Positions 1-64,000 of a stretch of DNA of 64,000 nucleotides are shown in pieces. A program made the position numbers and the translations under genes. The stretch covers positions 2,688,001 to 2,752,000 of the forward strand of contig OY764159.1 of the NCBI GenBank assembly GCA_963668175.1. Direction: 5' to 3'. How positions within the stretch are numbered: the stretch's first letter is position 1; each line of letters opens with the position of its first letter. Source of the stretch: Syntrophales bacterium (GTDB taxonomy: Bacteria; Desulfobacterota; Syntrophia; Syntrophales; PHBD01). The notes under the pieces are model-generated. The model made no database searches. It was not told the origin of the DNA and was given only the letters and a program-made list of their open reading frames with translations.

Positions 1-56
1 CGAATGGTAAAATAAATTCATTCCGTTCTTCTGCTTTATAATTATGAGGATGTACA

Positions 57-1565
57 ATGAGAAAAAAGTTTCCAGGTTATTTCAGACTTACTGAATCGGA
101 GTTTTTGCAGCTTTGGGAAAATTGCCTTTTTGCCTTCGATACAAACGTTCTAAATAACCTTTACAGGTATACACCAGAAACGAAAGACTCATTCATTAAT
201 ATAATGCGGAAGGTTTCAAACCGAATATGGCTGCCTTATCAAGTTGCTTTCGAATATCTCAGAGGACGGATATCCATTATCCTAAAACAGAGCAATGCTT
301 ACGATGAAATACAAATATTTGTTAAAAAAGGGCATGATGCTCTCAGCAAGGAATTAAAGAAATACAGAAAGCATCCATCCATACATATCAACGGAATCCT
401 GGAGAAATCGAAGCTATTTCTAACAGAAATTGAAGATACATTGACACAGCTTAAAAAAAATCATCCTGATCTTATGAAGGATGACCCAATACAATCAATT
501 GTTTTAAAATTATTTGATGGAAAAGTTGGTAACGCATTTTCACGCGAGGAGTTATTAGATATCTATAAACAAGGGGAAGAAAGATACAAACTGAAAATAC
601 CTCCAGGTTATGATGATAAAGATAAGGCTGCGACTGATAAATATGGAGACCTGGTGATTTGGTTTCAACTGATAGCTAAGGCGAAGGAGAATAAACTTCC
701 CATGATTCTTGTGACGGATGATCGCAAGGAAGACTGGTGGTTGAAAATTAAAGGAAAGGTTATAGGACCGCATCCTGAGCTGGTGCAAGAGTTTTCTGCA
801 CAGACTGGCGTGACGTTCTATATGTATAGCCCGGACCCTTTCATGGAACACGCCGGGAAGTACCTCAAATATAAGGTAGAGAAGAAGGCTATCAAAGAGG
901 TGCGAGATGTGCGTCACGAGGATGAAATCGTTAGGCAGGCCAAAAAGAAAGAAGATTTAATGCGGAGCATTATGGGATATTCTGGCTATTCAGGTGTTTC
1001 TGAAAGTCTTATGAAGGCCAGAGAAGAGGCTTTGAGGAGCGTTATGGGATCTTCATCTGCTTTTGAAAGTAGTATGAAGGCCAAAGAAGAGGTCTTGCGG
1101 AGCATTATGGGATCTTCTGGCTATTCAGGTGTTTCTGAAAGTCTTATGAAGGCCAGAGAAGAGGCTTTGAGGAGCGTTATGGGATCTTCATCTGCTTTTG
1201 AAAGTAGTATGAAGGCCAAAGAAGAGGTCTTGCGGAGCATTATGGGATCTTCTGGCTATTCAGGTGTTTCTGAAAGTCTTATGAAGGCCAGAGAAGAGGC
1301 TTTGAGGAGCGTTATGGGATCTTCATCTGCTTTTGAAAGTAGTATGAAGGCCAAAGAAGAGGCCTTGCGGAGCATTATGGGATCTTCTGGCTATTCAGGT
1401 GTTTCCAAAAGTCTTATGAAGGCCGAAGAAGAGGCTTTAATGAGGAGCCTTACGGAATCTCCCGGTTATACAGGAACTGCAACAGATGAATTTCTTAGGC
1501 AAGCCCACGTTACCAAAAAACCAGAGAAAAAAGATAGTTCGGATATTGGCAAGAAAGATAAATAA
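57..1565 (+). CDS. PIN-like domain protein (PIN_8/DUF4935 type) with C-terminal 45-aa tandem repeats
   Basis: Motifs FDTNVL..LYRY, PPGY.D..K, YGDLVIW, VTDD.KEDWW; GAGG RBS upstream; AT-rich. Confidence 0.85.
   Translation: MRKKFPGYFRLTESEFLQLWENCLFAFDTNVLNNLYRYTPETKDSFINIMRKVSNRIWLPYQVAFEYLRGRISIILKQSNAYDEIQIFVKKGHDALSKELKKYRKHPSIHINGILEKSKLFLTEIEDTLTQLKKNHPDLMKDDPIQSIVLKLFDGKVGNAFSREELLDIYKQGEERYKLKIPPGYDDKDKAATDKYGDLVIWFQLIAKAKENKLPMILVTDDRKEDWWLKIKGKVIGPHPELVQEFSAQTGVTFYMYSPDPFMEHAGKYLKYKVEKKAIKEVRDVRHEDEIVRQAKKKEDLMRSIMGYSGYSGVSESLMKAREEALRSVMGSSSAFESSMKAKEEVLRSIMGSSGYSGVSESLMKAREEALRSVMGSSSAFESSMKAKEEVLRSIMGSSGYSGVSESLMKAREEALRSVMGSSSAFESSMKAKEEALRSIMGSSGYSGVSKSLMKAEEEALMRSLTESPGYTGTATDEFLRQAHVTKKPEKKDSSDIGKKDK
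963..1435 (+). repeat. In-frame tandem repeat, 135-bp unit, ~3.5 copies
   Basis: cggagcattatggga recurs at 963, 1098, 1233 and 1368. Confidence 0.95.
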
Positions 1566-1760
1566 GAAGTTGTTTGTACTCTATCAAATCATAATTCTCA
1601 ATAAGAAGATCATTACAAATCATGTAGTCGTAGGTGAAAGAAACCAACGCCCTTTCAGTCTCTTTCCTGTCACCGCCGGAGAATAAGCCGTTCGATGTCA
1701 ACACAGGTATCGGGCAACGCTTCATCGAAAAGGGAAGCGCCTCCAGGGCGTTTTAATTCC

Positions 1761-1943
1761 TCTGCAACGATTTTCAAAAAGTCGTTTTCAATATCCCCTT
1801 TCCTTCCAAGTACGACTGCGCGGTAAGGACCGTTTGGCAGGCCTTCGGAGAAGACGGTATTTTTTCCGCGGATTCAAACGCGTCGTATCGGTCCGGCAGC
1901 CGGGCGGGGCGGTCCGGAAAGCGGCCTTGCTATATCGTTTCAA
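1761..1943 (+). repeat. ~185-bp intergenic direct repeat, copy 1
   Basis: tctgcaacgattttcaaaaagtcgttttcaa...gcggccttgc..tatcgtttc matches 4537-4720. Confidence 0.9.
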
Positions 1944-2149
1944 TTCGATGGATATTCCGCAGTAGCCTCATGCATCGATTGTAACGGATTCAGCCCATCC
2001 AAAGCCCTATCCTGCTACTCTTACCGATATTCTTTGCGATTGAAATTTATATTTCTTACGAGTATAGCATATCTGCATTAACACCTATTATATTATCAGA
2101 CAGCATGCATAGCGCGGATTGACATCCGTGAAATGAAAAAAGGAGATAT

Positions 2150-2389
2150 ATGTTTTTTCTCGTACAGATACCGCCCCTTGCAGCGATACTAATATTGCTG
2201 GGATTTATTGTTCTTGGTGTATTGTTCTTTGTGAGATCGAGAAAATCTCGCACCCGGTACTATTGCCCAACCTGTGATACAAGCATACAGGTTGAACTTA
2301 TGAAAGCGAAGCACTGTAGTATTTGCGGCGCTGCTTTGATTGAAGCTCGACATGACAGAAAGGTTTCGGGAGATTACGACAAGGAGTAA
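2150..2389 (+). CDS. Small membrane-anchored zinc-ribbon protein
   Basis: N-terminal TM; CPTC and CSIC pairs; AGGAG RBS. Confidence 0.7.
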   Translation: MFFLVQIPPLAAILILLGFIVLGVLFFVRSRKSRTRYYCPTCDTSIQVELMKAKHCSICGAALIEARHDRKVSGDYDKE

Positions 2390-2395
2390 TTTATT

Positions 2396-2845
2396 ATGGA
2401 TAGACAGGATTTGATGTCAGGAACGAGAAGAAAAGTGCCTCAGAACAGCGTATGGGTTACTGCCGCCGACCATTTCGACGGTTATCAGATCATGCAGTAT
2501 CATGGATTGGCATGGGGTATCTCCATTCGCGCCCGCAACTTGGGCTCAAACTGCGCAATGGGCTGTCAGCAGATGGCGGGAGGCGAACTTAGTTCATATA
2601 CGGAATTAAGCTATGAAACGCGTCAGCAGGCATTGGATCGCATGATCGATACGGCCAAGCGTCTTGGAGGCAATGCCGTCATCAAGACTCAGTTTGACAT
2701 CTTTGAACAGGGAGAAGGCTCCGTCACGGAAATCATATCGTGGGGTACCGTTGTCACGATTAATCCGATTGAAAATTACGTACCGGTCGGAGCGGTGGGC
2801 AACATTCTTCTTGAAACGAAACACGTCCTTGAATCCAAAACATGA
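2396..2845 (+). CDS. YbjQ/UPF0145 family (putative heavy-metal-binding) protein
   Basis: GGEL..YTEL...R..AL.RM...A..LG.NAV signature. Confidence 0.85.
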   Translation: MDRQDLMSGTRRKVPQNSVWVTAADHFDGYQIMQYHGLAWGISIRARNLGSNCAMGCQQMAGGELSSYTELSYETRQQALDRMIDTAKRLGGNAVIKTQFDIFEQGEGSVTEIISWGTVVTINPIENYVPVGAVGNILLETKHVLESKT

Positions 2846-3444
2846 AAACAGCCCTGGCATATAAGTTTTTATGGCTGCGGTACTGCTGGTGGTTTGCCTG
2901 GGCACACAAGCCGCTATGCCTGCATTTCCGCCAAGATGTGCTGTGCATTGGAACATTGCGCCTGTGCCGCAGCTGCACGGCGGCTTACGGCGTTGGATTG
3001 GCCGGCGCATTGGCACTGTGGCTATATAGATTTAATCCTGAATATGTTTCCGTTCTTTATGGCTCCGTATTACCCATTACTCTGACACTGTCGTGGCCGC
3101 CCGTGTATAAACGCCTGCCGAGAATCAACCGTGATGTATTGCGTGCCGCGCTGGGTGCGCTCATTCCGGCCACGGTTTATATAGCTCTTTTCGGCAACCT
3201 ATATGTGGCCTGCGCAGGAGCAGGATGTTTGGCGTTGTTCTGGAAAGCTGCAGGCATAAAGAGACAGCAGCACAAATTGCGGAAATGTGAAGGTTGCCCG
3301 GAATGGTCGTCGCAGCGTGCGTGCTCAGGCTACACGCAGCAGCTTTTATCGATTCGGCATTTCCAGGATGAAGCCGTGCTGGTGCGCATCAAACATGGAG
3401 GAATGCCGCCTAGGATACAATCGCAGAATAGAAGGTATGAATAA
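2842..3444 (+). CDS. Cys-rich membrane protein (DUF2085-like)
   Basis: H...C...LCRSC..AY.G motif, ~4 TM segments, C-terminal CEGC...C; ATGA overlap with upstream gene. Confidence 0.55.
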   Translation: MKTALAYKFLWLRYCWWFAWAHKPLCLHFRQDVLCIGTLRLCRSCTAAYGVGLAGALALWLYRFNPEYVSVLYGSVLPITLTLSWPPVYKRLPRINRDVLRAALGALIPATVYIALFGNLYVACAGAGCLALFWKAAGIKRQQHKLRKCEGCPEWSSQRACSGYTQQLLSIRHFQDEAVLVRIKHGGMPPRIQSQNRRYE

Positions 3445-3474
3445 GCGTCATTCCCTAACTATGCGGAGGAGTTT

Positions 3475-4512
3475 ATGTCCATGAATCAAAGCGAAGATAA
3501 AGGCACAACTCAAAACAGAAACGATATTTATGTGGATTCTTTTCGGGTGGACGATGCGGAAGGAATCGTGAAGCTTTTCCAGGCAGTATATGGCGAACAC
3601 TATCCCATCCGTCTTTTTTACGAACCCGAAGAACTGATTGCCGCCAACCGGGACGGCCGGTGTTACACGGCGGTCGCGCGTACCGATGCCGGCCGGATCG
3701 TCGGCGCGAGCCATAACTATCGTTCGGCGCCCTACGCGGGACTTTACGAGAACGGTGCATCCATCGTGCTTGCGGAATACAGGAACACAAAGATTTTTCC
3801 CGCTATTTTGTCCTGCCTGCTCGATGAGATCACGCCAAGGCACCGGGATATAGAAGGGTTGTGGGCGGAAATGGTCTGCAACCACATTTTCACACAAAAG
3901 CTGTCTGCCTCCTTCGGTTGCAAAGAGACGGCCATCGAAGTGGCGCTGATGCCCGCGGAAACCTATGAACAGGAGAAGAGCGCCATAGGGCGGGTAGCGG
4001 TGGTTAACTGTTTCCGCTGCTACGTTCCGAAGCCGCACCGCATATTCCTCCCGCCGGCATACGAGACGGTACTGAAAGGCATCTATGGCCGTCTGGACGA
4101 TAAGCGGGAAATCGGCGTCGCCACAGAGACTTTTCCCGCCGGCAAGAAGACAGCGGCAGAATCGACGGTTTACCATTTCGCCCGGGTAGCACGCATGAAT
4201 GTCTCGGAGACAGGCGCTGATTTTGCCGACCGTATCGCCGATCTTGAAGACCGGTCGCGAAAAGAACAAGCCCTTGTTTTCCAGGTATTTCTGAACCTCA
4301 CCGAGCCATGGGTCGGCGAGGCGGTGGATATCCTGCGGAGCCGGGGTTATTTTTTTGGCGGCGCCATGCCGCGCTGGTTTGACGGGGACGGCCTGCTGAT
4401 GCAGAAGCTCGAATGCCCGCCGAATTTTGAAAACATCGTTCTTTTTCTGGATTCATCGAAAGAACTGCTCGCGTTTATTCAGTCGGATTGGGAACGTGCT
4501 GCCGGATCATGA
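3475..4512 (+). CDS. GNAT-fold N-acetyltransferase-like protein
   Basis: LF..VYG..YP, VL.EYR, E.VCNH.FTQK motifs; GGAGG RBS. Confidence 0.65.
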   Translation: MSMNQSEDKGTTQNRNDIYVDSFRVDDAEGIVKLFQAVYGEHYPIRLFYEPEELIAANRDGRCYTAVARTDAGRIVGASHNYRSAPYAGLYENGASIVLAEYRNTKIFPAILSCLLDEITPRHRDIEGLWAEMVCNHIFTQKLSASFGCKETAIEVALMPAETYEQEKSAIGRVAVVNCFRCYVPKPHRIFLPPAYETVLKGIYGRLDDKREIGVATETFPAGKKTAAESTVYHFARVARMNVSETGADFADRIADLEDRSRKEQALVFQVFLNLTEPWVGEAVDILRSRGYFFGGAMPRWFDGDGLLMQKLECPPNFENIVLFLDSSKELLAFIQSDWERAAGS

Positions 4513-4536
4513 CCGGTCCTTCATTCATTTAATCGA

Positions 4537-4720
4537 TCTGCAACGATTTTCAAAAAGTCGTTTTCAAAATCTCATTTCCTTTCAGGTACACCTGCGCGCG
4601 AAGGACCGTTTGACACGCTTTCGGAAAAGATGGTATTTTTTCCGCGGATTCAAACGCGTCGTATCGGCCCGGCAGCCGGGCGGAGAGGTCCGGAAAGCGG
4701 CCTTGCCTTATCGTTTCGAT
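4537..4720 (+). repeat. ~185-bp intergenic direct repeat, copy 2, with sigma70-like promoter (TTGACA-N18-TATTTT, extended TG)
   Basis: Matches 1761-1943; lies directly upstream of the peptidase RBS. Confidence 0.85.
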
Positions 4721-4743
4721 GCCTTTATTTCAGGAGCGGCGCC

Positions 4744-5706
4744 ATGACGAAAGAGATTGCATTCACCGATATCGAAGGGATCGAAGTCGGCCATGCCCAG
4801 AATACGGAGGCCGCCACCGGCTGCACGGTAATTCTCTGCCGGGACGGCGCGGCGGCGGGCGTGGACGTCCGCGGGGGCGCGCCGGGCACGCGCGAGACGG
4901 ACCTGCTCGACCCGGTCAACATGGTCCGGACGATCCATGCCGTCCTGCTCGCGGGCGGCAGCGCCTACGGCCTCGATGCGGCGGCGGGCGTCATGCGGTA
5001 TCTCGAAGAAAGGCGGATCGGCTTCGACGTGGGCGTCGCCCGCGTGCCGATCGTCTGCGGCGCGGTGCTCTTCGATCTGGCCTTCGGGGATGCCGGGATA
5101 CGGCCGGACGCGCAAATGGGCTACGAGGCCTGCCTGAATGCGGGGAAGGCCTGCCCCCAGGGCAACGTGGGCGCGGGAACGGGCGCGACGGTGGGGAAGA
5201 TCATGGGCACGGGCCGGTCGATGAAAAGCGGCCTGGGATGCTATGCCCTGCAGGTCGGCGACTTGAAGGTCGGCGCGCTCGTGGCGGTCAACTGCCTGGG
5301 CGACGTGATCGATCCTGCCACCGGCGCGAAACTGGCGGGGTTGCTCGGCGAGGACGGCAAGACCATCGCCGACACGGAAGAGGTCATGATTCAGGCCCAT
5401 GCGGAAAGGAAAGACCTTTTCAGCGGCAACACGACCATCGGCGTCGTGGCGACGAACGCCGCGTTCGACAAGGCGCAGGCGACGAAGCTCGCCTCCATGG
5501 CTCACAACGGCTATGCGAGGACGATGAGGCCGGCCCATTCGATGTACGACGGCGACACGATTTTCGTGCTCTCCACGGGAAGCGTCGGCGCGGATATGAG
5601 CGCCGTCGGCCTTTTGGCCGCCCGTGTCATGGAGCGCGCCGTCGTGAGCGCCGTCCGGAACGCCTCGTCGCTCCACGGCATGAAATGCTGCCGGGAAATG
5701 GCGTAA
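4744..5706 (+). CDS. P1/S58 family peptidase (DmpA-like L-aminopeptidase/D-esterase)
   Basis: VDVRGGAPGTRETDLL, GGSAYGL, GNVGAGTGA, NTTIG, DGDTIF motifs; AGGAG before ATG 4744. Confidence 0.92.
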   Translation: MTKEIAFTDIEGIEVGHAQNTEAATGCTVILCRDGAAAGVDVRGGAPGTRETDLLDPVNMVRTIHAVLLAGGSAYGLDAAAGVMRYLEERRIGFDVGVARVPIVCGAVLFDLAFGDAGIRPDAQMGYEACLNAGKACPQGNVGAGTGATVGKIMGTGRSMKSGLGCYALQVGDLKVGALVAVNCLGDVIDPATGAKLAGLLGEDGKTIADTEEVMIQAHAERKDLFSGNTTIGVVATNAAFDKAQATKLASMAHNGYARTMRPAHSMYDGDTIFVLSTGSVGADMSAVGLLAARVMERAVVSAVRNASSLHGMKCCREMA

Positions 5707-5888
5707 CCGGTGCATGGATTCCCCTCATGTCGCGGCCGATGAGGGTCATGCCCGACATAACCGATGGGCGGATGTTTCCGAAAACGGCGGCGGGCGGAGC
5801 GCGGACGGCCGAGTCCGTATTTCTTCCGGCACAAGCGGCAAAAATATAAAATATCTCGCGGAAGGCCGCAGCGGACAATCGACAGATA

Positions 5889-5936
5889 AGAAAAGGGCAG
5901 GGCCGAATGTGCCGGACCCTGCCCGTGTTTTTTTTA
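5889..5936. terminator. Probable bidirectional intrinsic terminator
   Basis: gggcaggg/ccctgccc stem flanked by A and T tracts between convergent genes. Confidence 0.7.
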
Positions 5937-5952
5937 AAGTGCTGCTTGAAGG

Positions 5953-6894
5953 TTATTTCCTGAACTTCTTCCGGGCGACCGCAGCACCCGTCAAGCCGAG
6001 CCCCAGAAGCAACACGGTGGCCGGCTCGGGTACGGGATCGGGATTGGGCTCGGGAGTCTCGCTGCCGTAGACGGCGATGCCGCCGAAGTTGTCCAGCGCA
6101 AAAGAACCAACGGTTCCCAGCACGTTGCCGGAATTGTCGTAACGGGTGATGGATCTTGCCGAGGACACATAAATGCCGGAGTCGTCGACGGCCACGCCGG
6201 CAATGCCGATACCGGAAGGGGTCAGGAAATAACCGGCCACGCCCATCGTGGCCGAATTCAACCTAAAGATGCCGTTCAGGCCGTCCGTCGTGTTGTCGGA
6301 GACGTAGACGATACCGCCGAAGACCGCAAGGCCGCCGAAGCTGTCCGTACCTATGGCATTATAAATCCCCAGCACGTGGCCGGAATTGTCGTAACGGGTG
6401 ACGGACCTGGCCGAGCTCACATAAATGCCGGAGGCGTCGACGGCGATGCCGTTAATGCCGACGCCGGAAGGGGTCAGGAAATAACCGGCCACGCCCATTG
6501 TGCCCGGGTTCAACCTAAAGACGCCGTTCAGGCCGTCCGTCGTGTTGTCGGAGACGTAGACGGTACCGCCGTAGACTGCAAGGCCGCCGAAGTTATCCGT
6601 CCCAAAGCCATTATAGGTCCCCAGGGCGCCGCCGGAACTATTGTAACGGGTGACGGACATTGCCGAACTCACATAAACCCCGGAGCCGTCGACGGCCACA
6701 CCGGCAATAGCGACACCGGAGGGCGTCAGGAAAGAACCGGTCCCGCCCATCGTATCCGAATTCACCATAACGATGCCGTTCAGGCCGGCCGTCGTGTTGT
6801 CGGCGACGTACACCGTGGACGCCGCTCTCGCGCTGCCTGAAAAGACAACAAACACGAACAAAATACTCAAGAATAAGGATGCAAGCTTTTTCAC
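5953..6894 (-). CDS. PEP-CTERM exported protein with three ~84-aa (252-bp) beta-rich repeats
   Basis: Signal peptide; C-terminal VPEPATVLLLGLGL...RKKFRK; GTG start at 6894 after GGGGAGG. Confidence 0.92.
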   Translation of the reverse strand: MKKLASLFLSILFVFVVFSGSARAASTVYVADNTTAGLNGIVMVNSDTMGGTGSFLTPSGVAIAGVAVDGSGVYVSSAMSVTRYNSSGGALGTYNGFGTDNFGGLAVYGGTVYVSDNTTDGLNGVFRLNPGTMGVAGYFLTPSGVGINGIAVDASGIYVSSARSVTRYDNSGHVLGIYNAIGTDSFGGLAVFGGIVYVSDNTTDGLNGIFRLNSATMGVAGYFLTPSGIGIAGVAVDDSGIYVSSARSITRYDNSGNVLGTVGSFALDNFGGIAVYGSETPEPNPDPVPEPATVLLLGLGLTGAAVARKKFRK

Positions 6895-6959
6895 GACGAA
6901 ACCCTCCCCGTAAGTATTCAATGGATCTTAAAATGCTTCATATTATTTGTGTATATAAT

Positions 6960-7057
6960 AGCACATTGCATGCCATTTGTACAACTAATGGATATAATAA
7001 CTATATTGATTTTCTGATCTGTCCGCTGCTATGGCGAAACTGTAAAATATTCCGACA
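6960..7057 (-). promoter_or_regulatory. Sigma54 promoter (TGGCAT-N5-GTGCT, 6960-6975) plus PEP-CTERM enhancer-like box tgtaaaatattccgaca (7041-7057)
   Basis: Matches -24/-12 consensus and the TGTAAA...CCGACA box described upstream of PEP-CTERM genes. Confidence 0.7.
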
Positions 7058-7271
7058 TTTTCAATGCCTGCCGGACAAGGCGCTTTACGGCTCAAGGAAA
7101 ATTGCCAGATTAGTCAGTGAGTTACAGGCAGAGAAGATTAATTGTAAAGAAGTGTAAAACATTGTTACGCTTTTGGGGTCGAATGAACATGCCGAGGATC
7201 GGCAGGTGAAAAAAGCTGTGCGCCCTGGGCGCGATCATCCATCAAACCATTTCAGGAAACAAGGCGCGTCG

Positions 7272-7317
7272 GCGCGGGAAGGACCGTTTGACACGCTTTC
7301 GGAAAAGGTGGTATTTT
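7272..7317 (+). repeat. Partial third copy (promoter core) of the intergenic repeat
   Basis: gaaggaccgtttgacacgctttcggaaaag.tggtatttt nearly identical to 4600-4639. Confidence 0.8.
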
Positions 7318-7399
7318 AGCCGGGCCGGACATGGTTTCTCCGTCCGGCGTCCGGCGGTCCGATACGGGTTTTGATCTTAAACCATGCTGCAAGGGCGAT

Positions 7400-9013
7400 A
7401 TGAGGCGGCGTCTTTCCTTCTGGTTCCTTCGTTTGGCAGGGCTTCTTCTGTTGTGTCTCCATGCGGGGGCCTGCGCCTCCGTGCCGTTCAACCATGCGAA
7501 AACGCCCACATTCGCGATTCCCCCCTCCCACGAGACGCGCCTGTGGAAGGGGCTTACGCCCCAGATGGAGCGCAACGAGGGCAAGTCCGGCTTCTTCCTC
7601 ATGCCGTCCGGCATGGACGCGTTCATGGCCCGTTACTATCTCATCGAGACGGCGGACCGTACCCTCGACCTCCAGTATTTCATGTTTCACGACGACGACA
7701 CGGGGCTTGTGCTCGTGGAGCGGCTCCTGGCCGCGGCCAACCGCGGGGTGCGGGTGCGCCTGCTCTTCGACGACTGGCATGCCGCGGGCAAGGATTTCGA
7801 CCTGTCCATGCTCGGCAGCCACCCCAACATTATGATCAGGATTTTCAATCCCTTCACCTGGGACCGCACATCCGAACTGTCGCGGTTCCTGGAAGCCGTC
7901 ATGGCGGAAAAGCGGCTGCAGCGGCGCATGCACAACAAGGTCTTTATCGCCGACAATACGGTCGCCGTCGTCGGGGGGCGCAACATGGGAAACGAGTATT
8001 TCGACGCCAGCGCCGACGTCAATTTCTCCGACCTGGACATCATGATGGCGGGGCCCATCGCGCGCCGTGCATCGGAGGCGTTCGACCAGTACTGGAACAG
8101 CGACCTGGCCGTTCCCATAGAGGCCCTGGCGTACGGCAGGCCCGGCAGGGAAGACATCAGGGAAGGGGAGGCGCGCCTCCGGGCCGTCAGGGAGAAAGCC
8201 AGGGGCTCGAAGTATGAGCAGGACCTGCGCGCCGGCGACTTTCTGGCGCGGCTCCGGTCGGGGAGCGTCCCGTTCGTCTGGGCGGAAGGCCTGTTCCTCG
8301 CGGACAAGCCGGTCAAGGTGCAGGCGCCGCCGGAGGAAAACCCATCCGCCTATCTCGCGCCCATTCTCGATTCCTTCGGCAGGACGGCCGTGTCCGAAGT
8401 GCTGATCATGACCCCCTATTTCGTTCCCGGCCGGGAAGGGGTGGAGATCATGAAGGCGCAGCGGGAGCGCGGGGTAAAAATCAAAGTGCTCACCAATTCC
8501 CTGGCGTCGACCGACGTCAGGGCCGTGCACGGCGCGTATGCCAAGTACCGGGAGGAACTGCTCCGGGCGGGGGTCGAGCTTTTCGAGATGAAGCCGGAGG
8601 CGGGGGATGTCCCCAGGGAGAGGCGCAGGGAAAGGTCCGGTTCTTCCAGGGGGGCCCTCCATGCCAAGACGTACATCCTCGACCGCGAACTCGTCTTCGT
8701 GGGTTCCTACAACATGGATTACCGGTCCCGCACGCTGAACACGGAAAGCGGCATCGGCATCATGAGTCCGGAGATCGCCGGGCAGGCGGCGCGGCTGTTC
8801 GAGTCGAGGACGTCCCCGGAGCGGTCCTACCGCCTGGTCCTCGCGGACGAGGCCGGGGAGGCGGGCGGCGGGAAGCCGGGGAAGCAGGTCCTTTCCTGGG
8901 TTACGGAGGAGGAGGGGCAAACGGTCGTCTACGACGAAGAGCCCATGACGGACGTCTGGGACAGGCTGTTCGTCAGGATCATGACCTGGCTGATACCGGA
9001 GGAAATCCTGTAG
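7400..9013 (+). CDS. Phospholipase D family protein (ClsC/YmdC-like cardiolipin synthase)
   Basis: Two HKD motifs (RMHNKVFIAD, LHAKTYILD), GGRNMGNEYF; lipoprotein-like signal; start uncertain. Confidence 0.9.
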   Translation: MRRRLSFWFLRLAGLLLLCLHAGACASVPFNHAKTPTFAIPPSHETRLWKGLTPQMERNEGKSGFFLMPSGMDAFMARYYLIETADRTLDLQYFMFHDDDTGLVLVERLLAAANRGVRVRLLFDDWHAAGKDFDLSMLGSHPNIMIRIFNPFTWDRTSELSRFLEAVMAEKRLQRRMHNKVFIADNTVAVVGGRNMGNEYFDASADVNFSDLDIMMAGPIARRASEAFDQYWNSDLAVPIEALAYGRPGREDIREGEARLRAVREKARGSKYEQDLRAGDFLARLRSGSVPFVWAEGLFLADKPVKVQAPPEENPSAYLAPILDSFGRTAVSEVLIMTPYFVPGREGVEIMKAQRERGVKIKVLTNSLASTDVRAVHGAYAKYREELLRAGVELFEMKPEAGDVPRERRRERSGSSRGALHAKTYILDRELVFVGSYNMDYRSRTLNTESGIGIMSPEIAGQAARLFESRTSPERSYRLVLADEAGEAGGGKPGKQVLSWVTEEEGQTVVYDEEPMTDVWDRLFVRIMTWLIPEEIL

Positions 9014-9038
9014 GGCGGGGACATCGTGAGGCTGAGCC

Positions 9039-11675
9039 TTATGACGGGGCCGCCCGCTTATCCAGCTCCCTCCTGATCGCCAGGCCTATCCGCTCCTTGA
9101 TGTACGGCTTCCTGACAAAGGCCCCCGCGCCCAGGGCCTGGGCCATCCTTACCTTGTCCGTTTCGGCGTAACCGCTGACGATGACGGCTTTCTGGCGAGG
9201 CTTGAACTCAGCGATCCGCCTGTACGTCTCGTAGCCGTCCAGGCCGGGTTCCATGATCATATCGAGAACCACCAGGTCCGCCTCCTTCTTTTTGAGATAT
9301 TCAACGGCATCTTCGCCGCTGGCCGCACTCTCCACGATGTAGTTGAGCTTGCTCAGAATGCGGACCGCGAGTTCCCTTTGCTCTTTGCTGTCGTCCACCA
9401 CCAGGATCCTTTCCCCTCGGCCCGCGTATTCCCCGGGCGGCGCCGTTAACTCTTCTTCGGTTTCGGCGTCGTGCGTTATGGGGAAGAAGAGGCGGAATGT
9501 CGTCCCCTTGCCCTGTTCGCTGTCCACGTCGATATATCCGTTGTGGTCCTTGACGGTTCCCCAGACGACGGACAGCCCCAGTCCCGTGCCGCTCCTCCCC
9601 ATGACCTTCTTCGTATAGAAGGGTTCGAATATCCGCTTCAGGTCGTCAGGGGCGATGCCTCCGCCGTTGTCCGCAACGCTGAGGACGGCGTAATCCCCTT
9701 CCTTAAGCTCGTCAAAGCCGGACACCGGTTCGTCCAGGTAGAGATTCAACGTGCGGATGACGATCTCTCCTCCGGATGCGATCGCTTCCGCGGCGTTTCC
9801 GACGAGATTGGCCAGCGTCTTCGACAGATGAACCCTGGAACCGCTGATCAAGAGAAGTTCTTCATCCGGTTCGGCCGTTACGCGGACGCCGGGGTGAAGC
9901 GATTGCAGCTTCGCGAACTCGGCGCTCTTGAGGTATTCGGCGACGATCCGGTTGAGATTGACGGCCGTCTTAGCCTGCACGCCCCGCCGGGCCATGGTGA
10001 GAAGGTCCTGCACGATCGCCGCCGCCTGCTCGCCGCCGCTGATGATGCTGCGGGTGTCTTCGCGGAGGTGCTCGGAATCGTCGAGGCGGTCGTGGAGAAT
10101 CTCCGCATATCCGACGAGAATCCCCAGCGCGTTGTTGAGGTCATGGGCGACGCCGCCCGCCAGCAGTCCCAGCGCCTCCATCTTTTCGGCCCTTTGCAGG
10201 CGTTCCTGCAGAGTACGGCGCTCTTCCTCGGCCTGCTTGCTTTTCGTGATGTCGATGAACATGGCCAGCGACCCGGAGAAATCGCCGTTGTTGTCCCTGA
10301 TGGCCGTCGCGGAAACGATGGTCCATAGAGCCGATCCGTCCTTTTTCCTGAAACGGCGTTCGTATATTTCGTCTTTGCCCGCATGCCTCTGATCCATCCT
10401 TTCTTTATGGAAAGCGAGGTCCTCGGGGAACAGGAAATCTTCCACCTTCTTTCCGATCATCTCGGAAACGGCGTATCCCAGCATCTTTGCCATCGCGCCG
10501 TTGACGAAGGTCGTCTCCTGATCCCGGTTGATGGACCAAATGCCCTCGTTGGCCGTCTCCACCAGGATGCGGTATTTCTTTTCGGTCTCTTGCAGCGCTT
10601 CCTCCTTGTCGACGATTGCACACGCCATCAGGTCGACGGAGGAAGCGAGCTTCTGCAATTCCACCGGGCCTCCCGGCTTCCTGGGTTGCGGCGTCCTGCT
10701 GTGGGTCAGCGCGAAGATATGCTCGCTGAACGAGTCCACCGACGATGTGAGGGCATTGGAGATCATGACGGCCGCCGCGAAGAAGACGGCCGACAGCAGG
10801 AGGAACAGGGCCGCCTGCTTTGCCACCCGCGATCCGATGGTCTTTTCCACGCTGTCCAGCGGCGTTTCGGCGCAGACGATCCAGCGTGTAGAGGAGACGG
10901 GTTTGGTCGATAAGAGGACCTTGCCATTTCCTTCAAGGGAGGCGAAAATCCCCGTCAATTCCCGCCTGTCCAACGCCGCTCCGATACCCGGCCAACGCGC
11001 CGTCAGATTCCGCCGTTCCCAATCCCATGATATCTTCGGGTAGCGGAAAACGGCGCGGCCGTTGCCGTCGACGATCGTTATATCGACGTCGTCGGTCGGG
11101 GCGGTCCTGATCAGCGTATCCATCCGGTCCGCGTCGATTCCGGCGATCATGATGCCGATCAGATTTCCGGCCTGGCCGTAAATGCCCCGGCTTATGGTGA
11201 ATATGGCGTCATGCGGCGGGGCGCGCGAGATGATGAGATCGCTGATCGCCCATTCTTTTCCCGCAACGATCTGCCGTATGTAGTCCCTGTCCCGGTAATC
11301 CAGGCCGGTCTTGCCGGTGCTTGCGGCGATCACCTTGTGCGTCTGCGGATCGTACCAGGAGAAAGCCCTGACCGCGACGTATGCCCGGACGTTCGCCGCC
11401 AGTATCCGGTTCATCCGGTCGGCGGAAAGACGGCCGGAAGTCGTGAAATGGATGCCGATGGCCAGTTCCTGGTGCAGGATGTCCTGGATAAAGGCCTGCA
11501 CGGTATCGCTTGCGAGACGCGCGACGTATTCGTTGGCCTTGTCCGCCCCCGCTCTCAGGGTCTGGTATTCTATGACGATGTAGCCGACCTGGATGATGAG
11601 CAGGGGAATGAGGGCGATCAGGACGATCAATCGGATTCTGTTGCGAAGGGTATAACTGGACAGCCGCTCTTTCAT
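9039..11675 (-). CDS. Hybrid sensor histidine kinase (Cache-PAS-HisKA-HATPase-REC)
   Basis: 2 TM; H-box GVAHDLNN; FEPFYTKK..G.SGTGLGL; receiver LVVDD...DMIM. Confidence 0.93.
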   Translation of the reverse strand: MKERLSSYTLRNRIRLIVLIALIPLLIIQVGYIVIEYQTLRAGADKANEYVARLASDTVQAFIQDILHQELAIGIHFTTSGRLSADRMNRILAANVRAYVAVRAFSWYDPQTHKVIAASTGKTGLDYRDRDYIRQIVAGKEWAISDLIISRAPPHDAIFTISRGIYGQAGNLIGIMIAGIDADRMDTLIRTAPTDDVDITIVDGNGRAVFRYPKISWDWERRNLTARWPGIGAALDRRELTGIFASLEGNGKVLLSTKPVSSTRWIVCAETPLDSVEKTIGSRVAKQAALFLLLSAVFFAAAVMISNALTSSVDSFSEHIFALTHSRTPQPRKPGGPVELQKLASSVDLMACAIVDKEEALQETEKKYRILVETANEGIWSINRDQETTFVNGAMAKMLGYAVSEMIGKKVEDFLFPEDLAFHKERMDQRHAGKDEIYERRFRKKDGSALWTIVSATAIRDNNGDFSGSLAMFIDITKSKQAEEERRTLQERLQRAEKMEALGLLAGGVAHDLNNALGILVGYAEILHDRLDDSEHLREDTRSIISGGEQAAAIVQDLLTMARRGVQAKTAVNLNRIVAEYLKSAEFAKLQSLHPGVRVTAEPDEELLLISGSRVHLSKTLANLVGNAAEAIASGGEIVIRTLNLYLDEPVSGFDELKEGDYAVLSVADNGGGIAPDDLKRIFEPFYTKKVMGRSGTGLGLSVVWGTVKDHNGYIDVDSEQGKGTTFRLFFPITHDAETEEELTAPPGEYAGRGERILVVDDSKEQRELAVRILSKLNYIVESAASGEDAVEYLKKKEADLVVLDMIMEPGLDGYETYRRIAEFKPRQKAVIVSGYAETDKVRMAQALGAGAFVRKPYIKERIGLAIRRELDKRAAPS

Positions 11676-11988
11676 CGTTGCCGAAACCTCCGTACAGTTT
11701 CAAGAGGAATAACGATCGAACGAAAGAACCAACTCATTACTGATATCATAACATTACCGGGACGCCAGGGAAAGAGGAACTTTCATCCGGACGGAAATAG
11801 GCAGCGCACGATAAAAACGGACCGGTCCGGCGAGGCGGAGAACCGTTCGTTGTGCGACCGTCGTTGCAATCCATACCGGGACGGCGCCGTGGCGTTTCCC
11901 GGCGGCCGCTTTCGGGAAAGCGGCGAGCCTGCGGCCGTTCGATAAGGCGCGAAGGGATCGGACCGGCATCTCCGTCGGCTGCGGGTGC

Positions 11989-12921
11989 CTATCGGGATGC
12001 GAGGAACAATCTGAAAAGTTCGGAGAGGGTGGTCACGCCGGGGAGGAGATAGTGGATCAGGCCTCCGGCGGCGAGCGCGAGGAGGAGCGTCAGGGCGAAG
12101 GGGAGGCGTGTCGCCTTGAAGACGCTGCCCATCCAGTCGTCGCAGGTTATCCGTTTGCCGCTGCGGACGAGGCTGCCGGCGAGGATGACGTTGAAGGCCG
12201 CCTCGGAGAGGATCGTCGGCGCGACGTAGAGCAGGTAGATGCCCACGCCGAAAACCGCCGCGGCGGCCAGGGCAAGGGCCCCGACGCAGACAATGACGGC
12301 CAGCCCGCCTTCGCCGTCGGCGGCATCCGCCGCGCCGGAAAAGACGTGGCCCACGGCCTCGCCCGCGCCAGTATCGCAATCGTCCGGAACGGCGGCGCGA
12401 ACGACCGCATCGGCGGGACCGTCGAAAACGCGATCCGCACCGCCGCCTCCTGAACCTCCGCCCTGGAAGAGCGAAGCGTCGGGGGCGGTGTGAGCATCGG
12501 GAACGCTGCACGCGCCGGAGCCTGCGCCCGAAGGCATGCCGGGACCGGGGCTCGCGAAATCGAGCAATGCGGAGGCCGTATCGCCTGTGCTGTTCCCGGC
12601 TTTCGCTTCCGCGGGCGCACAGGAGACGCACCGGAGCCAGACCTTGACGGCGATAAAGAAGACGGCATAGGAGAGGAGCACGGCCAGGGGATAGCGGATC
12701 GCGACGTTCTCCATGTGCAGTTTATGGAAACCCCACGTTGCCAGGAAACCGCCGCCCGCCGCCACCGTCAGGATCATCGCCATGTGGAAGCGGAGCGCAT
12801 ATCTCGCCCCGAACGCCCGGGCGAATTTTCCCTTGTACCGGTCCGGGCGGACCAGGGGGGCCTTCTCGATTATTGCGGGTTCTTTCATGGCGGTTTGTTG
12901 CACATCGCTTCGTTCAGTCAT
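11989..12921 (-). CDS. Hypothetical membrane protein with Gly-rich loop
   Basis: Several TM segments, GGGSGGGGA stretch. Confidence 0.65.
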   Translation of the reverse strand: MTERSDVQQTAMKEPAIIEKAPLVRPDRYKGKFARAFGARYALRFHMAMILTVAAGGGFLATWGFHKLHMENVAIRYPLAVLLSYAVFFIAVKVWLRCVSCAPAEAKAGNSTGDTASALLDFASPGPGMPSGAGSGACSVPDAHTAPDASLFQGGGSGGGGADRVFDGPADAVVRAAVPDDCDTGAGEAVGHVFSGAADAADGEGGLAVIVCVGALALAAAAVFGVGIYLLYVAPTILSEAAFNVILAGSLVRSGKRITCDDWMGSVFKATRLPFALTLLLALAAGGLIHYLLPGVTTLSELFRLFLASR

Positions 12922-13108
12922 CGTGTTTTAATACAAGGTGTCTCTAGGTATTGCCGACATGATCGAACGCCAGCGCCAGTTATTCGTGGTCGATAATGTC
13001 TGCTCTCTCAGAAGTATGATCATAACCATTTAAAATAGAGCAATACAAAATCGGCGGCAAATTCTCCTATGCTTACAGGATACCCTTTAATGTTTCAAAA
13101 AACATATG

Positions 13109-13885
13109 CTAATTGCGGTCCCAAAGATCCAATTGCTTTTTTGCCATCTTCCTGACGCCTTTCTGTGCGTGTTTTACAGCTTCAGCGATTATTGCAATTG
13201 CACTTTGTTTTTTAGTCGTCGCCAAAGCGACAATAGCATCGCACTTCAATCTGCCAAAATGTTGAAATTCGATAAAGCGCGTAGGATCAAGATACAGGAT
13301 TTTATTTAATTCGTTAATCGACTCTTCCGTCCGGATTTTTCCCAAGGCTTCAATAATTTCTTTTTTGACATGGACCCCAGGAATATCTGATTCGCCGGGA
13401 ATTATAATCGAATATTCTTCCTGTGTGCCATTCATGAATAAATCTACCAGAGGCGATACCGAACGATTATCCTTTAGAATTGCCAAACCTTGAATTGCGG
13501 TCATAACTAAAGGACCCTTTCTTTGTATCAGTATCTCAAGAAGATCATCAGAGATGTTCCCATCCTTAAGCATGCATATACCGAGTATGAATTCGTGCTG
13601 AAGCCCTGAATCCGTTTTGTGTTTATTTAAAGCATACCAAAATGCGTCGAGCGATCTTTTGTCCCCAACTTCTCTAAGAATCCAAGCTGCAGCCCATAGC
13701 ATATATCTGTTGCTCGCTATGAATAGTCTTTCTATTAAAGGTACAACAACTTTATCACCTAATTTAATGAGCTGTTTCACTTCCCGATTGAATTGAATGA
13801 TGTTGTTTCTGTGAGTTTCCGGATCAGTGTCCAGACTTTCAATCCAATCGAGCTTTTCCTTTATTGTATCTTTCAGTTCGTTCAT
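13109..13885 (-). CDS. HEAT-repeat domain protein (AT-rich islet)
   Basis: Repeated A..LG.I.D..S..PL helical motifs. Confidence 0.75.
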   Translation of the reverse strand: MNELKDTIKEKLDWIESLDTDPETHRNNIIQFNREVKQLIKLGDKVVVPLIERLFIASNRYMLWAAAWILREVGDKRSLDAFWYALNKHKTDSGLQHEFILGICMLKDGNISDDLLEILIQRKGPLVMTAIQGLAILKDNRSVSPLVDLFMNGTQEEYSIIIPGESDIPGVHVKKEIIEALGKIRTEESINELNKILYLDPTRFIEFQHFGRLKCDAIVALATTKKQSAIAIIAEAVKHAQKGVRKMAKKQLDLWDRN

Positions 13886-13969
13886 GAGTATTCATCTGTT
13901 CTAAATATTTTCCCATTTCAACTAGTGACGAACGCCATCACTCACTCGCCAGTGCCGACCATGCGGCGC

Positions 13970-14721
13970 TTAGGAGCCGTACAGCGCCGACTCGGCGGCG
14001 CTTTTGGCATGAATCGCCGTCGTGTCGAAGAGCGGTATGGGCGAATCTTCCGGGCCGACGAGGAGCGATATCTCCGTGCAGCCGAGGATGACGGCCTCCG
14101 CCCCACGGGCGGCAAGCCCCGCGACGATCCGGCGGAACTCCGCGCGGGACGCCTCGACGATCCTGCCCAGGCAAAGTTCCTCGTAGATCGTCCGGTGGAC
14201 GATCTGCCGGTCCGCCTCATCCGGAATAAGCACCGTTAGGCCGTGGCGCTCCGCCGGTCCTTGTAGAAGGCCTCGTAGATCGTCCGATCGTGAAGCGCGT
14301 GCTCCGCGAGGCGGTCCTTGTAGAAGGCCTCCTCCATCGTGAAGCGCGTGCCGAGCAGACCGACCGTGGCGCAGCCGGCCTTTTTGATTGCCGCGGCGGC
14401 CGCGTCGGCGATGTGGAGGAGCGGGACGGACACCGCCGCCTCGATGGCCGGGGCGACCTTGTGCATCGTGTTCGTGCAAAGGACGATGAAGTCCGCCCCC
14501 GCGGCCTCAACCGCCCGCGCCGCACCCGCTAGGAGCTTTCCCGCCGCGTCCCAGTCCCCCGCGTCCTGCATGGCTTCGATCTCGTGGAAATCGACGCTGT
14601 AGAGGGCGATCTTCGCCGAATGCAGGCCGCCCAGGCGGTCGCGCACGGTTTCGTTGACGATGCGGTAGTAGGGGACGGTGGACTCCCAGCTCATCCCCCC
14701 GATCATGCCGATGGTCTTCAT
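13970..14721 (-). pseudogene. Aspartate/glutamate racemase family gene (YgeA-like), frameshifted by a 53-bp insertion at 14248-14300
   Basis: MKTIGMIGGMSWEST and CTNTMH in one frame; ILGCTEI and FDTT..HA in another. Confidence 0.88.
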
Positions 14722-14983
14722 GGGGCCTCCTTTCAATGCGGATTGGCCGAGCGCTCCGGCGCGGCCGCACCCGCAGCATAGCACAAGGAACAGGCTTTTG
14801 TAGAGGGGCGGATTGCCATTCGCGATTCTTAAGAAAAATAGTTTTCAGAAGCCCTGCGGCAGAAGCGATAAAACCGGCAGCAGGTTTTATTGGCTTCACC
14901 TACGAAGATGCACAGGCCGGATATGGTGGACGATGAAGATAACGACTTGAAAGCTTCATCTTCGATAGGCACAACAGGTTATA

Positions 14984-16609
14984 TTATACGGGTGATGACG
15001 GCAGGGCAAAATAGAAGGTCGCGCCTTCGCCTTCCTTTCCTTCCGCCCACACGCGGCCGCCGTGGCGGTGGACGATGCGCTGGACAATGGCGAGTCCAAC
15101 GCCCGTTCCCTCGTGCTCTTCGTCGTTGTGGAGGCGCTGGAAGACCTGGAACAATTTATCGTAGTAAGCCATATCGAAACCGACGCCGTTGTCCCTGACA
15201 AAGTAAACGGTCTCGCCGGCGCCGACGCTGCCCCCGACTTCGATCACGGCAAGATCGCTCGTTTTGGTGAACTTGACGGCGTTGGAGAGAAGGTTCAGCA
15301 TGGCCTGCCCTAATAGCACGGCATCCCCGTAGCCTTCCGGCAGGCTGTTCGCCGTGAGGCGGATGGCTCTGTCTGCGTTCGCCGTCCGGAGGTCTTTCCA
15401 CAAACCGTTAACGAGGGCGGCCATGTCGATCCGTCCAAAGGACATTTCCCGCCTGCCGAGGCGGGAAATGGTCAGGAGATCGTCGATGAGCTGGCCCATC
15501 TTCCGAACGTTCGATCGGATAACGTTGAACTTGCGGAGCGAATCGCGGTCGAATTCCGGCCCGTGCTTCTTCAGGAGCATGCTGGAGAAGCCGTCGATGG
15601 CCCGCAGGGGCGCCCGCAGGTCGTGGGAGACGGAGTAGCTGAAGCTCTCCATCTCCTTGTTGGCTTCCTCCAGGTCATTGGTGCGCTCCGCGACGCGCTG
15701 CTCCAAGGTTTCCGCAAGCTCCTTCAAGGCGGCCTCGGATTTCCGCTGGGCGGTGATGTCAAAATCCATTTCGAGGATCAGGGGGGAACCGTCCGCATCG
15801 GTAAATGGAAAGTCGTAGGCGTCAATGATCGATCCATCCGGTGCACGGACTTCCCAATGGTGGGGACGGCCGGTTTCCAGGACTTTATAGGATTCGCAGA
15901 AATCGCACGGCTGGCTGTAACCGAAACAGTGTTCATAGCAATGCCGGCCCCGGGACTCGCCGAATTTCTCGCGAAAGCTGCGGTTGGCAAAGGCGACACG
16001 ATAGTCGGGCGTCAGGAGGCAGATCATGGCGGGCAGGGTCTCCAGGACGTCGAACAGCCTTTGCCGCTCCTGCCGGATTCGATCCTCCGCCTGCTTGAGG
16101 GCCGTGACGTCCGTCGCCACCATGCACACCGTTGCCGGCGAGCCCGTATCCTGATAGCTGTTTAAAGAGAGAAGAACCGGCAAGGCCGAACCGTCCGGCA
16201 TGACAAACGCCGTCTCCCCGCGGTAAGAGCTTTGTCGAAAGGCCGTCTCCATGGCGCCCCGGTCGCGGGAGGCGACAAACCGGTATACGGACGTACCAAT
16301 AAGCTTGTCCAGAGGTGTTCCCAGCATGTCGGCAAAGCGCTGATTGCTGTAAAAGATCGTTCCGTCGTCCGAGAGGGTTGCCGCACCCTCGTTCAGCATT
16401 TCGATCATGATCCGGTACGGCTGCTCCGCCCCGGTGAGGGTGAAAATCTTGTCTCCGTCGGGCGTCGACGTCACCAGGGCATCCACCTCGCCGTCGCGGA
16501 TGGCGCGCAGCGTCTCTTCCGCTTCAGTCAGGCGGGATTCCAACTCCTGAATTCTCGCCGGAAGCGTCCCTTCCCGGCTTTCTTTCGGTATTTTGGCGGT
16601 CTTTTTCAT
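14984..16609 (-). CDS. PAS-PAS sensor histidine kinase coupled to the kai operon
   Basis: N-terminal EAEETLRAIR.GEVDA; H-box FSYSVSHDLRAPL; FQRLH..E.EGTGVGL; overlaps kaiB stop. Confidence 0.92.
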   Translation of the reverse strand: MKKTAKIPKESREGTLPARIQELESRLTEAEETLRAIRDGEVDALVTSTPDGDKIFTLTGAEQPYRIMIEMLNEGAATLSDDGTIFYSNQRFADMLGTPLDKLIGTSVYRFVASRDRGAMETAFRQSSYRGETAFVMPDGSALPVLLSLNSYQDTGSPATVCMVATDVTALKQAEDRIRQERQRLFDVLETLPAMICLLTPDYRVAFANRSFREKFGESRGRHCYEHCFGYSQPCDFCESYKVLETGRPHHWEVRAPDGSIIDAYDFPFTDADGSPLILEMDFDITAQRKSEAALKELAETLEQRVAERTNDLEEANKEMESFSYSVSHDLRAPLRAIDGFSSMLLKKHGPEFDRDSLRKFNVIRSNVRKMGQLIDDLLTISRLGRREMSFGRIDMAALVNGLWKDLRTANADRAIRLTANSLPEGYGDAVLLGQAMLNLLSNAVKFTKTSDLAVIEVGGSVGAGETVYFVRDNGVGFDMAYYDKLFQVFQRLHNDEEHEGTGVGLAIVQRIVHRHGGRVWAEGKEGEGATFYFALPSSPV

Positions 16610-16950
16610 GGCTTTTTGGGTTTCAAATCGATGCCCACGAGGAATTTCTCCGCATCGGACATATCGCCGATCAGGCGGCGCAGCGGCAGGGGGAGTTTCT
16701 TGACAAGCGTGGGCGCTGCGATGATTTGCTCGCCGCGGGCCAGATTGGGCTGCTGGTAAATATCGATAACCTCTAGCTCGTATCGGCCCTTTAAATGTTC
16801 TTCGCAGATCTTCTTCACGCTGGCGATCGCCAGGGTGGACCGGGGCGTAATCCCGGTAATGTAGAGGCGGAGGACATACTTCTCCTGCCCCGCTTTCCTG
16901 ACGGCCTTCTCAAATTCCCTGGTCGATGTCATTGTCTTTTGCCCAGGCAT
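16606..16950 (-). CDS. kaiB: Circadian clock KaiB family protein
   Basis: YVLRLYITG.TPRS, IIAAPTLVKKLPLPLRRLIGDMS. Confidence 0.95.
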   Translation of the reverse strand: MPGQKTMTSTREFEKAVRKAGQEKYVLRLYITGITPRSTLAIASVKKICEEHLKGRYELEVIDIYQQPNLARGEQIIAAPTLVKKLPLPLRRLIGDMSDAEKFLVGIDLKPKKP

Positions 16951-16971
16951 GGCGGCGGCTCCTGCGATGGA

Positions 16972-17313
16972 TTATGCAGCCTTGGCGGCCGGTTTGATAT
17001 CCAGGCCGACGAGGACGCGTTCCGTGTTGGCCAGGTCGCCGATGATCTTCTTGACCGGCTGCGGGAGCTTCCGGACGAGGGTCGGCAGGGCCAGGATCTG
17101 GTCCCCCTTGGCGAGGGCCGGGTTCTTGAGAAGATCGATGACCTCGATGCGGTAGCGGCCCTTCAGGTGATCCTCGCAAATCTTCTTGAGATTGGCGAAG
17201 GCCGCGAGAGACTTCGTCGTCTGCCCGGCCACATAGAGCTTGAGAGTCCAAATCTCTTCGGAAAAATTACCGGCAGTGTTATTGTTTTTCTTCTTCCGTG
17301 TTGTCTCCATCAT
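16972..17313 (-). CDS. kaiB: Circadian clock KaiB family protein
   Basis: [32 protein letters not shown]. Confidence 0.95.
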
Positions 17314-19049
17314 CTTATCCCCTTTCGTCTGGCGGGCTTACGTTTGCCGATGGCCGCCGGGTCGGCCTTCCGGAGACGGGACATCTCGTCGCGGCCTTTT
17401 TGCAGGTTGTTCAGCCGGCTTTTCTCTATCGCGGCGGCAAAGGTGTTCTCTTCAGCCAGCGTATCGAGTTCCGCCTCCAGGGCGGCGATCTGGATCGAAA
17501 GGGTCTTCTGCCGGGATTTTCGCTCTCTGAGGCTGCGGTCGGACAGATTTCGTAACTGGAGGGCCTCCGCCCGATCCTTCGCTTCCTGGGCCGCACGGGC
17601 GCTCCCCGTCAGCACCCCGGCGGGGCCGAGGTAAACGTCGAGAAGATCGATGCCGGAGCCGGAGATCAGGAACTCGCGAATCTGGTTGGAATGGGCCATG
17701 CCGCGGGATTTCAGGATGTAAAGCCCGCGGTTGCGCTCCCCGTTTAGCTCGATATCCCGGACGACGATCCAGGAGTCCACCATAGAGGAGACATCTTCGT
17801 CTGTTTGCACCTTTGGGGTTCCCGTGTGCATCAAATCCGTCATCATCGCCGTGATGTGGTTCATCTTCAGGTAATCGATGAGACGCGTGAGCATGGATTT
17901 GATCTCCGCTTTCGTTCCCACGGAGCTCAGGTTGCTGATCGGGTCGATGACAATAACCTGAGGTTGCGATCTCATGATGACATGGTGCAGCGAGGCCAGG
18001 TGCATCTCCAGGCCGCAGAAGGAAGGCCGAATGGCATGGAAGGAGAGGAGCCCCTTCTTGATCCAGGCGTTGAGATCGAGCCCTATGGAATGCATGTTGC
18101 GGACGATCTGCGAGGGCGATTCCTCGAAGGTGATATAGAGGCTCTTTTCCTTGCGGCGGCAGGCACCGTCGACAAAGTAAGCGGCAATCGTCGACTTCCC
18201 CGTCCCGGCGCTGCCCGAAACGAGGATCGTGCTGCCGCGGTAGAATCCCCTGCCGTCGAGCATATTATCCAGGCGTTCGATCCCCGAGGAGATTCGGTCC
18301 TTCGCAACGGGGTAATCGAGGCGCAGCGATGTGACCGGCAGGACGGAGATGCCGTCCCTCTCGATGAGGAAGGGATATTCGTCGGCCCCGTGGGAGGAGC
18401 CGCGGTACTTGATGATGCGCATACGCCGGGTGGAAATCTGCTCCATTACGCGGAAATCGAGATAGATGACGCAGTCCGCCACGTACTCCTCCAGGCCGTG
18501 ACGCGTCAGGGTCTTTTCCCCCTTTTCCCCGGTGACGACCGCTGTCACTCCCCGGTCTTTCAGCCAGCGAAAGAGCCGATGCAATTCGGAGCGGAGGATG
18601 GCGCTGTCGCTGAACCCGCCGAAGAGGGCCTCGACCGTATCGAGGACGACCCTCTTGGCGCCGACGGACTCGATGGCGTGCGCAAGGCGGATGAAGAGGC
18701 CTTCCAGGTCGTATTCCCCTGTTTCCTCAATCTCGGAGCGGTTGATGGCGACGTAGTCCACGGCGAGTTTTCCGCGGCGGACCATCTCTGCCACGTCGAT
18801 GCCCAACGAGAGGAAGTTTTTGGCGAGGTCGTCCTCCGACTCCTCAAAGGACATGAAGATGCCGGGTTCGTTGTACTCCTTGATGCCCCTCGCGAGAAAT
18901 TCCATAGCGAATAACGTTTTGCCGCAGCCGGGGCCGCCGCACAAAAGCGTTGGCCTCCCTTTCGGCAGCCCGCCGTTGCTGATTTCGTCAAACCCCCTGA
19001 TGCCCGTCGGACATTTCGCAAGGGTCTGGGACGAACGTGTCTTGGCCAT
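17310..19049 (-). CDS. kaiC: Circadian clock protein KaiC (double domain, KaiC2-like)
   Basis: Walker A GGPGCGKT and [11 protein letters not shown] motifs, [15 protein letters not shown]-terminal coiled coil. Confidence 0.96.
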
Positions 19050-19210
19050 TTACGACCTCCAGGATTAATTTAGAGGAAATAGAGATAGGTGGATGAGATC
19101 TGTGTTAACGGCTTTTTCATTTTCATCAGGAGCCTGTGTCGCAGGATCAACTTCTGAAAACCGATCAACCGGGTCGCTGGTTGCATAATGATGAATTATT
19201 TAACATAACA

Positions 19211-19239
19211 TTTATAAATCCTGGCCATATTCTTGTCAA
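19211..19239 (-). promoter_or_regulatory. Sigma70-like promoter for the kai operon (TTGACA-N17-TATAAA)
   Basis: Near-consensus hexamers ~160 bp upstream of kaiC. Confidence 0.55.
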
Positions 19240-19373
19240 GTTTCATTTCAGTATATATCGTTTGTGACTTGGAACCAGCTCCCCGAACTACATTTCAACA
19301 AGTACAGGAAGAAGTATCGGCCCCGCCTTGTCGCCGGCGGGACGAGCGCTTGCCGGATGTCTCTCCCGCCCCT

Positions 19374-19613
19374 TTATTTGAACCAGCCTTCGAGGAACAG
19401 TTTGCTGATGATGGAGCAGGCGTTGCCGACGGTCAGAAGGGCGCTCGCGGCGACCACGAGCGCGACGAAGAGGAGTACGCTCCTGAAGGTCAGGCGCCGA
19501 TAGTTGCTAAGGACGGCGGTCACGGATTTCTTTTCGGCCGTCACTTCGCCGATGGCGGAAAGAAAGAGGATAATCAGGAATATGACGCCGTATATGGCAA
19601 ACGCCCTGAGCAT
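19374..19613 (-). CDS. Small 2-TM hypothetical protein
   Basis: Two hydrophobic segments; AAGGA RBS. Confidence 0.5.
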   Translation of the reverse strand: MLRAFAIYGVIFLIILFLSAIGEVTAEKKSVTAVLSNYRRLTFRSVLLFVALVVAASALLTVGNACSIISKLFLEGWFK

Positions 19614-20175
19614 AGGACTTCCTTAAAAATATCGTTCGGGACCCGTGGAGGTAGGGATGTAACGCCCGGCGGGATCGCGCCCCCATAACGCGATGCCGTG
19701 TCCGCCGTCCGAAGGAGAGAAGCGCCCGGCACGGTCCCCGGCCCCGGGGAGGACTGCGAAGGGTTCCTCGACCGGCGCTCTGCCCCATGGCCGCGAATCC
19801 CCGCGGCGATACCGCCCGCCCATCCCGCGTATCGCAGTGCCGCTGCCGGCCGGGCCGGAATGTGACACGTACCGGAATCTTGAACCCATTCTCCCCGCAT
19901 TGTCAAGGGCAATATCAGTGATGCATTATTATTAATACATATAAAGCATGTAATACCCATGCCGTTCGCGGCGGGATATGAAATGGGGCCGATACCGGCG
20001 GCAGGGCTGGAACCGGGGGGAATCCCGCGCGGTAAAACATGCCGGGGAGGACGGCGGGGCGGTGCCGCGCCGGAAACGGCTGCGCACATCGGCGAGGCTG
20101 CGTCGGGTGGCCGGAAGTCGAAGCGGTGTCCGGTGTGCAGCCAAAGACGGCGGATCGGGGAGGACAACCGCGCGG

Positions 20176-20847
20176 TCAGGGGAACGTGGCGCCCTGGGTT
20201 TTCCCGTGCAGGGTGCGCAGATCGTACAGGCTTTCCTTGCTGTGGTAATCGTCCAGGACCGAACGGGCCGCCGCATTGGCCTTCGCCTCCATTTCGCGGC
20301 AGTCGGCGGCGGGCGAAAGCCTGCCGATGGCCTTCTCGATATCCGCGGCCGCGGCGATGCCGATGTCCCGATGGCCGTCCTCGTGGGTCTTCAGGTCCTT
20401 CATGTAGCGCTGCCACCTGTCTGCAAGCTCCCGGGGCGCCTTTCTTTCGTCGCCCCATTTCGGCAGGGTGTAGGTGACGTCGACGGACGTCCTGACATTC
20501 TGCACGGCGCAACGGTTTCCTTCGTTGCGGAAGCCGTAGTTCCACTTTATGTACCAGCGCGTGAAGGCGTCGTAGGTCCTGCCTTCGGGCGATTTGATGC
20601 CGCGCCGGTTCAGGTCCTGCCTGATCTCCTGGGCCGTGAGCCCGCGGACGGCATAATGCTTCACGGCGATGCGGACGTGCGGCTCGGCCAGGGCGGCGGA
20701 GGCCGTAAAGAAGACTGCAAAAGCCGCGATAAGACAGACCGGGAAGGCGGGAACGAGGAGCCGGACGGCCGACGATCCTATGCGGGGCGGGGGCGGCGGA
20801 CATGCCTTCCGCCTCGATATCGAGGTTGCGGATACCGGCTTCATCAT
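20176..20847 (-). CDS. DUF922 family putative secreted Zn-dependent protease
   Basis: HEDGH motif, Y.V.G.T..EI, YD..T.HG.TQG; start uncertain. Confidence 0.85.
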   Translation of the reverse strand: MMKPVSATSISRRKACPPPPPRIGSSAVRLLVPAFPVCLIAAFAVFFTASAALAEPHVRIAVKHYAVRGLTAQEIRQDLNRRGIKSPEGRTYDAFTRWYIKWNYGFRNEGNRCAVQNVRTSVDVTYTLPKWGDERKAPRELADRWQRYMKDLKTHEDGHRDIGIAAAADIEKAIGRLSPAADCREMEAKANAAARSVLDDYHSKESLYDLRTLHGKTQGATFP

Positions 20848-20848
20848 C

Positions 20849-22018
20849 CTACCGCCTGTCGGATTTCTGTTTTTTTATCTGGATTTCGAAAACGGCCTTC
20901 TTGTCCCTGTAGACCGTGTTGGACGGATCGAGACGGATTGCCTCGTTCAGGTCACGGACGGCGGCCTCGTAGTTATGGAAGATATCGCCCCGGAAGAAGG
21001 CCCGCTTGTAGTGATTCTCGGCCGAAGGCGTGAGTTCTATGAGGCTGTCGAGGTCGGCCAGGGCCCCATTGCTGTCGCGCAGGTTGATCCGGCACCACAG
21101 ACGGCCCTCGTAGGCCTGGATATACGAACGATTGAGGGCGATGACCCGGTCGAAGTCGGACGCGGCCTTTGCGTACAGCTTCTCTTTCAGGAACGCTCCC
21201 CCGCGCGCAAGATAAGAGAACGGCGATTCGCCGCGGGAGACGGCCCTGTCGTAATGGGCGACGGCGCCCTGGAAGTCCCCCCGCTCCAGCGCCTGGGAGC
21301 CCTGAGCGATGTCCAGCTCCGCTTCGATGACGGCGAGTCCCGGATAATTCGGGAAGCGCGGCCGGGCGGCGTTCACGACCGCTTCCATCTCGACGATGGA
21401 CCCGCCGTACTGCGGCGTCGAATAACGGAGCCAATGCTGGCGGACGACGACGGTATCGGGATTCTTCCGGAGGGCCTGATCGAGAAGCGCCCGCTTCCGC
21501 TCCGCTCCGGGATATCCGGAGGCGATGACGACCATGTAAGCGTAGGGGTGAATCAGGATGGGATTCAACTCCAGCGCCTTGCGGAGATCCTCCCATGCGT
21601 TGCCGACCATGACGCCGGCCTGCTCTCGCTGGTCGGGAATTCTGCTGGCTATGCTGGCGCGGGTGAAGAGGTAGACGGCCCTGCCGAGGTAGGGCTGGAA
21701 GGCCTGCGGGTGCTTATCGACCCATTCGTCGAACAGCGGCGCTGCCGCCGGGTTTGTGAACTCGAAATCCCAGAGGGCGGCGGTCAGGCGGTCTTCCGTC
21801 CGGAAATCGGCGGCGTACTGCGCCTGCAGGTCGGCGATCTTCCGGTTCAGGATGGTATACTTTTTCTGGAAAAGAAGCTGCCGCAATTCGCCCTGCGCGG
21901 GAGGAGGACCGCCGGCAGCGGACGCGGCGGCGGCGACGCCGGACAGGGTTGCAACATAAAGGACGGCGGCAAGGAACGGCGCGAATCGTCGCGCGAAGGG
22001 GCGGCGTTTTCCGGTCAT
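20849..22018 (-). CDS. Exported TPR protein (DUF4034-like N-terminus)
   Basis: Signal peptide, P.YGGS...M motif, C-terminal TPRs; AGGAG RBS. Confidence 0.8.
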   Translation of the reverse strand: MTGKRRPFARRFAPFLAAVLYVATLSGVAAAASAAGGPPPAQGELRQLLFQKKYTILNRKIADLQAQYAADFRTEDRLTAALWDFEFTNPAAAPLFDEWVDKHPQAFQPYLGRAVYLFTRASIASRIPDQREQAGVMVGNAWEDLRKALELNPILIHPYAYMVVIASGYPGAERKRALLDQALRKNPDTVVVRQHWLRYSTPQYGGSIVEMEAVVNAARPRFPNYPGLAVIEAELDIAQGSQALERGDFQGAVAHYDRAVSRGESPFSYLARGGAFLKEKLYAKAASDFDRVIALNRSYIQAYEGRLWCRINLRDSNGALADLDSLIELTPSAENHYKRAFFRGDIFHNYEAAVRDLNEAIRLDPSNTVYRDKKAVFEIQIKKQKSDRR

Positions 22019-22595
22019 GGAGACTCCTTCCTGAAAACCGGGCGGGTTAAAGTCGTTTACTTTGCGGCAGTATAGGGAAAAAGACCTTCCGGCGTCAAGC
22101 GAATCGTGACCGGAAAAACAGGAAAGGGGATGCAGGCATGCGGACACGGCGGCGTCAAGGCGGTCCGGCCGGACGGCCGCGGCGGCCATGATGTACACTT
22201 GTGAAAACGTTCGCCGGGTGCCGGGGGCCGTAGTCCGCCGTGTCCGGAACGGCCGGTCATGTCCGATATCCCGGACAGAAAAGCGCGCGGGCCGCGGCTT
22301 CGCAGAAGCGCGTTTCGCCCGGCAAAGGCCGCCGGGCGTTTGCACATCTGCATGACGCTGCAGACGAGAGGAGCTTTGCTTCCATGCAGGACGACGGAAA
22401 TAGCGGCCCGGCAGGTCATCCGTAACGCCTTGGGCTCAAAGGAAAAAGCGCGGCCTTGACGGACAGGCGGCTTCAGGATGCTGGCCCCCTGCGATGCGAT
22501 GCGCAAAGAAACGGCCGCGACCATCCGATGCCGAATCGGCTCCTGTATCGCATCCGGATCGGACGGAACCGGGTTTGCCGTCCGGCCCCGGCAAC

Positions 22596-22611
22596 TGGTA
22601 TACGATTTGCA
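22596..22611 (+). promoter_or_regulatory. Sigma54 promoter TGGTAT-N5-TTGCA
   Basis: -24/-12 consensus 44 bp upstream of the 22655 start. Confidence 0.65.
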
Positions 22612-22654
22612 AATGCTCAGGTAAATTCACTCAAACTCAAGAGGAGGTTGTAAA

Positions 22655-22975
22655 ATGAAACGTGTTGTATTGATGGCAGTGGCTGCGTTATTTCTCATGG
22701 CGTTACCCGCATTCGCGCAGGACAGCGACAAACCCATTGCACCGAAGAAACAGATCAAGGTACAGACCGATCAGGAACAGACGATGAAGGCCGAACCGGC
22801 CGCCAAGAAGGGCAACAAGCCGAAGAAGCAGGTCAAGGCTCAGACCGACCAGGAACAGACCATGAAGGCCGAACCTGCCGCCAAGAAGGGCCTGAAGCCG
22901 AAGAAGACGAAGAAGGTGCAGACCGATACGGAAATTCAGGAATCCGGACAGAAGAAACCTGTATCGAAGCCCTGA
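22655..22975 (+). CDS. Small exported Lys-rich protein with ~24-aa repeats
   Basis: Signal peptide; QTDQEQTMKAEPAAKKG twice; GAGGAGG RBS. Confidence 0.8.
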   Translation: MKRVVLMAVAALFLMALPAFAQDSDKPIAPKKQIKVQTDQEQTMKAEPAAKKGNKPKKQVKAQTDQEQTMKAEPAAKKGLKPKKTKKVQTDTEIQESGQKKPVSKP

Positions 22976-23016
22976 GCGCGGCATCGCGGCGATCTTTTCC
23001 TGAAAGGATCGGTTAA

Positions 23017-23052
23017 AGAAAAAAAGGCACGAAGCGATTCGTGCCTTTTTTT
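23017..23052. terminator. Intrinsic terminator
   Basis: aaaaggcacgaa-gcga-ttcgtgcctttttt. Confidence 0.85.
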
Positions 23053-23297
23053 GTGAAAATGTAAAATCGAAATGGGAAGAGACCATGATAAAACGAACCA
23101 TGCAAAGGACAGAGACGGAGAAATGTCGACGAACGCCGTTCCTGTTTTCTGCTTTCGGATATGGCATGGACGGCTGCTTTGCAGGCGCAGGGGTGCATTA
23201 ATAAATCCGGAAGGCCCCTTCGCGCAAAAAAAAGCGGGGCCGCAAAGGCAGCCCCGCCTGGTCTCGTAAAAGCATGGACGGGTGAATATACGCCGCG

Positions 23298-23648
23298 TCA
23301 GTCGTTCATGTCGTGCCTGATGTGGCGGTAGAGGTTCCGGACCTCGTTCTGCATATTGTGGCATTCGCGGGGAGAGAGCCTGCCGTCCGACTCGTAGCGG
23401 TGCAGGTCGCCCTCGACCCTTTTCAGGTGACGGCGGAGATTCTCGGCCTCTTTATGGTCGATCTGCCTGGTCCTGATCCCGTGATCGATGACCCGGTGGG
23501 CCTTGTTCAGTTCCTTGCGCACTTCATGCCTGCATGCGTGCGCCTCCCTTTCGTGCCGCCCCTCCCGGCCGTACTGGGCGAAACACGGTGCGGCGAAATA
23601 GATGCCGCAGAAGATAATGAAAATCGTCAAAGCGAACCGCTTCTTCAT
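23298..23648 (-). CDS. Exported His/Arg-rich helical hypothetical protein
   Basis: Signal peptide; DGRLSPRE motif; terminator-like hairpin at ~23226-23258. Confidence 0.7.
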   Translation of the reverse strand: MKKRFALTIFIIFCGIYFAAPCFAQYGREGRHEREAHACRHEVRKELNKAHRVIDHGIRTRQIDHKEAENLRRHLKRVEGDLHRYESDGRLSPRECHNMQNEVRNLYRHIRHDMND

Positions 23649-23947
23649 GTCCAAACCCCCTTTCCCGGATGAAAACATCGTTGAACGTTAAACACCCACG
23701 CCATATACCAGCATAATATAAGTATCACGGAGGATAATAAAGTCAATGGGAAAAGGCCGGGAGGCGTAAAAACGGCTTCATGAGCCTATTCGCGGCTTCC
23801 GGGATGGTCGTCCTGATCGGGATGAAATAAAATACGGCCGATTCGCCCTCAGGAAAATGGAGGCGCAAAATCAGGCTTCGGCGCATTGTGCAACGGGCGG
23901 AATCCGGTATGCTGTGGAAGTCACACACAAGACCGGAGGCATGGCCC

Positions 23948-24115
23948 ATGGCGCAATTCTTCACGGACCCCGTCTGCAATCGCGTCGTCGAGAAGGACAA
24001 GGCGGTCCACAGCACCGACCGGGACGGGGAGACGTTCTATTTCTGCTCTGCGGAATGCAAGGAAAAGTTCGACGTGAAAGTGATCGCCGACATGATCGAC
24101 TATCTGAAGTCGTGA
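23948..24115 (+). CDS. YHS-domain protein
   Basis: DPVC...G.TFYFCS..CK..F; GGAGG RBS. Confidence 0.8.
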   Translation: MAQFFTDPVCNRVVEKDKAVHSTDRDGETFYFCSAECKEKFDVKVIADMIDYLKS

Positions 24116-24415
24116 GCGGGCGGGTGCGGCGGAAGGATCGGGCATGAAGCGGCGTACCGGTTGCCGGCGCCGCCCCTGCGGATGGTTGAGGGGGGAGGCG
24201 GGAGCTTTCACGGCCTTTGGTGGAAAGGACATGTCCGCTGCCCGCCTTGGGAATGGATCAATATTAAAAAACGAGAAGGACGGCGCCGTTCAGGGGGCCG
24301 GCTGCCGTTTCGCGGGAAGGCCTTCCGTCTTTTAAAATCGTTGGTGTTGCCTCCTCTGTCTATCGGTTCTGCACTGCCATGTCCGCAAAGAGATTGCGGC
24401 CGGACGGCGGCCCGT

Positions 24416-25777
24416 TCACGAATTCCGCAGTCCGTCTTTCAAGGGGACGACCTTGGCCGTCCCGGTTTCGGTTTGCCCGAGTCCCCGTTTCTTCCGTTTT
24501 CCCGCCGTCCGTGCCGCCCGTTCGGACCCGGCTTTCCCGCCGACGGCCCGCAAAGGGGCTCGGGCGCTGCGGGCCGACCCGACGGCGACGAGCGATACCA
24601 GGTCGCCGACGAAGCCGCTGATATGCATGGCCTGGGTCCTCATCTCCTGCACCGTCGAAGCCGATGTTTCCGCGTTGGCGGCGTCTTGCCCGGGCGCCGC
24701 AGGATTCACATCGCGGCCCGTCGCGTTGATCCGCAGGGTCTGTTCGCCGGAGACCGGAAGAATCCAGCCATAGTCGTAATCAGGCGTTTCCGGGACGCGT
24801 GCGGGCGCCGTGGACGGGCGGGCGGAAAAGTAGACCGCCGCGGCGGCAAAAAGGGCGAGAAGGGTCGCCGCGATCCCCAGGACGTCGCTCGCAGCGCCGA
24901 AGGAATACGGCATCTCGTCGGCGGGGACGGTCGCGAGAACGCTCCAGCCGTTGATTTTGACGGGGACGAAACCCGCGTACATGCGGATTCCCCGGCGCGT
25001 ATAGGTCATGACGCCCTTTTCCCCGGCGAGGACCCGCTTCATTACCGCTTCCATGCCCGGTGCGGCCGCCGGGTTATGGCGCAGGATCTGCCCGGAGCCG
25101 GGGCCGACAACGGCGGCTCCTTCCCTGTCGAGGACAAAGGCGCGGCCCGTCCTGCCCAGTTTCATCCCGTCGATCGCCGCGGCAAGGAAGGACACCTTCA
25201 TCCCGCCCGCGACGGCGCCGATGACGCGGCCGTTTTCATCCCGGACCGGATGGGAGAGGATGCAGACGGGTGTCCCGGTCCTATCGGACATCACGGTCTT
25301 ATCGAGGCTGGTCTTGCCCTGCATGGCCGACCTGAAATATGCTCCCGCCCTGATGACGCTTCCCCTGGCCGCCCCGCCGATATTGTCGGCGAGGACGATG
25401 CCGTCCCTGTCGGCGACGACGATGGCGTCAAACCGCCCTTCGGTGAGAGACCGGACGCCGTCCAGTTCCCTCTGGAGCAGGCCGGTTTTCGCACTTTCGC
25501 CGCCGGCGTTCCTTTCCTTGACGGCCCGGATCACGGAGTCCCTTGCAGCCAGCATGGCGATGGCGGCGGACTCGGAAGCGATGGCGCCGTCGACCGTCTC
25601 GGCGATGTTCCCGGAGATCATGCCGAGCTGCTCTTCCGTTTCTCTTTCAAGGTTTGACGTCGTATTGTAAAAGATCGCGGAACCGAGAACGACCGCGAAA
25701 ACGGCCGCCGCGAGGCACCCTCCCAGCGTCCGTCCCGCCTTCCCATTCCTGCTTCCGAAGGAAAAATCGTTCCTCAT
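24416..25777 (-). CDS. Cache-domain chemoreceptor lacking most of the MCP signalling domain (possible pseudogene)
   Basis: TM-dCache-TM, then only a terminal MCP-like helix AANAETSAS..QEM..QA. Confidence 0.7.
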   Translation of the reverse strand: MRNDFSFGSRNGKAGRTLGGCLAAAVFAVVLGSAIFYNTTSNLERETEEQLGMISGNIAETVDGAIASESAAIAMLAARDSVIRAVKERNAGGESAKTGLLQRELDGVRSLTEGRFDAIVVADRDGIVLADNIGGAARGSVIRAGAYFRSAMQGKTSLDKTVMSDRTGTPVCILSHPVRDENGRVIGAVAGGMKVSFLAAAIDGMKLGRTGRAFVLDREGAAVVGPGSGQILRHNPAAAPGMEAVMKRVLAGEKGVMTYTRRGIRMYAGFVPVKINGWSVLATVPADEMPYSFGAASDVLGIAATLLALFAAAAVYFSARPSTAPARVPETPDYDYGWILPVSGEQTLRINATGRDVNPAAPGQDAANAETSASTVQEMRTQAMHISGFVGDLVSLVAVGSARSARAPLRAVGGKAGSERAARTAGKRKKRGLGQTETGTAKVVPLKDGLRNS

Positions 25778-25793
25778 GAAGGTTTCCTCGATC

Positions 25794-26436
25794 GTCCGGT
25801 TATGATATGCCGCGGCCGGTTTCGGGGTTTAAAAGGGCAGGGCGGGGAAGGAACCGCGATGCCGGGAGGTAAGCGCGGCAGTCGACTCCTCGCCCCTGCG
25901 CCCGCTGCCTTGTCAGTGCAATAAAGTCTCCGCTATGGCGAGTTCGGAATTAAGAACCTGGTCGATGTCGAGGAGGATCTTCACGCCTCCCGCCGTCTTC
26001 GCCAGCCCCAGAATGTATTCCGTGTCCAGCTTCGTCCCGAAGTTGGGCGTCTCCTCGATCTCCGCCTCCTTGATGTTGAGGACCTCCGAAACGGCGTCCA
26101 CCACGATGCCGATGAGGAAGTCCTGCCCGCTGCCGTGACGGATGTCGACGACGACGATGCAGGTGCGGTCCGTGTACTCCGACTCTTCCATGCTGAACCT
26201 AAGCCTGAGGTCCACGACGGGGATCACCTTGCCGCGGAGGTTGATGACGCCCTTGACGTAGTCGGGCGTCCTGGGGATCTGGGTGACGGTCATCATGCCG
26301 ATGATCTCCTTGATCTTGAGGATTTCGATGCCGTACTCCTCCCCCTTGAGGCTGAAGGTGAGATACTTTCCTTCCCTGGTCTGGATTGCGGTGCCTGTAC
26401 TCTCCATATGGACGGTCTCCTTCCGCGCCGGGCGCG
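25794..26436. repeat. ~640-bp direct repeat containing cheW, copy 1
   Basis: Nearly identical to 26732-27374 (offset 938 bp). Confidence 0.95.
25913..26407 (-). CDS. cheW: Chemotaxis protein CheW
   Basis: KYLTF.L..EEYG, VKGVINLRGKVIPVVDLR, GIVVDAVSEV. Confidence 0.95.
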   Translation of the reverse strand: MESTGTAIQTREGKYLTFSLKGEEYGIEILKIKEIIGMMTVTQIPRTPDYVKGVINLRGKVIPVVDLRLRFSMEESEYTDRTCIVVVDIRHGSGQDFLIGIVVDAVSEVLNIKEAEIEETPNFGTKLDTEYILGLAKTAGGVKILLDIDQVLNSELAIAETLLH

Positions 26437-26731
26437 GATCGGTGAAATAGAATACGGGTGAAAAGACGGGGGCTTGATGCCTTGGAGGATAGGCGGTGAG
26501 AGCCCCCGTCTTTTCTGACGATTGCCCCGTCAGAAATCCCTGAATTCGTCGCCTGTCCTGTCGGCAACGACGTCTGTTCTACTTGTTCCGTGTTCCCGGG
26601 CGTAGCCCTTCTTCGCGTCCGGCTTCGGCGCCGGAACGGATGATAGCCATGAGGCATCCTCCCGTCATCAGCCTTGCTTTCAGTCCGCTGTTCAGGACGG
26701 AAAAACCTTTACTCATGGGGGTTTCCTGAGT

Positions 26732-27374
26732 GTCCGGTTATGGTATGCCGCGGCCGGTTTCGGGGTTTAAAAGGGCAGGGCAGGGAAGGAACCGCGATGC
26801 CGGGAGGTAAGCGCGGCAGTCGACTCCTCGCCCCTGCGCCCGCTGCCTTGTCAGTGCAATAAAGTCTCCGCTATGGCGAGTTCGGAATTAAGAACCTGGT
26901 CGATGTCGAGGAGGATCTTCACGCCTCCCGCCGTCTTCGCCAGCCCCAGAATGTATTCCGTGTCCAGCTTCGTCCCGAAGTTGGGCGTCTCCTCGATCTC
27001 CGCCTCCTTGATGTTGAGGACCTCCGAAACGGCGTCCACCACGATGCCGATGAGGAAGTCCTGCCCGCTGCCGTGACGGATGTCGACGACGACGATGCAG
27101 GTGCGGTCCGTGTACTCCGACTCTTCCATGCTGAACCTAAGCCTGAGGTCCACGACGGGGATCACCTTGCCGCGGAGGTTGATGACGCCCTTGACGTAGT
27201 CGGGCGTCCTGGGGATCTGGGTGACGGTCATCATGCCGATGATCTCTTTGATCTTGAGGATTTCGATGCCGTACTCCTCCCCCTTGAGGCTGAAGGTGAG
27301 GTACTTTCCTTCCCTGGTCTGGATTGCGGTGCCTGTACTCTCCATATGGACGGTCTCCTTCCGCGCCGGGCGCG
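26732..27374. repeat. ~640-bp direct repeat containing cheW, copy 2
   Basis: Nearly identical to 25794-26436. Confidence 0.95.
26851..27345 (-). CDS. cheW: Chemotaxis protein CheW (identical protein copy)
   Basis: Translation identical to 25913..26407. Confidence 0.95.
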   Translation of the reverse strand: MESTGTAIQTREGKYLTFSLKGEEYGIEILKIKEIIGMMTVTQIPRTPDYVKGVINLRGKVIPVVDLRLRFSMEESEYTDRTCIVVVDIRHGSGQDFLIGIVVDAVSEVLNIKEAEIEETPNFGTKLDTEYILGLAKTAGGVKILLDIDQVLNSELAIAETLLH

Positions 27375-28096
27375 AGTAGTGACGTATTAGCGAAGGGGAA
27401 AAGACGGAAGCCGGACGCGTTGGAGGGGGGAAACCGCTGCCGGCCCCGTCTTTTCGGATTTCTACGTGTTAACGAATCCGGGAAAACGCTTTTGGGAGAT
27501 TCTCCGCGTTTCCCGCCTGCCGTGTGCGACCCTCAGTCTGCCTGCGGGAGGGGCGTGCCGCCTTGCAGACAACTCGGGACGCGCCATATTGAAGCCCCTT
27601 GCTGCGGGCATGTATCGCCAGCCACCATATCTTCGCGGGAACGAACGGCGGAGCTTAAGTACAGGCTTGATGACGGAATCGCCGCAGTATCAGGTCGAAC
27701 GGTTCGCTTGGCGCTTGGGTTTCCCGCCTGCCTCCGCATGTGCCGTAAAACCACGCATGAAAATGTCCGGCCGCATCCGGGTGCCGGTCAAGGGTAGAGG
27801 GCGTCTTTATGATCTTCCTTAAAAAGTAAACAAGATTTATGCCAGGAGCGAATAGATGGAGAGAAAGGTTCAAATAACATGAATAAACAAGGAGATAAGA
27901 AAAATAGCGCCCGTGCCGGGGGAATGCCTGTCCGCCGAAGCCGGACAGGGGGAGGGATCGGAGGCGATTCCCCGTCCGCCGTTGCTGGACATGGACGTAG
28001 TCGTTCGGGATGCCGGCCGGCGGCGGCGCGGCAAACCGGGAATGCCCGGAAACAAAGGATGCGCGGGGATTCCCGGCTGCCGGAATATCCGCCGGA

Positions 28097-28777
28097 TCAT
28101 CGATTATCGAGAATCTTCACTGCGCCCGAGTCGAGATAGTACTCGGCGAGAACGACCCTGATTTTTTTCGAGGCGACCATCTCCTTTAGGATGGGGCTTT
28201 TCGCCATGAGCTCCCGGTAGACGTTCCGGACGTTCCCCTGGATGCTCGCTTCCATGATGTCCCCGCCCTTGGACTTGGCCTCTTTCACCGCCGGCATGAT
28301 CTTGGCGACGATGGCGCCGATGCTGTCGTGGGGATGGCCCTTCTCCTTCCTGACGGGCTTGCCCGCGGCGTCGACCGTGGCCTTGACGGCGCCGCAGCCC
28401 TGGTGGCCGAGGATGACGAGAAGCGGCGCATGGAGGTGCTCGATGCCGTATTCGAGGCTGCCGATGCCGATCGTATCGACCGTGTTGCCCGCCGTCCGCA
28501 CAACGAAGAGATCGCCCAGGCCCTGGTCGAAGAGCAGCTCCGGCGGGACCCGCGAATCCGAACATGAAAGGATCACGGCGAAGGGATGCTGCCCCTTCGT
28601 CAGCTCCTTCCTGCGTGCATCGCTGATGTCGCCGACCCCGTACGTGCCGTCCACGAACCGCTTGTTGCCGTCCATGAGTTTGGTTTGCGCTTCGTCGCTG
28701 CCGCCGTCCGCCTGTATCGTGCCGCAGATGAAGAACATCGCCGTCAACATGCCGAAAAGAATGATAATCTTCTTCAT
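28097..28777 (-). CDS. Exported beta-class carbonic anhydrase
   Basis: CSDSRV, DLFVVRTAGN, LGH..CGAV; signal peptide; AAGGAG RBS. Confidence 0.93.
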   Translation of the reverse strand: MKKIIILFGMLTAMFFICGTIQADGGSDEAQTKLMDGNKRFVDGTYGVGDISDARRKELTKGQHPFAVILSCSDSRVPPELLFDQGLGDLFVVRTAGNTVDTIGIGSLEYGIEHLHAPLLVILGHQGCGAVKATVDAAGKPVRKEKGHPHDSIGAIVAKIMPAVKEAKSKGGDIMEASIQGNVRNVYRELMAKSPILKEMVASKKIRVVLAEYYLDSGAVKILDNR

Positions 28778-29094
28778 AGCAAACTCCTTAAAGGTGATTT
28801 GAGATATCGTCTGTTGCACGATGTCCCACCGTCTGACCATACAGTATTCGTGCCAGATGCGCGCCCGGCCGGGAAGACGGGGCCGGAGTGCGAACGCCGC
28901 CCCGGTTGATATAGAATCGTGTCAAGGGGCAAAGAGAGGCCGTTTGACGGCCCCAGCCGGCCGCAGGCGGCCGCGAACGGAGGCGCGGGAAACCCGGTGT
29001 ATAATGCAATGAGACGGGGCCACGCAGGCGGTCCTTAAAAGATCGGAGGTTGGAATGGACGGTGCGGCTTTCAGGGCAGGAATGGAGATCGCGA

Positions 29095-29319
29095 ATGGCG
29101 AACGGGGATATTGAAACGGCCGTACAGGGCTGGCGGGCCATTGCGAAGACGGTCGGCTGGTCGCTCCGGTCCGCGTACCGCCGCCGGGACGAACTGCGGG
29201 AGGCGGGCGTCGTCTTCTACCGCAAGACGGGCAGGCCGCCGAAGAAGGCCGTCTTCCACTTCCCGTCGCGACTGAAGGACTGGATCGCCCGCAAGTCCGC
29301 CGCGGGCGAGAAGATATGA
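29095..29319 (+). CDS. Small basic HTH-like protein (phage/excisionase-like)
   Basis: GW.AIA...G.S.R.A.R helix-turn-helix-like pattern; GGAG RBS. Confidence 0.55.
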   Translation: MANGDIETAVQGWRAIAKTVGWSLRSAYRRRDELREAGVVFYRKTGRPPKKAVFHFPSRLKDWIARKSAAGEKI

Positions 29320-29329
29320 CGTCCGGCCC

Positions 29330-30244
29330 TCAGTGGAGGTCGTCGGCAAAATCGTTTTCGCCGATGCGGTACGTCTTCTGGTTGCCCCTGTACAGATACA
29401 GATCGACGGCGCCGCCCTTGACGCCGTCCCCCTCGGGTTTTTCTTCAAGGGCGAAAGGTTCCGAGCGGAAGCAGTCGCCCGTGCTCAGGTTCCTGTACCG
29501 GACGTCGTATTTGCCGTTGCGGATGCCCTTGACGGTGTACCGGTCGCCCGCCCGGACGAATAAGACCCGGACGGCCTTTTCCCCCGGCTCGTCGAGGCGG
29601 AAGATCTTGACGAGCATGTCGGAGTTCGTGTTGCCGTTGTCCACCGTGACCTGCGAGCTGCCGTCGGTATGCCTGGTCTGATATCCCTGGATGTGACCCG
29701 ATACTTTCGGCCAGGCCGCGCCGTTTTCCGCGACGGGCGGCCTGACATACCTGGGCTCGGAAGGCGTCAGTCTGCCCTGCGGTTCGAAGACAGGCTCCTC
29801 CCTGTTCTTCTTTATGCCGATGTAGGCGACAAGGACCAGGATCAGAAGGAAGTAGAAGAACCAATACCTGGCAAGATAGGACAGGACCGTGGCGTTGTTC
29901 GCGGCCGCGCGGCCGGCGGGAGCGGCCGGGCCCTTGCGCGGGGGCGGTTTGGGGACGGAAGCCGACGACGCGGCGCTGTAGGCGCTGCGGACGGATTCCG
30001 ACGCGGTCTTTCCGTCCCGCTCCATGCCGGCTATCCAGGCGTCGTGCTCTTTCCTCTTTTCCGGGTCGGAGAGGACCTTGTAGGAGGCGTTGATGATGGA
30101 CATGATCTCCGCGGACCGGGGATCGTCCATGTTCTTGTCGGGGTGGTATTTCTGGGAAAGGGACCGGTAGGCGGCGCGGATGACCTCGATGGGCGCGTCG
30201 CGCGCAACTTTCAGGTTGTCGTAATGGGTTCTGAACTTCGCCAA
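29330..30244 (-). CDS. J-domain (DnaJ-type) membrane protein
   Basis: THYDNLKV...AAYR.L..KYHPD, TM, C-terminal beta domain. Confidence 0.88.
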   Translation of the reverse strand: MAKFRTHYDNLKVARDAPIEVIRAAYRSLSQKYHPDKNMDDPRSAEIMSIINASYKVLSDPEKRKEHDAWIAGMERDGKTASESVRSAYSAASSASVPKPPPRKGPAAPAGRAAANNATVLSYLARYWFFYFLLILVLVAYIGIKKNREEPVFEPQGRLTPSEPRYVRPPVAENGAAWPKVSGHIQGYQTRHTDGSSQVTVDNGNTNSDMLVKIFRLDEPGEKAVRVLFVRAGDRYTVKGIRNGKYDVRYRNLSTGDCFRSEPFALEEKPEGDGVKGGAVDLYLYRGNQKTYRIGENDFADDLH

Positions 30245-30539
30245 GGCGTCACCGTATCGCGTCTTTCGCCGCTTCGGTCCCCGCTCCTCGCCGGGGACGC
30301 CGAATGAAGATATGCTATCTTATTCGCCTTGGAATATCAACAATTTTGGGGGACTGCCCGTTCCGCGGAGTGCACTGGCGAACTTTCGAGGACGCTCCGG
30401 GAACCGGTGTACGTACGCCGGATTTCAACCATGCAGTGGAGGGTATCGCGTCATATATATAGCGGCGATGCGCCTGGGATATTGTCGCAGAATTAAGTAT
30501 GGATGTCCCCGGAACTTTCAGGAATCTCACTGTGGTTTC

Positions 30540-31262
30540 TCAAATATCGCCCTGCTTATTGATATGGCTTTGACCTATCAGAGGTAACTTCATTCCACTC
30601 GGTAGTTCTTCGGCATGTCCTTGAGTATTCCAGACAATCTCTACAAGTTCACGAATTCGATCAACTATTGGTTTAGCGTCATTTCCAAGCTTTCCTAACA
30701 CTACACCTGCATCTCCTATGAGTCCCCAGAATCTATCAAGGTCGGAGATGCGTTTGTGTAATTCAGATTGCAGTGCTTCCAGGCGTTTAAGCAGACGTCT
30801 TTGGTGATCCGCTTCCAGTTTCTCACTTGAAGTAATGAAATCACGAAGTTCATTAATCAGTGTTTGAACACGTATTAGATCACCTTTTGAGAATTCGTAT
30901 ACGAAAGTAACGCCCATTTTGCTGCGTATTACTAAGCGATCTTTTTCGGTCTTAATTTCCCTTTCCAAATTGCTTAACATTTCAAGAGTGTTTTGAAGAA
31001 ATTGATGAATTATACTGCATTTCTCAGACATGGAATGAGATCTAAGCATGGACGGCATTACAAAATTCACGGGAAACATCTTTCCTTTATTCATTTCATC
31101 TAGAATAAGATAAGCTTCCATGAGTATGTCGTATTCTTCTTGTTTCCATGATTGTTCATTCGACATATTTGCAAATGTTGATTCGCAAACATCGATAGCA
31201 CCAGATATTGGATCATGTTTCAGATCTTGCAAGAAATCATCGTCAAAAATCATCATTGTCAC
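30540..31262 (-). CDS. Hypothetical helical protein (AT-rich islet)
   Basis: 240-aa ORF, low GC; no motif recognised. Confidence 0.65.
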   Translation of the reverse strand: MTMMIFDDDFLQDLKHDPISGAIDVCESTFANMSNEQSWKQEEYDILMEAYLILDEMNKGKMFPVNFVMPSMLRSHSMSEKCSIIHQFLQNTLEMLSNLEREIKTEKDRLVIRSKMGVTFVYEFSKGDLIRVQTLINELRDFITSSEKLEADHQRRLLKRLEALQSELHKRISDLDRFWGLIGDAGVVLGKLGNDAKPIVDRIRELVEIVWNTQGHAEELPSGMKLPLIGQSHINKQGDI

Positions 31263-31456
31263 CCCCGATATTGAAATCTGATTTTGTGACTTCTGAATAT
31301 CTTATGTGGTAGACAATAGGAATATTTTATTTAGATGTCAAATATTTTAACTATGATGTGATGAACAATTCCTAGGAAACCATCCCCACAGTCAGTGGAC
31401 GTGATACTTATTGATCGATAGTTCCCTCCGATAAATTAGGAGAAAAAGGGGACGGT

Positions 31457-32483
31457 TGTTAATGCTCAGTAATTAGGTAACCTTTCTGGTATAATAAATA
31501 AACCATAAGGGGATACCTGATGAAGCATTCTGAACAAGTCGTTATCAAGCGATGGGGCCCGATCTTAAAGGAATACGAAAAGACCAAATCAAAAGTTACG
31601 CCCCGTGCCTTTCGATATATCAAGAACCTTTGTGAAGCACATCATATTTCACGGAAAGAACTATATCGTTATTATCGTAAATGGGTTGAAGGCGGCAAGA
31701 GTCCAGAATCCCTTCTCCCCCAAAAACGCGGAGCAAGACCAGGTTCCAGAAGAACGCCCAAAACCATAGAGAGAAACATTGTCAAGGCCTATCGTCGCTT
31801 TGGCTCTAACCGATACGAACTGGTCCTTCTGTTCAAGCCTTATTACCTGGATAAAACGCCTTCGCCGGCCACCATGGATAGAATCAAGGCACGCTATCCG
31901 CTCAATGCAACGGCGAAGAAGATTATCAAGCGTTATGAAAAGAAAACTCCCGGCGAACTGGCCCATATCGATCTGACCAAACTGCCGAAAGATTTACGGT
32001 GCTCATTTAAAATCAAAGAACTCTATGCTGCGGCGGTTTGCGATGATTGCACCAGAATCACCTATGCCGAAATTATCAAGGATAAAAAGGCTTCAACCTT
32101 GACTTATTTCATGGCTCGTTCGTTCTCCTGGTTTAAACAGATATACAATTTTGAGTATGAGGCCGTCATGTCCGATAATGGACCCGAATTCAAAGGAACC
32201 TTGGAACGTGAACATCCCTTTGAAACGATGTGCCAGGAATTGGGCATCAAGCATGTCTATACTAGGCCCTATCGACCGCAGACCAATGGAAAGATTGAGG
32301 CCTTTTTCCGAATTTTAAAAGAGGAGTTTTGCTATTCAAATACCTTCGATTCAGAACAGGATCTCGTCATGAATCTTGGGAATTTTCTCTTCGAATACAA
32401 TCATCTCCGCAGGCATGGTGGATTGAATTATGAAACTCCTTTTGATAAACTACAAAAAGTTACCGAATTAGTGAGCTAGTACA
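31457..32483 (+). mobile_element. IS481-family insertion sequence
   Basis: TGT...ACA ends, imperfect IRs (tgttaatgctcagtaattaggtaac / gttaccgaattagtgagctagtaca), acggt direct repeat on both flanks. Confidence 0.9.
31520..32479 (+). CDS. IS481-family DDE transposase
   Basis: PGELAHID, DDCTR, SDNGPEF, RPQTNGKIE, YN..R.H. Confidence 0.93.
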   Translation: MKHSEQVVIKRWGPILKEYEKTKSKVTPRAFRYIKNLCEAHHISRKELYRYYRKWVEGGKSPESLLPQKRGARPGSRRTPKTIERNIVKAYRRFGSNRYELVLLFKPYYLDKTPSPATMDRIKARYPLNATAKKIIKRYEKKTPGELAHIDLTKLPKDLRCSFKIKELYAAAVCDDCTRITYAEIIKDKKASTLTYFMARSFSWFKQIYNFEYEAVMSDNGPEFKGTLEREHPFETMCQELGIKHVYTRPYRPQTNGKIEAFFRILKEEFCYSNTFDSEQDLVMNLGNFLFEYNHLRRHGGLNYETPFDKLQKVTELVS

Positions 32484-32570
32484 ACGGTTCTATTTATCGG
32501 CTGCGTCAGCCATACGCGGCCGTTCTTTCGAAGAATTCAAACGTTCCTTTTGAATCGCGCGATAAGTTGA

Positions 32571-32837
32571 CTAGTACACATTTTTGCGATGGCCGACTTT
32601 GACCACAATGACGAATAGCCGCCGATCTTCGATCTTACAGATCAACCGATAGTCGCCGATACGGTAGCGCCAGTATTTTCCCAACTCCGGGCCCTTGAGC
32701 GGCTCCCCGATCGTGCGGGGATCATCAAGAGGCTTTATCCTGCTTTCCAGGAACTTGAGTATTCGGCGGATCGTCTGACGGTCCAGGGCTTCAAGATCTT
32801 TTTCGGCCTGGGGCAGGAATTCAATCTTCCAGGCCAT
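32571..32837 (-). CDS. relE: Type II toxin, RelE/StbE family
   Basis: AEKDL..LD, G.PLKG..LG.YWRYRIGDYR.I, VGHRK.VY. Confidence 0.92.
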   Translation of the reverse strand: MAWKIEFLPQAEKDLEALDRQTIRRILKFLESRIKPLDDPRTIGEPLKGPELGKYWRYRIGDYRLICKIEDRRLFVIVVKVGHRKNVY

Positions 32838-33039
32838 ATTTTTTCACCAACTCGTCAAGCGGTATCGTCTTGGACTGATCGAATGTCTGCATCCGTTCTT
32901 CTGAGAGGTAAAAATCTTCCAGATCATCGATGTATGAAACAACCGCTTCCCGAACGTAATGGGTCTTGGTGCGTCCCGTGCGGCTGGAGAGTTTGGCCAG
33001 GCGGCTTTCGATCTCTGACGGCAATCTTACGGCAATCAT
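32821..33039 (-). CDS. Ribbon-helix-helix antitoxin (RelB/CopG-like)
   Basis: AVRLP.EIE.RL..L...TGRTK..YVREA; overlaps toxin; AAGGAGG RBS. Confidence 0.88.
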   Translation of the reverse strand: MIAVRLPSEIESRLAKLSSRTGRTKTHYVREAVVSYIDDLEDFYLSEERMQTFDQSKTIPLDELVKKYGLED

Positions 33040-33050
33040 GTATGAATCCT

Positions 33051-33074
33051 CCTTGATATACATGTATATCAAGG
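33051..33074. promoter_or_regulatory. Perfect 24-bp palindrome, likely TA autoregulatory operator
   Basis: ccttgatatacatgtatatcaagg immediately upstream of the antitoxin RBS. Confidence 0.75.
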
Positions 33075-34239
33075 GCTGACGGATAAGTCAAGGGGCATAC
33101 AAAAAAATGGGGACAACCGCCCCATTTTTTGCTTTTTGAGCGGGTTGCGACTCTGAGCGATGTCTTGGTTTGAAAGTCAAGAAAAGTCAAAGATGGACCT
33201 ATTCCCTGAATATCGGTTCGATATTCGATTTATTCATTTTTGTATGAGGATTCAATTGGCGAAGGTTCTTTTCGGAAGGGACTGACGAAACGGCTGATCG
33301 AGAAGGTAGGAAGCGTAAAGCTTCCTACCTTCTAATGGATTGGTTTATTTCGACCATCCAAGGAGTGTGAATTCTGACACTCTCATCGCTTGGGATCAAG
33401 GAGGCGGAAAGTCCGCTGCTTCACGCCTTCTTGTATGTCAGCTTATCTCAACCAGTCGGGGAGCGTGAAGTCGGATAAGCTGCCGACGTCGTCTTTTATC
33501 TTTCCCTCTTTCTTTACAGATTTTCCTTTCTCTTTGGATTTTCTCGTTTTGTCGCCTGTTTTTAACATAATCATCATCTCCTATCTTTTCTTTTGCCAGG
33601 ATTGATGCTCCGTTGAGACCTGCCCGATGGTAGCGGCTGCTTCTGTCTCCCGGCATCGTTTTCCTGGATTATCGTTCCGGGGATTGCATTCGATTTTCTC
33701 TGCAAACGTTTGTCGCGGTTTTAATGTTTCCCCGCGACTCTCTTTCTGACGGCTTTAGGATGATCCCGAACGTAGCGATTAACAATCAGACGAAATCTGA
33801 ATATGTAATCAGCCAAAGGTGCTTATCCGTATCGGAACCAAACGACACGAAGGATCAGGCTTAGTCTGATGAAATACCTTATATGATAGAAGGATTGCGT
33901 CTGAGAATGGATTGCCCGCACGGATAATAGGCTCTACTGGTTGATAATGCGCCGAGATCGGAGAGAAATGCCGTATTCGGGATATTGCGGCGGGAAGTCG
34001 ACGGTCACGGCTTGTACCGACAATGTCTTCGTTTCCGGCGGAAAGAAAACGGCGGAGAATAAAGCGGAATATTCGGTAGGACAACGGGATGCATGTTTGA
34101 TCGGATTTTATCTGATCCGCCCCTTTTTTGATTCAATATGGAAAGGTTTGGACTTTCCGACGAGGGGATAATACATTGGCGGCTACTTCACGCGCCGGAG
34201 ATGCCTAAACCTATCTGAGAGACCAAAGGACTGGACAAA

Positions 34240-34785
34240 ATGAAAGAGTTGAACAATCTGAGACTTAAGACAAATCACCTTGAGTTAATCGCTGCGACAT
34301 TGGAACATATCTGCAAAGAGCTGGAATCTCCTGAACATCTTGCCGCTTTATTGGGAGCACAGGTGGAACCGGGATGGCCGCCGGGTGAGTATGACCGCGA
34401 TGCCCAGGAATTCTTCCGGGATTGTCTTCAATGCTGGGGTATATCCGTTGTCGGGTGGTATGGTTGGTATGCCGTCCTGCGAGAAGGACCAAGCAAGTCC
34501 TCCACGCTGGTGGGAGCAGGCGGGTATTTTGGCCCTCCGGGTAAAGACGGAGAAGTGGAGATCGGTTTTTCCATGATGCCTTCCTGGCGGAATTTAGGAT
34601 ACGCAACGGAAATAGCTGGAGCGCTCATTGTTAATGCGTTCAACGATGCGCGAGTACAAAAAGTCATTGCTCACGCATCAGCTGAAAATGCAGCATCGAT
34701 AAAGGTTCTCATGAAATGTGGTTTATGTCGTGTATGCAGGGACCAAGAATCAGGTGAGGATCTTTTTGAAATATCGAGGAGCTGA
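34240..34785 (+). CDS. GNAT acetyltransferase (RimJ/RimL family)
   Basis: GEVEIGF...WR..GYATE, EN.AS..VL.K.G. Confidence 0.88.
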   Translation: MKELNNLRLKTNHLELIAATLEHICKELESPEHLAALLGAQVEPGWPPGEYDRDAQEFFRDCLQCWGISVVGWYGWYAVLREGPSKSSTLVGAGGYFGPPGKDGEVEIGFSMMPSWRNLGYATEIAGALIVNAFNDARVQKVIAHASAENAASIKVLMKCGLCRVCRDQESGEDLFEISRS

Positions 34786-34884
34786 TAATGGATGTAATGA
34801 GGACCGTTGTTCCCTTGTTGCCCGCCCCTGCCGGGGCGGGCGGGCCGGAGAAGATGCCGGCATATGGGATGCGGCCTGAAAAGC

Positions 34885-35607
34885 TCAGTACCGCCAGATG
34901 GCGTTGTCCATGCCGATGACGAGGGGGACGCCGGTGTGGCTCACCGTAATGCGGTGGCCGCGGCCGCCGCCGGGAAGCTGGGTCCATACGGAGCCGTTGT
35001 GGTAATAGATGGCGTCGTCCATGCCGATGACCCAGGCATTGCCCCGCCCGTCCACGGCGATGTCCTTGCCCTTGCCGCCGCCGGGGAGCTGCACCCAGCC
35101 GCTGCCGGTGCCCTTGTAAATGCCGTTGTCCGTGCCGATGACGAAGGGCGTGCCGTTATGGCTCACGGCGATGGCGAAACCCTTCCCGCTGCCGGGATAC
35201 TGGGTCCAGGTGGAGCCGTTGTGATAGTAGATGCCGTCGTCCATGCCGATGACCCAGGCATTGCCGCGTCCGTCCACGGCGATGTCCTTGCCCCTGCCGC
35301 CGCCGGGAAGCTGCGTCCAGCCGTTGCCGGTGCCCTTGTAGATGCCGTTGTCCGTGCCGATGACGAAAGGCGTGCCGTGGGAGGTGACGGCGATGGCGTA
35401 GCCCTTGCCGCCCCCGGGATACTGCTGCCAGCCGCCGCCGTTATGGAAGTAGATGCCCAGGTCGGACCCGATGGTCCAGGCCGTCGAGATGCCGCCGCTT
35501 ACGGCGACGTCCTTGCCGATGCCCCCCAGCGACTTCCAGTCCGCATGGGCCGCCGCGGCGATGTGGAGAACGAGCAACATCGTCAACCAGAATAACGTCT
35601 TTTTCAT
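34885..35607 (-). CDS. Exported tectonin-like beta-propeller lectin
   Basis: Signal peptide; six ~37-aa W.Q.PG.G...IAV...G.(P/A)(F/W)VIG.D..IY repeats. Confidence 0.8.
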   Translation of the reverse strand: MKKTLFWLTMLLVLHIAAAAHADWKSLGGIGKDVAVSGGISTAWTIGSDLGIYFHNGGGWQQYPGGGKGYAIAVTSHGTPFVIGTDNGIYKGTGNGWTQLPGGGRGKDIAVDGRGNAWVIGMDDGIYYHNGSTWTQYPGSGKGFAIAVSHNGTPFVIGTDNGIYKGTGSGWVQLPGGGKGKDIAVDGRGNAWVIGMDDAIYYHNGSVWTQLPGGGRGHRITVSHTGVPLVIGMDNAIWRY

Positions 35608-35900
35608 AAATCGTTGTCCTTTCTCGTAGTCTGAAAGAGTAACCTTCCGCCATTTGTTGCGTCTGTGCCGTTATAACGGCTTACACTGTATGATGAGGGC
35701 GATATGATAGGCGAATTGACCGCCGCCGTCAATATAAATGCGACGCGGGCATAGCAGGAAAACAGCAGGGGCAAGGACAGACGGCGTGACGCTTTTCGGA
35801 CGGCGCAAACGAAACGCTAGGCGCGCCGGGTACGTGTCCCCGGTTCCGGGGCGGCGTTGAAGCGACGGCGGATAGAAGAGAGCGTTGCGGCCGCCGTTTC

Positions 35901-36251
35901 CTAGGGGCGGCCTTCGGTTGCGCAGCGCAAACGCCGGACCAGGGCGAGAAGCGCCAGGGAAAGGCGGCGCACGCTGTAGCCTTCAAGGTCCGTCAGGGGG
36001 TCGATGTCCCTGGTGAAGACGTCGTTCAGGCCGAGGAGGTTCGCTTCGATTTCGTCGAGGACGGCGCCCGTGTCGGGGCTGCCTTTGCGGCCGAGTTCCG
36101 TCAGACGCGCGGCGACGCCGGTAAGGTAAAGCCAGCGGTTCTGCGGGGCCGGGCCTTCCGCCGCAAGCCCTTCGGCGGGGACGCCGGGATCGGTTCCCTC
36201 GGATTTGAGGGCGCGGCGGTCGCAGCGGTTCTGGGGCGGTTTTGTCTTCAT
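35901..36251 (-). CDS. Hypothetical protein
   Basis: Plausible ORF only. Confidence 0.4.
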   Translation of the reverse strand: MKTKPPQNRCDRRALKSEGTDPGVPAEGLAAEGPAPQNRWLYLTGVAARLTELGRKGSPDTGAVLDEIEANLLGLNDVFTRDIDPLTDLEGYSVRRLSLALLALVRRLRCATEGRP

Positions 36252-36414
36252 CTCACTTTTATTCAGCCATGGGGCGCCCCGCGGGACGGCGGGTTCGCTT
36301 GCGATGCGGCGAGTCTAGGACGAACGGCCTGTTTTGTCAATGCGGTCCGGGCGTCTTCCCGGGGTTGCTTCGTCCGGCGGCGCGTGGTATGGTAGCTGCA
36401 AGGAGTGTTGCACC

Positions 36415-36735
36415 ATGACGCTGAAAAAGGCAAAGACCCTGGCCTTGATGCTTGCGGGACTGTTCTTCCTGACGGCCCTTCACGCCGTTTCTGCGGCGGG
36501 GCAGACGGATGTCCTGCGCGCGACGGGCAAGATGTACAAGGCGGCCCATGCCGCCGCCCCCGCCGTCGCCGCCAAGCAGAAGAAGGACAGGGGCGATCAT
36601 GCCGCCGCGTGGGAACAGCGGACGGCCGCGCCTTGCCTGCCCGACGCGGGCGCACCCGCCGTCATGCGGGAAGAGGTGCGCTCCCCGGAAAGCGTTGCTC
36701 CGTTATCGAACAAAGACCCGCCGTTACCAACCTGA
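36415..36735 (+). CDS. Exported hypothetical protein
   Basis: Signal peptide, AGGAG RBS, sigma54-like TGGTAT-N5-CTGCA at 36385-36400. Confidence 0.55.
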   Translation: MTLKKAKTLALMLAGLFFLTALHAVSAAGQTDVLRATGKMYKAAHAAAPAVAAKQKKDRGDHAAAWEQRTAAPCLPDAGAPAVMREEVRSPESVAPLSNKDPPLPT

Positions 36736-36898
36736 TAGACATCACCCATTTTCACAGGCCTGAATAGTCCCGCATCCGGCGTTGCCCGGCACGATTCGTG
36801 CTGCCGAAGACAGAAGGATGCGAGGACGTACGCATTCCCCCAGGTGTTCGGCGCGCCGGCGCCGGAAACATCCGCATCCATCGGGTAAGGAGGTCGGT

Positions 36899-37021
36899 AT
36901 GTCCGATTTTATGATGGAATTGTTGGTTCTCGGCGGGCTTCTGCTGTTGTTCGTTCCCGTCGCCTATAAAATGATCCGGAAGGGCGGGGAGCCCGGCCGG
37001 GAGGACCCGGACAAAGGATAG
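36899..37021 (+). CDS. 40-aa single-TM small protein
   Basis: Strong AAGGAGG RBS; sigma54-like CGGCAC-N5-GTGCT at 36787-36802. Confidence 0.5.
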   Translation: MSDFMMELLVLGGLLLLFVPVAYKMIRKGGEPGREDPDKG

Positions 37022-37056
37022 ACGGGTCCACAAAAAAAAGAAAGGAGTACCCGAGC

Positions 37057-37593
37057 ATGCGAAAATGCCGTGTCGTTCTGGTCGTGGCGTCTTTCATGGT
37101 CATTATAACGTCTTGCCAGGAAAGCGGGAAGCCGCCCGGTGCAGCCGGAACGGCCGGCGTTTTCGATGCCGGGCGCCTGACGATCAAGGATGCCGACAGC
37201 GTCCGGAAGGTGAAGGGGCAGGTCCTCTACGTGCCCGTCTATTCCAATCTGCCGTGCAAGATGGAAACGACGGTGGACCTGAGCGCCCTCATCGCCATCC
37301 ACAATACCGACCTGCAACGGCCGATCCGGGTCGCCAAGGTGCTTTACTTCGACAACGACGGAAAGCTCGTGAGCGATTTCGTCTCCAGCGATATCGTCCT
37401 GGGGCCCCTGGCGGCGACGCATTTCCGGGTCCCGCGGAGGGACAGGAGCGGGACGGGCGCGAACTTCCTCGTCGAATGGCTGGCCGACGGGCCCGTGACG
37501 GAGCCGGTCGTCGAGTCGGTCATGATCGATTGCGACACGTGCAGCGGCCTGTCCTTTCCGAGCAGGGGCCGGGTGATCCGGGAGATCAGGTAG
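37057..37593 (+). CDS. DUF3124 family lipoprotein
   Basis: GQVLYVPVYS, HNTD, GTGANFLVEW, PVVESVMI. Confidence 0.85.
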   Translation: MRKCRVVLVVASFMVIITSCQESGKPPGAAGTAGVFDAGRLTIKDADSVRKVKGQVLYVPVYSNLPCKMETTVDLSALIAIHNTDLQRPIRVAKVLYFDNDGKLVSDFVSSDIVLGPLAATHFRVPRRDRSGTGANFLVEWLADGPVTEPVVESVMIDCDTCSGLSFPSRGRVIREIR

Positions 37594-37799
37594 GCCGACG
37601 GATCTCTTCCGGGGCCGGAAGGGGCGCGCAAACGGCGGAGAGCTTACGGAGATGCAATTTCCCCCTTGACAATCCGGGCGGGGATGAACAGAATAGGGTT
37701 AAACGTTTCAAAAAAAATATGCAGGGCCGTGCGCCGGGACGCGGACAGAAAAAAACCGGGGCATGAAGGGTCTATAACGCAAAGCGACAAGAGGCGACC

Positions 37800-38099
37800 A
37801 TGAGCAGCGAAGAAGTGAGGATAGGGTCCATCATCGGCCTGGAAGAGGCCGGCGAAGACGGCGTCCTCGTGATCAAGGAGAAGAAAAGCAAGGATATCGT
37901 CAAGGTGCCGTGCAACAGGCTGGGGGTCATGATTGCCCTTCAGCAGAAATTCGGGAACGTCATCACCGAAGGCTGGGGCCTGGTGCCGAACGGCGGCCAC
38001 GTGGGGAAGGTCATCGCCTGGGAGTGCGACGACGACGGCGAACTCGTCGGCTTCACGCCGGTGGAGGACTGGCTCTCCGGCGCCAAACGGAAGAACTGA
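37800..38099 (+). CDS. Hypothetical protein
   Basis: TTGACA-N17-CAGAAT promoter (37666-37694), GAGG RBS, terminator at 38130-38165. Confidence 0.65.
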   Translation: MSSEEVRIGSIIGLEEAGEDGVLVIKEKKSKDIVKVPCNRLGVMIALQQKFGNVITEGWGLVPNGGHVGKVIAWECDDDGELVGFTPVEDWLSGAKRKN

Positions 38100-38285
38100 C
38101 GGGACAGGTACAAGAAAATCGAAATGATTGGGCTGACACGGCAAAGCGCCGGTCAGCCCTTTTTTAGGTCGGGAAAAGAGTATCCGCAGTCATGAACAGG
38201 CTATGTAATACGGGGCCGCTCAACTTGTTCCGCTGCGCACCGCTCAACTGTTGCCTGATCCGGCCCCGGCGGGATGTACGGCCGT

Positions 38286-39143
38286 TTATCCGGCTGAGAC
38301 ACTCGATTGCTCCTTTTTTTTATCGGTTGCGGACGGTTCTTTGGTCTTGTCCACGGCGGAAATGCTGGCTATGATCGACGGCGCCCACTTTTCGCTCGCG
38401 CCCGCAACGAAAGCCATCAGCATGATGCTCCAGTTCGCCTCGGCCGATTTCGATATGAACGGAAGGATGATCCCCGTTTTTACGACCAGGGCAGCAAGAA
38501 CACCCGAAATGCATCCCGTCAGTATTTTGAAGCCGCCTTCGGCGTAATGCAGCATCTTTCCCGATGCAATGTCCAGTTCAGCCTTTCCCATTCTCAGGAG
38601 GATGGATAACAATGCGCCAAGACAGCCGGACGCGCTTGCCATCAGGACCATGAAAACTCCTTCACTCAAAAAAGGCAGCAGGGAGGATCGATGCAGCCAG
38701 AATATGCAGCCTGTGAACAAAACACAGAGCGATACCGCCCCGCACCCGGTGAGATACCACAGCCGCGCCCTTTCATTGTATCGTGTTGAGATAAAATTAT
38801 TCGCTCTATCGAGTGTTTTTCTGGCAATGTCGTAATCGCCATCCAGGGTCCTTGCCATCGCCTCGCCAATCATGATTCGGAATTGCAGCTTAACGCTTTC
38901 GTCGAAATCTCCACTCGGCATGATCTCCTTGACGGCCGCCTCGTTCAGGATTTCGTTATGCGCTTCCGGGCATTTAGGTTTTCTTCGGTCGTACGCTACG
39001 GATGTGTCATAGTGTACCACGCCGTCCGTGCCGACATAAACGACGAAATCTTTGTTGGCCATGACAAGATACTGCCAGTTCAACTTGTTCAGATAGTCGT
39101 CGTCGTCTAGGCTTGATTCACGTCGTTGCTTGTCTTTTATCAT
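38286..39143 (-). CDS. Hypothetical 4-TM membrane protein with soluble N-terminal domain
   Basis: G.LGALLS.L.R and AF.AG.SE..A motifs; GGAGG RBS. Confidence 0.75.
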   Translation of the reverse strand: MIKDKQRRESSLDDDDYLNKLNWQYLVMANKDFVVYVGTDGVVHYDTSVAYDRRKPKCPEAHNEILNEAAVKEIMPSGDFDESVKLQFRIMIGEAMARTLDGDYDIARKTLDRANNFISTRYNERARLWYLTGCGAVSLCVLFTGCIFWLHRSSLLPFLSEGVFMVLMASASGCLGALLSILLRMGKAELDIASGKMLHYAEGGFKILTGCISGVLAALVVKTGIILPFISKSAEANWSIMLMAFVAGASEKWAPSIIASISAVDKTKEPSATDKKKEQSSVSAG

Positions 39144-39306
39144 AGTGAACCTCCAAAATAACGAGAAGGTTCTGCATACGCTTTTCCGTTACCATTATGC
39201 CTTGATCCATAGTTTCCTGAGCTGCGCATCGCCGCCGTCGACCTTGTCCCGTTCGCTGTGTCCCATGCCGTTGACGCGATGCGGCTCGGGGCCGACGGCT
39301 ATCGCG

Positions 39307-40473
39307 CTACATCGCCACGAAGCCTTCCTTGATGTTGAAGACGTTGCCCGTACCCTTGTATTGCATCAGGCGGACGTAATGGCGTTTCTGCTTCGGGGCT
39401 TCCTCGGTTTCCACGTAGGTGTAGATGCCGTTATTATCGTCGCACCACGCGCCGCAGTTGGCGTAGATGTCGTCCCAGGGCGTTTCACTGTCGTGGTTGG
39501 GGTTGTCCGGCACGGGGCCCAACTCGTACCGCAGCATCGTCGGGGTGTGCGTATGCCCGAAGATCACGATATGCTGGCTGTTTTGAGAGCCGTTCTTGCG
39601 GTAATAGTCCCTGGCCGCGATGTCGAGATTGTCGCAATCGCTCTCGACGGCCGTGATGGCACCGGATTTTCCTTTCGCGCCTTCCCATTGCTTGAATAGG
39701 TTCTTATATTCGTCGCCGATTGCCTGGGCCGTCTTTTTGGCCGGGTATCCTGCGATGCCGCTCAAGTTGACTTCGGCGGGAGTCAGGTTTGCGTCCTTGG
39801 CGATCGACTCCATCATGGCCTCGATGAACCGTTGGTCGTCCTTGTGATCCCTGATGTAATAGTAGAGCATCTTGAAGTAGTTCTTTTCCTTGCCCTCGTT
39901 GAATACCTTGTACGTGATCATGCGCGTGATGAAGTAGCCGAGAGGAAGGAACGACTTGCCGGGATTCGTCCAGGTGTCGGGCGAATTGAACATGCCGTAG
40001 CGGTGGCCGTGCTCAGCGGTGAGGGTGCCGATATTATAGGTTCCCAGAGGGACGTTCTTCTCGCTGATGAAGATCATGCCGGGAAAGGTCGATTCGAAGA
40101 ACGATTTTATCTTCGGCATATCTGCGGGGTGCATGGCCATGTCGTGATTCCCTGGCACATAGGCGAGTTTGACTTCGGGGTATGCGGCCAGGGCTTTCAG
40201 ATTGTCGATAACCTTTTTGTTCGCCGTATTGGTGCAGATACTGTCGAAGGAAGTGAGGGGATCGAGCGTAGCCGGGATGACCCAGTTGTCGAAAAGGTCG
40301 CCGAGGATGACCACTTCCTTCACGTCTTTTGCGGTCCGCTGTTCGTCCAGAAATTGGGCCAGCAGTTCGATGCCCTGCGTGAACCAGCAGTACGGATGAT
40401 CGCTGCCCTTGCCTTGATCGTCGCCCATGTGAACGTCGCTGATAAAGATGCGTTTGGTCCTTACTCCTGCCAT
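39307..40473 (-). CDS. Calcineurin-like metallophosphoesterase
   Basis: ISDVH, LGDLFD, PGNHD, EHGH, FGHTH motifs. Confidence 0.9.
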   Translation of the reverse strand: MAGVRTKRIFISDVHMGDDQGKGSDHPYCWFTQGIELLAQFLDEQRTAKDVKEVVILGDLFDNWVIPATLDPLTSFDSICTNTANKKVIDNLKALAAYPEVKLAYVPGNHDMAMHPADMPKIKSFFESTFPGMIFISEKNVPLGTYNIGTLTAEHGHRYGMFNSPDTWTNPGKSFLPLGYFITRMITYKVFNEGKEKNYFKMLYYYIRDHKDDQRFIEAMMESIAKDANLTPAEVNLSGIAGYPAKKTAQAIGDEYKNLFKQWEGAKGKSGAITAVESDCDNLDIAARDYYRKNGSQNSQHIVIFGHTHTPTMLRYELGPVPDNPNHDSETPWDDIYANCGAWCDDNNGIYTYVETEEAPKQKRHYVRLMQYKGTGNVFNIKEGFVAM

Positions 40474-40537
40474 GGCTTTTGTTCCTCCTTTCCCGATTTG
40501 TGTGTCTTTTGATTTTTGTTCGACCCGCAACGCTTTG

Positions 40538-42103
40538 TCATTGTCCAATTGAAATCTGAATGGTCTGTATATCGTCCATGCTTTTGATGGCTGTCTTCGC
40601 GTCGGATTCAGCCTTTGCTTCGACCGCTAGTCTCGTGCTTTTATCGCCGATATTGAAAGATTTTATCGCCTTGTCTTTCTCCGCCTGGCTGCATGCAAAA
40701 ACGCACCAGGAAACTTTCTCCGCGGCCTTGCGGGCGATGACGCCGACGGCCGTCTCAATCAGCTTCGCGAGGGCTTCGTTATTGAGGGAGATCCAACTTG
40801 CGCCGCGAATGATTTGTCCGGTCGCGGTTGCAGCAAGGGATTCCGACAGATCGGCGTATTCGTTTACCGAAGCAAATTGTGCGGCTTCGATGATCTTACC
40901 GTCGTAACACTGAAAATCCGGATATTTATCAAATTGGCCAGCCTTTTTCGCTTTACAGGCGGTTGAGGTTGCATCAGCGGGCAACTGACCCAACGTATCG
41001 CCAAAAGCCTCTAAAAAGACTCTGACGACATCTGCACCCACCTGCGTAAAATCGATTTTCGCAGCCTGCAATCCGGTGTCCGAGAACGGGTCGATGGTTA
41101 TGGAAACTCCGGGGAATGCATATTTTGTCCCGCCGCGCGTGACAAACCCGCCATCCGTTGCCTTCGTCAGGAGATGGTATGTGTCGCCTTTTTCGGGTTT
41201 CAGGCCGATGATTGAATTCATCAGCTTAACGGCGAGTTTCTCCGCCAGCGCTTCGTCGGTGATTTTAAGTTTATCCTTGAGATCCTTTATCAGTTTGGCC
41301 TTGGTCGTCGTCGCATCGAAATCGATACTGACAAAATTGCCGTTTGAAAAATAGGCGGCGAGGTAGGCTTCAACGATCGTTAACTGAGCGACGGAAGATT
41401 GCATAACCGCTATTTCTCGCAGGTCGTCCGAGGATTTCACGGATTGCTTTCTCTTGTCTTCGAGTTGTCCTTGAAAGTGAAAGCGAAGCGAGGTCCAACC
41501 ATTAAAGTTTGTCGCCTGGTGAATGGATTTTGCGTATTGGCCTATTTCATGCCTGCTGATCGTCAGTGGCTCATTATCCGGTGGCGGGTCCTGAACTCCG
41601 GTCGCTATCTCGTAAAGATCCTTCAACTTGCCGGAAGTTGGATCTGTCAGAACGTCGCCAGCAAAAACGGCGGCCTTTGCGGTTTGTTCATTAGAGACAA
41701 AATCGAAAGGCAGCTTTCTGCCGGTTATGGCAAAGCCCTTTCTGGAATCGGCAACAGCCGCTCCCTTCTTAATAGTATCCGCCGTGACAGGATATTTCTT
41801 CATCAAAGACTTTAAGGTATTCGCCTCATCCTTAGGACTAATTCTGCTGCCGGAAGGCGCTGCGAGGGTGAACATTCTGGTTTTGTCATTCGCTGGGCAC
41901 ATGCCGCCGGGTTTACCCACGCAGTCGATGACCTGAGGCAATTTGTTTATGTAAGCGGTCAGATTGGTGGGGGCAGGCCGGGATGAAATGTAGTCTTGCG
42001 TTTGCATCACGAATGTCGAGCATGCCGACAACGACAAAGACGCCGTCAACAGCAGCGCCCAACGGGCAACTGAGAACAAGAATATTTTGCTTCGCTTCAT
42101 CAT
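40538..42103 (-). CDS. Large hypothetical lipoprotein
   Basis: Lipobox LSAC; AAGGAG RBS before 42103. Confidence 0.75.
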   Translation of the reverse strand: MMKRSKIFLFSVARWALLLTASLSLSACSTFVMQTQDYISSRPAPTNLTAYINKLPQVIDCVGKPGGMCPANDKTRMFTLAAPSGSRISPKDEANTLKSLMKKYPVTADTIKKGAAVADSRKGFAITGRKLPFDFVSNEQTAKAAVFAGDVLTDPTSGKLKDLYEIATGVQDPPPDNEPLTISRHEIGQYAKSIHQATNFNGWTSLRFHFQGQLEDKRKQSVKSSDDLREIAVMQSSVAQLTIVEAYLAAYFSNGNFVSIDFDATTTKAKLIKDLKDKLKITDEALAEKLAVKLMNSIIGLKPEKGDTYHLLTKATDGGFVTRGGTKYAFPGVSITIDPFSDTGLQAAKIDFTQVGADVVRVFLEAFGDTLGQLPADATSTACKAKKAGQFDKYPDFQCYDGKIIEAAQFASVNEYADLSESLAATATGQIIRGASWISLNNEALAKLIETAVGVIARKAAEKVSWCVFACSQAEKDKAIKSFNIGDKSTRLAVEAKAESDAKTAIKSMDDIQTIQISIGQ

Positions 42104-42495
42104 GATTCTCCTTTCTGTTGTTACTGCCGTATTATTTCTGTTCAAGCCGGACACGATCATGGAAAATGTGTCGTGCGGCTTTACACACAATACGTGCCTC
42201 CGCGTCGGGAAGCGCAGGGAAAGGAACAAGCCCGAACAGACTACGCTACAAGAGTTGGAAACGTAACAATAATACGAGTGACTTGAAAGGAATGGTGCGA
42301 CCGGAAAAAAGATTCTCGAACTGCCTAGCGAGAGTAGATAAATAGGGTAAATATAAAGCATCGGCAGTGCTTATAAGTCAAGATATATTATGGTTATATT
42401 ATGTTATAGATATAAGTATAACGCCCGATATTCTGGGCGGTCCGTTCCGCATCCTGCCGGGCCGGCATGAGGCATGCCATACAAAGACCATCGCG

Positions 42496-43305
42496 TCATT
42501 CGGAAGAAGATTTGGTCGCTTGTTTCAAGAGTTTATTGCACTCGTTGCCGAATGGAACGGGTGCCCATGCGGGAATCCTCGCCGCGTCTTTCGCGGCCTG
42601 TGCGTCCAGGTCCTTCCAGACGGCGGAAGTATTCGGCACGAAGCGGGACAGCTTGGCCGCGGCGATTCTTTTATTTTCCTGAATCTCTTTGAGATAGATG
42701 CTGGATGGATTCTTGTTCTTCAATCGAATCGAGACCGTCTCCAGCCATTTATAGGCCTCTTTCAGCCTTCCAACGTCGGCGGGCCCTTCCATCAGAACCT
42801 GCGCCAGATTCTCCAAGGCATGATCGTCGCCGTTCATGGCGGCCGCCCGGTACCAATACTCGGCCTTCCTGAGATCCTTCCGGACCTTCTTTTCATAGCC
42901 GCGGAAATTGAAATAAATATCTCCCAAGGTGCTCTGGGCGGAAACATTGCCCTGTTCCGCCGACGCATTCAACAGCCGCATGCCTTCATCCACATTGCCA
43001 TCCGATCGGACGACCATCCAGTAGCCTTTAATATGCCGGGCTTCCGGGTGGCCGTAGAAGGCCGCCTTGTCTTCCCAGTACTTGTATTTCTCCTGATTCT
43101 TCAGATAATGAACGGCGATGCACCAGCAGGCCGTTCCGTCGCCGTTTTCCGCCCTGCGTGTAAGTTCCTGCAACTGTTCGCGATTCAGATGGAAGTCGGG
43201 ATTATCCACCGGCTCGAACGTGACGGCCTCGTAGACCGCCATAATCGCGAATACCAAAACAACCGCCGCAGTAATCATCTTCAGCCATTTTGGCGACATA
43301 TTCAT
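42496..43305 (-). CDS. Sel1-repeat protein
   Basis: SAEQGN..AQ..LG..Y and A..WYR.AA..G repeats; N-terminal TM. Confidence 0.85.
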   Translation of the reverse strand: MNMSPKWLKMITAAVVLVFAIMAVYEAVTFEPVDNPDFHLNREQLQELTRRAENGDGTACWCIAVHYLKNQEKYKYWEDKAAFYGHPEARHIKGYWMVVRSDGNVDEGMRLLNASAEQGNVSAQSTLGDIYFNFRGYEKKVRKDLRKAEYWYRAAAMNGDDHALENLAQVLMEGPADVGRLKEAYKWLETVSIRLKNKNPSSIYLKEIQENKRIAAAKLSRFVPNTSAVWKDLDAQAAKDAARIPAWAPVPFGNECNKLLKQATKSSSE

Positions 43306-43371
43306 ATATCCGCATCCCTATAAGTGCAGCCTTCTATTCCGGTGCTGAAAAAATGTCATGGCGGAACATAT

Positions 43372-43893
43372 TCACATCTCCCTCGCGATGGCGTGGAGCG
43401 GCCTGCGCGGCGTGGCGCGGGGTCTATCCGCGCCGTGTCCGACGGGCAGCAGGGCGACGGGGATGCGGTCGTCGGCGATCCCCAGGGCGGCCTTGACGGC
43501 ATCGTCGTCGTAGGCCCCGACCCAGGTCGCAGCCAGGCCCAGGGCCGCGACGGCCATCATGGCGAAGGTGCAGGCGATGGTCGCATCCTGAATGGCGTAG
43601 AGGCGCGTGCCGCGCGCGCCGTAGCGCACGGACGAAACGGAAGGCAGTCCCACGAAGGCCAAAACGACCGGCGCCTGGGCGACAAAATGCTGCCCGTAGG
43701 CGGCTGCGGCGAGGAACATTTTGACGGCATCGTCCGTGACGACGATCACCTCGTAGGCCTGGAGGTTCCCGGCGGATGGCGCCGTGCGGACGGCTTCCAG
43801 TATCTGACGGATCTCGTTATCGCCGACCGGCTCCGGGCGGAAAGAACGGACGGAATGCCGCTTTTCGCAAAGCTTCATGAACGATGCATACAT
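43372..43893 (-). CDS. Nitroreductase family protein
   Basis: R.SVRSF, APSAGNLQ, LGL...WVG. Confidence 0.92.
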   Translation of the reverse strand: MYASFMKLCEKRHSVRSFRPEPVGDNEIRQILEAVRTAPSAGNLQAYEVIVVTDDAVKMFLAAAAYGQHFVAQAPVVLAFVGLPSVSSVRYGARGTRLYAIQDATIACTFAMMAVAALGLAATWVGAYDDDAVKAALGIADDRIPVALLPVGHGADRPRATPRRPLHAIAREM

Positions 43894-43935
43894 GGTTCGA
43901 TCCTCCAAAACAGGGTTGGCGGAAACGGGCGCCTG

Positions 43936-44382
43936 TCAGGTTGCCGGAGCCGCCTCCGGCTTGTCCCCCTTATCGCCCCGCCTCGGGACAAAGACTTCCT
44001 TGATGCGCGGCCGCGTCAAATAATACAGCGACCAGACGGGAAGAGGAAAAATAAATACGGTGAAAAATAAAACGGCGCCAATGTTCCTTCCGTGGAAAAC
44101 CGCGGCTACGATAAAAAGAAAGACGTTGAACAAGCCGAAGATAGAGACCATGAACGAGTAGATCAGGGCGATCAACCGCGCCCAGTTTTTTGAGAACAGA
44201 AACCCTATCCCCGCCGCGAGGCCGGCAAGATTCATGAGGAAGGCGAGGGCAAAGGCATGATGCAAATGGGCGGGCAGGCCGGACCGCACATCTGCGAAGT
44301 GGAAAAGTATGATTACGGTACCGCTTCCCGGAATCAAAATATACGCAATCGCCGTATTCCTGATGCCCCTGTGACTCGTCAT
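43936..44382 (-). CDS. 4-TM hypothetical membrane protein (paralog of 44517..44981)
   Basis: GLAAGIG...KNWAR...IYS...VWSLYYL.RPRIK. Confidence 0.7.
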   Translation of the reverse strand: MTSHRGIRNTAIAYILIPGSGTVIILFHFADVRSGLPAHLHHAFALAFLMNLAGLAAGIGFLFSKNWARLIALIYSFMVSIFGLFNVFLFIVAAVFHGRNIGAVLFFTVFIFPLPVWSLYYLTRPRIKEVFVPRRGDKGDKPEAAPAT

Positions 44383-44516
44383 CGCTTCCCCCCGAAACGA
44401 TATTGCCGCGATTTGAAGCAGGCTGCGGGCCTGTTGGTCCTGACACGGTCTCCCGTCTTATTGCAGCGGCAAGCCCATAAGGCGAATCGGCATTTTAAGC
44501 CGGGGTATGTGGGCCG

Positions 44517-44981
44517 TCATGCCGTCGTGACGGGTTCATGCGGCTTATCCGCCGCCGCTTTCGGGACGAAAAGCCCTTTGATGCGCGGCCGTCGCAGGTA
44601 GTAAAGCGACCAGACGGCGAGCGCGAGATAGCAGGCGGCTTCAACCGCATCCGGTGCGGAAAATGTGTACGTGTATTTGCCCGATTTGACGGCCATGATC
44701 AGGATGGACGTGGCGCTGAAGCTCAAGAGCACCGTCGCGAGCGAATAGATGAGAACGAGTCTCCGCGCCCAGTTCTTCATGCGCAGAAGTCCGATCCCGG
44801 CCGCGAGGCCCGCAAGCTCGACAAATAGAACGAGAGCGGAGGCGAAAGGCTGGTCGGGAGGAAGAAGGGACCCGTTGCTTACGGATTCGGCGAGCATCGT
44901 GGCGATCTCGATAACCGAAACCAGGATGAAGAGGATCGCCGTGATCTTGATGCCCTTGGGCGCTGTCGCTGCCTTGTCCAT
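44517..44981 (-). CDS. 4-TM hypothetical membrane protein (paralog of 43936..44382)
   Basis: Same motifs as neighbour. Confidence 0.7.
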   Translation of the reverse strand: MDKAATAPKGIKITAILFILVSVIEIATMLAESVSNGSLLPPDQPFASALVLFVELAGLAAGIGLLRMKNWARRLVLIYSLATVLLSFSATSILIMAVKSGKYTYTFSAPDAVEAACYLALAVWSLYYLRRPRIKGLFVPKAAADKPHEPVTTA

Positions 44982-45184
44982 GATGTCCCGCTTCAGGTCC
45001 TGCCGGCCTCGTTGTGTGCAGATAGAGGGGAACCGCGTTTCTTAACGGCCCTGACCTATACTTGACTATGTATGCGGTGTCCAATAAAATCTTGTCCCGG
45101 CTGCCGGGCTCGCCTGCGAAGATGCGGAGGCCCTATACGACCGGCGGCGACGATAGCGGCTTGAAGGCTTCTCCTCCGGTCATG

Positions 45185-48100
45185 CTACGCCGGATTCGTG
45201 TTATTCCACGGCGGCGACGGCAGAGTAAAATAGAAGGTCGCTCCCTTTCCTTCCTGTCCTTCCGCCCAGACGCGGCCGCCATGGCGGTGCACGACGCGCG
45301 AGACGATGGCCAGCCCCACGCCGGTTCCTTCGTAATCCTCGGCGTTATGGAGGCGCTGGAATACCTGGAACAGGCTGTCGTGGTAGGACATATCGAAGCC
45401 GATGCCGTTGTCTTTCACGAAATAGACGATCTCGCCGCCCCGGACATCGCCCCCCACTTCGACAAGGGCGGGATCGCTCGTCTTCGTGTATTTGACGGCA
45501 TTGGCAAGGAGGTTCATCCAGGCCTGTCTGAGAAGCGTCGTGTCGCCGTAGCCGTCGGGCAGGCCGTTCATCGCGATGCGGATGTCCCTGTCCGCGTTCG
45601 CCGACGAGAGGTCTTTCCATAAATCGCCGACCAGGGCGTCCATGGCGATCCGCGAAAAGGACATCTTCGTTCTGCCCAGGCGGGACAGGGCCAGGAGATC
45701 CTCGATAAGCTGGCCCATCGTCCGGACATTCTCCCTGATGACACCGAACTTGCGGAGCGAATCGCCGTCTAATGACGGCCCGTGCTTCTTCATCAGCATC
45801 CTCGAGAAACCGTCGATGGCGCGGAGCGGCGCCCGCAGATCGTGGGAGACGGAGTAGCTGAAGCTCTCCAGCTCCCTGTTGGCTTCTTCGAGGGCGGATG
45901 CGTGTCTCTTGATCTCCTCTTCGGCCAGGGCGCGGTCGATGGTATCGGCGGCGTGGCGCGCCAGGAGATCGAGGAGCCGGGCCGTATGTTCGTCAAGGCG
46001 GTGCGGGGCCTTATGGTGCGTGGAGAACATGCCGAGGGGTTTCCCCGCGCGGCTGACGAGGGGCGTGGACTGGACGGCCCGGACACCGGCGCGCAGCTGG
46101 ATATCCAGGGCTTCGGTGCCGGCGAATATCGAACTCTTTTCGACATCCTCCACGACGACGCGCTCTCCGTTCCTGAGGGCCGTGCCACACGAGCCCCGGC
46201 CCTCGGAAACGCGGTTCCAGAAATCGAGCCACCACTGCGGGAACCCGCGATGGGCGACGATCTTCAGATCCTGCGTCCGCGGATCGAGGAGCTGGATGTT
46301 CCCGAAATCTGCTCCGGTAATGGCAATGGCCGCATCGACAATCTGGGTCAGGATGGCCTCCATGTTCCCTTCCTGCAGAAACAGGGAACCGAGTCTCTGC
46401 AGCCTGGTCATGACTTCCAAATCGGCGCGGAGCGTCTCCTCCGTCCGGACGTACTGTATCAGGTCGGCGGCCTGACGGGCGAGCAGGTCGATCCGCCAGA
46501 GGTCCCGGCCTCTTGGCTTGTGCGGAACGCCCCACTGGGCCGTGAGGATGCCCAGGAGCTCCCCGCCGCGGCCGATCAGGGGCGTGGACAGTACGGCCCG
46601 AACGCCCGCCTCGCGAAGAACCGGAAGCGACGGCGTCCCGGCAAAAAGGGCGCTTTCCTCCACATCGGGGACGATGACGCGTTTGCCGCTCGACAGGGCC
46701 TCGCCGCAGACCGAAGCCCGGTTCTCGGCGGAGGCGAAGAATTCCAGAAAAGGCTCCCGGTGGCCGTGGTGGGCCAGGATTCGGAGGCTGCGGTCTTCCA
46801 GGAGTTGCAGAGTGCCGCGGTCGGCCTTCAGGATAGCCACCGCCGCGTCCATCACTTCCTGGAGCTGCGGCTGCAGGCCCCCTTTGTCCATGAGCATCCC
46901 GCTCAATGCATGCATCCGGGTGAGGGCGGCCAGGTCTTCCTCCCTGCGTTCCTCGGCCTGTTTGCGGTCGGTGATGTCCAGCGTGACGCCGACGTAGCGG
47001 ATCAGCTTTCCTTCCCCGTCGAAGTAGGGCTGCGCGCGGTTGTACAGCCACCGCACATTGCCGTCCGGCCGGACGATCCGGTGCTCGATCTCGTAGAGCG
47101 AACCGCTTTGCATGGCGGCCGTGAACTTCCCATGCAGGGAGGCCGCGTCGTCGGGATGGATGTGTTTCGCAAGGAGCAGGTCGTACGGGGGCGACGGCCC
47201 CGCGGGATCGAGGCCGTAGATGCGGTACTCTTCCTCGGACCAGACCGTGGTCTGCGTGGCGGCTTCGTACTCGAACGTCCCGACGTGGCCGATTTTCTGG
47301 CCCTCCGAGAGGATGTTCTTCATCTTCTCCAGGGCTTCCCGCGCCTGCTTGCGTTCGGTGATGTCGCGGACGAAGCAGGTATTCACCCACCCGACGGGCA
47401 GTTCCCGGGCAAAGGCGGATATCTCCACGGGCAGAAGCGTTCCGTCTTTACGGCGCACTTCGATCTCGGCGGTGCTGCGGGAGGCCGCCCCGCCGGATAC
47501 CGCACGGGGGACGTCGATAAGTTCCTTCACGGCCGGCACATACTTCTCCGGAATGAGCGTTCCCAGGAAGGGCGCGCCCGTCGTCTCTTCCTTCGTGTAG
47601 CCGAAAAGCGTCCCGGCCCCGGAATTCCAGAGGATGATCCGGTTCTCCCGGTCGTAGGAAACGATCGCGTCCGTGGCCGCTTCGACCAGGGAGTAGAGGC
47701 TCGCCTCCGCCTCCAGGAAGAAGCCGGAGATCACGTCTTCCAGGGCCTGTCCTTTCCGTCTGCTTTGATGCATGGAGGCGAGAACGGCGGTCAGCGCAAA
47801 GACGGAGCCGATGTAATTGGTGATGCGCCCGGCCCAGCCGATGGGGCTGCCGACGCCCTTCTGGATGAAGAAGGCGAAGAGCCCGAAGGCCATCATGGCG
47901 AGACCCAGGGAATACCAGTAGAAGAAGACGGATTTCGTCTTCTGATAGTTGTCCATGAAGAAGACCGCGGAGAGGAGATAGAAGAAGATCGCGAGCCCCA
48001 GGACGACCTGTCTCAAGGCGGTCGGGCCTTGCCCCTGAACGAAAAAGAATGGAATCAGCCCTTCCAGGGTCGCGAACGTGAACAGGACGATGAAGGCGAA

Positions 48101-48556
48101 AATGGCCGTGTAGGCGGCGGTCACGGCCAGCCTCCCCGGGATGGACCGCCAATGGGTCTTTCCGGAGGAGCTGAAGAGAGCGCCGGCGATGTGAAAGAGC
48201 GCGCCGGCCAGGGCGCCCGTATTGTAGACGGTGACGTTGAGGTTCGCCCCGTTCTGGGCCGGTCTCAGCCAGCCCGCCATGGCCGCGCTGATGCCGAAGC
48301 TGAGCATGCCGCAGCCCATGAGAAAAATGCTCAGGGAGCTGTTTTTGATGAAGATCCGTGCCGCGAAGAAGGCGATGGCCACCGGGATGACGGCGGCGAA
48401 AAGCGTGTTGGTGACGGGGAGGAGGTACGGCGGCTCGAAGATGAAGCGGAAGTCGGCGATATAGAGGACGACGATGCAGACGACGGATGCAACGACGACA
48501 AACATGCCGATTCGTTTCGCATCATACAGCTCTATTGCCGCGGGTTTTTTCGACAT
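45185..48556 (-). CDS. Multi-sensor histidine kinase (MASE3-like membrane domain, PAS x2, GAF x2, HisKA, HATPase)
   Basis: ~7 N-terminal TMs, PAS DITERK motifs, two GAF repeats, SHDLRAPL H-box. Confidence 0.92.
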   Translation of the reverse strand: MSKKPAAIELYDAKRIGMFVVVASVVCIVVLYIADFRFIFEPPYLLPVTNTLFAAVIPVAIAFFAARIFIKNSSLSIFLMGCGMLSFGISAAMAGWLRPAQNGANLNVTVYNTGALAGALFHIAGALFSSSGKTHWRSIPGRLAVTAAYTAIFAFIVLFTFATLEGLIPFFFVQGQGPTALRQVVLGLAIFFYLLSAVFFMDNYQKTKSVFFYWYSLGLAMMAFGLFAFFIQKGVGSPIGWAGRITNYIGSVFALTAVLASMHQSRRKGQALEDVISGFFLEAEASLYSLVEAATDAIVSYDRENRIILWNSGAGTLFGYTKEETTGAPFLGTLIPEKYVPAVKELIDVPRAVSGGAASRSTAEIEVRRKDGTLLPVEISAFARELPVGWVNTCFVRDITERKQAREALEKMKNILSEGQKIGHVGTFEYEAATQTTVWSEEEYRIYGLDPAGPSPPYDLLLAKHIHPDDAASLHGKFTAAMQSGSLYEIEHRIVRPDGNVRWLYNRAQPYFDGEGKLIRYVGVTLDITDRKQAEERREEDLAALTRMHALSGMLMDKGGLQPQLQEVMDAAVAILKADRGTLQLLEDRSLRILAHHGHREPFLEFFASAENRASVCGEALSSGKRVIVPDVEESALFAGTPSLPVLREAGVRAVLSTPLIGRGGELLGILTAQWGVPHKPRGRDLWRIDLLARQAADLIQYVRTEETLRADLEVMTRLQRLGSLFLQEGNMEAILTQIVDAAIAITGADFGNIQLLDPRTQDLKIVAHRGFPQWWLDFWNRVSEGRGSCGTALRNGERVVVEDVEKSSIFAGTEALDIQLRAGVRAVQSTPLVSRAGKPLGMFSTHHKAPHRLDEHTARLLDLLARHAADTIDRALAEEEIKRHASALEEANRELESFSYSVSHDLRAPLRAIDGFSRMLMKKHGPSLDGDSLRKFGVIRENVRTMGQLIEDLLALSRLGRTKMSFSRIAMDALVGDLWKDLSSANADRDIRIAMNGLPDGYGDTTLLRQAWMNLLANAVKYTKTSDPALVEVGGDVRGGEIVYFVKDNGIGFDMSYHDSLFQVFQRLHNAEDYEGTGVGLAIVSRVVHRHGGRVWAEGQEGKGATFYFTLPSPPWNNTNPA

Positions 48557-48740
48557 GGCTCTTACGCTCGTATATGGGAAGTCGCTTGCCCAGATTAGAA
48601 CCGGAAGAGTTTCAATCGACCTTATGGATGGAATTCAACATATTTTCGGCTTGCCGTCAACTAAAGGTTTCGGAAGGAAACATGCGGATCGGGACGTTTT
48701 ATGCGGACGGTGCCAGGATACGGGTATCCTGCGGCGCAAT

Positions 48741-49646
48741 CTACGACGGGCGGCTCGCCCCCCGCTCCGCCCACGTGTGCGTTCCGAAGCGGCGGCACGA
48801 CTCGCTGGCGACGCCCGCGGCAAGCTCCAGGGACCGCGCGAAGTCCCCGTTCGTCCCGTAATAATGGCAGAAGGCCCCGTGGAGGACGTCCCCCGCGCCG
48901 AGGGTGTCCACGGCATCGACCTGCGGCACGGGTATCCGTTTCGCCGCGCCGTTTTCGGAGGCGAGGATCGGCTCCCCGTCGTGCGTGAACGCGACCTTCC
49001 CGATGCCCTGGCGGTGCAACTCCGCGATCGTTTCTTCCCTGCCGGGGAATCCGGGGATCCGGAACCGTTCGCTGCAGATGGCGACATCGACGAGGGGGAT
49101 CAGGCCGCCCGTCGTCTCCTTCCAGCTTCCGCCGTCGAAAACGATGACGGCCCCCTTGCGCTTCCAGCCTTCTATCCAGGCCAGCCGGCCGCCTTCCAAC
49201 TCGTAGCCGTCGACGAGGACCATGCCGGGCGCGGGGATGTCCGCCGGGTCGAAGGGGCATGATGCCGGATCGATGGCCCGCTTCGGCGTGTTGAGGATGG
49301 TCCGGGAGCCTTTGCCGGGGTTGACGACGATGGACGACATGGGCAGGTCGAAGGGCGCGTCCCCGGCGAGATCGAAGACGGCGAGGCCGTACCTGTTTTG
49401 GGCCTGCGCCTTGACGAGGGAGCCGAACACCCCGTTGCCGAACGCGGAGACGACCGTGCCTTTCCCGCCCAGAAGCGAGAACGTGACGGCGGCGTTCAGG
49501 GCCGTGCCGCCGGGCTGCAGGACGAACGCCTCGGAGAAGACCTTGTCGTTCTCCGCCGGGAAGTCCGCAACGACATAGGACAGATCGATCGTCGCCCTGC
49601 CGAAAAAGATGGTTTCCAAGATTTCCGCCTCGCCTGCCGTAATCAA
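48741..49646 (-). CDS. PfkB family carbohydrate kinase
   Basis: PGG.A.NAA, VDTLGAGD..HG. Confidence 0.9.
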   Translation of the reverse strand: MITAGEAEILETIFFGRATIDLSYVVADFPAENDKVFSEAFVLQPGGTALNAAVTFSLLGGKGTVVSAFGNGVFGSLVKAQAQNRYGLAVFDLAGDAPFDLPMSSIVVNPGKGSRTILNTPKRAIDPASCPFDPADIPAPGMVLVDGYELEGGRLAWIEGWKRKGAVIVFDGGSWKETTGGLIPLVDVAICSERFRIPGFPGREETIAELHRQGIGKVAFTHDGEPILASENGAAKRIPVPQVDAVDTLGAGDVLHGAFCHYYGTNGDFARSLELAAGVASESCRRFGTHTWAERGASRPS

Positions 49647-49953
49647 TCGACTATGGGCAAGATGTACCGCCTAAATCGCCCGGGCGCAAGGGAATAGTTG
49701 AGGCGGGCGGCGGGGCGTCGAACCGCGATGCCCTCTTGCAGATCGAATGTAACGCCGTGCATCGGAAGCCGGCGGACCGTTGTCTCAAGAGGAGCACCGA
49801 CGCGTTTTCGCTTGCCGGCATGCCGTCGCACATGGCCGTGAGGCGGACGCCGTTTTCGCCCGGGGGCAGGCCGTCGTGCCGGCAGCCGGTCAGGCGTCTC
49901 AAATTGCCGCCGCAGCGCGATAAACGGGGGGCCGCCGATAGAAGATGCCGTCC

Positions 49954-50526
49954 CTACCGTCTGGTGCTGGACCCGACCCCGACTCCCGGCATGACATACC
50001 ATGCGTCCGCGACGGTCAGATTCATTTTTTCCTGCACTTTTTCGCCGTCGACGATCAATGTCAGGAGGATGCCGTTCTCCCCGAACGGCAGGAAGTTCGG
50101 CTCCCACCAGCAGGCCCTCGGGTCGAGGCAGAACCAGAAGGCCATGGCGTTGGGGGAGAGGTTCCTCATGAATGTCCTGTTGCCGATGATCCTTTCGTTG
50201 CGCCTGGGGGCGTCACGGTTCCCGACGACGATTCCCTGGTAATAGAACCCGCCGTTGGTCGCGCCGTTGTGGATGAATTGGGTCCGGTTCCAGTCTATTT
50301 CGATATCGGCGTCGGTTTTGTTCTCGATGGTGAGAACGAGCGTCGTAAAGCCGCGGTACTCGACCATTTTGGTCCCGTTCCAGCTGGTGTAATCCGGAAC
50401 GATGGAGGCGTTGAATTGGGGTCTTGCGACAGCGGCCGCTTTTCTCGGATCGCTCCATTTGGTGGGCGCTTTCGTGCAGCCGAAGAGAACAAGAACGCAG
50501 AAGAGAGCAATCGATATTTTCTTCAT
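49954..50526 (-). CDS. Hypothetical lipoprotein
   Basis: Lipobox LFGC; IENKT...IEIDWN. Confidence 0.7.
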   Translation of the reverse strand: MKKISIALFCVLVLFGCTKAPTKWSDPRKAAAVARPQFNASIVPDYTSWNGTKMVEYRGFTTLVLTIENKTDADIEIDWNRTQFIHNGATNGGFYYQGIVVGNRDAPRRNERIIGNRTFMRNLSPNAMAFWFCLDPRACWWEPNFLPFGENGILLTLIVDGEKVQEKMNLTVADAWYVMPGVGVGSSTRR

Positions 50527-50591
50527 CTTCCCCCTCTTGGACGAATGCCGTTCACTTGCCGAGGCGGCAGCATTTCGTCGTATGATCAGAT

Positions 50592-50912
50592 TCACGGTTT
50601 CCGGGCTCGCGGGCTTTGGCGGGCGAGCCCCATGGCGCCCGCATGCCGCCGGAAAGCCCGGCCGCGAGCATCGTCAAGCCGCGGCATAATAGGGTATCGG
50701 GCGAATGGCCTCGTCATGGTCCTCGATAGCCTGCCGATATCGTGTCGGTCCGAAATAGGCGGTTCCCCGGGTTGCGTTTCTCCGGCGATATCTCCCGGAT
50801 TCGGCGTCTGCGGCGTTGTGCCGGCGGCGCTCACGACGGCGAGGGGACGGAAAAGGACGACAGGCGGAAAGATGAGGACGACAAAAAGAAAGGCGGCAGA
50901 GATGCGCTTCAT
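50592..50912 (-). CDS. Hypothetical exported protein
   Basis: Signal-like N-terminus; AAGGA RBS. Confidence 0.35.
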   Translation of the reverse strand: MKRISAAFLFVVLIFPPVVLFRPLAVVSAAGTTPQTPNPGDIAGETQPGEPPISDRHDIGRLSRTMTRPFARYPIMPRLDDARGRAFRRHAGAMGLARQSPRARKP

Positions 50913-51128
50913 GATCCGTTTGTCCTTCGTGGCGGTCTATATAGTCGTATGGCGGTGAATCGTGCGGAATTTAAGCGGAGATATAAAATAGCTGCGATTT
51001 AATGTCAATACTATATTGCTATATTTCATCATGAATATACACGAAATAGGAGCAATCCGGGCGGCGGACCGGGGGGCGTGCCGGGAGACAGGGTGCGGCG
51101 GCGGGGCGAACGAAATGCCCGCCTTCGT

Positions 51129-51680
51129 CTATTGCAGGGAGGCCACGCACTTCTTCAAATTGCTGTCCTTGAGGATTTCGACGGTGATCTTGTCGATCAT
51201 GGCGTAGGCCCTCTGTTCGAGATATTCCTGGTCCCGCTTTTCCGGCGGCGGCATTTTTATCGTGTACCGCTTCCTGTAAAGCTGCTCCTCGTCCCGGCGT
51301 ATATCGATCTCCACGACGATTTCCCGGTCCGAGAAGCCGAACAGGTACCACCTCAGTTCCGGGATGATCTTCGAGGAGGGCATGGCGTCGTACAGCTTGA
51401 TTCCCGAATGCCTGAGGGCCGTCTGGAATACCTTGTAGAAATAGGACGACACGGAAGGATGGCTGGTGTATCGTTCTTGCGAGTCGACGCTGTAATAGTA
51501 GCCGAGCGTCGTGTTGTCGGCCCGGTTGTAGAAGACAAAAAGCAGCGATTTGCCTTTGTACTCGGCATAATCGGCGGTGGAAAAGGCAGGGTCGTACCGG
51601 TCCGGGCTGAGCCAGACGCGGGAACATCCGCACAGAAGGCAAAAGGCGCACAAGAGCACAATCCATTTGTTTTTCATCAT
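51129..51680 (-). CDS. Hypothetical lipoprotein
   Basis: Lipobox LCGC. Confidence 0.7.
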   Translation of the reverse strand: MMKNKWIVLLCAFCLLCGCSRVWLSPDRYDPAFSTADYAEYKGKSLLFVFYNRADNTTLGYYYSVDSQERYTSHPSVSSYFYKVFQTALRHSGIKLYDAMPSSKIIPELRWYLFGFSDREIVVEIDIRRDEEQLYRKRYTIKMPPPEKRDQEYLEQRAYAMIDKITVEILKDSNLKKCVASLQ

Positions 51681-52177
51681 TCCCCCAAATCAATGAAGTG
51701 TCTATGCGTAAGCCGACCCGGCGAAGATCGCCGGGGACGGCCTTGCAAGCCGTGTGGCGCAAAACGGATGTCCGGCAGCATTGCCCCCGGCGTACAAAAC
51801 GGCGCATTTGAGTAAGAGAAGATATATATTTATAGGATAAAATATAACTTAAATCCAGTCTTTTTCTTATACACCACAGGGTCGGCAGGAGGTTGTGCCG
51901 GGTGGCAGTGGGGGGGCAGTCCTTCGGGGGCGGGGGAAAGGATCGGTGCGCGGGAGTAGGGGCGCAGACGAAGCGCGGGGGCGGGGCAGGGCGTGAGGAA
52001 TATTGAAGGCAAAGGGTGAGCGACGCGAGCGGGGCAGGGTGGACAGGTCGGCAAGAACGAGGCAGATGAAAAGGGGGCGATGACGGCGGAATGGGGTGAG
52101 GGGCTACGGGGCGAGGGTGGAGCGAGGCAGCGGGGCAAAGGGCGCGGCCGGGTTGGGGGAGATAGCGGCAGGGCGGG

Positions 52178-52429
52178 TTACGACGGGACGTTGCAGGAAT
52201 AGTGGATGCGGCAGGCGCCGCAGTAGCCGCAGCTGGTGCAGCAAAGGACGTTGTCCGTCCCGCAGTCGGGGCATTTCGATTTGACCGGGCTCCTCATCCC
52301 GCCCTGGTCCTTTTCGCACGAGTTGTGCAAATGGCACCTCCCGCAATACCCGCAGAAGGAGCAGCACAACACGTTGTCCGCGCAGGTCCGCGTCGGACAT
52401 TTGGCAACGGCCGGCGTCTTCATTCCCAT
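52178..52429 (-). CDS. Cys-rich small protein with duplicated metal-binding motif
   Basis: 16 Cys in 83 aa; two DNVLCCxxCGYCGxCxxHxSC units; AAGGAG RBS. Confidence 0.75.
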   Translation of the reverse strand: MGMKTPAVAKCPTRTCADNVLCCSFCGYCGRCHLHNSCEKDQGGMRSPVKSKCPDCGTDNVLCCTSCGYCGACRIHYSCNVPS

Positions 52430-52517
52430 GGGGGCTCCTTTCGCTTGGGTGGGGATGGACGACGTTACCTCCTGATAAGATTAGCGAGCCGGAAACAAAG
52501 AGACGATGTGAAATTAA

Positions 52518-53114
52518 TTACCGCTTTTTGTTGAACTCTATCCAATTTTCAAAATTTCTTTTGAAGTATTCTCTTGAACCAATTTTTGTGCATTCAATAT
52601 AAGACATATTTATCAAATTATATTCATCCTTTTTTAGGATATATCTTTCGTCGAGTTCTTTCTTAATGAGACAATCGAATCTGTCATCTATGAATTCCAA
52701 GTAAGCGGCATGTTGGGGTAAGATTTTTATTTCTCCAAAATTCGGGCTGAGTAACCATAAATATTTTTCAAGTTCTTTACTGAGGGAATCCGATAAATAT
52801 GGGCTTGCCTGAGTTAAATGGTTTTGAAATTTATCAAAATATGAAATATTATATTTGGCGCTAGTGTCCATTGTCATCCGAGAGATTTCATTTGTAAGGT
52901 CCTTATAACTTAGCACCATCTTATTGATTACTTCATATTTTTTTTCATAGAAAATTCTGTCTTTTGTTAGAATATTTTTATAATTTTCAAGCCATATATT
53001 ACCAGCCAGAACCGTAACGACGATGATAATACCTATAAGTAATTTGTCAATAACGATTTTAATAATATCATATTTTAATTTGAGCTTCTCATCTAATAGA
53101 TTATTTTCGTTCAT
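52518..53114 (-). CDS. Hypothetical single-TM protein (very AT-rich islet)
   Basis: 198-aa ORF with N-terminal TM. Confidence 0.65.
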   Translation of the reverse strand: MNENNLLDEKLKLKYDIIKIVIDKLLIGIIIVVTVLAGNIWLENYKNILTKDRIFYEKKYEVINKMVLSYKDLTNEISRMTMDTSAKYNISYFDKFQNHLTQASPYLSDSLSKELEKYLWLLSPNFGEIKILPQHAAYLEFIDDRFDCLIKKELDERYILKKDEYNLINMSYIECTKIGSREYFKRNFENWIEFNKKR

Positions 53115-53150
53115 ATGTTTATCAATACGCTAGATAATAAGAATATTAAT

Positions 53151-53351
53151 CTACTTATCACTTTGAGGAAAGTCTGGAACTCTGTGATGACCCGTTTCAT
53201 GTTCAGATGGTGAAGTGCCTGCTGGGGCTGGGGCTGGGGCTGTTCTTGCAGGTTCCGCCGGCTTTTGTTCTTCGGCTTTTTTGCAGCCGTTAATAGAAAT
53301 TATTGCGAGTAAAAACATTGTCGCCATTAATAACAGTATCAATTTTCTCAT
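53151..53351 (-). CDS. Small Pro/Ala-rich lipoprotein
   Basis: INGC.KKAEE..PA.PAPAPA; GGAGG RBS. Confidence 0.6.
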   Translation of the reverse strand: MRKLILLLMATMFLLAIISINGCKKAEEQKPAEPARTAPAPAPAGTSPSEHETGHHRVPDFPQSDK

Positions 53352-53511
53352 ATCAGTCTTTCCTCCATGAATGCTTTCATGAAACATTCAATTGCTAAGA
53401 TCAGGTAGACTAAGTTTGAAGTAGCCCCCAATTGAACCGGACACTTTGAATCTGGAAATAAGTTGTAGGAATAGATATAGAGATATTACTACAACCAGAA
53501 AGAAGGTGTTT

Positions 53512-53889
53512 ATGGTTCCTGTAGAAGTGATCGTCGGTGTACAGAGGCGACGTCGCTGGTCGGCTGCCGAGAAGAAGTCGATGGTGCGGGAGGCGGAGCA
53601 GCCGGGAATGAGCATCTCGGCTGTAGCCCGGAAGTATGACATCCATCCGAACCAGTTGTTCCACTGGCGCAGGCTTGCCGAAGAAGGGGCTCTGTCGGCG
53701 GTTGGTGCAGATGAAGGCGTCGTTCCTGCATCGGAAGCCAGAGAACTGAAAAAGCAGATCCGGGAGTTGGAGCGTCTTCTGGGCAAAAAGACAATGGAGG
53801 TGGAGATATTAAGGGAGGCTGTCCGGATTGCCCGTGAAAAAAAACTGATCTCGCGGTTGCCGTTGTTGCCGGAGGACGATTCCCGATGA
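53512..53889 (+). CDS. IS3 transposase OrfA (HTH)
   Basis: RRRWS..EK, VARKY.I.PNQLF.W; A8 run near 53837 is a plausible -1 frameshift site. Confidence 0.9.
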   Translation: MVPVEVIVGVQRRRRWSAAEKKSMVREAEQPGMSISAVARKYDIHPNQLFHWRRLAEEGALSAVGADEGVVPASEARELKKQIRELERLLGKKTMEVEILREAVRIAREKKLISRLPLLPEDDSR

Positions 53890-54734
53890 AGACGGTTGTC
53901 GATACGCTGGACGTTTCCCGTTCCCGGCAGTACGAAAGGCAAGGGAAGGAAGCCGATTCGAGAAGCCGCCATTACAGGAGAGGCGACGATGGCAGATATC
54001 TTCTTCTGATCAGGCAGGTTATTGATAATCGTCCCAGTTACGGCTATCGGAGAGTAACGGCAAGAATCAACAAGCTTCTGGAACGTCAGGGGCATCCGGG
54101 AGTTAATCCCAAACGGATTTATCGTCTCATGAAGATGCACAATCTGCTTCTTCAGCGGCATACGGGTAGGCCGGCAAGGCTTCACGAGGGTAAGGTCACG
54201 ACGAGACGGAGCGATCTTCGTTGGTGTTCCGATGCGTTTGAGATTGCCTGCTGGAATGGGGACCGTCTCCGGGTAGCGTTCAGCATGGATTGTTGCGACA
54301 GGGAAATCATGAGTTATATAGCCACGACAGGGGGCGTATCCGGCGACATGGTCAGGGACTTGATGGCGGAAGCCATTGAGGCCCGTTTCGGTATGATCAA
54401 TCGGCTGCCTCACAGAATCCAGTGGCTGAGCGATAATGGTCCTGCGTACACCGCCAGGGAAACGAAAAGCTTTGGGCAGATGATGGGGCTTGAGGTTTGC
54501 ACGACCCCGTTCTATAGCCCGGAATCGAACGGAATGGCCGAATCCTTTGTCAAGACCTTCAAGAGGGATTATGTTCATCTGAATATCCTGACTGATGCCG
54601 AAACGGTCATGAAGCAACTGCCCGGATGGTTCGTAGACTACAATGAAAACCATCCGCACAAGGGATTGAAAATGATGTCGCCCAGGGAGTATAGGAGACA
54701 TCAAAATAAGTTAGAACAGTGTCCGGTGAAATAG
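53886..54734 (+). CDS. IS3 transposase OrfB (DDE)
   Basis: YGYRRV, WCSD, WLSDNG, SPESNGMAESFVKT.KRDY. Confidence 0.93.
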   Translation: MKTVVDTLDVSRSRQYERQGKEADSRSRHYRRGDDGRYLLLIRQVIDNRPSYGYRRVTARINKLLERQGHPGVNPKRIYRLMKMHNLLLQRHTGRPARLHEGKVTTRRSDLRWCSDAFEIACWNGDRLRVAFSMDCCDREIMSYIATTGGVSGDMVRDLMAEAIEARFGMINRLPHRIQWLSDNGPAYTARETKSFGQMMGLEVCTTPFYSPESNGMAESFVKTFKRDYVHLNILTDAETVMKQLPGWFVDYNENHPHKGLKMMSPREYRRHQNKLEQCPVK

Positions 54735-54780
54735 GGGCAACTCCAAAGTTCAGTATGCCCATTATTTGAATAATAAATTA

Positions 54781-56424
54781 CTACCAAGCTGCGAGTTGAG
54801 TTATGGCTACATCAATAGTATTCGATCGAATCTTCAGAAAAGAATTATAGTCATCCTTTAGAGCTGCTTCAAACGCTTCTATTGAAATCAGATTTGAATC
54901 AAGCCATTGTTTAAGATTGTCTCCTGCTGCTCGTTGGACTTGCTTTAAGTAATCAGAGGGGGCTCTACTTGAAATTTGCTTATTACTTACTGAAGTAAGC
55001 ATGATGATATTTGCGAGAGAATTTGGAAGACCATCATCCATACCTTCGTTTTTTAAATAGTCCTGCGGAAAAAAATGGTGATATTCTTTTTGATTAGTCC
55101 ATGCCAGGGACTTACTAACATCAATGTGTTGGCCTGTTAGAATATCAATCGGCATATGATGAGCTAAAATTATTGCAAGGGTTTTCGCATGAGCACTGTC
55201 CGATCGAAAGGGTTTATTGATCCATATGGTGGAATTCGGTCTATATGCGGGTACAATGACTTCGTTTTCTGCACCTGTTGCGAATCTTGAAACTGCTTCT
55301 TTATCACGCGCCATGCTGCCTGTGTTCCATCCAGAGAAATATCCGCTCGAAGCTGTACGCCAAAACCACTTCCTGATTGCACTATATTGCGCGGCATTAG
55401 GTGTGGGGAGCAACCTAAATATCTCTGAGAGAACAACAACTTGATTGGCATAAGGTATGATTGCATCACTAGGAATTCTTATTTGTGTTGTTAAAAAGTC
55501 GATTGTTTTTTCATAAGCAGCTTGGCTGTTTGTTGTTGCTTCTTTTAATACATCGGCCGGGTGTTTGCGGAGGCTATTAATGCTTTCGACCGAAAATCCA
55601 CCTCCCGCAGCGGCGGACATCGTTCTGAGTATGACCTTGCGGTCAAGTCCTCCAAATGACTTGGCGTTTAGTGCTTTCAAAACACTATCGATCGAATCTA
55701 TTAGATCGAAGTTCTGACTCCAAGTTGCAGCGCGCATCAAATCTACAATTGTCAGACGTGTTCCTGTACTATTAATGCGTTCAAAAATCGGGGCCACATC
55801 CTGAATAGACATGTCACCAAGTGTGACAACAGCTACTTTGTAGTCTTTGAATCTATTAAAAAGTGCATCAGCGTTGGCTTTTAGCGTATCTTTGTCTGGT
55901 GCACTGAGCGAGTCTAGGGTTGCGTAGAATTTGTAAAATACGGCTCCGTCCGCAAGTTTATTCATCCGGACTTGATGCTGGGGGGGGTCATCAAGAGTAT
56001 CAAGATGCAAGAATTCACATTTACGAAGATCATATGCTATATTCCATACACTGTTTGGCTCTGTCCCATTCCAGTATAAAGCGCCGCAAATTGCGGAGAG
56101 GCGTTGTTGTCCATCAAGCAAATAATTTACAGGGTAATCGGGACGCGGCAAATCAATTTTCAAATCGGCGATACGATTTTCACTTCGCAACTCCTGTCTA
56201 CTCTGCCAAAGAAGAAGGCTCCCAATGGGATAATTCTGAGCAATCGAATCAAGCAGATCAAGTACTTGCTGTCGTTTCCATATAAAATCGCGCTGAAACT
56301 GTGGTAATAGAATATCGCCAGCTCGTACACGCCGCGCGAGTTCATCAATTCTATCCACGCTAGGTTGTGGATCTTTAGGCACAGGTGCAGTTGGGCCAGA
56401 CTTAGGATGAATATTTTCTGTCAC
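54781..56424 (-). CDS. DUF262-domain protein (GmrSD-like putative restriction/defence nuclease)
   Basis: PQFQRDFIW, LDGQQRL, FERINS.G..L; C-terminal EYHHFFP...N...L...N HNH-like motif. Confidence 0.85.
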   Translation of the reverse strand: MTENIHPKSGPTAPVPKDPQPSVDRIDELARRVRAGDILLPQFQRDFIWKRQQVLDLLDSIAQNYPIGSLLLWQSRQELRSENRIADLKIDLPRPDYPVNYLLDGQQRLSAICGALYWNGTEPNSVWNIAYDLRKCEFLHLDTLDDPPQHQVRMNKLADGAVFYKFYATLDSLSAPDKDTLKANADALFNRFKDYKVAVVTLGDMSIQDVAPIFERINSTGTRLTIVDLMRAATWSQNFDLIDSIDSVLKALNAKSFGGLDRKVILRTMSAAAGGGFSVESINSLRKHPADVLKEATTNSQAAYEKTIDFLTTQIRIPSDAIIPYANQVVVLSEIFRLLPTPNAAQYSAIRKWFWRTASSGYFSGWNTGSMARDKEAVSRFATGAENEVIVPAYRPNSTIWINKPFRSDSAHAKTLAIILAHHMPIDILTGQHIDVSKSLAWTNQKEYHHFFPQDYLKNEGMDDGLPNSLANIIMLTSVSNKQISSRAPSDYLKQVQRAAGDNLKQWLDSNLISIEAFEAALKDDYNSFLKIRSNTIDVAITQLAAW

Positions 56425-57324
56425 TAGTCACACTCCTTCTTCAAGTCGCAAAAGACGCAATATGACCTGTAACTAATTATGATCTTTCTTCTATTTGATC
56501 ATAATGGATAATATTTATGAAAACCGTGTATGAATAGTAATGTGTAATTGAAAACAGAATAGTCGTAAAATCACGTGTCATAGAATTCTGAACTTAAATC
56601 CTCCTTTTGTCAAGATAAATATCAGCAAAACCTATTCTAAATAGCTTAAGCTCCTTTAAAAAATACCGAATCGTCATCGGAATTTAGGGTACTCAACGCC
56701 GGGTGGATGGTTAATCAAAATCGAAGCAAAAGGGTGAGATGGCGCGGGCGTGAAGTTGGGATTTGCTTAATCAACGCCGTTTAGCTTAACCAACAGGCTT
56801 CCTTTGCTTATCCAAAGGTCCAACCAAAACGGAAGCAAATTTTAAAAATTTGGTTAACTTTTGCTTAAGCAGCGCTTCCAAAACCTTGTCAAGAGGCAAT
56901 GATATATCGTTTGCCGGCCTCTGCCGGCCCCACGCGGTCATCCTTGAAGGGTCGGAAAAAAGAGGGCATATAATGTTTTTAGGTTCAGGCAGGGCGAAAA
57001 AGAGGGACAAAGAGAGGGTAAGCAAGCGTAAGGCGTTAGGCGGTTATGGGGGAGGAAGGGTGAGAAGGCGAAGCGCACTGCTGAAAGGCTTCCGCAGGGT
57101 TTTGGTGATCCTTCCGTCTTCATGAATGATCAAAAAAACGCGCGCCCGATTTCAGCGAAAACCCCGCCACCCCCGAAAACGCATTTTTAACCGGATTTCT
57201 ACTTTTCCCCGACAAAATCGCTCCGCAAACCCTCCGCCGGGGAGGAAAAAAGTTTTGACTTTTTCGGACTCCCTCCGCCGTCTCGAAGATAAAAAATCCC
57301 CCCGCAGTATATATCGGGCTTTAT

Positions 57325-57516
57325 TTAATCGGCGCTATTCGGTATTTCTAATTTTCCTTTCTTTTTATTTGATATAAAATCACTCTTTTCTGTTGTTTCT
57401 AAATTGAGCGGGATCTGGTCCGTCCCTGCTTTTTTTTGCCATCCCCCTTTATTCCAATCGCCTTTATTCCAAGGTTGATCATTTGATCCGCCTGTTTTCT
57501 TATTCTTGGCAGCCAT
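57325..57516 (-). CDS. Small hypothetical protein
   Basis: GGAGG RBS directly after upstream stop; WNKG repeats. Confidence 0.4.
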   Translation of the reverse strand: MAAKNKKTGGSNDQPWNKGDWNKGGWQKKAGTDQIPLNLETTEKSDFISNKKKGKLEIPNSAD

Positions 57517-57530
57517 TAGACGGCACCTCC

Positions 57531-59261
57531 TTAAATGATTTTATTGATTGCCTCAATTTTTTTGAAGAAATCATCTATTTCTCTTGCGGCTTCTTTCACC
57601 TTTTTAGAATGGTCCTGCAATTTATTGTTCTCTGCCTCGCTTTTAGCCTGATATAAATTGTATTCCGCTGTCCATAACTTCTTTTCTGATTCTGTGCCGG
57701 TCTTTCTTGTATCTTTCATAAGCGCGACGTACTCTTGTTCAATTTTATCAATCTTTGCCTTTTCATTATCGGTTATCAAGGAATTACCTTCTGATATTAC
57801 TACATCGGCTTTTTCTATCAGGCCTTTCTTTTCCTTAGCAAGTTGTTCATTATTGCTTGGCATGGTTTTTGTGCTCAAATCGCTCTTTTTTTTCGCTAGA
57901 ATCTTTAGATCGTCACTCAGTAAATTATATGCCAGTTGGGGAAAAATTGCCTCTTTCATTTTAACGTCCTCTGCAATCTGGTGTTTTGCTAGATCGAGTT
58001 TTTTAGTCTCAATTTCAAGTGTTTTGAACTTTAGTGCGTATCGATTATCCTGTGCTTTCGAAATAAATTTCTCAAGGTTCATAACACAATGCTCGGAAAG
58101 TAAGGTCCCTTTGGTGTTGAGGCTGCTTGCCAGGAAGAAAGGGCGTGATTTTACTGCATCCACCCATTGACTCAAATCTTTCCTTTCGTTATTCAAGCCC
58201 TCTTTTTCCTTATCTTTCAAAGCTTGTTTTTTAAACTCTGAGATCTGATCGATCGAGAGATTTAAATAAGCTCTGTCTTCAGAAGATTGTAATTTCCAAC
58301 CACCAAGCTCGATTAAACATGCCGAAATATAGGCTTGTTCAATATCCTTTTCGATAAAAGTTTTATGCATTTCTCCTAATATCTTTGCAGTATCAGCATC
58401 ATGTTTTGGAGTAAGGCCGCCCATCGCTATTAGTTGGCTCACCTCAGAAGCCGATTTACTGGTTGTGTCAATTTGTACGCTCAATTTCTGTATGATAGCA
58501 TTCTTTTCTACGTTGGCTGCATCCAATTCTGCCTTCTTTGCATCGCGTTCAGCCTTTAATTGGTTTTTTTTTGGATCAGCATCAGTCGCGTCAGTATATG
58601 CTTTGTCAGCAGCTTTGTAGGCGTCATCTTTCTCTTTGACTTTTTGTTGTGCCGCGTCGAGCTCTGCTTTGGCCTTATCAATATCTTTCAGCATTTCGGG
58701 AAAGCCGACTAATTTAGCTTGAGCTTCAGCGTTCGCTTTTAATCCTATTGCCGCGCCTGTTCTACCGAAAGCTCCACCTGCAACCTCACCGAGGATTAGC
58801 GTTACCAGCAAATCGTCCAATCGGCTCGTTCGCAAGCTATACGTCGTACCGGTGATTGCTCCGTTGGCATAGTCTAGGCACGCCTGATATCCCTGATGCA
58901 GTAACGCTTGAATAGCCGTAGTCCGTTCAGCGAGTTGGGCTATAGCTTCAGCTTGACTGCCGGAAAGACTTGCGCTGCCGTAATTTAAAACGCTGATACC
59001 GAACCCGAATGAGCTTGCGAGTGCTGCTGCGACAATCGGGCCTGGTTCTGTACATGTAATTACGTTTGGATCAACTCTTCCGGGGCGTGATGCTATGCCG
59101 GGTTTCATATGTGTGATCATCCGAAGCCTGGCATCCGTTGCTATTCCTTGGCCGTCTTCCAAAACCTTCACTTCTTTCAGATCCCCTTTGGGAGCCGTGG
59201 CACAGCCGGAATGCAAGGCTATGAAAAAAATAATGCTAAAACCGATTTTCACTCTCCTCAT
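57531..59261 (-). CDS. Large coiled-coil lipoprotein, hypothetical
   Basis: Lipobox HSGC; C.EP.P and YQAC..YANGAI motifs; GGAGGA RBS. Confidence 0.75.
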   Translation of the reverse strand: MRRVKIGFSIIFFIALHSGCATAPKGDLKEVKVLEDGQGIATDARLRMITHMKPGIASRPGRVDPNVITCTEPGPIVAAALASSFGFGISVLNYGSASLSGSQAEAIAQLAERTTAIQALLHQGYQACLDYANGAITGTTYSLRTSRLDDLLVTLILGEVAGGAFGRTGAAIGLKANAEAQAKLVGFPEMLKDIDKAKAELDAAQQKVKEKDDAYKAADKAYTDATDADPKKNQLKAERDAKKAELDAANVEKNAIIQKLSVQIDTTSKSASEVSQLIAMGGLTPKHDADTAKILGEMHKTFIEKDIEQAYISACLIELGGWKLQSSEDRAYLNLSIDQISEFKKQALKDKEKEGLNNERKDLSQWVDAVKSRPFFLASSLNTKGTLLSEHCVMNLEKFISKAQDNRYALKFKTLEIETKKLDLAKHQIAEDVKMKEAIFPQLAYNLLSDDLKILAKKKSDLSTKTMPSNNEQLAKEKKGLIEKADVVISEGNSLITDNEKAKIDKIEQEYVALMKDTRKTGTESEKKLWTAEYNLYQAKSEAENNKLQDHSKKVKEAAREIDDFFKKIEAINKII

Positions 59262-59795
59262 GGCACTTCCTCCCTTTATGAGATGGGTTTTGTAGGAGAT
59301 CGACGTTCGTAAATTCCTTCCCTTGATTATGATCTTTTAAAAAACACGAATTACTTGCGTATATATCTGCAACAAGATGGGATTTCGCAGTTACTTCATT
59401 TTTCTTACGAGCGAAGGGTTTATAAAGTCGGTTTATATATTGAAAAAAATTACAGGATCGGAATACGCATGCGAATAGAATAGGAAAGAGTCACGCAACA
59501 GAAGTGTTAAAGTTAATTTCATTCAAGCGTAAAATAACGAAATTGTCAAGATTAATATAGTTATATTAAGTTATCAATATGAGTATAACACCTCGTAATA
59601 TGTGCATTAGCCGCACATTATCACCCCTGTAGAGAATAAGATGAATTCCCTCTCGTAAAATCCCCTCTTATAAATCCCCCCCCCGAAAAAACTTTTTTTT
59701 GTCACCGCTTGAATGGCACCCCTTGAGCGGCACGCCTGATGGCACCCTACATGGCAGTTTGGCAGGCTTTTCCGGCATCTGCTAGCATTCCTCCC

Positions 59796-60239
59796 ATGGC
59801 AAGGAAAGCAACCGAAACAGCCCAGGCAAACGCCGACGACTTCAGGGCCCTGGCCTCGCAGAAGGGCCTCACGCCCGCGAAACTGATCGAGGAGCTTGCC
59901 GTCATCGCCACGGCGGACATCGCCGACTTCGTTACCGTAAGCGAGGACGGGGCTCTTCAGGCGAAACCCCTGACGGAATTGAAAGGCGCCAGCCGCGCCG
60001 TCCGAAAGATCAGGGAAAAAACCGTCATTACGGAAAAGGCCGACGGCTCCGTCCTCACGAAAACAAGCACGCTCGAATACGAGCTGCACCCGAAGCTGGA
60101 AGCCATCGACGCCGGTTTGAAGATTCACGGCATGAAGGCGCCGGAGAAGCGCGAGGTGAGCGCGGAGCTGAAAGCCGCCGCCGATCTCCCCCCGGCGATG
60201 AAGTCCGCCCTCGACGAAATCTACATCAAGGCATCATGA
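59796..60239 (+). CDS. Putative terminase small subunit
   Basis: EELA.IA.ADI.DF...KLEAID pattern; overlaps terL start (ATGA). Confidence 0.65.
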   Translation: MARKATETAQANADDFRALASQKGLTPAKLIEELAVIATADIADFVTVSEDGALQAKPLTELKGASRAVRKIREKTVITEKADGSVLTKTSTLEYELHPKLEAIDAGLKIHGMKAPEKREVSAELKAAADLPPAMKSALDEIYIKAS

Positions 60240-61780
60240 CGCGAAAAGAAGCCCACGTAAGTTACAAGAAACTCTTCTCCGCCTGCCGGAGCGACAAGGC
60301 CCGGAACGCCCTGTTCCGCGAGCTATGCCTCCGGGACCTTTTTTTCCTCCTCGCCTACGGCCTGGGGCGCCGGGACGTGGACCGCGACTGGACCTACGAC
60401 CGGTGCCGCGAGGTCGAGGCGGAGCCCGACGGCCGCCTGGACCTGTGGGCGCGCGAGCATTACAAGTCCACCATCATCACCTTCGGCCTCACCATCCGCG
60501 ACATCCTGAACGACCCGGAGATCACCGTCGGCATCTTCTCCCACACGCGGCCCATCGCGAAGGGGTTCCTGCGCCAGATCAAGCAGGAGTTCGAGACGAA
60601 CGTGAAGCTCAAGGGCCTCTTTCCCGAGATCCTCTGGGAGAACGCCAAGCAGGCGGCGAAATGGTCCGAGGACGACGGCATCACCGTCCGGCGCGCATCG
60701 AACCCGAAGGAGGCGACCGTCGAGGCCTGGGGCCTCGTGGACGGCCAGCCGACCTCGAAACATTTCAGGCTCCTCGTCTACGACGACGTCGTCACGCGCG
60801 AGTCCGTCACGACGCCGGACCAGATCGCCAAGGTGAACAAGGCCTGGGAGCTGTCGCTCAACCTGGGCTCCGAGGGCGGCCGCCGGCGCTACATCGGCAC
60901 GCGCTACCATTACAACGATACCTACAAGCTCATCATGGACCGCCGCGCCGCCGTCCCCCGCATCCATCCCGCGACGAAGGACGGCAAGCCGACGGGCAAA
61001 GCGGTGCTCCTCACGAAGGAAATCCTCGAGGAGAAGCGCCGCGACATGGGGCCCTACACCTTCGCCTGCCAGCTTCTCCTGGACCCCCGGGCGGACGACG
61101 TCCAGGGCTTCAAGCTCGACTGGCTTAAAACGTGGCCCGCCCAGAACCACTCGCATCTCAACAAGATCGTCCTTTGCGACCCGGCGGGCGAGAAGAAAAA
61201 GGAGAACGACTACACCGTCGCGATGGTCATAGGCCTCGGCGAGGACGAAAATTATTACGTCGTCGACATGGTCCGCGACAGGCTGTCCCTCACGGAGCGC
61301 GGCAACCTGATCATGAAGCTCCACCGCGAGTACCGGCCGACCTTCGTCGGCTACGAGAAATACGGGAAGGACTCGGACATCGAGTTCATCCAGTTCCTCC
61401 AGGAGCGCGACAATTACCGCTTCGGCGTCACGGCCCTGAAGGGGGCGCTGCCCAAGAACGACCGCATCCGCAAGCTGATCCCGCTCTTCGAGCAGGGCCG
61501 CGTCTATCTGCCGGACCACTGCATCAAGACAAGCTACGACGGCCGGACGGAAGACCTCGTCCGCGTCTTCGCGAACGAGGAGTACCTGGCCTTTCCGGTG
61601 CCCGTCCACGACGACATGCTCGACTGCCTGGCGCGGATCATGGACCCGGACTGCACGCGGGATTTCCCGTCCCGCCGCGACGCCTCCTACGAGGAACGGG
61701 CCGCGGACACGTGGCTCGACGGCTTCGGCGGCAGGCGGCGCGACGAGGCCGAATACCACTACGACATCTATGCGAGGTGA
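60236..61780 (+). CDS. terL: Phage terminase large subunit
   Basis: Deviant Walker A REHYKST, Walker B LLVYDDVV, IGTRYH, nuclease DPA, DYT, HDDMLD. Confidence 0.88.
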   Translation: MTRKEAHVSYKKLFSACRSDKARNALFRELCLRDLFFLLAYGLGRRDVDRDWTYDRCREVEAEPDGRLDLWAREHYKSTIITFGLTIRDILNDPEITVGIFSHTRPIAKGFLRQIKQEFETNVKLKGLFPEILWENAKQAAKWSEDDGITVRRASNPKEATVEAWGLVDGQPTSKHFRLLVYDDVVTRESVTTPDQIAKVNKAWELSLNLGSEGGRRRYIGTRYHYNDTYKLIMDRRAAVPRIHPATKDGKPTGKAVLLTKEILEEKRRDMGPYTFACQLLLDPRADDVQGFKLDWLKTWPAQNHSHLNKIVLCDPAGEKKKENDYTVAMVIGLGEDENYYVVDMVRDRLSLTERGNLIMKLHREYRPTFVGYEKYGKDSDIEFIQFLQERDNYRFGVTALKGALPKNDRIRKLIPLFEQGRVYLPDHCIKTSYDGRTEDLVRVFANEEYLAFPVPVHDDMLDCLARIMDPDCTRDFPSRRDASYEERAADTWLDGFGGRRRDEAEYHYDIYAR

Positions 61781-61783
61781 ATC

Positions 61784-62080
61784 ATGAGTTTAGGTTCCGC
61801 GAACTGGTTATGGATACGGCAGGCCCTTGACAGCAATCCCGATCCCATCCCCCCGCCTCCGCCCGCGCCGGTGATCACGGTCCCGGAAGTCAAGGAGCCG
61901 GAAACGCCGGACAAGTCCGTTTCGGAAACGAACGCCGGCATCGCCGACGAAAAACGCCGGGTGCTGGCCGCGCTCCCCAAGGCGACGAAAACGGTCCTGG
62001 ACCAGACGGGCGACCAGGGGAAGGTGAAAAGGAAGACGCTCCTCGGGGCGGGCGGCGCGGGAAGCGCCACACTCGGATGA
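61784..62080 (+). CDS. Phage hypothetical protein preceding portal
   Basis: Pro-rich, ends KTLLG as in small pre-portal podovirus genes. Confidence 0.65.
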   Translation: MSLGSANWLWIRQALDSNPDPIPPPPPAPVITVPEVKEPETPDKSVSETNAGIADEKRRVLAALPKATKTVLDQTGDQGKVKRKTLLGAGGAGSATLG

Positions 62081-62088
62081 GGTGTAAC

Positions 62089-63738
62089 ATGACGGTAAAG
62101 GCCGACGCGGAAGATATCGTCCGGAAGTACGACGACCTGACAGGCAACCGGGGCACGTATCTCGCGCACCTGCGGGAGATTTCGAGCTACATGGCGCCGA
62201 CGCAGGCTTCGACGCTCTCGCCCATGGTCGAGGGCGGCAAGCGGACCGAATACATCTACGACGGAACGCAATTGCGGTGCGTGGACAACTTCGCCAACGG
62301 CATGTACGGCAACCTCACGCCGGTGGCCACGCCGTGGTTCGCCCTGGCCTGCCGTAACAAATCGATCAACGACAACGCTGCCGTGAAGACCTGGCTCTCC
62401 GACACGACGGAGCGCATGCGCGACGCCGTCAACACCTCGAACGCCGGGATGGCCCTCTTCGAGTGCTACAAGTACCTGGCCTGGGCCGGTTCGGCGGCGG
62501 TCTACATTACGAAGGGCACGCGCTACGCCCTGAACTTCAAGACGTTCTCCCCCGCGGTCTGCGTCTGGGAGGAAGACCCGGACGGCATCGTCGACTCTCT
62601 CTACCGCGTCGAGAAATTCACCGCCCGCAAGTGCATCCAGGCGTGGGGCGATCGGGTCAGCGAAGAGATCAAACAGGCCTACATCGGGAACGACAACACG
62701 AAGACCTTCGACATCCTCCATGCCGTCTATCCCCGCGACGATTACGACTGGTCGAAGAGGGACGGCATCAACATGAAGTACGCCTCCGTCTATCTCGTGA
62801 AGGAGTCGCGGCATGTCCTTTCGGAAGGCGGCTACAGCGAATTCCCCTATGCGGTCCCACGGTGGGACAAGGCGGACGGCGAGGTGACGGGCCGTTCCCC
62901 GGGCATGAATGCCCTGCCCGACGTGAAGCAGTTGCAGCAGGTCGTCTACGACACGACGGTGGCGCACCAGATGTGGCTGCGGCCGCCGGTCCTGGCCTCG
63001 AAGGAATCGGCTTTAAGCTCCACGCGGTTCCAGCCGGGCAAGATCATCTACCACCGCACGGGCGAAAGGCCCGAGCCCTGGCCGATCTCCGGCGACCTGC
63101 GGGTGTCCCTCGAAGAGAAGAACAGCCTGCGGGACGCCATCCGCCAGTCCTTCTTCAACGACCTCTTCATCGTCCTTGGCGACAATGTCCCGGGCAGGAC
63201 GGCCTACGAGGTCCGGCAGATGGTCGAGGAGAAGATGAACATCCTGGGGCCTTTTCTGGGCCGGCTGATGGTCGAGCTTCTCGACGTCATGCTGTCGAGG
63301 GTCTTCTGGGTCCTCTACCGGAACGGCTATATCACGCCGGTGCCGAGGGAACTCGTCAACCAGGGCCTCAACATGGAATACATCGGGAGGCTCGCGCTGG
63401 CCATGAGGCGGTACGAGACCGCGGCTGCGGCGGATGCGCTGCAGATGACGCAGACCATCGCCCAGGCGGACCAGAGCGTCCTCGACAACTGGAACATGGA
63501 CGAAGTGGTTACCGGCACGGCGCAGCGCGCCGGCGTCCCGGTCAAGTACCTGCGGCCCGCGAACGAACGCGACAAGATGCGCCAGGAGCGCGTCGCGCAG
63601 ATGCAGGCGCAACAGCAGGCGCAGCAGCAGGATGCGACGGCGCAGGCCCTGGCGGAGCAGGTGCCGAACCTCTCCAAAGCGCCCGAGGAAGGGTCGCCCG
63701 CAGAGGCGCTCCTCAAGGCCATGGGAGGAAAGCAATAA
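62089..63738 (+). CDS. Portal / head-to-tail connector protein
   Basis: PWF.L, FPY.V.RW....GE..GRSP...ALPD.K.L, TAYEV, LGP..GRL..ELL. Confidence 0.92.
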   Translation: MTVKADAEDIVRKYDDLTGNRGTYLAHLREISSYMAPTQASTLSPMVEGGKRTEYIYDGTQLRCVDNFANGMYGNLTPVATPWFALACRNKSINDNAAVKTWLSDTTERMRDAVNTSNAGMALFECYKYLAWAGSAAVYITKGTRYALNFKTFSPAVCVWEEDPDGIVDSLYRVEKFTARKCIQAWGDRVSEEIKQAYIGNDNTKTFDILHAVYPRDDYDWSKRDGINMKYASVYLVKESRHVLSEGGYSEFPYAVPRWDKADGEVTGRSPGMNALPDVKQLQQVVYDTTVAHQMWLRPPVLASKESALSSTRFQPGKIIYHRTGERPEPWPISGDLRVSLEEKNSLRDAIRQSFFNDLFIVLGDNVPGRTAYEVRQMVEEKMNILGPFLGRLMVELLDVMLSRVFWVLYRNGYITPVPRELVNQGLNMEYIGRLALAMRRYETAAAADALQMTQTIAQADQSVLDNWNMDEVVTGTAQRAGVPVKYLRPANERDKMRQERVAQMQAQQQAQQQDATAQALAEQVPNLSKAPEEGSPAEALLKAMGGKQ

Positions 63739-63987
63739 ATGCCGTACAGCCATTTGCCGGAGGAGGAACAGGACAGGCAGCGCAAGATCGATTTCAACGC
63801 GACGTTCGGCGGCGAAACAGGCTTCCGCGTCCTTCAGGACCTGGTCCTCAACGCATGCCACATGTTCAGGCCTTCCGTCGAGGTGGACGATAAGAATACG
63901 GAGGTCTTCTTCCGCGAGGGCGAAAGGCGCATAGGGCTCTACATCATGGAAAAGCTGAACGAAGATCTCAGGTCGAAAATACTCTAG
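63739..63987 (+). CDS. Bbp19-like phage protein
   Basis: F...G.RVL.DL...FREG.R.IGL.I motif following portal. Confidence 0.7.
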   Translation: MPYSHLPEEEQDRQRKIDFNATFGGETGFRVLQDLVLNACHMFRPSVEVDDKNTEVFFREGERRIGLYIMEKLNEDLRSKIL

Positions 63988-64000
63988 GAGGAGAAACGAT

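Follow-up and report, generated by a model that had tools for sequence, protein, structure and literature searches.

Does the phage gene cluster at the right edge of this DNA belong to an ordinary prophage, or is it a podovirus head module captured by the host? The last 4.3 kb of the 64,000-nt stretch analysed here (the window) hold five plus-strand genes, the start of the packaging/head operon of a short-tailed phage, in the order small terminase (TerS), large terminase (TerL), 98-aa ORF (orf98), T7/BPP-1-type portal and Bbp19-like protein. An earlier, sequence-only reading had leaned towards capture. The facts behind it proved correct but fit both possibilities, so the choice between a host-captured module and a normal prophage lies beyond this window. 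Because the operon is cut off by the end of the window, it most likely belongs to an ordinary resident or decaying prophage, that is, to the end of an ordinary prophage or to a cryptic one; host capture is more than the window can show.

Each of the five genes in view has its full length. The terS ORF (59739–60239, 166 aa) overlaps the TerL gene (60236–61780, 514 aa) by 4 nt (ATGA), and a 3-nt gap separates TerL from orf98 (61784–62080, 98 aa), which in turn overlaps the portal gene (62077–63738, 553 aa) by 4 nt; the Bbp19-like gene (63739–63987, 82 aa) follows with a 0-nt gap. These junctions, ranging from 4-nt overlap to 3-nt gap, bear out the previous description of the genes as intact and tightly coupled, and ORF calls and family matches likewise agree with an abrupt start of the terS-terL-orf-portal-Bbp19-like genes behind an AT-rich spacer. 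The operon goes beyond base 64000, because the window ends (63987–64000, plus strand) in the ribosome-binding site AGGAGGAG and 'AT', two bases with which the next gene probably begins; from this site and the 4,567,304-nt source contig we infer that it continues past the edge. Where the closest portals occur, the gene downstream of Bbp19 encodes a scaffold/protease and the one after it a capsid protein. In a capsid-profile search, the source contig was absent among the best 120 of 2535 matches.

Judged by its protein relatives, the product of 59739–60239 is TerS, in a short form without the N-terminal helix-turn-helix (HTH) domain. Its own match to Terminase_2 (PF03592) was weak (E = 1.1e-3; 20.1–20.6 bits, under the gathering cut-off of 26.1) and confined to profile positions 53–135 of 141. 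No PHROG matched at 1e-3, and phrog_51 aligned only over positions 145–222 of 261. The identity is nevertheless secured by transitive homology, because the homologues match both families: Terminase_2 was matched by 41 of the 59 members of the homologue alignment (best E 6.9e-43), and phrog_51 by two long homologues (6e-28 and 3e-39). The short homologues start at about query residues 20–30, and terS probably begins in truth at the ATG at 59796, which would make the protein 147 aa long; the long homologues carry an additional N-terminal HTH of the 'AGYS' type. Among the best 150 cluster representatives, 70 have the HTH-less form, so this variant is common and no hallmark of the present element; a common TerS subfamily is thereby brought to notice. 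An AlphaFold2 model (pLDDT 85.4) begins with two helices, continues with beta strands, among them a long hairpin, and closes with C-terminal helices. The window terS had no tblastn match in 50,697 phage records.

TerL matched phrog_38 (1.1e-61) and Terminase_6C (3.5e-7) and was 57–60% identical to five TerL proteins of other genomes. The blocks REHYKSTIIT, YDDVVTRES, GTRYH and HDDMLD were invariant in all six aligned proteins; by our own assignment, they are putative ATPase and nuclease motifs. The orf98 product matched no Pfam or PHROG family and gave zero tblastn matches at 1e-5; subsequent blastp clustering placed homologues at the equivalent position in two related loci, L001 and L003, and the alignment with them showed a conserved DEKRR...LLGAG C-terminus. 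The portal matched PF12236 (Head-tail_con) over profile positions 3–488 of 489 (E = 4.4e-115), phrog_332 (1.4e-118) and the solved portal 8ck0_A (E = 7.1e-64). The Bbp19-like protein matched PF25181 at 1.1e-7 (32 bits, where the cut-off is 25) and phrog_528 at 9.7e-7, and a gene of the Bbp19 family also stands right after the portal gene in L002, L003, L006–L008 and L080.

The relatives of these proteins are numerous and varied. TerL had at least 7999 matches, including 823-aa forms with homing-endonuclease domains, and its best non-self identity among these listed matches was 75%. The 55 portal relatives ranged from 91% identity, the best non-self value, down to 24%; in one scan across 185,579 species genomes the best portal match was 52% identical. 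Contigs of 11524, 21701, 36925, 9613 and 18131 nt appear in both the TerL and the portal match lists, which suggests that some relatives pair the two genes on contigs of up to ~37 kb. Taken as protein families, TerL and the portal look like members of a large, diverse mobile phage population. Best non-self identities were uneven between neighbours (TerS 88%, TerL 75%, portal 91%), the pattern that phage mosaicism gives.

On balance, we think that the module is probably the beginning of the late operon of an ordinary temperate short-tailed prophage in the 4.57-Mb chromosome of a GC-rich host that is probably Syntrophaceae-like. The five genes would be the promoter-proximal start of a late (morphogenesis) operon, in the portal lineage of Bordetella phage BPP-1 and the HTVC010P-type pelagiphages. 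As judged from the families, TerS oligomers would bring TerL to the phage DNA, and TerL would cut it and pump it through a dodecameric portal into the procapsid. Scaffold/protease, capsid and tail-tube genes would be expected past base 64000. On the integrated map the packaging genes would form the left end, and early, lysogeny and integration genes, if kept, would lie far to the right, beyond the window. Gene identities and coupling, the continuing operon, phage-population-like relatives, uneven identities between neighbours and the edge-first layout of relatives described below all speak for an ordinary prophage; its completeness is assumed, since genes beyond base 64000 lie outside the window. 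On this reading the locus adds one more prophage of the BPP-1/HTVC010P lineage, in poorly studied syntrophic anaerobes.

BPP-1 (Rauchvirus) and BPP-1-like prophages have terS, TerL, one or more small ORFs, a PF12236 portal (bbp21; 28.5% identity over 91% of the length) and a Bbp19-family protein, but a primase and cI region adjoins the BPP-1 terS, whereas nothing phage-like lies upstream of the window module; BPP-1 also has its own att site and integrase at its ends, beside lysis and early genes. Among cultured phages, the best portal matches were HTVC010P-type pelagiphages (33–36% identity, top 35.7%, over 83–90% of the query, with E values as low as 8e-89). Related Pelagibacteraceae loci run portal, Bbp19-like, scaffold and PF19821-type capsid, although these pelagiphages have another TerL family and are far removed from the window in host and base composition. 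Of the portals fetched, the closest (52%) is that of L002, a prophage in the Smithellaceae chromosome OY821638.1 and thus from a related host group; L002 continues from portal and Bbp19-like gene to scaffold/protease, capsid and tail-tube proteins. Unlike the window, it has the classic temperate layout, in which genes for an exonuclease, a regulator, RusA and a replication initiator stand immediately before a different TerL (phrog_979 and phrog_2 in L002, the locus type with the closest portals, against phrog_38 here). In Desulfovibrio-type loci, too, early, regulatory or lysis genes stand directly before the terminase (a cI-type family in 22/80, a late-activator family in 21/80).

The presence of such genes before the terminase in BPP-1, L002 and the Desulfovibrio-type loci, set beside 59 kb here with none, weighs against an ordinary prophage, as do the lack of a convincing att repeat, a tRNA or an integrase at the left end and a TerS without the usual DNA-binding domain. 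However, in all four same-TerL-type loci with upstream flank (L013, L017, L076 and L079; TerL 56–61% identical to that of the window by tblastn), TerL sits at the left edge beside host-type genes, so an edge-first layout need not mean truncation. From a methyltransferase gene immediately ahead of TerL onward, L076 and L079 are 77% identical in nucleotide sequence, but they differ further upstream, and the layout therefore occurs in elements at different chromosomal contexts. In L079, a tRNA-Asp lies 6.9 kb upstream of TerL.

To the left of the module, the 59 kb consist of host chromosome and low-GC islands. One such island of foreign composition (52450–59700; GC 0.27–0.57, against ~0.6–0.68 on either side) forms the module's left boundary. 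It contains a 198-aa ORF (52518–53114, GC 0.29), an IS3-family element (53426–54737) with 20-nt inverted repeats (53426–53445 and 54718–54737), an rve/HTH_21 orfB and a transposase orfA, a minus-strand GmrSD-like gene that is a candidate for defence (54781–56424; GmrSD_N 2.1e-26, PADLOC PDC-M55C 3.3e-87), and a minus-strand gene for a 576-aa putative lipoprotein (57531–59261), for which Pfam, PHROG, PADLOC and phage searches returned nothing. The AT-rich spacer lies between this divergent gene and terS (59261–59738) and held no tRNA and no Rfam family. Searches with Pfam (16 + 59 + 44 ORFs) and PHROGs (16 + 15 window ORFs) turned up neither a tyrosine or serine recombinase nor any repressor or replication gene across the 59 kb. 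The previous claim that this stretch lacks integrase, repressor, replication and recombination genes thus holds for phage-type genes, but not for recombination genes at large, because the window has two DDE (rve) IS transposases (31520–32479 and 53886–54734). On the ordinary-prophage reading, the island, with its IS3 element and GmrSD-like gene, would be a separate piece of foreign DNA at the junction. Since the adjoining DNA is foreign and carries an IS3 element, the abrupt left edge is no less compatible with a prophage/host junction or a secondary truncation than with capture.

Such a truncation is the core of the next alternative, a cryptic (defective) prophage whose upstream early and lysogeny arm disappeared or was pushed aside on the arrival of the low-GC island and IS3 element; we regard it as rather unlikely, though deserving of weight. 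The remaining structural operon would be intact, yet unable to replicate or excise on its own, a corollary to which we give the same limited credence. Canonical relatives carry early genes directly before the terminase, and that position is occupied here by 7.2 kb of foreign composition with an IS3 element whose inverted repeats are intact and the candidate defence gene; the junction, moreover, shows no convincing att-like repeat and no tRNA. Decay, by contrast, is not apparent in the five visible genes, which are full length and tightly coupled and keep their conserved putative catalytic blocks; searches of the island and of the DNA beyond it found no remnants of phage genes, and the related TerL-type elements with upstream flank, four of four, start at the terminase.

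Codon usage was part of the argument for capture. GC rises from 0.33–0.41 in the spacer (59.2–59.8 kb) to 0.58–0.70 in the module. The codon usage of the module had been called host-like, and our measurements agree: relative codon usage correlated with that of host genes at r = 0.976 (two halves of the host gene set, compared with each other, gave r = 0.986), and GC3 was 0.87 against 0.82 in 18 host genes. The adjacent low-GC island, by comparison, gave r = 0.05 against the host. Host-like codon usage is to be expected of a phage adapted to a GC-rich host in any case. As any such phage would show it, this property cannot tell capture of a module from a normal prophage.

A domesticated, podovirus-derived head module resembling a gene-transfer agent (GTA), kept by the host, in which the HTH-less TerS starts packaging without sequence specificity and particles carry host DNA, appears improbable to us. 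Particles of Desulfovibrio Dd1 are reportedly podovirus-like in appearance. GTAs (RcGTA, Faecalibacterium FpGTA and Desulfovibrio Dd1), as described in PMC6854486, PMC11841831 and PMC12946183, share with the window a terS-TerL-portal cluster whose visible side has no replication or lysogeny genes. The GTA small terminases reported in PMC6854486 and PMC11841831 lack the N-terminal HTH domain or any recognisable DNA-binding domain and stand directly before TerL, as does the window TerS, which lacks the HTH of its longer homologues. Precedent comes from a podovirus-like GTA-like element of Faecalibacterium with a terS-TerL-portal-scaffold-capsid operon, reported in 2026 and described there as the first among GTA-like elements to have podovirus-like morphology (PMC12946183). 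The 59 kb without early, lysogeny or replication genes and a codon usage indistinguishable from that of the host also agree with this proposal. The window TerS, however, is not short (147–166 aa, against 92–125 aa for the GTA proteins listed in Table 1 of PMC6854486), and its model, which contains beta strands, is far from nearly all-helical. In addition, the HTH-less form is common, neighbouring genes are unevenly identical to their best relatives, TerL and portal come from families that resemble a large mobile phage population, and the best match in the species genomes, at only 52% identity, lies within an ordinary prophage. The broader version of this proposal, in which a host-maintained element of podovirus descent in a Syntrophaceae-like anaerobe packages host DNA by its HTH-less TerS and the TerL-first elements beside host genes in Halodesulfovibrio and Alphaproteobacteria are of the same domesticated kind, seems to us a shade more improbable still. 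If capture were true, this module would join a very small number of GTA-like systems of podovirus ancestry (judging from PMC12946183) and would give syntrophic consortia a route for exchanging genes.

Very improbable is a phage satellite or other chimeric mobile element with its own packaging and head genes and the low-GC island as a part, because, although island and module are contiguous and both foreign in content to the flanking host genes, and L079 has accessory genes (HipA/HTH and SRAP) between its tRNA-Asp and TerL, the two are sharply different in composition (GC 0.41 for the island, 0.63 for the module; codon usage r = -0.05), no integrase, primase or satellite-type regulator was found in the island, and full-size phages have this portal-Bbp19 order.

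The start of the module also carries candidate sites. A sigma-70-like TTGGCA-18-TAGCAT with TG lies at 59759–59788, as a match to consensus only (6 such sites against 4.4 expected). Five plus-strand copies of [TC]GGCA[CG] (59714–59765), beginning at 59714, 59728, 59740, 59752 and 59760 and spaced by 8–14 nt, run across the first ATG of the terS ORF. This is the sole 70-nt stretch of the window with at least four copies, against a background of 1.1 per kb, and the array may be a regulatory or packaging-recognition site.

Five plus-strand ORFs occupy the final 4.3 kb of the window; four of them have assigned products: small terminase (TerS, 59739-60239), large terminase (TerL, 60236-61780), portal (62077-63738) and a Bbp19-like protein (63739-63987). 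The sequence-only reading had described them as tightly coupled, and this is borne out by the junctions: the first and third are 4-nt overlaps, the second is a 3-nt gap, and at the fourth the ORFs abut directly. The portal matches PF12236 (E 4.4e-115), phrog_332 (1.4e-118) and the solved portal 8ck0_A (7.1e-64), and its identity, judged by sequence, is unambiguous. TerL matches phrog_38 (1.1e-61) and Terminase_6C (3.5e-7) and contains long invariant blocks common to five homologues, which are 57-60% identical; a sequence-profile search of the PDB with TerL gave no match. The Bbp19-like protein scores above the Pfam cut-off for Phage_Bbp19. The remaining ORF (98 aa, 61784-62080) has no family, and its homologues occupy the equivalent position in two loci fetched from other genomes for comparison (L001 and L003). 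The stop codon of the Bbp19-like gene is followed by AGGAGGAG, and the final two bases (63999-64000) are 'AT'; loci whose portals are most similar have a scaffold/protease gene and then a capsid gene at the point where the window ends. The window edge cuts the element, and any capsid, tail, lysis, early and integrase genes and right-hand att site would lie beyond it. The contig recorded for the window's own TerL is 4,567,304 nt long, and the best 120 of 2535 matches to a profile of related capsids include none on this 4.57-Mb contig, a result that is uninformative.

The lack of early genes beside the terminase had been taken as a sign of domestication, on the premise that such genes normally adjoin it. 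The premise is right for BPP-1, for a Smithellaceae prophage with a 52% identical portal (L002) and for Desulfovibrio-type prophages, because their early or regulatory genes do adjoin the terminase. In BPP-1 the primase and cI region lies directly beside terS, with att and integrase at the far ends, and in L002 exonuclease, regulator, RusA and replication-initiator genes adjoin TerL. Of the 80 fetched loci, 22 have a cI-type family and 21 a late-activator family; most of these are Desulfovibrio prophages arranged cI, activator, lysis, TerL, portal. Six loci with the window's TerL type (56-61%, tblastn), however, differ. Host-type genes lie directly upstream in all four of them that have an upstream flank (L013, L017, L076 and L079). 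Two of these, L076 and L079, are 77% identical at the nucleotide level starting at a methyltransferase gene that shortly precedes TerL, a similarity that does not extend further upstream, and L079 has a tRNA-Asp 6.9 kb upstream; TerL-first elements thus occupy differing chromosomal contexts, like mobile prophages. An ordinary prophage whose integrated map starts with the packaging genes is the reading we lean towards, at slightly better than even confidence.

The relatives of the individual genes are diverse. Portal relatives were found at 91, 85, 75, 71, 70 and 68%, then at about 55-24% identity, the one at 85% being a fragment whose name points to a Syntrophaceae MAG; the best portal match in a scan of 185,579 species genomes was 52%. 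TerL gave at least 7999 matches, with the best non-self match at 75%, and the best TerS relative was at 88%. Since contigs of identical sizes (11524, 21701, 36925, 9613 and 18131) recur in the TerL and portal match lists, we infer that the same TerL-portal pairing may occur on contigs as long as about 37 kb. This diversity, and the unequal identity of neighbouring genes to their best relatives, are what phage mosaicism would produce, but not what a cluster passed on vertically would be expected to show. Among the TerL relatives, P0254 and similar proteins are 748-856 aa long; 823-aa forms carry homing-endonuclease domains, identified in one protein as PF05204 and PF14528, which suggests inteins in this TerL family.

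The module directly follows an AT-rich spacer, as claimed from the sequence (GC 0.33-0.41 at 59.2-59.8 kb versus 0.58-0.70 in the module), and its codon usage is indeed host-like: the correlation with 18 host genes in the window is r = 0.976, compared with 0.986 between halves of the host set. Abutting it on the left is a low-GC island (52.45-59.7 kb) whose codon usage is unrelated to that of the host genes (r = 0.05). The claim that phage genes are missing upstream held for phage integrase, repressor and replication genes, none of which was detected with Pfam on 119 window ORFs or PHROGs on 31, but has to be qualified: two IS transposases present there carry an 'integrase core' domain. The island contains an IS3-family element (53426-54737, plus strand) bounded by 20-nt inverted repeats (85% complementary) that begin at 53426 and 54718; its orfA spans 53446-53889 and its orfB (rve) 53886-54734, both on the plus strand. 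A prophage made cryptic by loss of its early arm at this island/IS junction is an alternative that we regard as possible, at somewhat over one chance in four. On the minus strand the island encodes a 547-aa GmrSD_N/DUF262-type protein (54781-56424), a candidate defence gene by its nearly full-length match to the PADLOC model PDC-M55C (3.3e-87). Searches against phages with the unassigned upstream ORFs at 49954-50595, 51129-51680 and 57531-59261 gave no match. The last of these (minus strand) encodes a 576-aa putative lipoprotein whose N-terminus resembles, by eye, a lipoprotein signal; it had no Pfam, PHROG or PADLOC match, and its ESM Atlas leads were only 'lipoprotein' or 'hypothetical' (0.90-0.91).

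For the reading originally proposed, a domesticated module resembling a gene-transfer agent (GTA), TerS supplies one argument. The first ORF scores below the Terminase_2 cut-off and is called a small terminase because its relatives match Terminase_2 or phrog_51. A full HMMER scan found homologues in 239 cluster representatives at E <= 1e-3; Terminase_2 was matched by 41 of 59 aligned homologues, and phrog_51 by two long ones (6e-28 and 3e-39), which secures the predicted assignment. Among the 150 best homologues, 80 are of a long form with an extra N-terminal segment (median 193.5 aa; AGYS-type HTH motif in 48) and 70 of a short form without it (median 155 aa; motif in 3). The window's TerS is of the short form, and Terminase_2 and phrog_51 aligned with it only over the C-terminal parts of the profiles. 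Passages of PMC6854486 and PMC11841831 dealing with GTA small terminases describe them as encoded directly upstream of TerL, shortened, helical and devoid of a DNA-binding domain; a TerS of the form without the HTH, encoded directly upstream of TerL, is a real point in favour of the GTA-like reading. However, the window's TerS, at 147-166 aa, exceeds the 92-125 aa in the table of PMC6854486, the short form is common, and the AlphaFold2 model (pLDDT 85.4) predicts beta strands with a long hairpin between two helices and C-terminal helices. The model matched no PDB fold at E <= 0.001, and neither a sequence-profile search of the PDB with TerS nor tblastn of terS against cultured phages gave a match. 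A profile of TerS homologues run across all fetched loci matched L050 and L067 only, so no fetched locus pairs this terS with this TerL. Five copies of [TC]GGCA[CG] at 59714-59765, the sole such cluster in the window, overlap the first ATG and precede the likelier TerS start at 59796, and could serve in regulation or in recognition for packaging. For a sigma-54 reading, the TGGCAC repeats match only in part, judged by eye.

The dN/dS comparison suggested earlier could be made for two pairs of same-TerL-type loci, and shows purifying selection in both (0.06-0.29 for L013/L017, 0.14-0.33 for L076/L079); it does not discriminate between the readings, because such selection is equally expected of live phages and domesticated elements. 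L013 (2759-11629) and L017 (142-7644), Halodesulfovibrio MAG loci from two species, are collinear at 66-84% nucleotide identity with intact structural genes, which could reflect long residence or the use of one site by related phages. In both, a Na:alanine symporter gene separates TerL from portal and a GGDEF gene closely precedes TerL; these genes are either phage cargo or signs of a long-resident head module. We consider the GTA-like reading unlikely, at around one chance in ten, and a satellite or chimeric element very improbable. L076 (7982-8359) and L079 (7854-8288) each have a conserved small ORF (phrog_15261) that directly precedes and overlaps the called TerL start and might encode a very short small terminase; L076 also encodes a 1246-aa RTX-repeat protein (14342-18082) within its structural module.

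No tRNA and no Rfam match was found in the window. Upstream, the host chromosome carries genes for KaiB-KaiB-KaiC, sensor kinases, CheW, carbonic anhydrase, PfkB and others, interrupted by low-GC islands. Just left of the island at 52.45 kb, a very G-skewed, GC-rich stretch (52193-52380) without any ORF with a family match contains a direct repeat of 65 nt, its copies 123 nt apart and 71% identical. A second low-GC island (30540-34785) encodes an rve transposase (31520-32479), a ParE toxin (32571-32837) and a GNAT acetyltransferase (34240-34785). Two 164-aa CheW genes on the minus strand (25913-26407 and 26851-27345, 938 nt apart) have identical composition figures and Pfam scores, and look like a recent tandem duplication. 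KaiC, KaiB, KaiB and a PAS histidine kinase form one minus-strand cluster (14984-19049), in an apparently non-cyanobacterial anaerobe.
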